Assembly (NCBI GenBank): GCA_965202585.1
Contig: OZ241828.1
Span: 41,168,001 to 41,232,000 of the forward strand
DNA length: 64,000 bases
Direction of reading: 5' to 3'
From: Thalia democratica
Taxonomy: Eukaryota
The translations under genes and the position numbers were made by a program. The notes beneath the pieces were generated by a model. It saw only the letters and a program-made list of their open reading frames with translations, was not told the origin of the DNA and ran no database searches. Positions 1-64,000 of this stretch are shown here, in pieces; the first letter of the stretch is position 1; each line of letters opens with the position of its first letter.

Positions 1-3000
1 GTAGTTTACTTAACTTAAAAAAACTTCAAACTTTCTTTAATTTTACAAAACTGAGCTATTAGTTGTTTAAAGTAACAATAAATTAAAGTAGAAACATTGT
101 TTTAAATGCCTTAACTTAAAAATTCAAGCTTAAACTTAAAGACTCGTCGTTGGTTTCAGTCATCTTGCACTTATGCTCTAAATTTTGTGGTTGTAATTTT
201 AATAAATTGTCTCAAGCTTAAATGTTTTTATGTACAATAAATAGTTCTCTGTAATGACTACTGCAACAAGTAATTTAATCAAATTTTTAGTGTTTAGGTT
301 GTATAGAGACTAATTTGTACTTAAAAAAAGAATATTGTTAATAATGTAGATTTTATTGAGTAAAACTTTTTGTTTGTATAAACAGGCAAAATAAAAACCA
401 TTATATAAGTACATTTAATTACTGACATAAAAAAAAGATAAAATATTTTTTATTAACAATGCAACATACTTTAAACAGTATTTTACAAAAGTATTTTTGA
501 AAAGTAAAACAAAAACGTGTTTTATAAGAGTTGTTAATCTGAATATATATAGCCAACAAACACGTCAAAGATTTGAAATTTATCATGAAGTAACTTTAAA
601 GTCATTTAAATAAATAAAAATACTATGATAAAACTATTTAAAACTTAAGCAAAATTAATAATTTCAGAAAAATGTTTACTCACACACATAAATTCGGAGT
701 GTAATAGTTAAAGAATTTGCGAAAAAAAAGCCTAACTGTTAATAGTTTATAAAAATTGTTCTGTTACTTTTAATAAATTAGGAACATTTCAACATGTCTT
801 AAACATTTATCCCTACATTTTATTATAAATTTTTTCTACGAATTCTAAAATTTTCTGTTCAGTATTTTTTGGCATTCCACTTGGCATATTATAAATATCT
901 GAAAAAAAAAAATTATTAGTTAACTTAATTTACAATTTTAGTTTAAATTTTGGTAAACCTTATAGTGTTTTTAAATTACTTGATTTTTTAAATCATTAAA
1001 CAAAACGTTTTGCTAGATTATAGCTTGTATAAACTACTAAACTTAAATGCATACTATCAGAATGCACTCATTGTTATATTATATAGCTTTTAAATATAGA
1101 TTAAGTTACCCAAACAAGGTATATACTTATAAAGTGGTTAAATGTTTATTTGTTTTTGAGTTATCCTGCTGATAAAAAAAAGATTGATACTTTTGAAGCA
1201 GGTAAATCGATCCATCAAATTTTAAAGATATTCTATAAAGCTTTTCAAAAGTTTAAAGCTTATTATCAAAAGATTTTTTTAAATGATATGATGGTAGTCT
1301 TGTAGTGTTTATCAACAAAAAATAACTAAAAAGTAATAAAAGTTCGTAGAGTTATTGAAAACTTACAAACTTTATAGCAATAAGCATTTAAAGAGTATTA
1401 TTATTAAATTTACTAATAATATATAAGTATGTAGGTATAATTGCCTTTGAGTTTGCACGCATATACTAAAAAGAGTTAAATATTTAAATTGCAATAAACT
1501 AGATTAAAGTTACATTTAGTTGTATTGGTTTGGCAATCTATTTCTATAGTTTTTTTTTTGTTTTAACTTATAACTATTATTAATTTTTGTTAACTCTTCA
1601 TTTAAATTTGATAACCTATAAAAAAAGTATTTGGTCACGAAAATTATACAATTTAGTTTTAATGATTAAAGTTTTATCAAATAGATGGCATTGAGATTGG
1701 AAGACTTTTTATTCTTGCTAATATTTTTGTCGATAGTTATCAAAATATTCACAATGGATAGCAGCACGCAACTTTTGTATTTTAGGTAGGTTAATGACAG
1801 TTTTGCTATTTTTTCTTTCTAAAAGTAGTGTCTACAACTTCTTTATTTCGCTAAATAAGACGTATAAATGCATAGTTTATACCTTTCAAGATGAAATTTT
1901 CAGAAAAATAAAATTTTTAGACATAAAAATTATTGGAAACAGAAACAAGACCTTTTTTACTACCATGTTCAGAAAAGACAATTTTACTGCACATTACGAA
2001 TCCTTGAAATCATTTTGTCCTACGATAAAAAAACTGAAGACCATACAATGCATAACTTATAGAGCCATTAAAATTTGCACGGCCGACTGCTTGAATTTAG
2101 AATTGGACAATATTTACAAAAAACAATTCTCATTAGGTTACCCCGCAACAGTCATCATGAAGACAATAAAGGCAACTCTGTCCAAAATGAAACCGCTTAC
2201 CATCCTTCGGCCCACATTCTTGCCCAGTCTACTTCCTTATATGGATGAAAACTCAATTAAGCTAAGCAAACCTCATTAGCTAGATTATCCAACTTTAAAC
2301 GCGTTCCGCTACGTGTTGTGTACAACAAAGGAAACTTCTACCCGTAAATTAAGTAATGTAGTTTTATAAATTGCGAAAATGACTACGTAGGTCGTGCGTC
2401 ACAACTTTTCAAGCGTACGTCATATTAAACACTTTTAAACTTTAATTGCCAAGTAAAGAAGGTGTCCATTCATAAATATCTGCTCAACTGTTTGTGCTGA
2501 AAACTTCATGGATAGTAGAAAGTTCTATCTAGAGCGAGAAACACTGCTCTCAGTTCTAGAAGAATTTTTCGCTAAAACTCGAGTGCCGAAACTTTTAAAA
2601 CAACCAGATTTCATAATTTAAAACTATGGAAATAGCAAATTTTTATTTTTTTGTTATTGTTGCAGCTTTTTGTAAAGCTTTACTTTTTAATTCAAGTAAA
2701 ATTTTCATAGTACTTAATGTTTTCATTCTATTAATTCAACCTTAAAAAAGCCTTAAATCCGTAAAATTTAACTCAATTCTTTTTAAAACCTTTACACAGA
2801 CTTTTACATTTGACTCTTAATAATTGTCTATTTTAGCTTGATGTTCTAAAATCTTTATTCTATGCTAGAATTTGTACTTCAATTTTATCAGTTTTTAGCA
2901 ACTTTATTTTGATGACGTGCAAAACAAAACTTATAAATAAACTTTCTTTTAAAATCAGTGATTTATATTATAATCTTTTTAATATAAATCAGTACCAAAA

Positions 3001-3974
3001 ATCAGCGCCTTTTCTAATTTTCATGCAAACTTTTTATTTGTTCACAAAATGTTCAGACAATAGCTGTTATAAACTACTAAATTTTCTTACAAAATGACAT
3101 TATCACGTAAAATAAGATTACCAACCATTTTTGTAACCATCTTGATTTTCTTGGTTATCTTCAATTTCTCCACTTTCATCAGCCAATGATAATTGTTCAT
3201 TGACATTGACAAAACTAACGTCACTTAGTGTTGAAGTGTCGCTTAGTGGTGAAGGCTACATTTCACTTAGCAGGCTAACATCTTAAAGTTTTTGTTAAGT
3301 AAATATACAAATTTACATTATATATTTCATGTGAAACTGTTTAACTGTGAATGTAGTTTTATTCTTTACATAACTTGTAATTTTAGATCCCAAGTCATTA
3401 ATGTTTTAAACAGCATGTTTTGTTGTCAACTTAAATAGTAATCATAATTTCAATAAAGTTTTTCAACAAAAACCAACCATTTTCGAAGTTTTCTTCGTCT
3501 TGAACAGGTTTACCATTTGCAAAATAAGCGATCAAATTAAAAAGCAAGAACAAACAAAGCTTCTTACTAAATGTTAAAACAAGTTTCAAGTAGTGTGTGC
3601 TAGCGAAGAAATTTACTGGCAATGTATACTGCTCTCTAAACCTACGCAGATAAAAACCCACAAAAATTAGTTTTAATTTTAGTAACACCACCTTCGCTTA
3701 TTTCCTGAAGTGTCTGCACGTACACTTGTACTAAAAAGTTCAAAGTACAAACATAAGTAGCTTTGATGTTAAATAACTGACTTTTTAAACAGTTAGTTGT
3801 TTTTAATCACATTTAAGTACAGATTACAACCAAAAATAAACAAATAAATCTGTTAAGAAAAACACGAATAAATTTTCAAGATTTAAATATTTTTTTTTGG
3901 TTTAATGAAATAATATTTGTAAAATAAAACTAATTGAACAAACTGTTATATTAAAAAAAATGAGTTAGCCATTT
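1..3974. repeat. Left arm of a large inverted repeat (may extend left of the window)
   Basis: 1-130 is the reverse complement of ~11346-11475; 1241 mirrors 10237; 3961-3974 mirrors 6638-6652. Mirrored ORFs include 3431..3691(-) vs 6873..7184(+) and 2909..3097(+) vs 7537..7749(-). Confidence 0.95.
1100..2620 (+). mobile_element. Degenerate Penelope-like retroelement (RT + GIY-YIG endonuclease)
   Basis: Decayed PLE motifs in order: DGIEIG..LANIF (cf. DGVAMGSPL..LANIF); LLYFR*VNDSFAIF (cf. RYVDD); KFLDIKI..MFRKDNFT..YRAIKICT..LELDNI..LGYP (ORF 1794-2279, RT C-terminus); SNVV..CENDYVGRAS (GIY-YIG); LSVLEEFF..PKLLKQ. Multiple stops and frameshifts. The 5' limit is approximate. Confidence 0.85.
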
Positions 3975-6900
3975 AAGCTTTCAACAAGCCAATAAATATA
4001 AACAAAAATTTGAAGTCTTATTAGCACTAAACTAAAGTTAAATCTACATCTTTTACATGCAAAGCGTTTAAAGTTTTGTTAAGCTTTTAGCTAGTCTACT
4101 ATTTCTATAAACTTTACACATAACAACTTATTTTTTTAGGAAATCTACTTTTCATTTAAATAAGAAAAATATTAAAAAATAAAAAACAACAATTTATTGA
4201 TGTACTTAAAAAAAGACTGAATAAAAACACATGTCATATACTTCAGAAATATACCGAGTATATAATTTATGTATGATATACCTTATTTAACTTTTTGATG
4301 AGCTTTCAACTATTTCTGCTTAAAAAAACATTCAACATTGGACTAAATTATACTTATAGTAATAATTTTACAACCGTTAAATTAGTTTTGATATTTATTT
4401 AATTTGTTTGTTTTCATAGAAAATTGTAGTTTAAGCATATTTTATGCTTAGTACATATTAGTTTAATATAATAACAACTTTCAGGTAAGTTGCCAACACA
4501 AACAGACTTACTTTATCTTGTTCTAATGTTGTTTTTCGTGTTAAATATTCTATTTTTGATTTCAAAGGGCCTAAAAGGGAGGTCCAACAAAATTGCTCAC
4601 AAAAATTAACATTGGTTATTTTATGAGCTCAGAGTCTATACTTTAAATTATTTTTCATAAAACAAACAAAATTCCAATTAATTTTTGACATATAATTAGT
4701 TTTGTATAAATAAATCCGATATAAGCATAAAGAACTAAAAGTTTCAAATTTTCTCTGAACTTTTAAAAGTTTAATAAAATTCTATCTCTCCTTCATTTTT
4801 TAAGAAGTTGACATCAATTTTTTAGCAAACTTTTTTTTTGCATTATAAGGAAAAATCTAATTCAAGCTATTTTTAGAACATTAATGAATAAAAGTTTTAA
4901 GACCAAAAGAAGATAAAAGTTAATATATTTTCTACAAATTACAATAAAGAGTATATTTTAATTTTCATAGTTATTTTAAACCTACAAAAAAAATGTTTAT
5001 TGTTAAACTAAGATTAAAATGTAAAAGTTTGAGAAAGACTGCTTAAAACCTGCAGGAGAAAATAGTTTTTAAATGAATTAGTTTTTTTTACAAAGCGCAG
5101 AAATTGCTTCAATATCCTTTTATTTGCGTGTTTCTACGGCTAACGACGCAGTTTGGGGTGCAAACAAGTTATTGCTGTTTAGTGTGGATTGATTTTTATC
5201 CGCTTGAAGACCACTGACATAGTAAATCTTTTTAAGCGGGGAAAACTCACCAACTGTTGCTGCTGGTATCTTCTATTTAGCTTAGAGTTAGTGATAAACT
5301 ATTTTAACAAGATTATGTAGATAAATCATTTTTTATGGTCAAAATCGATGTTAAATAATATTTAGTTTATTTAAGATCTTAAGAAAATCTGATGTAAAAA
5401 ATCCATTCGGACCGAGAGTCTCGGTCATCGAGTCGTGCACTACTTGCTGTGAACTTTAATTTAACAAGCTTAAAAGAAATCAAAGGTAAGACATTATAGT
5501 TATGCAATTTTTGATAATACAACTATATACTAAAACAATAAATAAGTATTTCGGTTAAACTTATAGCTTTACAAATTAATAATGACTGTTTAAAAAGTTT
5601 GTGCGCGCTGTACAGTGTTTAAGCTTTTTACAAACCATTGATACGGAAAATTCACTGAAATTTTTATGAACATTTAAAATTTAAAATTCACTATTAGTTT
5701 GATATGCACAAAGTTTCTTTGCAAAAATATGTCAAAATAACTTGAAAATAAATTTTATATTTGCAAATTCAAAAGCTTTAAAGTACTTCTTCTAAGTTTG
5801 ATCGATACCAATAATTTTTTTAAGTTTATACAACAAAACATTTCACACAAAGCAGCAGAAGCACAGAATTGTTTATACTTCATGTTCAAGTCGATCAGTA
5901 CAACTTTATCAGTTTTTTCTAAGTATATGTTATCAAAAAGTAAGTAAACCTTTCTAAACTTTTATATGTTTTATACGTTAGCTGACAAACTATGTGATAA
6001 AAAGCTATAAATACGCTTATTTTTAATCATTTCAATCTAATATTTTAATTTAAAAGTGTAAATACTACAACAAAATCCTTTACATCAGTTTATGATGTTC
6101 GGCGTTAGTGTACAAAATGGTATCATCAGGTTCATCAACGTCATTTAAGCGGTTTTATTTGTGTAGACTATCGCCGAATATTTTTTGTTTATTGTACTGT
6201 ACAGATGCAATTCTTATGTGAATTTGAAAAAAAAATTGATAAATATATCTTTGTTCAGTCTCTTTGTTACTATTTTGACCTTTATTAAGTTTGAATGATA
6301 AATTTGATTGTTAAGTTTTGTATAATGTAAAACAAAGTATTTAGTTATAAATCTTAAAAAAGCCAACAATTGTTTTTAATTGAGAAAGTACACCATAGTT
6401 GTCTTATAGTTTGTTTGAAACATGCTATGGCTCGACAAAGCAGAAGTCTCCGTAATACGATTTTCTGTTGGGTTTTTTTATCAATAAAAATAATCTTTTT
6501 ATAAATGATTTTAATTAGCCTCTTTAACTCGATTAACCGCATGGTGTACAACTCGATAAACCGGAAGGTTTTTCCTGCATCAGATCCGAGGGCCAAATAT
6601 TTTAAGCGTTTTATTGTCGTGCAATAAACTAATTCTAAAATGGCTCACTCATTTCTTCTATTATAACAGTTTGTTCAATTAGTTTTATTTAACAAATATT
6701 ATTTCATTAAACCAAAAAATATATTTAAATCTTAAAAATTTATTCGTGTTTTTCTTATCAGATTTATCTGTTTATTTTCGGTTGTAATCTGTACTTAAAT
6801 GTAATTAAAAACAACTAACTGTTTAAAATAAAAAGTCAGTTATTTAACATCAAAGCTACTTATGTTTGTACTTTGAACTTTTTAGTACAAGTGTACGTGC

Positions 6901-8014
6901 AGAAACTTCAGGAAATAAGCGAAGGTGGTGTTACTAAAATTAAAATTAATTTTTGTGGGTTTTATCTGCGTAGAATTAGAGAGCAGTATACATTGCAAGT
7001 AAATTTCTTCGCTAGCACACAATACTTGAAACTTGTTTTAACATTTAGTATGAAGCTTTGTTTGTTCTTGCTTTTTAATTTGATCGCTTATTTTGCAAAT
7101 GGTAAACCTGTTCAAGACGAAGAAAACTTCGAAAATGGTTGGTTTTTGTTGAAAAACTTTATTGAAATTATGATTACTATTTAAGTTGACAACAAAACAT
7201 GCTGTTTAAAACATTAATGACTTGGGATCTAAAAATTACAAGTTATGTAAAGAATAAAACTACATTCACAGTTAAACAGTTTCACATGAAATATATAATG
7301 TGAATTTGTATATTAACTTAACAAACACTTTAAGATGCTAGCCTGCTAAGTGAAATGGAGCCTTCACCACTAAGTGACATTTCACCACCAAGCGACACTT
7401 TAACACTAAGTGACGTTAGTTTTGTCAATGTCAATGAATAATTATCATTGGCTGATGAAAGTGGAGAAATTGAAGATAACCAAGAAAATCAAGATGGTTA
7501 CAAAAATGGTTGGTAATTTTATTTTACGTGATAATGTCATTTTATAAGGAAATTTAGTAGTTTATAACAGCTATTGTCTGAAAATTTTGTGAACAAATAA
7601 AAAGTTTGCATGGAAATTAGAAAAGGCACTGATTTTTGGTACTGATTTATATTAGAAAGATTATAATATAAATCACTGATTTTAAAAGAAAGTTTATTTA
7701 TAAGTTTTGTTTTGCACGTCATCAAAATAAAGTTGCTAAAAACTGACAAAATTGAAGTACAAATTCTTGCATAGAATAAAGATTTTAGAACATCAAGCTA
7801 AAATAGACAATTATTAAGAGTCAAATATAAAAGTCTGTGTAAAGGTTTTAAAAAGAATTGAGTTAAATTTTACGGATTTAAGGCTTTTTTAAGGTTGAAT
7901 TAATAGAATGAAAACATTAAGTACTATGAAAATTTTACTTGAATTAAAAAGTAAAGCTTTACAAAAAGCTGCAAGAATAATAAAAAAATAAAAATTCGCT
8001 ATTTCCATAGTTAT

Positions 8015-10380
8015 AAATTACAAAATCTGGTTGTTTTAAAAGTTTCGACACTCGAGTTTTAGCGAAAAATTCTTCTAGAACTGAGAGCAGTGTTTCTCGC
8101 TCTAGATAGAACTTTCTACTATCCATGAAGTTTTCAGCACAAACAGTTGAGCAGATATTTATGAATGGACACCTTCTTTACTTGGCAATTAAAGTTTAAA
8201 TGTTTTTACTATGACATCACCGTTGAAAAGTTGTGACGCACGACCTACGTAGTCATTTTTGCAATTTATAAATCTACATTACTTAATTTACGGGTAGAAG
8301 TTTCCTTTGTTGTACACAACACGTAGCGGAACGCGTTTAAAGTTGGATAATCTAGCTAATGAGGTTTGCTTAGCTTAATTGAGTTTTCATCCATATAAGG
8401 AAGTAGACTGGGCAAGAATGTGGGCCGAAGGATGGTAAGCGGTTTCATTTTGGACATAGTTGCCTTTATTGTCTTCATGATGACTGTTGCGGGGTAACCT
8501 AATGAGAATTGTTTTTTGTAAATATTGTCCAATTCTAAATTCAAGCAGTCGGCCGTGCAAATTTTAATGGCTCTATAAGTTATGCTGTAGTCCTCCATTG
8601 CCTGGGGTAGGAACTACCCTTAATTAGGAGAAGTCCCCTTTTATGTGCTAACGCTTAGCGCGTTTAGCTCTTAAGGCTTTTACTGAATTTACCTTACTCA
8701 TTAGGTTTAACTTAGTAATTAATAAGTATGTAATAAACTTAATATATATAATCTCTTTAATGTAGTGAGTTTATTGAAAACGTGATGTTAATGTGAAAAT
8801 TAGGAAGTAGAAATAATAAAGCAGCCAATTTATCAGTAGAATAAAACTGCGAATATAAACACAACAAGAAAACACCAAAACCTTCAACTTAAAATGTCTT
8901 AATAATGTTCTTAAAGTGTCTGAATGACACAATCTTAAACACAAAATAGGTCTTACTAAAAATACTACTAATAATACAGAGTCTTAATATATGTCGTGCT
9001 TCATGCACAACGATGGCTAAACTAAGCACAATATAGTACGATAAAGCAAATAAGTTTCAAGATCTTATAAAACGAAAATAATAAAATAGTTCTTATAATG
9101 AGTTCGTGTGCCTCTCGCACGGTCTTATACAGTTATACAAATAAAGATAAAGTTCTTATAAAAAGACAATGATAACAAAGTTCTTAAATTCAATCAGTGT
9201 CTTAAGTTCTTAAAATTAATGTGCTTTTTGCACGATCTCATGGCTAACTGAGCCAAAAACAAAAATAACGAACAACATATCGAGCTGCGCGTAGTGCGCA
9301 AGCTCGGGCCTAATGAGCATTATAACAAACATTTTTAAAGTTTTATTGTGTAATTTGATATAAAATTGTCTAACGCCCCCTGGCGGTCATTTAAAATACA
9401 ACAAAATGCATATTTTGTTACAATGCATTGTATGGTCTTCAGTTTTTTTTATCGTAGGACAAAATGATTTCATGGATTCGTAATGTGCAGTAAAATTGTC
9501 TTTTCTGAACATGGAAGTAAAAAAGGTCTTGTTTCTGTTTCCAATAATTTTTATGTCTAAAAATTTTTTTTTTTTTTTAAATTTCATCTTGAAAGGTTTA
9601 AACTATGCATTTATGCGTCTTATTTAGCGAAATAAAAAAGTTGTAGTCACTACTTTTAGAAAGAAAAAATAGCAAAACCGTCATTAACCTACCTAAAATA
9701 CAAAAGTGGCGTGCTGCTATCCATTGTGAGTATTTTGATAACTATCGACAAAAATATTAGCAAGAATAAAAAGTCTTCCAATCTCAATGCCATCTATTTG
9801 ATAAAACTTTAAATCATTAAAACTAAATTATATAATTTTCGTGACCTTATACTTTTTTTATAGGTTATCAAATTTAAATGAAGAGTTAACAAAAATTGTT
9901 AATAGTTATAAGTTAAAACAAAAAAAAAACTATGCAAATAGATTGCCAAACCAATACAACTAAATGTTACTTTAATTTAGTTTATTGCAATTTAAATATT
10001 TAACTCTTCTTAGTATATGCGTGCAATCTCAAAGGCAATTATACTTACATACTTATACATTATTGGTAAATTTAATAATAATACTCATTAAATGCTTATT
10101 GCTATAAAGTTTGTAAGTTTTCCATAACTCTACGAATTTTTATTACTATTTAGTTATTTTTGTTGATAAACACTACAAGACTACCATCATATCATTTAAA
10201 AACAACTTTTAAAAATAAGTTTGAAACTTTTGAAAAGCTTTATAGAATATCTTTGAAATTTAATAGGTCGATTTACCTGCTTCAAAAGTATCAATCTTTT
10301 TTTTTTTATCAGCACGATAACTCAAAAACAAATAAACATTTAACCACTTTAAAATATTTACCTTGTTTGAGCAACTTAAT
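8015..10380 (-). mobile_element. Degenerate Penelope-like retroelement, inverted copy, interrupted by a solo LTR
   Basis: Mirror of 1100-2620. ORFs 9387..9587 and 8356..8598 are the two halves split by the insertion at 8586-9422. Confidence 0.85.
8586..9422. mobile_element. Solo LTR (837 bp), probably Ty3/Gypsy-type
   Basis: Begins TGTAG and ends TTACA (TG..CA termini, TGTA/TACA inverted ends). Flanked by the 4-bp direct repeat ATGC (8582-8585, 9423-9426). The empty site agttATGCattgtatgg is present, inverted, in the left arm near 2045-2070. Confidence 0.85.
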
Positions 10381-13300
10381 CTATATTTAAAAGCGATTTA
10401 ATATAACAATGAGTGCATTCTGATAGTATGCATTTAAGTTTAGTAGTTTATACAAGCTATAATCTAACAAAACGTTTTGTTTAATGATTTAAAAAATCAA
10501 GTAATTTAAAAACACTATAAAGTTTACAAAAATTAAAATTAAATTGTAAATGAAGTTAACTTTTAATTTTTTTTTTCAGATATTTATAATATGCCAAGTG
10601 GAATGCCAAAAAATACTGAACAGAAAATTTTAGAATTCGTAGAAAAAATTTATAACAAAATGTAGGGATAAATGTTTAAGACATGTTGAAATGTTCCTAA
10701 TTTATTAAAAGTAACAGAACAATTTTTATAAACTATTAACAGTTAGGTTTTTTTTTCCGAAAATTCTTTAACTATTACACTCCGAATTTATGTGTGTGAG
10801 TAAACATTTTTCTGAAATTATTAATTTTGCTTAAGTTTTAAATAGTTTTATCATAGTATTTTTATTTATTTAAATGACTTTAAAGTTACTTCATGATAAA
10901 TTTAAAATCTTTGACGTGTTTGTTGGTTATATATATTCAGATTAACAACTCTTATAAAACACGTTTTTGTTTTACTTTTCAAAAATACTTTTGTAAAATA
11001 CTGTTTAAAGTATGATGCATTGTTAATAAAAAATATTTTATCTTTTTTTTATGTCAGTAGTATAATGCAGTTATATAATCGTTTTTATTTTGCCTGTTTA
11101 AACAAACAAAAAGTTTTACTCAATAAAATCTACATTATCAACAATCTTCTTTTTTAAGTACAAATTAGTCTCTATACAACCTAAACACTAAAAATTTGAT
11201 TGAATTAGTTGTTGCAGTAGTCATTACAGAGAACTATTTATTATACATATAAACATTTAAACTTGAGACAATTTATTAAAATTACAACCACAAAGTTTAG
11301 AGAATAAATGCAAGATGACTGAAACCAACGACGAGTCTTTAAGCTTAAGCTTGAATTTTAAGTTAAGGCATTTAAAACAATGTTTCTACTTTAATTTATT
11401 GTTACTTTAAACAACTTATTGCTCAATTTTATAAAATTAAAGATAGTTTGAAGTGTTTTTAAGTTAAGTAAACTACACAAGGTTTGTACTGATTAAAAAA
11501 AAAAATTGCAAAAATCAGCTTTCAATGATTTTTAATATACATTGCATAAATTTTTGAAGCACTTTAAATAAAAGGGTTATCTTTTATTTAAATAGAAGAG
11601 AAAATTAAACTTAAATGTTTTTAGAAAAAATCAGTAATAACTTAGTAAGAAAAATAAAACAAAATACAGCTTTATGTTTATTATAAGCTTTAAAGAAAAT
11701 TTTTAAAATTTCATTTAACATACATTAGACTACTTTTTTAATAAGTAAAAACATTACGATTGCAATTATATTTAGACTAAGTAAAAAATACCTACAAAAA
11801 ATTCTTTTTTTGTTGCACTTACACATGTTTCTGTGTTTTAACGGACTAAACACTTTAACGGTGCTCTTTAAAAAACAGACATTGTTAGAAAAGAAATGCA
11901 GCTAAAGTAGGTGTATTCATAACTTTTTTTTTTCCTTACAGTACTATTTTTTACAGAGATCCGTTGAAGTATGTTAATTTGTTAACACACCGAAACGTGT
12001 GTTAGTGTAATAAAATAAGGATACTGTATAACTCTTAATTATAATATATTCCAGTGATTTTGTTTCGCTAGGATCTTTTGTTAACTTACGACCAAATTTA
12101 TATTTTGAATAGTTACAAAAAAAATCTAGTTTTTTTAAAGTTTTGTTTTTAAAGGTTGATTGTGTCAAAAAAAGCTTTCTTTTTTTAAATTGATTATTTT
12201 ATAATTATGTGATTATCAAAAGCCCACAGATTTTACTTGTAATAAATAAAAAAAAGCATGGTCTTAAATACTTAAAATTCAAACAAGTAATTTAATGGCT
12301 GGAACTACTACAAAAGTAGAGAAAAATAAAACTAGATTATGTCAATTATTACATACTAAACCTATACTTTTTATGGAATTAGTTTATTGAGCGACAATAA
12401 AACGCTCAAAATACTTGTTCCCCGGGCGTGATGCACAAAAAACCTTTCGGTTAATCTAGTTGTAGACCATGCGGATACATTTTAACGTCTTGTTCAAAAA
12501 AATTAAACATATAAACCAAATTCTTTATCATTATAACTAACTAGATTTTTAAAATCAGTTTATAAACTATTTTGAAGAAGTTTTTTAAACTTCTGAAAAA
12601 CTTTTTTATGTTTTTATTCTTTTAGCGGTGCAATAGTTTTTGCTTTTTCTTTAGGTTATGAAACGCGCCTATAAAATATTCTCCATGATAAAGCAGTTTT
12701 TAGTAAATGTCAATTTTATAAACGTAAAAGTTTAAAGAAATAAATATTTTTCGATGTGGGTATTCTGTGACTATTATATAACCCTTACGTTGTCAAAAAA
12801 CAAAGTATTTTTATAACTTTATTTTGAAGATTCAAAGTAAACACTTTCATATCATAACAGTTATAAAAAGGAGATTTTTAATTTGCTCTTTAACTTTTTC
12901 TTTTTTTTGTTCTACAAAAAATCAACCTACAAGAACTATTTTTATTTTTAATAGTTTTCGCGCAAAAAATTGTTTAAATTTTGAGTGTTTTTTTTTCACA
13001 ACAGCCTACATTTTAATAAAAATATCCTAAGTAAGAAATTTTAATTTAAGAAATATATTAAAAAACTCAGTCACTAATCACTTGTTTACTTAATAATGGC
13101 GTACTTATATATCAAGCAAAGTTTGAACGTTAATCAAAACAAAAAGATTTACTATCTAAAAATGTTTAAAAATGTATCTAAAACTATTATATAAAGTGTT
13201 TAAAAACTAAACTATAAAACAAGTTTGCTTAGGTTTTTGAATTAACAAGCATTCGATTTAAATAACAAACGTTATAAGAAGTTCTTAACTACATTACAAA

Positions 13301-16300
13301 TTTTAACTAATTTTAAACCAAAAATCATAATACTATTTTTTAAATTTGTCATTAATAAATGTATCAAAAAATTTTTGTCTTCTGTGTTGTTAAAAGTTAT
13401 TTTATTAAAAAGTATTGTTATAGATAACAATGTTTTATAACTTTTATTTATTTTAAGTAAGAAATATATTATAACATGATTTTATTGCTTAAGTCTGTTA
13501 GTTATTAGCTAGCTTATTTAATTAGCAGAAAAATTTCATCTAGATTATTGTTATAAACAATAAAAAATATCAACTACTAAGATTTCTTCAAGTGCAGGTT
13601 CGATTTTCATTATATTTTTATAATTTTTTTTAACAAATTGAAAAAAATAGTAACTAAAGTGTTATGTCAATCTTTCAATACCATAACAACCACAAAAAGA
13701 AGACATGTGGAATAATGAAATAACAATAAAAAATAAAAAAGTATATTAACTTTCATTTAGTCTTCCTAAGATTTGCAGTACATTTATAAGTTGAAAAAGG
13801 TGTAAGTGGAAGATTAATTTACCTTTGATTTAAAATGCTCCATTATCGAAATAAATAATAATGGAGTAAATTTTTGATCGCCTTAAAAACAATAGATTTA
13901 TCTTACAGTTAAAGCTTGAGTGTAAACTTTTTTATATTGTTTTAATAATACTTTCTAACGTTTCAATAATTTTTTTAGTCTTATGTATAAAACAAGGGGT
14001 AGGAAGATAAACCACGGACAAATTTATTAAAAAAAAATCTTGTGGGCGGCACTGTAATACGAAATGTAGTTTAAGAGCCTAAAAATAATCATTTGTAACA
14101 AAATTTATATTACTAATTAATAAAATAATCAGCAAAAAGCCACATTTCAGATCGTAGACTTTAGCTTTGTCGAGCCGTAGCATGTAACAAGCTATAAGAA
14201 AACTGTGGTGTATTTTCTTAAATAAAAACAATTATTGAAGTTTTCTTTTGAAGTTTAACATTTAGAGCTAAATTATTTTTTCTTCACATTATACAAAATA
14301 ACTGTAAGTAGATTTGTTTAATGTAGATCTGTTTAATGTAGATTTGTTTTTATTTTTGATTAAAAGGTAATTAAATAAAAAAAACTAAAGATAGGGCAGG
14401 TAGAACAATAAGTGATTAGCTCAAAAGTCACTTGTTTAATCTTCAGATAACGTTTATCGTTGCAGAGGGGAGAGTGAGTTCTGATGTTTTCTACCTTTAA
14501 AAAAATAGATAAAGCTTGTTGTATTTGTTAGTTTCCATATATTGACGGGTGCATTCTTTTGCAATGTTCGCGCATGTTGGTTTAAATCATGAATATTTGT
14601 TAATGACTATAACTAATATTTACAAACATTTATGCTAAACAGTGTGGGAACTTGTTCTGTAAAATCTCTCCTAGTAACACGTTACTATTGCTTTTTATAC
14701 ATAAAAAACTTTAATAACTTAGTCTAGAATTTACAGCATGTTGCAGACCGAACTGTTTAAGATAAAAAGTTTATGTGAGACTCATTTTATTAGTTATAAG
14801 TCTTTACTTTTAGAAAAAGTAGTTCAACAGTAAACTAAAATTTGGTCGAAAATAATATTACCGGTTTTATGGAATTTTTAAATAATATCATCTCTAGCTA
14901 CAAACATTTTCATACGAATATTGTATTTTGCTCGATTTTAGTTATTTTTACTCAGTGTGTATTTTTTATAATCTTAGTTATGTAGCCTTGAAATATAATC
15001 TACGTTTTCAATTACAAAAGGAAATAAGTATGCATTATAGCTAAAGTTATTTTGGTTCTTTAGTAAAAACGTAGTTAGTTCTAAAAGTAGTAAAAACAAT
15101 ATTATATAAACAAGTAATATTATTAGTACAGAGTTTATAAGAGGCCCCTTAAGAAAAAAAAACAGAAGCTTAAAATGCTATGGTTCCCTGCAACAAGAGT
15201 ACTTAACAAACTACCTGTATTAAAACCTTGGACCATTTTATCGCTTTTCACCAACTTAAGAATATTTAGTGTATTTATCAGGCTCTTTTGTCAATTTATA
15301 AGTATTTAAGCTTGATAAAAATTTTCCCTTTTTGTCTCATCACTGTTTTTTTAAACTTCAAAAACTTAAGCTAGGTTTTGTATGCTGACGTGGATTATTT
15401 TGCCTCTAAGAGTGGCAACTCCATATAAATTTATTTAATAGTAAGTATTTATCAACCTACTGTAATCTTTTATTTAAGATTCTGTAACAGAAAACATGCA
15501 CCTATTCAATACGATTGCAAACCATTATAGTAGGTAGATTTAAAACAACTTTATATGAAAATTTAATAATATGCTCACTAATGGTTACGTTCTGTATATG
15601 TTCAACAGAATCAGGTAGCCATCAGAAACATCGACACCTTAGACGACAACACCCACCTTATGTCATCCAATGCTTATTTAACTAAGCATTTATTGAAATT
15701 TTGCATGGTTATGGTAAAAACAATATATAGTTATATTTTAAAGGCGCAAAAGTAGTTATAGACATGAATTATGTTAGCAATTTTATAACAAAGTTAAAAA
15801 AGGCTAAGTAAACCTTATTTATAACTGTTCTTAAACATTTTAATATTATGCATAGGGCTTCCACAAAGCCAGGTAAGTCAAGAAAAAATAAAAGATTGCG
15901 AAAAAAAAACCCGGAATTTTGATATAAACATGTTCTTAATAAGTAAGTTTATCATCTCTTAATACTACATTTTGCTGATTTTATCTTCTAAAAATTTAGC
16001 AATTTATTTCAGAGTCTAACTCAGTTTTTGGAGTAAATTAAAAACATCAAGTCATGGTTATGTATTTTGAATAAGTTTTGTTAAGAATTTAATTTAAGGA
16101 TGTCCGGAAACTTTTTCAGTTCCATCCGTGGAAATCCTGTATGCAACAAATTTACATAAAAATGATGCATAATAAACATGGGTCTACAAACTATGGTATT
16201 CAAAAAGCAAAAATTAGGGTTTGCGAAACTTTTATACTAATAATAATTTAATACAGAGTTAAACCTTAAAAGCTTCATACATAAAATATATCATTATAGA

Positions 16301-16828
16301 TTATAATCATACTAAGTGATAAAATTTACGATACAAAACAATATCAAACATAAATTGCGATTTGATTAACTGAAATTATTAAGATGTTGTTCTGTAAAAC
16401 ATTTATTTAAAACAAAAAAAAACAAAACGTGTTTGGTACTGAAAACAGTTTATGAAAAATAACTTTATAAACGAATAGAATTTTTTTTTAATTTCTAAAA
16501 ATAACAAAAATAAATTAAGATTATTTATAAGCTAACAAAGTCACATTTAGGAAAAATCTATATATTGTAGTTTTTGTTTAGCTAAAAAACGACGGATGTT
16601 CTAACAGTTTGTCGAAAAAATATTAAATTAAAGTTTTGTTTTACTTATTCGCAAACAGTTAAAAGCTAAATTAAAAAAAAAATCAACAGTATATATCGAG
16701 TTAACCGACCAAGTTTTGTGAAAATTTCACGATGGTTAATGTTTCGAGTAACCTTTTGATTTTACTTAATAACGTTTTTGTTTCTTGATTTCGTAATCCA
16801 GAATTTCATTTGTTATGACATTAAAAGG

Positions 16829-16922
16829 TATCCGTGGTGTGCGATTCGATAACCGAAAGGTTCTTTGTGCACCGGGTGTTAGGAGCAAATATTTTGAATG
16901 TGCTTTTGTTGTCGTTCAATAA
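16829..16922 (+). repeat. Dispersed ~100-nt two-hairpin repeat (representative copy)
   Basis: Consensus ggtgtacgactcgataaccgaaaggttcttcgtgcacc..ttgagcg..cgytcaataaac. Related copies: 6538-6629(+), 12382-12478(-), 5422-5440(-, partial), 19628-19665(-, partial), 62365-62430(+, partial), 63797-63850(+, partial). Confidence 0.75.
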
Positions 16923-17125
16923 CCTATAATAAAGTATTAAAGTTTATTTAAACATATTAAAAACCACTAATTTTGACTTTGAAATTCACCACAAAAGTTT
17001 TTTCCACTGAAGCTAAGATAGAACTGATGAAATATTAAATTGCTTACAGCTGTTTAAACAGTTAAATTAACTAACGCAAACAAAATACTAATCCTATATC
17101 TTTAATGAAAAAAATTTTAATGACA

Positions 17126-17500
17126 CATCGTTGGGCAAACATTCATAAGGTATCTAACAAAAAATTAACTTTGTGTTTATGCAATATTATTTTGAAAACA
17201 ATAAGAGTTTATTATTAAAATCCACTTTAAAATTAATGACTCTTTTGTTCCTGTTTATTGCACAAGACTTTTTCAAAACGTGGCACTTTGCTGCTGATAG
17301 CAATTCGCATGTCCGCCTGTGCATTCCAGCGATTTCTAGATTTTGTTTTGATTGACAAAATACTACTAAATCCAGATTCGCACAAGTAAGTCGTCGCGAA
17401 TGGGATGAGCATACTTTGTGCTTTTTCACAAAGCCTTGGAACATAACCATTGTACAGGACCAACATTGTTCCAGAGTTTTTCTTTCAAACTGCGTTAAAG
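17126..17500 (-). mobile_element. hAT (Buster/Charlie-type) transposase C-terminal remnant
   Basis: ORF 17233..17466 encodes LIPFATTYLCESGFSSILSIKTKSRNRW..DMRIAISSKVPRFEKV..KQEQKSH, the hAT dimerisation-domain signature. It is frameshifted upstream. A degenerate TIR catcgttgggcaaac lies at 17126-17140. Confidence 0.85.
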
Positions 17501-17880
17501 AAAATTAAAAACTTGACATAATTAAGGATTAGGTACTAAGTAAAATATTGTATTCCAAAAAGTATAAAAAAGTTAATTACTGAGACATTTATTTTGTATA
17601 ACATTTATTTAACAAAAAAATGCTTTGGTCTATGACCTTGTCAACTTGTCATTTAAGATCTGAAAAAATAATGAGAAGTGAGGAAAAGGCACAAAAAGAG
17701 TAAATAAAAATTAGGCTTAAACTTAAAACAAAAACATTTTATACATTTAAAAATTTTATTATAACAATTGAGTTAGGTACTAAAATATATAGAACAAACT
17801 GTGCTAGGTAAAGCTATTTTCAATTAAAAACTATAAATAATAAATAGTGAGCTTTACCACACGACCAACAGCATCTGAGA

Positions 17881-17916
17881 CAACATTTGTCCTTTTTAGG
17901 ACTCATTAGGCTGGCA
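17881..17916 (-). ncRNA. Truncated hammerhead motif (second repeat unit)
   Basis: Minus strand reads tgccagc-CTAATGA-GTCCtaaaaaGGAC-aaatg. Helix II is perfect, but GAAAC, helix III and the cleavage triplet are deleted. Confidence 0.55.
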
Positions 17917-18190
17917 TAGTCGCGAGAAACCGCTATTGAGATCTTACCAAGCTGGCTTAAGTAAAATATACTGAAGCGACCGTTTTTGGGTAAAGTTGAA
18001 AAATTTGACGCAGCTAAATCATTCACAGCCCAACTTCTCAGACATTGTCTGCTTATTATGAAATTATAGTCTGTGCTCGTTTGATCAGTTTAAACTAATA
18101 TTTATTTAGGCCATCACTAACAAAGTCGAGATGTTTGCGCGATCAATAATAAATAATGAACTCTACAACACGACCAACAGCATCCGAGAC

Positions 18191-18235
18191 AACCTACGAC
18201 CGGTTTCGGCCTTATTAGGACTCATTAGGCAGACA
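18191..18235 (-). ncRNA. Minimal type I hammerhead ribozyme motif (core variant CUAAUGA, probably inactive)
   Basis: Minus strand reads tgtctgc-CTAATGA-GTCCtaataaGGCC-GAAACCGGTC-gtaggtt: helix I, core, helix II, GAAA, palindromic CCGG helix III, GUC cleavage triplet. This is the architecture described for Penelope-associated minimal hammerheads. Confidence 0.7.
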
Positions 18236-18635
18236 TAGTCGCGAGAAACCGTGATTACCTGAGAAACAATTAAAAACTATTAACTAACGACAGTAAAATA
18301 CTTATTAAAAAACTAAAAGATATAATAAAGAAAGTTTTTAAAAGATATAATAAGTATAACAAGCTTTAGATTTAGGTGATGGTAGTAATAGTTGTAAACC
18401 AACAGTTAAAATCAAAATAACAACTAAATTAGTATTGAGTTTGATTGCTTCGTTAAAACTATGAAACTTGATAATGAGTAATAATCAAAACTTTAATTTT
18501 CTTAATGATTTTAATTACTTGGTAGCTTTAAAAATCGATAGTTATGCTTTGCTTGGTAAAAGAAATCTAGTCTTACAGTCGCCCAAGTTAAAGAAACAAA
18601 TTTAATCTCTTTATTTATCAAACAAAAATGAAAAG

Positions 18636-18665
18636 CCATCTCGCACCCCTGGTTAGAAAACCCTG
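18636..18665. mobile_element. Terminal fragment of a Buster-type hAT MITE
   Basis: ctcgcacccctggttagaaaaccctg is followed by atcTAggt, matching the nnnTAnnn target pattern of Buster elements. A copy lies at +19,544. Confidence 0.5.
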
Positions 18666-19106
18666 ATCTAGGTCATCCGAGTCTAAGATTTCAAGGGTCA
18701 GCGTATTCGATTAGCGGGATTGAACAAGTTCTCCAAGTAAACATCTTCAAAAGTACTTTATAGTTTATAAAAGTAGTTTGAAACAACCTAGTTTAAGGTA
18801 TACTTTAACGAAAACTTTTAAGTATATTTTTAACGGGATTAAAAATTAAATAAAAATGGTTTAATTGCAATTCATCTTTTAAACGATGATTTTACTTTTT
18901 TCTAAAGTTTACTAGCATTTAAACAGGCGGCCGAACCCTGCGTTAAATCGAGACTCGAGTTTTGTTTTAATTAAAACTTGTCTTCTGGTTGCAAAAGAGG
19001 GAGCTCGCAGTCGAGGATCAACAAAAAGTGTCTCCGTTCAAAAGTGACAATAAAAAGTGTCATAAAGCTATAGTTTGCAATTAAGATCGATAGTACCGAT
19101 ATTTGG

Positions 19107-19660
19107 GGTGTACGACTATTCAAATTCTGACAATTTAAATTCCGACAACTCAAATTCGGATAACTCAAACTCGACAATTCAAATTCCAACAACTCAAGTT
19201 CGACAATTCAAATTCCGACAAGTCAAAGTCGGATAATTTAAACTACCACAATTGAACTTTTTAAATAAGACGACTAAATTGTACACATATGTTATAATAA
19301 ATTATATAATGCAAATTAAAAATTTTATCATATGTTTCTTTTTTGATTTGAGATATTAAAGTTTTTATAAAATTATTTTTTTAGTTTTCGAAAGATATAT
19401 AAGCTTTGCTAAAAAATAAATAAATTACTAGATGTAAAATTATTTAATAGAAATAAACGACTATAAAGATAATGTTTAAAAGTTTTTGAATAATTTTAAA
19501 CATAAAAATTAAGTAACCTTAAACATTATGTATAATTTTTTTTATAAATGTAAAAATTATCACTATTGTTATTGTTTATTGAAAGATAAAAAAACGGTCA
19601 ACAAGTTTAGACTAAATACCTGGAGTAAAAAGGAACTTTTCGGTTATCGAGTCGTACAAC
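19107..19660. mobile_element. Non-autonomous DNA element with GGTGTACGACT inverted ends and an internal 15-bp minisatellite
   Basis: ggtgtacgact (19107-19117) and agtcgtacaac (19650-19660) match 10/11 as inverted repeats. caattcaaattccga-type 15-mers run from ~19120 to 19255. No TSD found. A copy lies at 38651-39204. Confidence 0.5.
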
Positions 19661-20784
19661 ACATGCTTATAAGTTTCTTAGGGGCTATTAAACTAATTTT
19701 TATCATTTAAATATCTAAATCTTCAGTAATAAAACAATAAATTAAACGAAACGAAATAAAAGCAATGTAAACAAAAATTAATTGAATTTTGTGATTAAAA
19801 TGTACTTAAATACTTGTTCAGTTACATAAGAACTATCAAATTTATATAACTTTAAATTAATTTAAAAAATAAGACCAACAATACTTATAGGAAACATGTG
19901 AATACTTGAATGATAGATTACAACCTCTATAAAAAAAGTCAAAATGTGTAACGCTGAATAATTTTAACGTTTACTTTTATCTGTAACTTTTTTTTAAAGT
20001 TTAATTTTTATTTTATTTAATAATTTTACCTGAAAAGTAAAAACAACTTTACATTTGAAAAGATAAATAAACAATTGTATATATTTATAACAATTTTAAA
20101 GAAATTAATTCTACCATAACTGAATTTAACTTTTATAAACGAAAATATAAAGATAAATATTGTAAAATTTTAGCTTTTAATAAACAAATATTCGTTGGAT
20201 AATAAATATTTCACCCTTGACCGAATTAAAACTAATTTTATAAAAACAAAAACTCGATTACTAAAAATTTACTCGAAAGTAATATTTTAAGCTAAAACAT
20301 ACGACTTTTTATTAAGTTTTCGGAATCATCTATTTGTGGCATCCTTGTGCTGAACAATATATTAACAATTTTTTAGAAAGTCATCTTATTTCATTATCTT
20401 CTCTCAAGTTTTTTTTAAAAGTAACGAACTCGTTTGAATTTGGCTTTTTTAGTTGACTTACTGTTTGTTAGTCTTTGTTTTTTTTTTGGTTTTTTGGGTT
20501 TGTTTTCGTCGCTTCGGCTGTTAAGCCGAAGTGTTTCATGTCGAACTATTTTGTTAGTACAATTCGTTGTAGTTTATTGCGAATTTATTCTTTGTAAAGT
20601 CTAAACTTATTGACTCGATTTCTTTACACAAGTAGTTTAAGCTTTCAAACAAACTTAAAAACCTACTTTAATAAATTATAGTTTAAGTAATCTAACTGCT
20701 TTGAAAAACTATTTCAATAAACAGCATTTTAGGTTCCATCAAAAATTATAATCTGTTAGATTAAAAGTATTATTCCTTTTATTA

Positions 20785-22165
20785 CTTTTCAAAAGTTTAA
20801 AGCTTATTATCAAAAGATTTTTTTAAATGATATGATGGTAGTCTTGTAGTGTTTATCAACAAAAAATAACTAAAAAGTAATAAAAGTTCGTAGAGTTATT
20901 GAAAACTTACAAACTTTATAGCAATAAGCATTTAAAGAGTATTATTATTAAATTTACTAATAATATATAAGTATGTAGGTATAATTGCCTTTGAGTTTGC
21001 ACGCATATACTAAAAAGAGTTAAATATTTAAATTGCAATAAACTAGATTAAAGTTACATTTAGTTGTATTGGTTTGGCAATCTATTTCTATAGTTTTTTT
21101 TTTGTTTTAACTTATAACTATTATTAATTTTTGTTAACTCTTCATTTAAATTTGATAACCTATAAAAAAAGTATTTGGTCACGAAAATTATACAATTTAG
21201 TTTTAATGATTAAAGTTTTATCAAATAGATGGCATTGAGATTGGAAGACTTTTTATTCTTGCTAATATTTTTGTCGATAGTTATCAAAATATTCACAATG
21301 GATAGCAGCACGCAACTTTTGTATTTTAGGTAGGTTAATGACAGTTTTGCTATTTTTTCTTTCTAAAAGTAGTGTCTACAACTTCTTTATTTCGCTAAAT
21401 AAGACGTATAAATGCATAGTTTATACCTTTCAAGATGAAATTTTCAGAAAAATAAAATTTTTAGACATAAAAATTATTGGAAACAGAAACAAGACCTTTT
21501 TTACTACCATGTTCAGAAAAGACAATTTTACTGCACATTACGAATCCTTGAAATCATTTTGTCCTACGATAAAAAAACTGAAGACCATACAATGCATAAC
21601 TTATAGAGCCATTAAAATTTGCACGGCCGACTGCTTGAATTTAGAATTGGACAATATTTACAAAAAACAATTCTCATTAGGTTACCCCGCAACAGTCATC
21701 ATGAAGACAATAAAGGCAACTCTGTCCAAAATGAAACCGCTTACCATCCTTCGGCCCACATTCTTGCCCAGTCTACTTCCTTATATGGATGAAAACTCAA
21801 TTAAGCTAAGCAAACCTCATTAGCTAGATTATCCAACTTTAAACGCGTTCCGCTACGTGTTGTGTACAACAAAGGAAACTTCTACCCGTAAATTAAGTAA
21901 TGTAGTTTTATAAATTGCGAAAATGACTACGTAGGTCGTGCGTCACAACTTTTCAAGCGTACGTCATATTAAACACTTTTAAACTTTAATTGCCAAGTAA
22001 AGAAGGTGTCCATTCATAAATATCTGCTCAACTGTTTGTGCTGAAAACTTCATGGATAGTAGAAAGTTCTATCTAGAGCGAGAAACACTGCTCTCAGTTC
22101 TAGAAGAATTTTTCGCTAAAACTCGAGTGCCGAAACTTTTAAAACAACCAGATTTCATAATTTAA
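20785..22165 (+). mobile_element. Degenerate Penelope-like retroelement (duplicated copy)
   Basis: Copy of 1241-2620; ORF 21338-21823 is identical to 1794-2279. Confidence 0.85.
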
Positions 22166-25100
22166 AACTATGGAAATAGCAAATTTTTATTTTTTTGTTA
22201 TTGTTGCAGCTTTTTGTAAAGCTTTACTTTTTAATTCAAGTAAAATTTTCATAGTACTTAATGTTTTCATTCTATTAATTCAACCTTAAAAAAGCCTTAA
22301 ATCCGTAAAATTTAACTCAATTCTTTTTAAAACCTTTACACAGACTTTTACATTTGACTCTTAATAATTGTCTATTTTAGCTTGATGTTCTAAAATCTTT
22401 ATTCTATGCTAGAATTTGTACTTCAATTTTATCAGTTTTTAGCAACTTTATTTTGATGACGTGCAAAACAAAACTTATAAATAAACTTTCTTTTAAAATC
22501 AGTGATTTATATTATAATCTTTTTAATATAAATCAGTACCAAAAATCAGCGCCTTTTCTAATTTTCATGCAAACTTTTTATTTGTTCACAAAATGTTCAG
22601 ACAATAGCTGTTATAAACTACTAAATTTTCTTACAAAATGACATTATCACGTAAAATAAGATTACCAACCATTTTTGTAACCATCTTGATTTTCTTGGTT
22701 ATCTTCAATTTCTCCACTTTCATCAGCCAATGATAATTGTTCATTGACATTGACAAAACTAACGTCACTTAGTGTTGAAGTGTCGCTTAGTGGTGAAGGC
22801 TACATTTCACTTAGCAGGCTAACATCTTAAAGTTTTTGTTAAGTAAATATACAAATTTACATTATATATTTCATGTGAAACTGTTTAACTGTGAATGTAG
22901 TTTTATTCTTTACATAACTTGTAATTTTAGATCCCAAGTCATTAATGTTTTAAACAGCATGTTTTGTTGTCAACTTAAATAGTAATCATAATTTCAATAA
23001 AGTTTTTCAACAAAAACCAACCATTTTCGAAGTTTTCTTCGTCTTGAACAGGTTTACCATTTGCAAAATAAGCGATCAAATTAAAAAGCAAGAACAAACA
23101 AAGCTTCTTACTAAATGTTAAAACAAGTTTCAAGTAGTGTGTGCTAGCGAAGAAATTTACTGGCAATGTATACTGCTCTCTAAACCTACGCAGATAAAAA
23201 CCCACAAAAATTAGTTTTAATTTTAGTAACACCACCTTCGCTTATTTCCTGAAGTGTCTGCACGTACACTTGTACTAAAAAGTTCAAAGTACAAACATAA
23301 GTAGCTTTGATGTTAAATAACTGACTTTTTAAACAGTTAGTTGTTTTTAATCACATTTAAGTACAGATTACAACCAAAAATAAACAAATAAATCTGTTAA
23401 GAAAAACACGAATAAATTTTCAAGATTTAAATATTTTTTTTTGGTTTAATGAAATAATATTTGTAAAATAAAACTAATTGAACAAACTGTTATATTAAAA
23501 AAAATGAGTTAGCCATTTAAGCTTTCAACAAGCCAATAAATATAAACAAAAATTTGAAGTCTTATTAGCACTAAACTAAAGTTAAATCTACATCTTTTAC
23601 ATGCAAAGCGTTTAAAGTTTTGTTAAGCTTTTAGCTAGTCTACTATTTCTATAAACTTTACACATAACAACTTATTTTTTTAGGAAATCTACTTTTCATT
23701 TAAATAAGAAAAATATTAAAAAATAAAAAACAACAATTTATTGATGTACTTAAAAAAAGACTGAATAAAAACACATGTCATATACTTCAGAAATATACCG
23801 AGTATATAATTTATGTATGATATACCTTATTTAACTTTTTGATGAGCTTTCAACTATTTCTGCTTAAAAAAACATTCAACATTGGACTAAATTATACTTA
23901 TAGTAATAATTTTACAACCGTTAAATTAGTTTTGATATTTATTTAATTTGTTTGTTTTCATAGAAAATTGTAGTTTAAGCATATTTTATGCTTAGTACAT
24001 ATTAGTTTAATATAATAACAACTTTCAGGTAAGTTGCCAACACAAACAGACTTACTTTATCTTGTTCTAATGTTGTTTTTCGTGTTAAATATTCTATTTT
24101 TGATTTCAAAGGGCCTAAAAGGGAGGTCCAACAAAATTGCTCACAAAAATTAACATTGGTTATTTTATGAGCTCAGAGTCTATACTTTAAATTATTTTTC
24201 ATAAAACAAACAAAATTCCAATTAATTTTTGACATATAATTAGTTTTGTATAAATAAATCCGATATAAGCATAAAGAACTAAAAGTTTCAAATTTTCTCT
24301 GAACTTTTAAAAGTTTAATAAAATTCTATCTCTCCTTCATTTTTTAAGAAGTTGACATCAATTTTTTAGCAAACTTTTTTTTTGCATTATAAGGAAAAAT
24401 CTAATTCAAGCTATTTTTAGAACATTAATGAATAAAAGTTTTAAGACCAAAAGAAGATAAAAGTTAATATATTTTCTACAAATTACAATAAAGAGTATAT
24501 TTTAATTTTCATAGTTATTTTAAACCTACAAAAAAAATGTTTATTGTTAAACTAAGATTAAAATGTAAAAGTTTGAGAAAGACTGCTTAAAACCTGCAGG
24601 AGAAAATAGTTTTTAAATGAATTAGTTTTTTTTACAAAGCGCAGAAATTGCTTCAATATCCTTTTATTTGCGTGTTTCTACGGCTAACGACGCAGTTTGG
24701 GGTGCAAACAAGTTATTGCTGTTTAGTGTGGATTGATTTTTATCCGCTTGAAGACCACTGACATAGTAAATCTTTTTAAGCGGGGAAAACTCACCAACTG
24801 TTGCTGCTGGTATCTTCTATTTAGCTTAGAGTTAGTGATAAACTATTTTAACAAGATTATGTAGATAAATCATTTTTTATGGTCAAAATCGATGTTAAAT
24901 AATATTTAGTTTATTTAAGATCTTAAGAAAATCTGATGTAAAAAATCCATTCGGACCGAGAGTCTCGGTCATCGAGTCGTGCACTACTTGCTGTGAACTT
25001 TAATTTAACAAGCTTAAAAGAAATCAAAGGTAAGACATTATAGTTATGCAATTTTTGATAATACAACTATATACTAAAACAATAAATAAGTATTTCGGTT

Positions 25101-27558
25101 AAACTTATAGCTTTACAAATTAATAATGACTGTTTAAAAAGTTTGTGCGCGCTGTACAGTGTTTAAGCTTTTTACAAACCATTGATACGGAAAATTCACT
25201 GAAATTTTTATGAACATTTAAAATTTAAAATTCACTATTAGTTTGATATGCACAAAGTTTCTTTGCAAAAATATGTCAAAATAACTTGAAAATAAATTTT
25301 ATATTTGCAAATTCAAAAGCTTTAAAGTACTTCTTCTAAGTTTGATCGATACCAATAATTTTTTTAAGTTTATACAACAAAACATTTCACACAAAGCAGC
25401 AGAAGCACAGAATTGTTTATACTTCATGTTCAAGTCGATCAGTACAACTTTATCAGTTTTTTCTAAGTATATGTTATCAAAAAGTAAGTAAACCTTTCTA
25501 AACTTTTATATGTTTTATACGTTAGCTGACAAACTATGTGATAAAAAGCTATAAATACGCTTATTTTTAATCATTTCAATCTAATATTTTAATTTAAAAG
25601 TGTAAATACTACAACAAAATCCTTTACATCAGTTTATGATGTTCGGCGTTAGTGTACAAAATGGTATCATCAGGTTCATCAACGTCATTTAAGCGGTTTT
25701 ATTTGTGTAGACTATCGCCGAATATTTTTTGTTTATTGTACTGTACAGATGCAATTCTTATGTGAATTTGAAAAAAAAATTGATAAATATATCTTTGTTC
25801 AGTCTCTTTGTTACTATTTTGACCTTTATTAAGTTTGAATGATAAATTTGATTGTTAAGTTTTGTATAATGTAAAACAAAGTATTTAGTTATAAATCTTA
25901 AAAAAGCCAACAATTGTTTTTAATTGAGAAAGTACACCATAGTTGTCTTATAGTTTGTTTGAAACATGCTATGGCTCGACAAAGCAGAAGTCTCCGTAAT
26001 ACGATTTTCTGTTGGGTTTTTTTATCAATAAAAATAATCTTTTTATAAATGATTTTAATTAGCCTCTTTAACTCGATTAACCGCATGGTGTACAACTCGA
26101 TAAACCGGAAGGTTTTTCCTGCATCAGATCCGAGGGCCAAATATTTTAAGCGTTTTATTGTCGTGCAATAAACTAATTCTAAAATGGCTCACTCATTTCT
26201 TCTATTATAACAGTTTGTTCAATTAGTTTTATTTAACAAATATTATTTCATTAAACCAAAAAATATATTTAAATCTTAAAAATTTATTCGTGTTTTTCTT
26301 ATCAGATTTATCTGTTTATTTTCGGTTGTAATCTGTACTTAAATGTAATTAAAAACAACTAACTGTTTAAAATAAAAAGTCAGTTATTTAACATCAAAGC
26401 TACTTATGTTTGTACTTTGAACTTTTTAGTACAAGTGTACGTGCAGAAACTTCAGGAAATAAGCGAAGGTGGTGTTACTAAAATTAAAATTAATTTTTGT
26501 GGGTTTTATCTGCGTAGAATTAGAGAGCAGTATACATTGCAAGTAAATTTCTTCGCTAGCACACAATACTTGAAACTTGTTTTAACATTTAGTATGAAGC
26601 TTTGTTTGTTCTTGCTTTTTAATTTGATCGCTTATTTTGCAAATGGTAAACCTGTTCAAGACGAAGAAAACTTCGAAAATGGTTGGTTTTTGTTGAAAAA
26701 CTTTATTGAAATTATGATTACTATTTAAGTTGACAACAAAACATGCTGTTTAAAACATTAATGACTTGGGATCTAAAAATTACAAGTTATGTAAAGAATA
26801 AAACTACATTCACAGTTAAACAGTTTCACATGAAATATATAATGTGAATTTGTATATTAACTTAACAAACACTTTAAGATGCTAGCCTGCTAAGTGAAAT
26901 GGAGCCTTCACCACTAAGTGACATTTCACCACCAAGCGACACTTTAACACTAAGTGACGTTAGTTTTGTCAATGTCAATGAATAATTATCATTGGCTGAT
27001 GAAAGTGGAGAAATTGAAGATAACCAAGAAAATCAAGATGGTTACAAAAATGGTTGGTAATTTTATTTTACGTGATAATGTCATTTTATAAGGAAATTTA
27101 GTAGTTTATAACAGCTATTGTCTGAAAATTTTGTGAACAAATAAAAAGTTTGCATGGAAATTAGAAAAGGCACTGATTTTTGGTACTGATTTATATTAGA
27201 AAGATTATAATATAAATCACTGATTTTAAAAGAAAGTTTATTTATAAGTTTTGTTTTGCACGTCATCAAAATAAAGTTGCTAAAAACTGACAAAATTGAA
27301 GTACAAATTCTTGCATAGAATAAAGATTTTAGAACATCAAGCTAAAATAGACAATTATTAAGAGTCAAATATAAAAGTCTGTGTAAAGGTTTTAAAAAGA
27401 ATTGAGTTAAATTTTACGGATTTAAGGCTTTTTTAAGGTTGAATTAATAGAATGAAAACATTAAGTACTATGAAAATTTTACTTGAATTAAAAAGTAAAG
27501 CTTTACAAAAAGCTGCAAGAATAATAAAAAAATAAAAATTCGCTATTTCCATAGTTAT

Positions 27559-29924
27559 AAATTACAAAATCTGGTTGTTTTAAAAGTTTCGACACTCGAG
27601 TTTTAGCGAAAAATTCTTCTAGAACTGAGAGCAGTGTTTCTCGCTCTAGATAGAACTTTCTACTATCCATGAAGTTTTCAGCACAAACAGTTGAGCAGAT
27701 ATTTATGAATGGACACCTTCTTTACTTGGCAATTAAAGTTTAAATGTTTTTACTATGACATCACCGTTGAAAAGTTGTGACGCACGACCTACGTAGTCAT
27801 TTTTGCAATTTATAAATCTACATTACTTAATTTACGGGTAGAAGTTTCCTTTGTTGTACACAACACGTAGCGGAACGCGTTTAAAGTTGGATAATCTAGC
27901 TAATGAGGTTTGCTTAGCTTAATTGAGTTTTCATCCATATAAGGAAGTAGACTGGGCAAGAATGTGGGCCGAAGGATGGTAAGCGGTTTCATTTTGGACA
28001 TAGTTGCCTTTATTGTCTTCATGATGACTGTTGCGGGGTAACCTAATGAGAATTGTTTTTTGTAAATATTGTCCAATTCTAAATTCAAGCAGTCGGCCGT
28101 GCAAATTTTAATGGCTCTATAAGTTATGCTGTAGTCCTCCATTGCCTGGGGTAGGAACTACCCTTAATTAGGAGAAGTCCCCTTTTATGTGCTAACGCTT
28201 AGCGCGTTTAGCTCTTAAGGCTTTTACTGAATTTACCTTACTCATTAGGTTTAACTTAGTAATTAATAAGTATGTAATAAACTTAATATATATAATCTCT
28301 TTAATGTAGTGAGTTTATTGAAAACGTGATGTTAATGTGAAAATTAGGAAGTAGAAATAATAAAGCAGCCAATTTATCAGTAGAATAAAACTGCGAATAT
28401 AAACACAACAAGAAAACACCAAAACCTTCAACTTAAAATGTCTTAATAATGTTCTTAAAGTGTCTGAATGACACAATCTTAAACACAAAATAGGTCTTAC
28501 TAAAAATACTACTAATAATACAGAGTCTTAATATATGTCGTGCTTCATGCACAACGATGGCTAAACTAAGCACAATATAGTACGATAAAGCAAATAAGTT
28601 TCAAGATCTTATAAAACGAAAATAATAAAATAGTTCTTATAATGAGTTCGTGTGCCTCTCGCACGGTCTTATACAGTTATACAAATAAAGATAAAGTTCT
28701 TATAAAAAGACAATGATAACAAAGTTCTTAAATTCAATCAGTGTCTTAAGTTCTTAAAATTAATGTGCTTTTTGCACGATCTCATGGCTAACTGAGCCAA
28801 AAACAAAAATAACGAACAACATATCGAGCTGCGCGTAGTGCGCAAGCTCGGGCCTAATGAGCATTATAACAAACATTTTTAAAGTTTTATTGTGTAATTT
28901 GATATAAAATTGTCTAACGCCCCCTGGCGGTCATTTAAAATACAACAAAATGCATATTTTGTTACAATGCATTGTATGGTCTTCAGTTTTTTTTATCGTA
29001 GGACAAAATGATTTCATGGATTCGTAATGTGCAGTAAAATTGTCTTTTCTGAACATGGAAGTAAAAAAGGTCTTGTTTCTGTTTCCAATAATTTTTATGT
29101 CTAAAAATTTTTTTTTTTTTTTAAATTTCATCTTGAAAGGTTTAAACTATGCATTTATGCGTCTTATTTAGCGAAATAAAAAAGTTGTAGTCACTACTTT
29201 TAGAAAGAAAAAATAGCAAAACCGTCATTAACCTACCTAAAATACAAAAGTGGCGTGCTGCTATCCATTGTGAGTATTTTGATAACTATCGACAAAAATA
29301 TTAGCAAGAATAAAAAGTCTTCCAATCTCAATGCCATCTATTTGATAAAACTTTAAATCATTAAAACTAAATTATATAATTTTCGTGACCTTATACTTTT
29401 TTTATAGGTTATCAAATTTAAATGAAGAGTTAACAAAAATTGTTAATAGTTATAAGTTAAAACAAAAAAAAAACTATGCAAATAGATTGCCAAACCAATA
29501 CAACTAAATGTTACTTTAATTTAGTTTATTGCAATTTAAATATTTAACTCTTCTTAGTATATGCGTGCAATCTCAAAGGCAATTATACTTACATACTTAT
29601 ACATTATTGGTAAATTTAATAATAATACTCATTAAATGCTTATTGCTATAAAGTTTGTAAGTTTTCCATAACTCTACGAATTTTTATTACTATTTAGTTA
29701 TTTTTGTTGATAAACACTACAAGACTACCATCATATCATTTAAAAACAACTTTTAAAAATAAGTTTGAAACTTTTGAAAAGCTTTATAGAATATCTTTGA
29801 AATTTAATAGGTCGATTTACCTGCTTCAAAAGTATCAATCTTTTTTTTTTTATCAGCACGATAACTCAAAAACAAATAAACATTTAACCACTTTAAAATA
29901 TTTACCTTGTTTGAGCAACTTAAT
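27559..29924 (-). mobile_element. Degenerate Penelope-like retroelement (duplicated inverted copy, with solo LTR)
   Basis: Copy of 8015-10380. Confidence 0.85.
28130..28966. mobile_element. Solo LTR (duplicated copy)
   Basis: Copy of 8586-9422 with the same ATGC TSD (28126-28129, 28967-28970). Confidence 0.85.
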
Positions 29925-32900
29925 CTATATTTAAAAGCGATTTAATATAACAATGAGTGCATTCTGATAGTATGCATTTAAGTTTAGTAGTTTATACAAG
30001 CTATAATCTAACAAAACGTTTTGTTTAATGATTTAAAAAATCAAGTAATTTAAAAACACTATAAAGTTTACAAAAATTAAAATTAAATTGTAAATGAAGT
30101 TAACTTTTAATTTTTTTTTTCAGATATTTATAATATGCCAAGTGGAATGCCAAAAAATACTGAACAGAAAATTTTAGAATTCGTAGAAAAAATTTATAAC
30201 AAAATGTAGGGATAAATGTTTAAGACATGTTGAAATGTTCCTAATTTATTAAAAGTAACAGAACAATTTTTATAAACTATTAACAGTTAGGTTTTTTTTT
30301 CCGAAAATTCTTTAACTATTACACTCCGAATTTATGTGTGTGAGTAAACATTTTTCTGAAATTATTAATTTTGCTTAAGTTTTAAATAGTTTTATCATAG
30401 TATTTTTATTTATTTAAATGACTTTAAAGTTACTTCATGATAAATTTAAAATCTTTGACGTGTTTGTTGGTTATATATATTCAGATTAACAACTCTTATA
30501 AAACACGTTTTTGTTTTACTTTTCAAAAATACTTTTGTAAAATACTGTTTAAAGTATGATGCATTGTTAATAAAAAATATTTTATCTTTTTTTTATGTCA
30601 GTAGTATAATGCAGTTATATAATCGTTTTTATTTTGCCTGTTTAAACAAACAAAAAGTTTTACTCAATAAAATCTACATTATCAACAATCTTCTTTTTTA
30701 AGTACAAATTAGTCTCTATACAACCTAAACACTAAAAATTTGATTGAATTAGTTGTTGCAGTAGTCATTACAGAGAACTATTTATTATACATATAAACAT
30801 TTAAACTTGAGACAATTTATTAAAATTACAACCACAAAGTTTAGAGAATAAATGCAAGATGACTGAAACCAACGACGAGTCTTTAAGCTTAAGCTTGAAT
30901 TTTAAGTTAAGGCATTTAAAACAATGTTTCTACTTTAATTTATTGTTACTTTAAACAACTTATTGCTCAATTTTATAAAATTAAAGATAGTTTGAAGTGT
31001 TTTTAAGTTAAGTAAACTACACAAGGTTTGTACTGATTAAAAAAAAAAATTGCAAAAATCAGCTTTCAATGATTTTTAATATACATTGCATAAATTTTTG
31101 AAGCACTTTAAATAAAAGGGTTATCTTTTATTTAAATAGAAGAGAAAATTAAACTTAAATGTTTTTAGAAAAAATCAGTAATAACTTAGTAAGAAAAATA
31201 AAACAAAATACAGCTTTATGTTTATTATAAGCTTTAAAGAAAATTTTTAAAATTTCATTTAACATACATTAGACTACTTTTTTAATAAGTAAAAACATTA
31301 CGATTGCAATTATATTTAGACTAAGTAAAAAATACCTACAAAAAATTCTTTTTTTGTTGCACTTACACATGTTTCTGTGTTTTAACGGACTAAACACTTT
31401 AACGGTGCTCTTTAAAAAACAGACATTGTTAGAAAAGAAATGCAGCTAAAGTAGGTGTATTCATAACTTTTTTTTTTCCTTACAGTACTATTTTTTACAG
31501 AGATCCGTTGAAGTATGTTAATTTGTTAACACACCGAAACGTGTGTTAGTGTAATAAAATAAGGATACTGTATAACTCTTAATTATAATATATTCCAGTG
31601 ATTTTGTTTCGCTAGGATCTTTTGTTAACTTACGACCAAATTTATATTTTGAATAGTTACAAAAAAAATCTAGTTTTTTTAAAGTTTTGTTTTTAAAGGT
31701 TGATTGTGTCAAAAAAAGCTTTCTTTTTTTAAATTGATTATTTTATAATTATGTGATTATCAAAAGCCCACAGATTTTACTTGTAATAAATAAAAAAAAG
31801 CATGGTCTTAAATACTTAAAATTCAAACAAGTAATTTAATGGCTGGAACTACTACAAAAGTAGAGAAAAATAAAACTAGATTATGTCAATTATTACATAC
31901 TAAACCTATACTTTTTATGGAATTAGTTTATTGAGCGACAATAAAACGCTCAAAATACTTGTTCCCCGGGCGTGATGCACAAAAAACCTTTCGGTTAATC
32001 TAGTTGTAGACCATGCGGATACATTTTAACGTCTTGTTCAAAAAAATTAAACATATAAACCAAATTCTTTATCATTATAACTAACTAGATTTTTAAAATC
32101 AGTTTATAAACTATTTTGAAGAAGTTTTTTAAACTTCTGAAAAACTTTTTTATGTTTTTATTCTTTTAGCGGTGCAATAGTTTTTGCTTTTTCTTTAGGT
32201 TATGAAACGCGCCTATAAAATATTCTCCATGATAAAGCAGTTTTTAGTAAATGTCAATTTTATAAACGTAAAAGTTTAAAGAAATAAATATTTTTCGATG
32301 TGGGTATTCTGTGACTATTATATAACCCTTACGTTGTCAAAAAACAAAGTATTTTTATAACTTTATTTTGAAGATTCAAAGTAAACACTTTCATATCATA
32401 ACAGTTATAAAAAGGAGATTTTTAATTTGCTCTTTAACTTTTTCTTTTTTTTGTTCTACAAAAAATCAACCTACAAGAACTATTTTTATTTTTAATAGTT
32501 TTCGCGCAAAAAATTGTTTAAATTTTGAGTGTTTTTTTTTCACAACAGCCTACATTTTAATAAAAATATCCTAAGTAAGAAATTTTAATTTAAGAAATAT
32601 ATTAAAAAACTCAGTCACTAATCACTTGTTTACTTAATAATGGCGTACTTATATATCAAGCAAAGTTTGAACGTTAATCAAAACAAAAAGATTTACTATC
32701 TAAAAATGTTTAAAAATGTATCTAAAACTATTATATAAAGTGTTTAAAAACTAAACTATAAAACAAGTTTGCTTAGGTTTTTGAATTAACAAGCATTCGA
32801 TTTAAATAACAAACGTTATAAGAAGTTCTTAACTACATTACAAATTTTAACTAATTTTAAACCAAAAATCATAATACTATTTTTTAAATTTGTCATTAAT

Positions 32901-35900
32901 AAATGTATCAAAAAATTTTTGTCTTCTGTGTTGTTAAAAGTTATTTTATTAAAAAGTATTGTTATAGATAACAATGTTTTATAACTTTTATTTATTTTAA
33001 GTAAGAAATATATTATAACATGATTTTATTGCTTAAGTCTGTTAGTTATTAGCTAGCTTATTTAATTAGCAGAAAAATTTCATCTAGATTATTGTTATAA
33101 ACAATAAAAAATATCAACTACTAAGATTTCTTCAAGTGCAGGTTCGATTTTCATTATATTTTTATAATTTTTTTTAACAAATTGAAAAAAATAGTAACTA
33201 AAGTGTTATGTCAATCTTTCAATACCATAACAACCACAAAAAGAAGACATGTGGAATAATGAAATAACAATAAAAAATAAAAAAGTATATTAACTTTCAT
33301 TTAGTCTTCCTAAGATTTGCAGTACATTTATAAGTTGAAAAAGGTGTAAGTGGAAGATTAATTTACCTTTGATTTAAAATGCTCCATTATCGAAATAAAT
33401 AATAATGGAGTAAATTTTTGATCGCCTTAAAAACAATAGATTTATCTTACAGTTAAAGCTTGAGTGTAAACTTTTTTATATTGTTTTAATAATACTTTCT
33501 AACGTTTCAATAATTTTTTTAGTCTTATGTATAAAACAAGGGGTAGGAAGATAAACCACGGACAAATTTATTAAAAAAAAATCTTGTGGGCGGCACTGTA
33601 ATACGAAATGTAGTTTAAGAGCCTAAAAATAATCATTTGTAACAAAATTTATATTACTAATTAATAAAATAATCAGCAAAAAGCCACATTTCAGATCGTA
33701 GACTTTAGCTTTGTCGAGCCGTAGCATGTAACAAGCTATAAGAAAACTGTGGTGTATTTTCTTAAATAAAAACAATTATTGAAGTTTTCTTTTGAAGTTT
33801 AACATTTAGAGCTAAATTATTTTTTCTTCACATTATACAAAATAACTGTAAGTAGATTTGTTTAATGTAGATCTGTTTAATGTAGATTTGTTTTTATTTT
33901 TGATTAAAAGGTAATTAAATAAAAAAAACTAAAGATAGGGCAGGTAGAACAATAAGTGATTAGCTCAAAAGTCACTTGTTTAATCTTCAGATAACGTTTA
34001 TCGTTGCAGAGGGGAGAGTGAGTTCTGATGTTTTCTACCTTTAAAAAAATAGATAAAGCTTGTTGTATTTGTTAGTTTCCATATATTGACGGGTGCATTC
34101 TTTTGCAATGTTCGCGCATGTTGGTTTAAATCATGAATATTTGTTAATGACTATAACTAATATTTACAAACATTTATGCTAAACAGTGTGGGAACTTGTT
34201 CTGTAAAATCTCTCCTAGTAACACGTTACTATTGCTTTTTATACATAAAAAACTTTAATAACTTAGTCTAGAATTTACAGCATGTTGCAGACCGAACTGT
34301 TTAAGATAAAAAGTTTATGTGAGACTCATTTTATTAGTTATAAGTCTTTACTTTTAGAAAAAGTAGTTCAACAGTAAACTAAAATTTGGTCGAAAATAAT
34401 ATTACCGGTTTTATGGAATTTTTAAATAATATCATCTCTAGCTACAAACATTTTCATACGAATATTGTATTTTGCTCGATTTTAGTTATTTTTACTCAGT
34501 GTGTATTTTTTATAATCTTAGTTATGTAGCCTTGAAATATAATCTACGTTTTCAATTACAAAAGGAAATAAGTATGCATTATAGCTAAAGTTATTTTGGT
34601 TCTTTAGTAAAAACGTAGTTAGTTCTAAAAGTAGTAAAAACAATATTATATAAACAAGTAATATTATTAGTACAGAGTTTATAAGAGGCCCCTTAAGAAA
34701 AAAAAACAGAAGCTTAAAATGCTATGGTTCCCTGCAACAAGAGTACTTAACAAACTACCTGTATTAAAACCTTGGACCATTTTATCGCTTTTCACCAACT
34801 TAAGAATATTTAGTGTATTTATCAGGCTCTTTTGTCAATTTATAAGTATTTAAGCTTGATAAAAATTTTCCCTTTTTGTCTCATCACTGTTTTTTTAAAC
34901 TTCAAAAACTTAAGCTAGGTTTTGTATGCTGACGTGGATTATTTTGCCTCTAAGAGTGGCAACTCCATATAAATTTATTTAATAGTAAGTATTTATCAAC
35001 CTACTGTAATCTTTTATTTAAGATTCTGTAACAGAAAACATGCACCTATTCAATACGATTGCAAACCATTATAGTAGGTAGATTTAAAACAACTTTATAT
35101 GAAAATTTAATAATATGCTCACTAATGGTTACGTTCTGTATATGTTCAACAGAATCAGGTAGCCATCAGAAACATCGACACCTTAGACGACAACACCCAC
35201 CTTATGTCATCCAATGCTTATTTAACTAAGCATTTATTGAAATTTTGCATGGTTATGGTAAAAACAATATATAGTTATATTTTAAAGGCGCAAAAGTAGT
35301 TATAGACATGAATTATGTTAGCAATTTTATAACAAAGTTAAAAAAGGCTAAGTAAACCTTATTTATAACTGTTCTTAAACATTTTAATATTATGCATAGG
35401 GCTTCCACAAAGCCAGGTAAGTCAAGAAAAAATAAAAGATTGCGAAAAAAAAACCCGGAATTTTGATATAAACATGTTCTTAATAAGTAAGTTTATCATC
35501 TCTTAATACTACATTTTGCTGATTTTATCTTCTAAAAATTTAGCAATTTATTTCAGAGTCTAACTCAGTTTTTGGAGTAAATTAAAAACATCAAGTCATG
35601 GTTATGTATTTTGAATAAGTTTTGTTAAGAATTTAATTTAAGGATGTCCGGAAACTTTTTCAGTTCCATCCGTGGAAATCCTGTATGCAACAAATTTACA
35701 TAAAAATGATGCATAATAAACATGGGTCTACAAACTATGGTATTCAAAAAGCAAAAATTAGGGTTTGCGAAACTTTTATACTAATAATAATTTAATACAG
35801 AGTTAAACCTTAAAAGCTTCATACATAAAATATATCATTATAGATTATAATCATACTAAGTGATAAAATTTACGATACAAAACAATATCAAACATAAATT

Positions 35901-36669
35901 GCGATTTGATTAACTGAAATTATTAAGATGTTGTTCTGTAAAACATTTATTTAAAACAAAAAAAAACAAAACGTGTTTGGTACTGAAAACAGTTTATGAA
36001 AAATAACTTTATAAACGAATAGAATTTTTTTTTAATTTCTAAAAATAACAAAAATAAATTAAGATTATTTATAAGCTAACAAAGTCACATTTAGGAAAAA
36101 TCTATATATTGTAGTTTTTGTTTAGCTAAAAAACGACGGATGTTCTAACAGTTTGTCGAAAAAATATTAAATTAAAGTTTTGTTTTACTTATTCGCAAAC
36201 AGTTAAAAGCTAAATTAAAAAAAAAATCAACAGTATATATCGAGTTAACCGACCAAGTTTTGTGAAAATTTCACGATGGTTAATGTTTCGAGTAACCTTT
36301 TGATTTTACTTAATAACGTTTTTGTTTCTTGATTTCGTAATCCAGAATTTCATTTGTTATGACATTAAAAGGTATCCGTGGTGTGCGATTCGATAACCGA
36401 AAGGTTCTTTGTGCACCGGGTGTTAGGAGCAAATATTTTGAATGTGCTTTTGTTGTCGTTCAATAACCTATAATAAAGTATTAAAGTTTATTTAAACATA
36501 TTAAAAACCACTAATTTTGACTTTGAAATTCACCACAAAAGTTTTTTCCACTGAAGCTAAGATAGAACTGATGAAATATTAAATTGCTTACAGCTGTTTA
36601 AACAGTTAAATTAACTAACGCAAACAAAATACTAATCCTATATCTTTAATGAAAAAAATTTTAATGACA

Positions 36670-37044
36670 CATCGTTGGGCAAACATTCATAAGGTATCTA
36701 ACAAAAAATTAACTTTGTGTTTATGCAATATTATTTTGAAAACAATAAGAGTTTATTATTAAAATCCACTTTAAAATTAATGACTCTTTTGTTCCTGTTT
36801 ATTGCACAAGACTTTTTCAAAACGTGGCACTTTGCTGCTGATAGCAATTCGCATGTCCGCCTGTGCATTCCAGCGATTTCTAGATTTTGTTTTGATTGAC
36901 AAAATACTACTAAATCCAGATTCGCACAAGTAAGTCGTCGCGAATGGGATGAGCATACTTTGTGCTTTTTCACAAAGCCTTGGAACATAACCATTGTACA
37001 GGACCAACATTGTTCCAGAGTTTTTCTTTCAAACTGCGTTAAAG
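36670..37044 (-). mobile_element. hAT transposase remnant (duplicated copy)
   Basis: Copy of 17126-17500; ORF 36777..37010. Confidence 0.85.
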
Positions 37045-37734
37045 AAAATTAAAAACTTGACATAATTAAGGATTAGGTACTAAGTAAAATATTGTATTCC
37101 AAAAAGTATAAAAAAGTTAATTACTGAGACATTTATTTTGTATAACATTTATTTAACAAAAAAATGCTTTGGTCTATGACCTTGTCAACTTGTCATTTAA
37201 GATCTGAAAAAATAATGAGAAGTGAGGAAAAGGCACAAAAAGAGTAAATAAAAATTAGGCTTAAACTTAAAACAAAAACATTTTATACATTTAAAAATTT
37301 TATTATAACAATTGAGTTAGGTACTAAAATATATAGAACAAACTGTGCTAGGTAAAGCTATTTTCAATTAAAAACTATAAATAATAAATAGTGAGCTTTA
37401 CCACACGACCAACAGCATCTGAGACAACATTTGTCCTTTTTAGGACTCATTAGGCTGGCATAGTCGCGAGAAACCGCTATTGAGATCTTACCAAGCTGGC
37501 TTAAGTAAAATATACTGAAGCGACCGTTTTTGGGTAAAGTTGAAAAATTTGACGCAGCTAAATCATTCACAGCCCAACTTCTCAGACATTGTCTGCTTAT
37601 TATGAAATTATAGTCTGTGCTCGTTTGATCAGTTTAAACTAATATTTATTTAGGCCATCACTAACAAAGTCGAGATGTTTGCGCGATCAATAATAAATAA
37701 TGAACTCTACAACACGACCAACAGCATCCGAGAC

Positions 37735-37779
37735 AACCTACGACCGGTTTCGGCCTTATTAGGACTCATTAGGCAGACA
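37735..37779 (-). ncRNA. Minimal hammerhead motif (duplicated copy; truncated partner at ~37425-37460)
   Basis: Copy of 18191-18235 at +19,544. Confidence 0.7.
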
Positions 37780-40649
37780 TAGTCGCGAGAAACCGTGATT
37801 ACCTGAGAAACAATTAAAAACTATTAACTAACGACAGTAAAATACTTATTAAAAAACTAAAAGATATAATAAAGAAAGTTTTTAAAAGATATAATAAGTA
37901 TAACAAGCTTTAGATTTAGGTGATGGTAGTAATAGTTGTAAACCAACAGTTAAAATCAAAATAACAACTAAATTAGTATTGAGTTTGATTGCTTCGTTAA
38001 AACTATGAAACTTGATAATGAGTAATAATCAAAACTTTAATTTTCTTAATGATTTTAATTACTTGGTAGCTTTAAAAATCGATAGTTATGCTTTGCTTGG
38101 TAAAAGAAATCTAGTCTTACAGTCGCCCAAGTTAAAGAAACAAATTTAATCTCTTTATTTATCAAACAAAAATGAAAAGCCATCTCGCACCCCTGGTTAG
38201 AAAACCCTGATCTAGGTCATCCGAGTCTAAGATTTCAAGGGTCAGCGTATTCGATTAGCGGGATTGAACAAGTTCTCCAAGTAAACATCTTCAAAAGTAC
38301 TTTATAGTTTATAAAAGTAGTTTGAAACAACCTAGTTTAAGGTATACTTTAACGAAAACTTTTAAGTATATTTTTAACGGGATTAAAAATTAAATAAAAA
38401 TGGTTTAATTGCAATTCATCTTTTAAACGATGATTTTACTTTTTTCTAAAGTTTACTAGCATTTAAACAGGCGGCCGAACCCTGCGTTAAATCGAGACTC
38501 GAGTTTTGTTTTAATTAAAACTTGTCTTCTGGTTGCAAAAGAGGGAGCTCGCAGTCGAGGATCAACAAAAAGTGTCTCCGTTCAAAAGTGACAATAAAAA
38601 GTGTCATAAAGCTATAGTTTGCAATTAAGATCGATAGTACCGATATTTGGGGTGTACGACTATTCAAATTCTGACAATTTAAATTCCGACAACTCAAATT
38701 CGGATAACTCAAACTCGACAATTCAAATTCCAACAACTCAAGTTCGACAATTCAAATTCCGACAAGTCAAAGTCGGATAATTTAAACTACCACAATTGAA
38801 CTTTTTAAATAAGACGACTAAATTGTACACATATGTTATAATAAATTATATAATGCAAATTAAAAATTTTATCATATGTTTCTTTTTTGATTTGAGATAT
38901 TAAAGTTTTTATAAAATTATTTTTTTAGTTTTCGAAAGATATATAAGCTTTGCTAAAAAATAAATAAATTACTAGATGTAAAATTATTTAATAGAAATAA
39001 ACGACTATAAAGATAATGTTTAAAAGTTTTTGAATAATTTTAAACATAAAAATTAAGTAACCTTAAACATTATGTATAATTTTTTTTATAAATGTAAAAA
39101 TTATCACTATTGTTATTGTTTATTGAAAGATAAAAAAACGGTCAACAAGTTTAGACTAAATACCTGGAGTAAAAAGGAACTTTTCGGTTATCGAGTCGTA
39201 CAACACATGCTTATAAGTTTCTTAGGGGCTATTAAACTAATTTTTATCATTTAAATATCTAAATCTTCAGTAATAAAACAATAAATTAAACGAAACGAAA
39301 TAAAAGCAATGTAAACAAAAATTAATTGAATTTTGTGATTAAAATGTACTTAAATACTTGTTCAGTTACATAAGAACTATCAAATTTATATAACTTTAAA
39401 TTAATTTAAAAAATAAGACCAACAATACTTATAGGAAACATGTGAATACTTGAATGATAGATTACAACCTCTATAAAAAAAGTCAAAATGTGTAACGCTG
39501 AATAATTTTAACGTTTACTTTTATCTGTAACTTTTTTTTAAAGTTTAATTTTTATTTTATTTAATAATTTTACCTGAAAAGTAAAAACAACTTTACATTT
39601 GAAAAGATAAATAAACAATTGTATATATTTATAACAATTTTAAAGAAATTAATTCTACCATAACTGAATTTAACTTTTATAAACGAAAATATAAAGATAA
39701 ATATTGTAAAATTTTAGCTTTTAATAAACAAATATTCGTTGGATAATAAATATTTCACCCTTGACCGAATTAAAACTAATTTTATAAAAACAAAAACTCG
39801 ATTACTAAAAATTTACTCGAAAGTAATATTTTAAGCTAAAACATACGACTTTTTATTAAGTTTTCGGAATCATCTATTTGTGGCATCCTTGTGCTGAACA
39901 ATATATTAACAATTTTTTAGAAAGTCATCTTATTTCATTATCTTCTCTCAAGTTTTTTTTAAAAGTAACGAACTCGTTTGAATTTGGCTTTTTTAGTTGA
40001 CTTACTGTTTGTTAGTCTTTGTTTTTTTTTTGGTTTTTTGGGTTTGTTTTCGTCGCTTCGGCTGTTAAGCCGAAGTGTTTCATGTCGAACTATTTTGTTA
40101 GTACAATTCGTTGTAGTTTATTGCGAATTTATTCTTTGTAAAGTCTAAACTTATTGACTCGATTTCTTTACACAAGTAGTTTAAGCTTTCAAACAAACTT
40201 AAAAACCTACTTTAATAAATTATAGTTTAAGTAATCTAACTGCTTTGAAAAACTATTTCAATAAACAGCATTTTAGGTTCCATCAAAAATTATAATCTGT
40301 TAGATTAAAAGTATTATTCCAATTTTTTTCATATACCTACTTAATTATTTAACGCGATTAATCTAAAAAGTAGGATAGAACTACCTAAGGAAATAATTTT
40401 TATACGGCATTATAGTTAGTAACCGCCAGGACGGCGTATATATAACCAATCATATCTCTTAAATTGGTATAATATGAGTGATGGTATTACCTCTGATCTT
40501 GAACTAAACAAAATATTACGATAAAAATGGTGTTTTTATTACTATATATAAATAAAAATTAAATTTTTAAATTAAATTTTTCAAAGTTAAACTCTTACAG
40601 TTTTTTTTATTGTAAAATTATGATACAAAGTTTATTAAAAATTTTGTAA

Positions 40650-40724
40650 TATTGACCTTTGCGGGCCGGTCATTTTCATCTGAGGGCCGGATCCTGTCCG
40701 CTCGCCGTATGTTGCCAAACCCTA
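40650..40724. mobile_element. Terminal fragment of a Buster-type hAT MITE
   Basis: gcgggccgg..gagggccggatcctgtccgctcgccgtatgttgccaaacccta is followed by ctcTAtaa. Confidence 0.55.
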
Positions 40725-41059
40725 CTCTATAAGAATACGATATTAAAAGCCAACACAACATCTTAAAGACTTCAAAATAAAACTTAACAAATGCAAAAAC
40801 ACATCGCTAAAAAACGACAAGTATAGAAATATAAAATTAAAAATTACAATAAAAAAAATTCTTATTGTTAAACTTTTTATAAAATTAATTTTACTTTGAT
40901 TTTCTTTTGTATTTATTTTAAAATTAAGTTTTATTGTTGAGATAATAATATATAAAACAATTAATGCTGTCAAAGCTTTCATAGCAAAAACCGAAAAGAG
41001 GTTACTTGCTACAAAAATAAACAATTCCTGAAACTTTATTTTATGTTGTTGGTTTAATT

Positions 41060-41645
41060 TGTCTGAGTTTTAGTTGTCGGCATTTGAATTGTTAAAATTA
41101 AAATTGTCGGGTTTGAAATATCGGAGTTTAAGTTGCTGAAATTTAAATTGTTCGAATTTCAATTGTCCGAATTTGAATTATCGAAACATAAATTGCCACA
41201 ATTTGAGTTTCAAAATTGGAAATGTTAAAGTTTGGATGGTCAGAATTCAAATTGTCGGAATTTAAGTTGTCCGAATTTGAATTGTCAAAGTTTGAATCGA
41301 ACAAATTTGAGTTGTCGAAGTTTGAATTGTCTAAGTTTGAGTTTTCGGAATTTGAATTGTCGGAATTTGAATTGTTCGAGTTTGAAATTTCCGAATTTGA
41401 ATTGTCCGAATTTGAGTAGTCGGAATTTGAATTGTCCGAATTTGAGTAGTCGGAATTTGAATTGTCCGAATTTGAGTTGCCGGAATTTGAGTTGTCGGAA
41501 TTTGAGATGTCCGAATTTGAATTGTCGGAATTTTAGTTGTCGGAATTTGAATTGTCCGAATTTGAATTGTCGGAATTTAAATTGTCGTATTTGAAATGTC
41601 GGAATTTGAATTGTCGGAATTTGAATTGTCAGAATTTGAATAGTC
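41060..41645. repeat. 15-bp minisatellite array (aatttgaattgtcgg), same family as 19107-19260 in opposite orientation
   Basis: Roughly 35-40 imperfect units. The array ends in aattgtcagaatttgaatagtc, the reverse complement of 19113-19134. Confidence 0.9.
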
Positions 41646-42123
41646 ATGTAACACGATAATTTTCTAGTTGCCATTCGATTTAAGTAAAACGTCTATATGC
41701 TTATACGTCAATGACCAACGATCAAGATGATGTTATAAAGATTTTCTTGCAAATTTACTTGTTGTAGTAGATTTAAAAGAAAAATTATTGTGATGTATTT
41801 TCAAACTGGTTAGCTTATACAGTTTTTTAAACCAAAAATAAAGTTCTCATTACAAATTGTTAAAAAACTGTTTAAAACATAAACAATAAAAGTGTTTTTT
41901 GTTATTTATTGCAGTACTTTTGAAACTTTGCTTAATGATTAGTTTTCATATAAACCCATTAGTTCTAACTTTTCGTATAAATAATACTTTCAGAAAGTTT
42001 TGAAACTATAAAAACATCTTAAACAATCATTTTAGTAGTAATATAATTTTTAGATTTAAAAGTTTACATTAAATTTCCAGATAGTAGTAGGTTGAGATAG
42101 TTTACATTTAAAAAAGTTAAAAA

Positions 42124-42129
42124 TTTATT
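42124..42129 (-). promoter_or_regulatory. Candidate poly(A) signal of xylA
   Basis: AATAAA on the minus strand ~32 nt after the stop codon. The motif is common in AT-rich DNA, so support is weak. Confidence 0.25.
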
Positions 42130-42160
42130 TTTTAAATTGACGGAATATTTTTCACTCTGA

Positions 42161-45100
42161 TCAAAACAAATAGCGATTTAGAATTGTTTCATATTTTTCT
42201 TGTTGTCCGGAGCTTGAATTCGGATTACCTTCAGCAGTAATAAACTTTTCGCAGTCTTCTAAGGTGGCTACACCATTCTGAACATCAGCTCCAAACCCAG
42301 ATTTGTATGATTCGTATCTAGCCTGTTATATGTTATTTTTACATCTCCTATACAAAGCTAGTTATCTACACTAAAACACTTGCTGTCGATAATTTTTCTT
42401 AACTATAGGTGCTTTAAGTTTTATATACGTATAAATAAAATCCAAGGTTAGAAATAAGTCTGAAATAAATATTTATTTTAATAATTTAAAAGTTTAAACT
42501 TATTTATCATCAAAAAATTTTGAAAACAAAGTTGAAAAGTAACATTTAAAAAAGAAGTTAACTATACATAACTATCATATTTTAAACAATTTATATTTAA
42601 GAATAATAACAATACTGTTTTTGTTTTAGGGTAAATAACAGAACAAATTGATAAATTTGTACTTTAAAATTCAATTTTTTAAGCAGTTTCTAAACTTACT
42701 TTAGGTAATACTTTTTGATATGTGTTTATAAACCTCAAGGACTTTCAATTGCGAAAAATATTTAAACACAATAGTAACGGTGTTTAAAAATACATCTACC
42801 TAGACTACTTGTTTTAACAGCCACTTGTTTTTCTTTTAAACTAAAGTATGACTTTCAATAAATAATAACAATTTATAAACTTACTGCTTTCATTCTATCA
42901 AGTACACCTTCTGACTTTATTTTACTTGCAACACGTAGTGCCTTGGCAAAGCAATCCATAGCTCCAATATGCGATATAAGCATGTCATCGACGCACGTGG
43001 ATTCTCTTCTCACTTTACAATCAAAGTTTAATCCGCCTGGTGCTAAACCTCCTTGTTCCAGAACAGTCTGAATTAGGTAAAAACTTGATTTTTTTTTAAG
43101 GTTGAAGTCTTTATAGATTAATATTTGTTAAAAAATACATGTGAATTCTTAATACTGAAAAGTTTTTTATTAATCTATTAAAAAACTTTTTTTTTTACCG
43201 TACATTAATTTAACTGCTCAACTTTTAGCTTTTGTTTAAAAACAACTATTAATTTTAAATTTTAAACAACTTTTACTTATTTATTAAAAAAGTAGCTTAA
43301 CATTATAAAATAAAGTTTTATATTTACATTTTTTTTAATAGTCAAAAACAATCTTCAAGCTATTTTAGTATACCACAATGTTCAATTAATTTTTTTGGTA
43401 TAAACATAAAGTTAAAAGTAATATAGTTGCTTTATAAACTATTAGTTTTTTAAGTTGAGAAAACAAAAGAGTAGTTTGTCGAATAAATCGTTAAGATTTT
43501 CAAAACTAAAATTTTATTGTTGTTTTTATAACGCTAAGTTTAATATAAACAAATAAAGCTACAAACTTACGAGATTTTTATAAGTAAAAATGTTTTACCG
43601 AAATGGTAGCTAATATGCCAAGATATGGTTTTAATGAGTTATTAAGTTATATAACTTAAAAAAACAATGCTGAACTCAGTTATTTTTATAACTTTATTAT
43701 TTAACCTTGTTTTGAGGTTCAAAACACATAAATTGTCCAAAATAATAATTACACAAAACATTCTACCAAACACAATTAACTGAGTAGTTGAGGTTACAAA
43801 AATAGTGAAAAAATAAACACTAAAACTTAAAAAGTTAATATCTACTTATCAAAGAATTATACTTTCTGAGTTTTGTAAGAAATTTTTAAATTATAATAAT
43901 AATTTCCATAACCTTTTTTTTTTGTGCAATACATACAGACACTAAAAAAAGTTATACACTAGATCGGGGGTCGGCAAACTGTGGCCTGTGGGCTATATAT
44001 GACTGGCAAAATAAAAATTTGTGTCCCACAAGGTACTTTTTAGTAAAAATTGTCTTACTTTATAACATCTTAAAAATAACTTAAATGGTTAAGCTTACGA
44101 TTAGGCTAAAAACTCAAATAGTATTTTTTATTACTCTTTTTTTTCTTATTAGATAACATTTTTTGTTTGAAGTGTTATTTTTATATTGATTAGTACACAT
44201 ATATTAAAATAAGTAAGCCCTGCGGACATTTTCTTTACAATGCGGCCTGCGAACAACTGTTTGTAGAAAAATTGGCCCGCGACTTATAAAAGCCTACTGA
44301 CCCCTGAAATAGAAAAATATTTATTTAATACTTCTAAACTATTAATGTATACACGCATAAATTTTCAAAATAATAAGTTTTTAATAAAAACTAGTAAAAA
44401 CTTTAAGATTAAGTTCTATATGATAAGTTAGGACGAAGTTAAAGTCTTAAATAAAAAAAAGTATCTTTTAATAATATCTGATTATTAAAAAGTTAACCAT
44501 TACTAGCTATGCTTGTTTTCGAAATTTTGAGCAAGGTTTATGCAGTAACTTTTTCAAAAGTTAAAAAAGATACTCTTAACAAAAGGTAAGACCAGACAAG
44601 TAAAAAAGCATGAAAGATGTTGAAAGTCTTGATATATAGGTCTATTTTGATTTCGTTTACAAAAAAGTATCTAAACTTTGTGAGTGATTAACTATCAAAA
44701 AAACCCTTTCAACTTACTCTAGTTTGGGTGTAATAACTTTTTATATGCTTGTTGTAAAAAAGCAATAGAAAAAGATATAAAACTATGGTAAGTTTTTAAA
44801 AGTATACGAAATAAATTTATAAAAAAATCATTAGTATAATTTGTGTATCTTAGCGGTTTTAATTACGGTATTAAAAACTGTAGTATTTGAGTTTTTTAAG
44901 ATCGAAAACTACCAGTTGATATGAATATGAAAAAAGTTTAACTTTAACATCATTAAACATTGAAATTTGTTTTTTTTACGTAACAATCTTTTTTTATAAA
45001 CACTTTTTTTTTAATTTTAGAAAGCGTAATTCTATCTACTTAAAGAAACAAAAATTGTAAGTAGTTTCAGCTAATTTAGCAAACCCAGTGACAAGCTCTT

Positions 45101-48100
45101 GTAATTAGTTATATGAATTACCCGGTATTTTTCATACTGCTAGTTGTTTGTTTTAGTTTTATAATGAGTATAAAAATCTGTTAAATTTAAAAATCGTTTT
45201 TCTAGATAAAACAACAATTTGAACATGTTTAACACCGTTGAATACGTACAAAATTAACAACTAACCATCATTATCATTGTTGCGTCTTTTAAGTCCATTG
45301 GAAACTGATCAGTGTCCCATCCGAGATCAGGAGATCCTGTGTTTGAATCGATCGAACCGAGCATTCCGTAAGCTGAGGATATTGCAATATCGTGCTCATG
45401 ACAGTGACCTGCCAGTGTTGTGTGGTTTGGCTCGATGTTAAGCTGTTGAGGTGTTTTTTTTTTAATTTTTCTCAAATATAAATTTACACTTAGTTTAAGA
45501 AAGTGTATATATCAAAAAAACTCCGTTTACTTATAAAAAATGAACTGTAAAAATGTTAAGTAACCTGTTTAGTTAACAATTTTTTTAAATAGAATCTTAT
45601 GCATGAATACGTTTTAATTTATTTACATAAAGAAGCTTAGTTAAAATTTTCAGTGCAACTTACTGTTTTATTATACTTGACAAGGTGGGATTTTTTTCCA
45701 ATTAAAACCGGGTAGGAAATGAAATAAATAATTTGCACATTTATTAATATATAAAAATAAAATATAAATTTTTTTTTTGGAAAGCCGGTTTATGTAGAGC
45801 TATATAAAAGTAGTTTTTTAGATAAATTACCATACAACTTTGTTATACGCTGATTAAAATTTTTTTTAATTAAAATGTTTATTTTTAAAAACGATTCTTT
45901 TAAATAACCGAATTAATTAGTGCTAATTATTGCCTTTACGATCGTTGTTTTAGCATAAATAAGTTGCACTGTAATATTGTTTTTGATATCTAGATTCTAT
46001 TTAGTGTTTGATTGCCGTTATACCACCAACTCTTAGTCTTTTTTTTATGGTAGTTAGGTAACTAATGTAAAACTTAAATAAAAATGTAAAACTCCTGTAA
46101 AAACAAAATTCGAATAAAAATTATTAAAAATAAGCGTTTTACTTAAAGTTCTAAAGTGTGTGCCGTTTTTTTATTTAAACCTTTAAACTTATTATTTATT
46201 GTATAAAAGATACCTATCAATTTAAAAATCTTTAAATTTCTTACACATTATTACTCTTACCTTAAAGTCTTTGTCAAGTCCATACGTTTTTAGAAATGCA
46301 ATGACTGTCTGTGCATCTGAACAAAATATTCATTTAAAAAACTATTCAAATTTCTTTAAACTAATTCGTATCATTTGTTGTAAGAAGTTACTTAAAAATC
46401 ATAATCACCATATTTACAAAACTTGATAAGTATTGTAAGCATTGCTTATTTGAAAAATATCAGAAAAATATTTTTAAAAACCTAAAAAAAATTTAAGTTA
46501 AGGTATAAAAAATTTAAAAAAAGTATACCTTTGTATGATACTTAATCAACAGTATAGCACAAACACTAGAAAAACTTTTAAATTTTTATAAATAAATTAG
46601 TCTACTTATAACTACCAACTGTAACAGTTTAACTAACTATCGATTAAAAAACAAACTGTGCTCTATGTTTACTTTTAGTGCCTATTTTTATTTATACTAA
46701 TTAATATTTGTTTCTAGTTGTATATGGTTTAACCAAAATTTGCAATTTTATCGATAGTTATTACATGTTTTTGATAGTTAACTTATTTATACTGGCTTCA
46801 TGCCATAAAATAATTTATTAAAACAAAAAAAAATATTAAAAAAAATTTTACAATGTTAAGGTAAAAGCTCGTTAAACAAAAACAAATTACCATAATCATA
46901 CTGGTGTTTTGTCGGCTCTTTAGGCTTTGGCTCTATAAGAAGTTGACCTGCAAATCCGATCTTCTTTTTGTAAGCTGTTAAAAACAAAATGGTAGGTGTA
47001 AGTAGTTATAGTTTTATTCGTGGTTGCATTTGAATCTACTTTTTATTGAAAAAAACTATTAGTATCTTAAAGCCTGGCTAGAAAAACAACGCTAGATGCA
47101 CACACGTCTAAAATGTTGTCTATAAAAGCAGTCATGAAATTAATTTACCGGATTTTAAGGACTTTTACTCAAGAAATAGCTTGAGAAATTGGTCTTGAGA
47201 ATAAATACGGGTTTAAGTTCACCTGAGCAAACTTAAATTTTGTAGGAGTCATCGGTCTACAAACAAACCTGAAACACACTGATTTGTAATGGTGTTTATT
47301 TTTTTTTTGATAACTCTATTGCTGCTGAAAGTGGTTTTAATGGTAAGATGATAAAAACTTTTTTTCATACAAACTAAGTGAGATCGGAATGTATGGCTTA
47401 CTAATAAATTAAAGTTTCTAGTTCTCATCAATTTTGGCACAACGAAAAACAAAAGGTACAAGTTATAAGCAAATGCTTGATAAAGTGTACAGCTTTGTAT
47501 TTCATTTTACAGCACCAATTTAATAAAGCTAGTACATAATAAGAGAATAGTAAATATAGCTTCTTAAAAACAGAACCGGTCAGCTAACTTGATCTTCTGG
47601 CCCGCGACGTGGTTTTTAGGTCAAAAACTAATTTTGCAAAACTATACAAAATAATTATAATTTTCTTTTGATAAACTGTAGTAGTATTAACTGATTGGTC
47701 ATTACAACTTTGCGTTTTTAGTTTGTTTTTTTTTAATTTTTTTAGTATAGTTTTGGAAGTTACACTGCCCTTAAAATATTTCTTCTGCTAAATCTTGCCC
47801 GCCAACAAAAAAAAAAGCTGCCTACCCCTAGCTTAGAAAATATACGCAATCAATGCGAGGAACAATTTTAAAGTTGCTTGTAACGCAATTAATTTCGAAA
47901 TAACACTTCAAAACCATATTCAAAAAAAATATGTTAAAGATCATTCGAAGATCAAAGAGGCTGTGAAAATCTAAAACTGTATAAATTTAGACATGTGCTT
48001 CTAAATTATTTTCGGTTTTAAAAAACTAAGCGTAACGTATACTTTACTTCTGTTTTACCAAACAATCTCTTTTTAAATAATCCTTTTTTAAGATATTCTT

Positions 48101-51100
48101 ACTTAAGTACATATTTTGTAAAATATTTTGTAAAAATTTGCTATACTTTCATTAAGATCTTAGATCATATATTTAAAAAATTCTAAACAAGTTTGAGATG
48201 TAAATAAAAATGTGAAAGAAGCTATACAAATAAAATGCGTATTGTTAAATGTTGAAGAAAAGTGTATGGAATTTTGTAAAATAATAAAATAATGAACGTA
48301 AGTTTTTTTTAAAATTTTACTCACCTACTACCATTTTGAAAAAGTTAGCCATGTTGTCGAGCTCACATTTTAGATTGGTGTTTAGTAACGAGTAGTAGCC
48401 CTCTCGTCCCCCCCAAAACACGAAATTTTCTGCACCTAACTTTAATGCTACATCAAGGCCTTTTTTAACTTGAGCTCCTGCATAAGCTAAAATGTGTGCA
48501 TCCGGGTTAGTTGAGGCTCCGTTCGCGTATCTATAAACATTTATTCCTATTCAAATAACTTACGTTTGCACGAACACATTTTTGAACGAAGGTGCTTTTA
48601 CACGAGGGGTCACTTTTGCACGAAGGATCTTTTTTTCACGATAGTAAAAAGAAGAAAAAATAAGTTACCGTCCGAGGGTAAGGGTTAGGGGTAACAGTGA
48701 TAACAGAAATAATTAAATTAAAATTTTAAATTGATAAAAGATAGAAATTTTTTATTTTTAAATCAAAAAGAAAAAAATCAACTTGTGGAAAAGTGTTTTT
48801 GTGCAAAAGTGTCTTTGTACAAAAGTGACCCTTCGTACAAAGGTATCCCTTCGTGAATATTTGACTCCTACCCATATACATAAATAGACTACTATCTATG
48901 TTAAAATTTTATCTAATAACATTTAATGCAGGTATAGCTACAAAAACTTATAGTATACAACCGTCATATTAAATTTAAATTAAGAATATTCTACGCTAAA
49001 AGTAAAAAGATCTGTATTTATATATAAAACGACTGATTTTTAATAAGATATAAGCAATAAGATTTGTTCTTTAAGTAAAATGTTAGGTTGAAACTAAGTA
49101 AAAGTTTTAAGTAATGAAATTAATTTTAAAAATTCTGTACGAAAACTTGGTTAATTATAATTTTCAAACATAAAAAAACTTAAATTCATATGTGTTATTA
49201 TAAAAAAAAGTTTCAAAAGGAATTATAATAAAAAAGAAATAAATGATCATATTAATTATACTTTTATTATTAAGGTTGTTTTATATTTATATTCTTATAA
49301 AAAATATCGAGTGTAGAATTCGTGTTATAAAATTTTTAAACTTCAATGCATTTAGACAAATACATATTCAGTGAAAATTAACTTTTAGACAGTTATTTGT
49401 TAACGTTTAATTGCCTTTACCTTGGATGAGCAAACAAGTTACATGTGTTCCACAAAAGCTTTATATCATGTCTTTTCTGAAGTTCAGCTGCAAGGTCGAC
49501 CAGTTTGTCAAAGTGCTCATTAGTCTCAGATAGCGAGCTTCCTTCGGGTGCAATATCTCGGTCGTGAAATGTATAGTACTGTGAAATACGTTTAAGTTAT
49601 ACTTTGCAAAAACAAAATAGTTTTTCTAGTTTAAGAGATACTTTACGTGTTTTTTAATATTTTACTTTTTAATCTAGTTTATTATTTTTTTCTTTTTGTT
49701 TAAGTTAAGAAAGTTGTGTATAATGTATGATATCAAAATATAATTTTATATATGAATATAAAACTTTATATGAATAAAATTCTAATAAACTGACGAAAAA
49801 TTTTAAACTAAAAGAAACTTTAATTCATGATTAAGCTTAATTTTACTAAATTATATCATGTATAAATTCATTATTAAGAATTCTTAACATACTTTTTACT
49901 AAAACTACTTAATACTTTTAAGTAAATTATGGTAATAATGTTTATTTATCTTTTGAATGTAGTGAAAATAAAGCAAATTTATGTTGCTTAAATAGTTCAA
50001 TAATCAAAATTTTATATAAAATTAAAGAGAAAAAAAGCTTTTACAATATTTGAAATTATGTTGCAGTAAGTTTAGTTTTTTAATGTTTAATGTAAATATA
50101 TGGTAGTAAGACTTATCTAACAACCTTTATCATTTTTGTTTTTCAAATGCTTGTAAAAAGTGTTTAAATAACCAATTTTGCGTAGTGTTATTAAACTCAT
50201 AGTAGAAAGTCGATAAAAACTTTAAGATGTACCTATTTATTACTTATATGATAAAAATTTGTGACACATAAGCGTTAAGAATAAAAAGTTTCTCTAGAAT
50301 CTTGATTTCCTAAATTACTTCGATAGATGAAAATAAATATAAACTTTAAAAATATTTTAAAATGACCAGGTTAGTAGAGCAAACATAAAACTGTTGAACA
50401 AATTGTAACAAAAAAATATTGATTATAGTACATATTAAAAAAAGATTAAAAAAATTTTTAGACAATTAACATTAGATCTTGTTTAGATTTTTATTAGACT
50501 CGTATATAGTCTTCAAATTTAATTATTCATGCTAATATTTTGCATTTTTGTATAAAATTAAGTTAATTAATATGTATTATATAATCTTTGTTGTGGTTAT
50601 AAGCTGCATCGAACTTTAAAAAAAAGCCTAGTTATATTTGCAAACCAAACATTAAATGTTAAAGCTTTTAAGATTGCTAAGTTCAACTCTGAAAACAGGG
50701 TTTGGTAATTTATAAATATAGATGTTTTTCACGACCAAATTTTATACTACAAGTAATTTTACTAAACTCTAATTATCAAAGTTACGCATAAATAAACTAG
50801 TAAAGAAATCATTATTAAAACAAAAAAAAAGTTATACTTTTAGCAGAATCGCATAAATACAAATAGCTCTAAGTAGAAAAAAAATCACCTTAACTCCAAG
50901 TTTTGACATAAAATCGAATGCTACTCTCATTCTACGTTGTGCATTTTCAATAGAGTTTGATTGATCATCCCAAGGTCGATTAAGAGTTGGAAAGCCAAAC
51001 GGATCAGCACCTAAAATTTTATTTTAAGTTTTATTTATTTTTAAGAAAATATAAATGGGGTTTAAATTTAATTTCTATAGATAAATGTAAGTTTAAGTAG

Positions 51101-53265
51101 CCTAAACAAACTTTCAAAGTTATGAAGTTAAAAAACGAGATTAAGTTATTTAATAAATAAACTGTTTTTAAGTTTGTGTAAAATTAGAATTTAAAATATA
51201 ATTATTATACTTTCTAAGCATAAATACATACTCAGGTAATAAGGCAGCCCAAGTGTGGTGTTGTTTATATAACAAAAAATACAAAACTATTAAATAAAGA
51301 AAATAAACAAATTCGACATTAAAAAATATTGTAGCCATTAATGATATAATCTTATTATTACTGTCGTGAACTAAAAAAAAGCTCTGTTTAGAAGTTATTA
51401 CAAATCGAAAATTAACAGTTTTTTACTAATCAAAGCTAAAAAAAACTCTCAATAATCAAATACCTGTGCCTCTAAACGTATGCCAGTAACACACTGAAAA
51501 TCTTAACCACTCATGCATTGGTTTGCCCATGATGACTTCATCAGCGTTGTAGTGACGAAAACATAAAACATCGTCTACAGCAGCATCTGGTCTGTATTCT
51601 ACTTTTTTAATGCCTAGAATGATATAATAAATTTAAAAAAGTATTATTTAAAATAAAAAAGGGTAAAGTTAAAAAAGTTTAGATTCAAAAAGGATGTAAC
51701 GTAACCGTACACAACGATTAATGTTACTAAAGCTTTATAGAACTAATAAATAAAGCTTTTATTATTTCATTACACTTGTATATTTCTAGATGTAATAACA
51801 GTCAAGGGTTTTTCGTGCAATATATAAGAGCTAAAATACAGGTACAGACAAAAAACTTTAATGCTGTAAATTAGAAATGGCAGTTACCTAAGCTTTGCTG
51901 ATTAAGTATCTAAGAAGGACTTTTGGTTGACCGAAGAATATAAGAATTCTAGATAAAACGTTTTTCTTATTTTTTTGTTTTTTTTTGTTTTTTATTGGGT
52001 ATGTTTAGATAATATTTTAACTAGTAACCTACTACGAATACTAGTCATTTATAAAAAATTTGAGCACTAAAGTTTATGTTAAAATAAATGAAATCACATT
52101 ATATTAAAAATTTGTGATTTTGTTACAATTTTTGATTTAGAAAAAAAAATCAAAATAAGTTGTTAATTTTTTGAAAAATAAGTTTAATAAATTCTTATTA
52201 ATTAATTTTTAGTTCTTAAAACATGGTTGTTGTTTACAAACTGTTATAGACGTTTTAAAAAAAATAAATGCTGTTTATTTTACTTGTTTAGATTTAATTG
52301 TTAAAACAACTTAACAAGTTTTTTTTTTATAAATCAGCACCATATGTATTTTTTTGTATTAGTTACCACAGTTCTGGATTTTGAAAGTTTTCTTTATCTT
52401 TTGAAGAATGAAACAATTACATATTTAATATTTTACAAATACAGCAAAAAACGTTGTATGTATTTTTCGGTTTCTTCTACTATTTTGCTGAATTTAAACA
52501 GTAAATATTAAGATATTTAAACATTAATATAACGCTAACTAATAACAATTTTTACAAGAAAAAGTATAACGTCAACGTTATACAAATATCTCCGTTTTAG
52601 TTTTAGTGGCAATACAGGTCATATATTTAGTATTATAGTTGCAATACTTTCCTATAACTTATTATAGATTGGAGTAAAGTTAACAAATATAATTAAGATG
52701 CTTTTTTTCTTTTTGATTTTATTTATGCAATAACTTTTTGTACCTAAAACAACAATTAAACTTTGTAATTACAAAATAGTTTATAAATTTCTATATCTTT
52801 AAATCATCTTACATTGTTCAGATATATCTAATATGTTTAGTAACTTCAAAGAACTTTTGATAAAAAAAACACTTTTCAAATTAAAACTACATCAAGCTGA
52901 AATTTATTCAAAAATTTAAAAAAAGTATTATAAACAAAACCTGATTTTTGTAAGTTTAAAAAAGTCTTACTTGATGGAAATAAATCTGATTTTAGTACAG
53001 ACGAGGGGTTTGCACCTGAACCAGGGGCGAATGATGACATATTAAAACTTTTTACCAACCTGTAAAAACTTGTAAAACTAAACAAAAAATAAAACTATTT
53101 GTTTTTGTAAAATTACATATACAGATAATTTAAGTTTGAAAATATATAGAAGTTTTATATAACAACTCATAAAAATTTAATCAATTTTATTTTTCTGTAA
53201 CTTAAATAACAAACTTCAGAATAGTCTTTTTATTTACCAACATCACAAACTTACTGATATTTCAT
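42161..53265 (-). CDS. xylA: Xylose isomerase (class II, XylA family), complete multi-exon gene, 455 aa from ATG 53040 or 465 aa from ATG 53265
   Basis: Manually spliced with GT-AG boundaries and consistent phases. Exons (minus): 53255-53265 (putative, MKYQ), 52971-53059, 51464-51613, 50889-51010, 49421-49578, 48325-48530, 46891-46974, 46261-46316, 45266-45442, 42885-43067, 42161-42322 (TGA at 42161-42163). Translation shows XylA hallmark motifs: [102 protein letters not shown]. No stops or frameshifts. Confidence 0.96.
43965..44306. mobile_element. Buster-type hAT MITE in an xylA intron
   Basis: Ends are cgggggtcggcaaac and ctactgacccctg, with internal ggcccgcg motifs. The flanks cacTAgat / aaaTAgaa look like a decayed 8-bp TSD. 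Confidence 0.7.
47180..47470 (+). mobile_element. Decayed non-LTR retrotransposon RT fragment in an xylA intron
   Basis: Plus-strand remnants [22 protein letters not shown] and, with a frameshift, RKQKVQV resemble LINE RT motifs QYGFR / LYKL..GI.G.LL.WI.SFL..RKQ.V. Confidence 0.5.
47570..47830. mobile_element. Degenerate Buster-type hAT MITE in an xylA intron
   Basis: Internal tggcccgcgac and right end gctgcctacccta-like. Flanks tcttaaaa / gcttagaa match at 6/8. Confidence 0.45.
48560..48870. mobile_element. MITE with long degenerate inverted ends built from ttttgcacga-type repeats
   Basis: gaggggtcacttttgcacgaagg (~48605-48627) is mirrored by ctttgtacaaaagtgacccttcgt (~48814-48837). A central gggtaagggttagggg motif is present. 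It lies in the xylA intron between 48530 and 49421. Confidence 0.6.
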
Positions 53266-53390
53266 ATTTAATACTAGGTTTTTAAGACAAGGAAGAGTTA
53301 ATAATTAATTAACGAACTCAACGCAACAACCTTGATTACGTGGTTGCAGAATGGAACTGCAAACAAGCTAGCAGCAAATGTTTGTACCAT

Positions 53391-53422
53391 ACACGTGTGA
53401 TAAATAGTGATATCACGTGTGA
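53391..53422. promoter_or_regulatory. Two CACGTG E-boxes in identical CACGTGTGA context upstream of xylA
   Basis: cacgtg at 53392-53397 and 53414-53419, about 130-150 bp upstream of the first putative ATG, in an otherwise CpG-poor region. Confidence 0.35.
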
Positions 53423-56400
53423 CAAATAACCTAATAAACTTCGTTGTAGTATCTCTTATCTTAAATTATATTTTACGCTACAAACGTTTATGACAATTTA
53501 AACTTAGTATTAAAAGTTTGTACAACTAAAAGATTTAATACTGAAAAATGTTCTTATTTATCTAAATGTATATTAGGTAACTCAGTAGATTGCTGCAAAT
53601 ATCTTGCAGCAGTATCTTCAACTATTTTATTTAAAACATGTATTGTAATACTCTATCACTCTATCTGAAAGTTATATTAAACTGTTATTTAAGCGTCAAT
53701 AGTTTTTTAACATTTAAAAGGTGTTTTTCATATTAAGTATAAAAATAAGTTTCTTTACTTGTTATAAAACAAAATTAGCCAAATAAAAGATATATTCAAA
53801 ACTACAGATACACAGCTTGTTCTGTATTACATATAAAATATTAGTAAGAAGCAAGACAAAACATTATTTTATTATAACTTTATAATCGCAGTAAAAAGAA
53901 AAATATAAACAATATCAGTATAGCACAAAAAATTTTTCCAGAGTAATTTTTTATAAGTTTCATTAATAAAGTGAAACTTTGTTCCACTTTCTTTTATAAA
54001 CTTCAAATAAATATTTTTCATAAAATCGTATTGACTTATTCTTTATTGTTTTGCGGTTGAAAAATGTTTAATTTATAAAACTAACATAAATCTGTTACTA
54101 ATAATAAAAACTGAGTACTAAAATCAAAAACTTAAATATAATGAATTCAAGTTTGTTATAATCTTAAATAAACGGTTTAAACTAAAAAATATGTATACTT
54201 TATTTACCAAAAGAACAAAGAGATTTTTCAATTTTTTTAAACATGTTTTATTATTACTAGGTAGGTAAATTAGTATGAAAGTAGTTTTAGTTCTATTAGT
54301 TTTAAAGTTCAATGATGAAGGACGGTTGTCCGAAATTAATTTTAACAAAATGTTGCAATAAACTGGTAGATTTTTAAAACATCGTTTATTTATTTTTTAT
54401 AACTACTGATGTAGGGAAAATAATCACTATTAAAAACATTTGACTTGTGTCCTGGACCGATTTGCAAAGCTAAATCTATAAAGTATCTTAAACTTACTTA
54501 CTTTATTCAAAAAATTTAACCTAACTTAGCTCTTATTGTCTTTAAAATTAAATAAATTACTTATATGAAGGATAATAAGTTAGAATTTTTGTTTTTATAA
54601 CTGCAAAGTCTAACAAACAGTACAATCATAAATTTATTACATATATTACACAAGTCTATAATTTTCTCACTAAAATTTATTTCCTTAAACTAGATTACGA
54701 TTTTTAACTCATTGTTATCTAAGTTATCATTTAATAGACTCAAATGTTTTGTAATTAGATGGCTTAAAAATATTATTACGGTTTTTAAATGAATTTTTAG
54801 ATACTATAATGTATAGAAGAGTTAAGTTTTTATAATTTAGGAACATCGTTAAAAATATGAATAAAATTCAAAGCTTAAGGTTTGTTTTCTAAAAATGACA
54901 AATATTTATCTTATCAATCACGTTAACACATCAAACTACAAAGAAAAAAAAAACAATATAAAAGAAGGTATTGTACTATAAATTTTATAAAAGCATTGTA
55001 TTGTAAAAAAAAAAACAATTAATCATTGATCTCAAACATGTAGCATAATTGAATTATAGCTCATTTTACTGTATATCAGTGTTAATATTATAATATGTTT
55101 GTACATTTATACTTATTATCGTTTCAGATATTTCATTGTTAATAAAGTACTTTAACACAAGGAGTTTTTCCTGAATAAAAACCTTTTAAACTAATAATGG
55201 TTTTAATAAAGTGCCCAACTCATATATGCAACTACAAGACGCTAAATCACTCATGTGATACAGTTTGCAGACTTCTTGACCTGCCAGGGTGGAACATGAT
55301 AAGAATTCATCAAAAGCTGTTATAATATCAAATGCACCTCAACTAATTGGGCCAAGAGTTGACCATGGTTGATCATTTGCAGGTGGGAGGTATTCGAAAC
55401 TGGGTCACGCATGAGCAGCCAAAATGCAAACATACAGCTTTTTCAATACGCACATGACAAACTTGGCAATCTTATATTGGCAAATGATCCTAGGCTGGTG
55501 GCTAAGTCAGAAGAATATGTGGCTTAAGTGATAAAGTCATACACTAAAATATTAACTATAGTCAATTACTGTAAATGTGTATTGTAAATGAAAAAATTAA
55601 AAAAAAAACGTTAGTCATTAAAGTTTTGATTCCTTTTTTTTATTTAAAATTTAAAAAGCTTGGACTTGATTGATTTTCTTATGATACTTTAATTACGGTT
55701 GAACATTTTTCAAAGGTAAATATGAAATTTTATACAAACGCTTATAACATTTCGTAATCGCATACTAGTTGACAAAAAAACCCAAAAACTTTAATGGAAC
55801 AAGCTTTGTTAAAAAATTATCTGGTAGCATTAAGTTATCTGCAGTAGCTATACAAGTTGTTTAAAACAATAAACTAGTTATTTTTTCTCAACAAAAGAAG
55901 GTTCAAGTCCACTTTTTTGACTTGTGACACTTAAGTAGTACTTAGAAGAGCTTCTGCTAATTACCAGGGTGACATTTTGCAAACAACTTGCATAGTACAA
56001 TTGACACTGTAAGACGTTTTAATTTATTGGTGAAAGTTTTTAAAGTCATTTAAGTTTCAATGTGTACTTACATGTTTTGTTCTAGCTATTTGTTTTATAA
56101 GAAGTTTTAAGTTACTAATAACTGTTAGAGTGATTATGTTTTAGAAATAGTGCTTAAAATCAAAAGATACTGGTAAGATTTCCTACAACTTCTTTCGATT
56201 AAGTTGTTTTAAAATTATCGCAGTAATAAAATTGATACACAAGTTTATTAGTTCTTATTATTTATCAAAAAATTATATAGAACTTCACACGATAACACAT
56301 ATAGATTTTCTAAAAAAAAAATCAATGTTATTATAGCTACTTTTTATTGAAAACACGTGCAAGAAATTTTACCTAATAATTGTTTTGAAACTTAACTATT

Positions 56401-58116
56401 TTAAATAAATTTCAACAGTTTAACATTGTTTGTTACTTTTAGTTTTGAAAAATAGAAACTTAAATTATTTGTAAAATGTTTAGATTGCTTTTTTTCCAAA
56501 GAAAAAGTTATAGCAATATTTTTTAATAAATTTAATGTAAAATATTTCGTTCATAACTGTTCTTTACACAAGATTAGCTAAACACTAGTTAATTACTATT
56601 GAAGTTTTCTACGTTTGTTTTAATGTTTAAAATAAAAACAGAAAAAAATATTAGTGTTTGAAATTAAACGGAAAGAAATATAGACATATTAATATTCTCT
56701 AATAATTAGTTATTTTAGTTAAGAAGTTACGTTTTAATGTACTAAAGTTTATAGTTAACATAAAGGTATTTATTGTTCGATGTGTTTACGTCCTATAAAC
56801 TTAAATCAATTAATACCTAAAAACTTTTTAAACACGATATATCTAACTTTTAAACAGTAATTGTGCAAAACTATGATACTTACAATAAACGTTTTGAGTT
56901 AAAATATTTATTCCGATATAATATAAATTTATAACAAACTGTTTAAATTAAAAAAACTAATCTAGAAAGCACTAAAAGACTAAACGTAGTAAAAATAAAA
57001 AGTTCTTATTGTTAAAAGTCACTGAAAAAAAATTATGGTTTGTTTAGATTAGACAACCCTTTTTATACAAAATTATAAACATTAAGTACGCTTGTTACAA
57101 TGAAGTAGCAATTTTTTTTTTGTTTAGGTTTGTTTAAAAAGCTAGTACCTATTGACTGCACTACTTTCTGAAAGCTATAATCACACGTATTTAAAATCTT
57201 TAATTTATATGAGATAAATTTATGTAAATAAGTTTTAAACAAAAAAATTACATCGAACACATTTAAAACAGCTAAAATTTAAAAAACATTTATTGAGAAA
57301 CATACCTTTTAAAAAAAGTTTAAGTTTTTCATGAAATATTCAGGAAGAAAGATTCATTTAAAACTTAGCATCTAAGAAATATTTTTATTTACTTTTTTGG
57401 TAAAAATTTTAAAAAGTCAAACAGTCAACTGATTTAAAAAATAAAACGATACACTTTTTTACGATTTCATACTTAACTTAAAAAAATTAAGTTTTTAATC
57501 AACTTACTTATAGTTATTATTTGAACAAACCAAAATAAAGTAAAGTTTATGTTGTTATCTAGCTATTTTTCGTATAAGTTGCAAAAGTTTAGAGAGTAAA
57601 AATGTCTATTTATCGATAATACTGTTTGTATATTTTATCCATCTAGTATGCATTTATTAATAGTTGTTGTCACGATTTTATAAATTATGTTTATTAGTAT
57701 ACTTAATTAAACTTTTAAAATAAAGTCTACAGTATAATATTTACATTCAAATAATGAAGCAAAATTATTATTTTCTTTCATAAAATTTTAAAATATTTTG
57801 TTAAAGTTTAATTATTTAGCAACCAATATTATAAAAATTTAGCAACAAAGATTTGTATTAATGAAGAAAAAACTACGTATATATTCAATACTAAAAAATT
57901 AAAGATGCAAATATTAAAGTCCAATATTTTAATGGTAGATATAAAAATACTTCTTTTAATGATAAAGACCAAAAACAAATAAGAATTACTTAAGAAAAAA
58001 TTACAAATATCTAAAATAGTATAATAATATAAAAACTAATGTTAAAAAATATTATACAATCTAAACTTCGAAAATCAAACCTCTTATAGATTTCATGTAT
58101 TAAAAAGACACTTAAC

Positions 58117-61100
58117 ATGTCTTTTTTTACTTATTTATTTCTAATATATCAAATCATCGTGGTAAGCTCAATCGATTGTCCTAAAACGATTGAATGGACG
58201 AAATACCACAACTCGTGTTTAAAATTAATTGTTGAAGCAGGTAAGTTAAACAAAACTAGTTTAAGTCGGATAACAAAACAAACCAACTAATACTTTTCTA
58301 AACGCAGCTTCGTGGAAACAAGCATCTACTGAGTGTCTTTTAAGTAGCGGAAGACTCATGAACATAACTAGAAATGATGAAGAGTTTTATAAGCTGTTAC
58401 GACTGTCCAACGGGGGTGATAACAAGCAGGCTCAAGGAGATATATGGATCGGAGCACACGTGCCGCCGCTTGGTAAATGATTTGAGTGTAATTTATATCT
58501 AAAAATTGTTTGGCTGAAACCATTAAAAGCTTTGACTTTTATGCTTATTTTCAACGTTTGCCATCTGAACAAAGGTGTATCTTTTAAAATGACTTCTAAG
58601 AGTATACAATCTCAAATAGACTGTCGGGGTTTACACAAAAATAGTATACTTTGGTTTTAAATTGTTCAAAAAACCATAAGTATTTTCAGAAAGCTTTAGA
58701 AAATAAATATACTTTTTAACTTATTAAATTTTTATTTTTAACAGTTCATGACTCTTACTTTGATCAATGTACTGATGGGCTTATTTTTAAAAGAACAAAG
58801 TGCTTTAGAGTTCAAAAAGATACATACCACTGGAAACAAGCCGTTCAAAGTTGTTATGATAAGGGAGGAAGAATAGCTACAGTTAACAATGATGAGTTCT
58901 TAAAGTTCGTCAACAAACTTGCAAAAGATGTTTCTAAGACAAAGTAATCATTGTATTTAGTTTAAAAATAGAGTTTTTTCATGGTGATAATTGAAAATTA
59001 TATTTTAAAATATAAAGCACGCAAGATGAATTCTGGGTCAATGGACAAGTTAAATTCTCTGAAATAGTAGATGAAAATAAAGAGAGACTATTCTTTCCTA
59101 CAACCAATAAAAGTTTTATCAAAAACTCTTGTATTGCGGTTAGAAAACTTTTTTTTTAATAATTTTTATGAGTTTTCTAAAAGTTTTTCTATATATGTTT
59201 CTAAACTTCTTAAAATAATCACCTAAGTGTGTAAAATTCAGGTTATAGGTAAAAAAGATGCAAAAAATATGTACAACTTAAAACACTGTTCCGAAAAGAA
59301 AAGTTCAATTTGTGAATTTAGTTTACAACCTCAAAAACTACAAAAAAGTTCTAAAGAAGTTCCTCCGTCGTAAGTAAAAAAATATTTAACTTTTTAATTT
59401 TGTATGATCTTTTAAAAATCTAAAAATTATTTTAGCTACGTCGGAAGTTGCAATGAGATAGCGGTGCTTTCCTCTTTAGCTTCAGAAATTATAACGAACA
59501 GTAATCAAGAACAACCTTTACATAGTTTATTTGCTAAGCTAAAAAACGGCCATTATATTATGCTTCCGAAGTCATCCTCATTACAATTAAATACGAAACG
59601 AATTGATGACACAAGTTTTGATGGGAACTATCGATTAGAATACTGTAACTTCGACAGTACAAGAAAGCTGCTATCAAAATCGTCAAGAGAAAGCATTTCA
59701 AATGTCTATCTTAAAATGTACAAGTATGTATTTATCTAACAACCTATAACGGATATTTTTTAATGAAAAGTTTAAACCGTTTTTGATATTTTTAACTATT
59801 GTGATCTTTTTTTTTAATTATTTTCTACTACAAAGGCATTTTATTAACTTTCAAATTTTTTATTGTTTAGACTTCTTATTGTAAGCACTGCTTTTTAAGA
59901 TTCAAATTAGAATTTAAGAAAAAAAATCTAAACAAATTGAACAGATGGTCAAACTACAAATCTAATGAACTTAAACTTGAAGTTTCTTCAGGAAACCTTA
60001 AATCTTACAACCAGTTACAATCTAGCACACAATTTATCGGGGCATGTATTTCTTCTAATTTACAAGGTACTTTTTTATATAAACATTTACATTGAGTTTT
60101 CCGTATAAAAAACTTAAACCTTTTGTTGAAGAAATGCAGTCTAACTATAAACTTATACAGTTAATGTTAATAATGTTCTATTTACAATAAGTGCTTTTAA
60201 AATGGAATAGTTTTGATATATATTAAAAAAAAACAATGCAATAAAAATTTATTTTTTGTTAAAAATAATCTTAAACCTTTATAACCACGTAATTATACTT
60301 TAGGTATATGGAAAACTACTTCTTGCAGTAAAAATTATGCTTTCGTATGCCAATATCATCAACTTGAAGCATGGAAAGATTTCAGAAAAAGCTATCCGAA
60401 TGAACTTGAAGTTTTTTTAACTTTTCAACTTAATTTAAAAATTTTGAAGTGAACATAAAAAGCTACCGTTTACTCTTTAAACTTTTTAATTCTGAGTTAT
60501 ACTTGAAAATTTAAAACATAGTTTTAATAAAATATAACATTTTAAAGATTGGAAATATTTTAGTTGGTTTGAACTGTTTTTCAAACTTTGATAAGAGTTG
60601 AATTTTAGGTTTATAAAGCGTACATTGAGAATGAAATGTACCAATTGCACAATGCAAACGTCTCTGTGTGTAACGAGATAATTAAAAACGTAGAAAAAAC
60701 AATTAAACAACTTTGCATATCGATTAAAAAATCAAAAAATAGTTGGAAGAACTTTGAAAACATGGAAGTTATTAACCTACTTATGATAACAATAGAAATA
60801 ATGGAACGCATTCAAGACAAAATAAGTCAAAGTGTAAGTGACTAATGTAGTCAATTCGATTATGTAACTGATTTATTTATTAGCTAAATGTAAATCAGTT
60901 TTGTATTAAAGAATACAATAATTAGCTATTAGGAATAAAAAATATGTATAAGTAGTTTATTTAAAAGTAAAATTAAGTTAATCACATTCATTAAAAATAA
61001 ATACTCAGTAAAAATGATACATAAGGGTATTTTTATATTTATGATTAAACTTGACATTTTTATTTAAAGATAATGTAATAACATGTTTTGAAAGTTCCTA

Positions 61101-63319
61101 CAAAATATCTAGGTTAAAAAATAGGCTTAAATAACGACTTAAGTGATTATACCGTAGTTTGTGGTTTTGTATTAAAAATATAAAACTTTTTTTAATGTAT
61201 TTGTTCACTATTTTATAGTTTTTAAATCTTTTAAGACAAAAAACATTATGTTAAAACTATACAATAAAAGTATACGTTAAAACGAGGTGTTGGCCACAGT
61301 TGTCTCAGTTTATATGCCATACTCAAATATTTGATCAAAAAATAACACAACTTACTATAAACAATTTCACAATAACTTTATTTTTAAATTTTTATAGAAA
61401 TTTTATTTATAAAAGACATTAATAATGTATTACTTATATCTTGAAGTGAACTTATAATAATTCAAATTTTAATTCTATAGCATATAAAAGTTAAGTGTTT
61501 AAAGGTATAGTTTTACTCGTTTTTTATATAGTTTGAAATTTTTTCGACATTCACTATAAACCACGCAAAACAATTTTAGCTTTATTTCTTTATGTTAAAA
61601 TTATAGGAGATCGATATTATGATTTTTGTTGAAGCCGTGTCTTTGTTGTCTGAGTTAACAGCTACTACTTACATGAAGACTAAAAACAATATTACCAGTA
61701 TAAGGACTAGATCTAGTGAAAACAGTCTAGTTAAAATAAGTACTAGTATCAATGAAGGAGATAAAACGATAAATTTTCATTCGAATACAAGTGGTAATTT
61801 TTCTTACTTGATGTTATTAGTTTAACATAAGTAACACACTTTTACTCTATTTATTAGTAATATGTTAAAGTTTAGCTTTATTTTAAGACTACTATTTTAA
61901 TGCTGCGATTAGTCTAAGCCTAGTTGTAAAGTTAAGTTTTGTTCACCTAACTCTGTAAAATAGTTAGTATTTTTTATAATTATAGCTAATTTTAGAAATA
62001 GTTTATATTTTTTTATTTGAAATTAAATAACACTTTATTTAAATTACAACTATAAAGCTTAAAGTCTGTGACTATATATTGTTATGAAAATTAAGCTTAA
62101 ATTATACTTACTTACAGGGTAGAAATTTTAACATAAATTTACAAACACATAGGGCTTCTTATAAGACTAATAGTTAACTACTAAAACATTTTTAAACTGT
62201 GTTAGCTTTTTTTCAAAAAGATAGTATGTTATAACAAAAACTTAAGACTAGTCTGTAAAGTTTTAAAATTACGTACTCATATTTTTATAAATGTTCTAAT
62301 TTCTTGAAGTTTTATTAGCAATGATATAGATTATATAATTATTTTCTAATAATGAATTTATAAATGGTTCCTTTGTACACCAGGTCCTTAGACCAAACTT
62401 TTTGAGCGCTTTTTTTATCGTTCAATAAACAATATAAATAAGATAAGTAATAATATGGTATTAAAATACTAGTTATATACTAAATTCTTCTTTCAAATAC
62501 ATTGAAGAAACTTAAATTTTTTTTTGATAAGTTAAATAAAGTTTTACAAAGTAAAGTTTTGTTATTTACAGCCGTAAAAATACACATATACGATAAATCA
62601 AGTCTTGAAAAAAAAGATGAAGTTTTGAAATTTAGTCACCAATCACGTACTGATCTATCGAGTATTGAGTTAAATCTAGATCCTAAAAGAATAGGTATTA
62701 AATATTCTTATTTTAAAATAACTGTTTTGGAATCTATCTAAATATTTAATTAGCAAATTAAAAAAATAAAATAGGTGGCTTTTTAAAATCTAAAATTAAG
62801 GAATTGATTTTATACATTGACATGACATAAGAAAAAAAAAATATTATAAGTAGTTGTTTCTATGTTTTCAAAATTAGCTTTATTCATAGCGATTTTTGTA
62901 AAATTGTACTTTTAGATGAAAATATATAATAAAAAAATACAAAGTGTTTTATTAAATAAATAAAGTTATGTTATTATTTATTTACAGAAATGTTTATGAA
63001 ACAGACTAAAAATTTTATAAAAATGTTTTAGCATTTGTTCAAAAATTCACTTTTTTTTCTTTTATAATGGTTAAAAGTCTTTAACATACATATTTTAAAA
63101 TTTGAGATCATTAAAAAAAGTTACTGATGATTTCCAAAATTGAGTTCCTATTTATAATTCAAGAAACTTTTACTTTAATAAGTAGAACTTAAAATTAAGA
63201 AAATATATTAAAGTAGAATTTTAAAAGAACGATTTTTTTTCTCAGAAAATGTTTCTAACCTAGCAGTCGTGTTTGCAACTTTTTTATTCAAAAGACAAAA
63301 AGAAGATGTAGATGTACAG
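58117..63319 (+). CDS. Signal-peptide, multi C-type-lectin-domain protein; possibly the N-terminal part of an adhesion-GPCR or polycystin-1-like receptor; 3' part lies beyond the window
   Basis: GT-AG, phase-consistent exons: 58117-58240, 58308-58472, 58745-58943, 59018-59138, 59242-59369, 59436-59723, 59945-60066, 60304-60410, 60609-60833, 61607-61793, 62572-62694, 63246-63319 (621 codons, open). N-terminus MSFFTYLFLIYQIIVVSS-IDCP looks like a signal peptide. CTLD motifs: CPKTIEWTKYHNSCL..WKQASTEC..WIG; CTDG..KCF..WKQAVQSC..FWVNG..SCIA..HCSEKKSSICE; WSNY..ACIS..GIWKTTSCSKNYAFVCQY. These are followed by a helical then beta-like region that may be a GAIN domain. No GPS or TM segment is visible in the window. 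Confidence 0.8.
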
Positions 63320-64000
63320 GTATCTAAAAAAATAAACTAATAAAGTGTGTTTTTATCAGTAATCTTCTCTTCGGTACGCACTTTCGTCGAGTATTCTTTT
63401 TTTGCCGAGTAAATCTTGTTTTCAAAGTTTAAATACGTTTTTCTTTAAATTTACTTCAAAACTTTATGAAAAAGAAGTAAAAATGACAATATAAATTTTT
63501 GTTTGCGTTTTCCCATTAATAGTGAGGCTTGACTAAAACAAAAAGCAAATTATGCAAAAATACTTTTAAAGAAGAAGTTTCTTAAAAAAAATTATGAAAG
63601 TAAAAAAAAATTGCAGTTTAAATTTAGAAAGCTTACGTGTAAAATATACATAACTTTTTTTTTCTAAAATTTTAAGAAATTTGGCATTGAAAATTATTTT
63701 ATCTACGTTTTCATATAAAAAAATTCTTAAAAAAAACTATGTTAATCTCAAATTTAAAGTACTAAACTACTTAAATTCTAAAACTGTTTGTAAAAGCATA
63801 TGGTGTACGACTCGATAATCTAAAGGTTCTTCGTACAATAGGTTCCTAGACTAATTTTTTTTAGGATTATTTCTTTTATTGTTAACAAACAGTAATACTA
63901 CTTTTCGTTTTCTAAAACTATGAATATTACAATACATCAAAAAATTTTTGTTGTATGTTAAAACGATTGAAACAAATCAGAAAAGAATAATAATGATGAA

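Follow-up and report, generated by a model that had tools for sequence, protein, structure and literature searches.

The window, the whole 64-kb stretch of DNA analysed here, harbors on its minus strand a complete class II XylA gene that, with a probability of about 0.93, is the native tunicate orthologue, single-copy and inherited vertically, of the class II xylose isomerase of Metazoa (XI; XylA, EC 5.3.1.5). Its 10 coding exons (1368 nt, 455 aa) form an uninterrupted reading frame from an ATG at 53040-53038 to a TGA stop at 42163-42161, and are separated by nine introns of 453 to 2198 nt, each of them GT-AG. A genome-wide search identified this single XylA locus in the whole 802-Mb genome. 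An earlier note on this DNA had described an intact, intron-rich XylA in an animal genome, and the uninterrupted spliced reading frame, the GT-AG introns and the coverage of the family profile bear this description out. The 10 to 11 exons that it proposed come down to ten coding exons; an eleventh, upstream exon is unnecessary because the corresponding mRNA of a close relative (the marine metatranscriptome contig L020) has a spliced leader 19 nt upstream of its ATG. The lower end of the span proposed in the note, 42161, falls exactly where the stop codon ends, and the upper end, 53265, lies 225 nt upstream of the ATG.

All exons lie on the minus strand. Exon 1 (52971..53040, 70 nt) ends in phase 1 and corresponds to nt 29-115 of the L020 mRNA; the position of the intron that follows it is common to Ciona, Clavelina, amphioxus, Exaiptasia and Corticium. 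The N-terminal exon 2 (51464..51613, 150 nt) covers positions 4-53 of the xylose isomerase profile TIGR02630 (E 3.5e-16) and exon 3 (50889..51010, 122 nt) positions 53-98 (E 1e-9), both being matched by L020. The catalytic His119 and Asp122 (FHDRD) are encoded together with the motif WNTCNLF by exon 4 (49421..49578, 158 nt; positions 94-147, E 2.8e-18), the motif FWGGREGY by exon 5 (48325..48530, 206 nt; positions 148-215, E 2.1e-29), and EPKPKEP, with Glu250 and Lys252, by exon 6 (46891..46974, 84 nt; positions 215-244, E 4.3e-13). The short exon 7 (46261..46316, 56 nt) was matched by tblastn to the protein P0016 and has 91% nucleotide identity to nt 832-887 of L020. Exon 8 (45266..45442, 177 nt; E 4.9e-23) encodes NIEPNH (Glu286, His289), DSNTGS (Asp314) and GWDTDQF (Asp325, Asp327), and exon 9 (42885..43067, 183 nt; positions 313-380, E 3.2e-20) encodes NFDCK (Asp357). 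The last exon (exon 10, 42161..42322), also matched by L020, contributes 159 nt plus the TGA stop and matches positions 383-435 (E 7.8e-9).

Taken jointly, eight exon translations (exon 7 left out) match positions 4-435 of the 435 positions of TIGR02630 (NCBIfam xylose_isom_A, an equivalog family), with E-values from 2e-29 to 7.8e-9 per exon. Exon 7 and the split codons aside, these exon pieces reach a summed score of about 504 bits, the curated cut-off being 533.25 bits. The exact protein is absent from the searched protein collection, in which a query made of a five-piece exon alignment recovered animal XIs and the closest entry, P0270 (94.5% identical). The full-length score of P0270 is 637.4 bits and that of the Ciona protein 647.5 bits, so that the comparison with the cut-off rests for the window protein on the exon pieces and on this 94.5%-identical proxy. 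Scores against the class I profile TIGR02631 are low, at 35.5 bits for exon 5 and, vs a cut-off of 447, at 110 bits for P0270. Judged from these profiles, the window protein, with its longer N-terminal region, is a class II and not a class I (Actinobacteria-type) enzyme.

The motifs for catalysis and metal binding that the earlier note listed were all found in the spliced protein, where FHDRD starts at residue 118, WNTCNLF at 157, FWGGREGY at 205, EPKPKEP at 250, NIEPNH at 284, DSNTGS at 314, GWDTDQF at 323 and NFDCK at 355. The ten expected catalytic and metal residues (His119, Asp122, Glu250, Lys252, Glu286, His289, Asp314, Asp325, Asp327 and Asp357) are all present. The same columns were compared across 47 other animal, 10 plant or algal and 4 bacterial-type sequences; ligands and catalytic residues match, and the divergent bacterial-type P0077 alone differs, at two non-ligand positions. 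In a search of the PDB, solved XIs match the proxy P0270 over nearly its full length (E 1e-137 to 2e-146).

By homology, the protein would adopt a (beta/alpha)8-barrel with two divalent metal ions and assemble as a tetramer, as the solved tetrameric XIs, matched at E-values of about 1e-140, suggest. Opening of the sugar ring would fall to His119 and Asp122, and the hydride shift to Lys252 together with the metals, whose ligands would be Glu250, Glu286, His289, Asp314, Asp325, Asp327 and Asp357. The predicted isomerase activity is the conversion of D-xylose to D-xylulose and, more slowly, of D-glucose to D-fructose. The 455-aa protein shows neither a signal peptide nor an obvious targeting motif and is therefore most likely cytosolic. 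A plausible physiological role is the use of dietary (algal) pentoses in a filter feeder.

A protein search identified XI orthologues in named animal species belonging to about 15 major groups, and proteins annotated as xylose isomerase exist in dozens of animal genomes. Identity is highest to the named tunicate XIs (Ciona 74.6%, Clavelina 74.7%, Styela 72.4%), ranges from 63 to 68% for sponges, cnidarians, molluscs, annelids, crustaceans, a nematode (Plectus), echinoderms, a hemichordate, amphioxus and ray-finned fishes, and is about 53% to plant and green-algal XIs. Tetrapods and insects are not among the groups that gave matches in this sampling. A search with the green-algal representative P0043 as query returned plants only.

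In a careful maximum likelihood (ML) tree, Metazoa (100/100), Bilateria (95/86) and the tunicates including the window sequence (100/100) are recovered, and Ciona plus Clavelina is the sister group of the subclade with the window sequence. Single supported clades unite the echinoderms, the vertebrates and the cnidarians, as well as the molluscs (91/93), and the branching order of the ML tree largely follows animal phylogeny (a quick tree likewise places the gene within a broad metazoan clade). The introns point in the same direction. All nine have counterparts in other tunicates, the first being displaced by one column in Styela and the eighth by one column and by one phase in Ciona, and eight of the nine match amphioxus, Exaiptasia or Corticium in position and phase. 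These shared introns exclude a contaminant origin of the compared animal sequences. No counterpart of the genes that neighbour the Ciona XI (an SNF transporter, a TPR protein and glutathione synthetase) was recognised in the 64-kb window.

The earlier note had left two origins open, a retained ancestral gene or a horizontal acquisition. The first stands, at least back to the first animals, and the second falls for this lineage. Inheritance might nevertheless be vertical only within animals, the stem-animal copy having been acquired by transfer, very long ago, from bacteria or from a plant-like eukaryote instead of descending from that of the last eukaryotic common ancestor. This is a possibility to be weighed, although we consider it unlikely. 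None of the nine window intron positions is shared with the Arabidopsis XI, and the distribution of the gene among eukaryotes is patchy, both of which would fit such a transfer. On the other hand, animals and green plants are sisters with respect to three bacterial-type representatives in the sparsely sampled ML tree (98/95), a topology that fits a single eukaryotic origin equally well and in which bacteria, fungi and protists are thinly represented.

The NIEPNH, DSNTGS, NFDCK and WNTCNL variants, which the earlier note took for local substitutions, turn out to be signatures of all animals or of large animal groups. NIEPNH and NTGSPD are present in the window protein and in all 47 other animal sequences, and W-x-T-C/S-N-L-F in all animal sequences examined except that of the sponge Corticium (WGTANLF); none of the three occurs in the plant or bacterial-type sequences. 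NFDCK and WNTCN are common to large animal groups. The orthologue could accordingly have shifted in the animal clade to another aldose-ketose substrate, another metal preference or glucose/fructose, xylose catabolism not being its role. This is improbable in our view: the animal-wide residues by the active site, unlike those of plants and bacteria, would favour it, but the ten catalytic and metal residues are unchanged, and the Ciona XI, which bears the same signatures, is listed among the XIs functionally expressed in S. cerevisiae for xylose use (PMC5591498).

The kinase complement of the genome bears on the same question. No XYLB-type xylulokinase was detected with the profiles TIGR01312, PF02782 and PF00370, which would also favour a shift, but this exon-by-exon search is weak for genes with short exons and can miss them. 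These profiles found three FGGY-family loci only: one on C10, an FGGY/ribulokinase-like 547-aa ORF (best PDB match 3GG4), and two glycerol-kinase-type loci, on C8 and C1. Two weak kinase-profile matches on C4, near the window, are HSP70 genes. If the absence of a xylulokinase is real, a simple route from xylose to the pentose phosphates is in question and the usual XylA-XylB pairing is broken here. From sponges to teleosts, the animal XI clade is conserved by strong purifying selection and has its own invariant residues next to the active site; that its role differs from classical xylose catabolism is a tentative idea that we hold to be quite improbable. Linked to a diet of algal polysaccharides, the interconversion of glucose/fructose or of another aldose-ketose pair would be a candidate role.

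Several lines of evidence speak against a silent or decaying gene. The L020 contig, an mRNA free of interruptions, has the tunicate spliced leader ATTCTATTTGAATAAG 19 nt upstream of its ATG and runs colinear with the ten window exons at 87.6% nucleotide identity; XylA expression is established in this close relative. At the spot equivalent to the spliced-leader junction of L020, the window has CAG, and a putative 5' UTR of about 19 nt is preceded by a pyrimidine-rich acceptor ending in TTTTTACAG (53041..53068, minus strand), with a putative trans-splice acceptor site at about 53060/53059. The genome contains 358 exact copies of the spliced leader followed by GT, vs none for a reversed control, and its spliced-leader sequence is that of Ciona (PMC1488885). 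The DNA comes from a pelagic tunicate, likely a salp. Very probably, the XylA mRNA receives this leader by trans-splicing about 19 nt upstream of the ATG, and its ten exons are then joined by cis-splicing. Between the window gene and L020, dN/dS is 0.038, and by this comparison XylA is under purifying selection. Of the exact 31-mers of a stretch that is 13.6% exon, 6 to 9% are present in each of four marine metatranscriptome runs. A silent or decaying gene, that is a pseudogene still looking intact, is very improbable in view of the intact 455-codon reading frame, the nine canonical splice-site pairs, the low dN/dS against an expressed mRNA of a close relative, and metatranscriptomic 31-mers in about the proportion expected for the exons of the stretch.

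Bacteria are the best-known bearers of XylA, and in textbooks animals handle xylose by the reductase/dehydrogenase route. This background would favour a recent or lineage-specific acquisition of xylA from bacteria, fungi or plants by horizontal transfer, followed by intron gain, which is extremely improbable because the gene nests within tunicates, themselves inside a broad metazoan clade largely in phylogenetic order, and because its introns are shared back to sponges, while the gene has spliceosomal introns, an [G + C] content of 41% in exons and 23% in introns (21 to 31% in windows of the genome), a location on a 101-Mb contig and orthologues in about 15 major animal groups. A broad, congruent metazoan clade with shared introns is what the earlier note itself had named as refuting recent transfer. 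Related animals have the gene, the introns lie at ancient animal positions and the composition is not foreign. In its premise that animals are without XylA, the note follows a simplification of the textbooks.

Finding an intron-rich XylA in an animal is thus no evidence of horizontal transfer. Animals are not uniformly devoid of the isomerase route, and XylA is an old, widely retained animal gene. The window copy adds one more tunicate sequence to a kind of gene already known in animals and is not a new discovery. For xylose engineering in yeast, XIs of the eukaryote type are still candidates, and that of Ciona has already been tried. In the searched literature, the biology of animal XIs is represented only by this yeast-engineering mention and by a 2026 plant-centred XI phylogeny; their biochemistry and physiology are almost unstudied there, despite strong conservation. 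No structure or kinetics of an animal XI was found in the PDB copy searched.

The closest known counterparts are the XIs of Ciona (P0292, “xylose isomerase isoform X1”), Clavelina lepadiformis and Styela clava (“xylose isomerase-like”), which likewise have 10 coding exons, align over their full length and share the active-site motifs of the window protein except for one Ile/Val beside DSNTGS. The introns of the window gene are much longer than those of Ciona (80 to 555 nt). Sponge, anemone and amphioxus XI genes have 13 to 14 introns, of which tunicates lost four to five. The Asn of W-N-T-C in tunicates is replaced by Ala in most protostomes and cnidarians. The solved class II enzymes of Thermotoga neapolitana (1A0E), Geobacillus (1A0D), Thermoanaerobacterium (1A0C), Bacteroides (4XKM) and Piromyces sp. 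E2 (5NH4) are alike. Compared to these, the window protein has an N-terminus about 17 residues longer and, close to the active site, the substitutions that mark the animal XIs. The catalytic and metal residues of the Piromyces enzyme, which we take to be His102, Asp105, Glu233, Lys235, Glu269, His272, Asp297, Asp308, Asp310 and Asp340, correspond to those of the window protein at a constant offset of +17. Finally, the XIs of Arabidopsis (P0187) and Bryopsis (P0162) have the same catalytic residues and form the sister clade in the limited tree, whereas plant and algal XIs have an N-terminus about 20 to 30 residues longer than that of the window protein and show NIECNH, NTGDAQ and WGTAQLF in place of the animal motifs.

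Peptides of a class II xylose isomerase (XI, XylA) are unmistakable in stop-free stretches on the minus strand of the window between 42.1 and 53.1 kb. In a profile search, eight exon translations separately matched the NCBIfam equivalog profile xylose_isom_A (TIGR02630; E 2e-29 to about 1e-9), jointly covering its positions 4-435 of 435. Exon boundaries were read directly on the DNA and the exons then joined in silico, giving an open reading frame of 1368 nt (455 aa) from ten coding exons, all on the minus strand, at 53040-52971, 51613-51464, 51010-50889, 49578-49421, 48530-48325, 46974-46891, 46316-46261, 45442-45266, 43067-42885 and 42322-42161. The nine introns are all GT-AG and range from 453 to 2198 nt. 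The XylA annotation is thus confirmed, as is the earlier note's claim, made from the sequence alone, of an intact gene, and every motif quoted there is present in the protein. The span proposed for the gene, 42161-53265, is exact at its low end, which coincides with the end of the stop codon, whereas its high end extends 225 nt beyond the ATG on the upstream side. Ten of the 10-11 exons proposed are coding; the eleventh is not needed, as the spliced leader (SL) of the related mRNA contig L020 ends 19 nt before the ATG. This is the single XylA locus in the whole genome (802 Mb in 1833 contigs, the window's contig being 101 Mb), where windows have a GC content of 21-31%.

L020, a metatranscriptome contig of 1762 nt (JGI record 3300018952), starts with the tunicate SL and encodes without interruption P0270, a protein 94.5% identical to the window XI. 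Its alignment to the window falls into ten blocks that agree with the exon ends to within 1-3 nt, with 84-93% identity per block and 87.6% over the coding sequence, showing that the junctions of the gene model are used in a close relative. The two coding sequences differ by 133 synonymous and 25 non-synonymous codon changes, and the resulting dN/dS of 0.038 (Nei-Gojobori) indicates strong purifying selection on the XI protein. In the window, TTTTTACAG precedes the 19 nt before the ATG and is a plausible trans-splice acceptor of this gene. Marine metatranscriptomes were the only RNA runs containing 31-mers of the window, and they give indirect evidence of expression in this species: four of them contain 6-9% of those sampled from a 5.9-kb stretch, 13.6% of which is exon.

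The sequences nearest to the window XI (94.5% and about 80-82% identity) are all from metatranscriptome contigs, the closest being encoded by the JGI record. Among annotated XIs, identity is 74.6% to Ciona intestinalis, 74.7% to Clavelina lepadiformis and 72.4% to Styela clava, dropping to 63-68% for other animals and about 53% for plants. The 16-nt SL documented for Ciona (PMC1488885), followed by GT, is found in 358 exact copies in the genome, versus none for the reversed control. This evidence identifies the genome as that of a tunicate and fits a pelagic one; a cnidarian, considered at first on account of the 21-31% GC content, is rejected. Some of the SL copies stand in a regular array on contig C26, repeating about every 15,085 bp, and some in a cluster on contig C4 at about 80.16-80.42 Mb; SL RNA genes may account for part of the copies and retroposed SL-bearing repeats for others.

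A homologue search with P0270 as proxy for the window XI recovered named XIs from sponges (Corticium, Ephydatia), cnidarians (Nematostella, Exaiptasia, Orbicella, Porites, Actinostola), molluscs, annelids, a nemertean, a brachiopod, a bryozoan, crustaceans, the nematode Plectus, echinoderms, a hemichordate, amphioxus, three tunicates and the ray-finned fishes Lepisosteus, Sardina, Aplochiton, Knipowitschia and Salminus. XI orthologues are present in ray-finned fishes. The Salminus brasiliensis protein (P0388, 440 aa) is a full-length xylose isomerase within the fish XI clade; its name in the public source, “E3 ubiquitin-protein ligase RNF144B isoform X1”, is likely an error.

Besides a quick version, a maximum likelihood tree of 61 rows was built under LG+C20+F+G4 with PMSF. 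It excludes the divergent bacterial-type XI P0077, which has a very long branch, P0096 (frameshifted C-terminus), P0145 (N-terminal truncation and a long insertion) and most plant proteins; seven unk rows were kept from the metatranscriptome hits lacking an organism name. In this tree, whose bootstrap did not fully stabilise and whose three bacterial-type outgroup rows have long branches, Metazoa are recovered with support of 100/100 and sponges at the base, together with Cnidaria (96/85), Bilateria (95/86), Echinodermata (100/98), Vertebrata (100/100) and the tunicates plus the window XI (100/100). Within the tunicates, Styela is the earliest branch and the subclade of the window XI lies beside Ciona and Clavelina.

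The exon structures of seven orthologues were mapped exactly to their genomic loci and the introns placed on one alignment. All nine window introns lie at positions found in other tunicates, with small offsets at two (one column in Styela at the first; one column and one phase in Ciona at the eighth). Eight of the nine match in both position and phase an intron of amphioxus, Exaiptasia or the sponge Corticium, and the remaining one (phase 0, column 141) is found in tunicates only, with a phase-0 intron of amphioxus two columns away. On the same alignment none coincides with any of the 12 introns of Arabidopsis. As the sponge, the anemone and amphioxus have 13-14 introns, four or five were lost in tunicates. 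A recent horizontal transfer, one of the origins weighed in the earlier note, is refuted by this broad, congruent metazoan clade and its shared introns. The reading set against it there, an ordinary vertically inherited gene, is what both the clade nesting and the common introns support, and the window gene is the ordinary orthologue of the animal XI family.

The substitutions described as local in the earlier note (NIEPNH, DSNTGS, NFDCK and WNTCNL) turned out to be spread over animals. NIEPNH, in which Pro replaces the bacterial Ala or Asn and the plant Cys, and NTGSPD are each present in 48 of 48 animal sequences. NFDCK is found in sponges, cnidarians, molluscs, amphioxus, tunicates and Plectus, and NFDAK in echinoderms, fishes and crustaceans. 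W-x-T-C/S-N-L-F occurs across animals except in the sponge Corticium (WGTANLF), with Asn at x in tunicates, the hemichordate, echinoderms, Plectus and a bryozoan. Such residues may bear on how animal XIs in general behave, and they mark nothing particular to the window gene.

No orthologue of the xylulokinase XYLB was seen in the genome with TIGR01312, PF02782 and PF00370, in an exon-by-exon search that is weak for short exons. The same profiles identified only three FGGY-family loci. One is a carbohydrate kinase frame of 547 aa on the plus strand (G000:C10:17446388-17448031; L010:1489-3132), which among solved structures comes closest to 3GG4, the Yersinia FGGY/ribulokinase-like protein (E 9e-148); it is intronless in an otherwise intron-rich genome and may have arisen as a retrogene, be a single-exon gene by conservation or have been acquired. 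The second, on the minus strand (G000:C8:50277013-50278158; L009:1465-2610), is a glycerol-kinase-like open frame of 381 aa in which the ~140 N-terminal residues typical of the family are missing, possibly because it is a truncated retrocopy or because the gene has a further exon upstream, and the third is a multi-exon glycerol kinase (G000:C1:54222767-54228999). Two weak FGGY-profile matches near the window are HSP70 genes and were discarded as kinase loci. Their near-identical HSP70-type exons (G000:C4:41071751-41071966, L021; C4:40970962-40971177, L022) are about 100 kb apart, 96-197 kb before the window, and look like a duplicated HSP70 gene pair.

Within the window, the neighbours of XylA give no sign of an operon-like or functional link with it. 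Just downstream of the stop codon, at ~41100-41700, lies a short-period, low-complexity tandem repeat reading ...SEFELSEFEL... or ...NLNCRNLNC... in several frames. On the other flank, Cys- and Trp-rich exons on the plus strand (58090-60450), one of which matches the C-type lectin profile PF00059 just below threshold (E 5e-4; 21.2 bits, cut-off 22.6), probably belong to a lectin-like gene on the opposite strand, about 5 kb beyond the XylA 5' end. The first 40 kb consist of a two-copy tandem duplication (~1200-20750 and ~20750-40300, period 19,544 bp), 100% identical in every 1-kb bin, and thus either a segmental duplication of very recent origin or an artefact of the assembly. Transposon-like ORFs lie within it, as does a hammerhead repeat at 17821-18280, of which a second copy therefore lies about 19.5 kb further on.

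P0270 scores above the TIGR02630 equivalog cut-off (637 vs 533 bits), as does the Ciona XI, and matches solved class II XIs over nearly the whole length of the latter (E 1e-137 to 2e-146). Catalytic His119 and Asp122 (FHDRD) and Lys252 are conserved in every sequence compared, as are the metal ligands Glu250, Glu286, His289, Asp314, Asp325, Asp327 and Asp357; relative to the Piromyces numbering, these residues are offset by a constant +17. Given this conservation and the match to solved XIs, a standard XI mechanism is expected, in which His/Asp would open the ring and two metal ions would then mediate a hydride shift. The window protein is accordingly predicted from homology to have XI activity and to form tetramers. 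It would be cytosolic, since by eye its N-terminus has no hydrophobic signal-like stretch and its C-terminus no SKL-type end.

The XI family is already annotated across animals and its Ciona member already exploited; the window gene adds one more tunicate sequence. The Ciona XI, listed among the XIs functionally expressed in yeast (PMC5591498), carries the same active-site signatures as the window XI.
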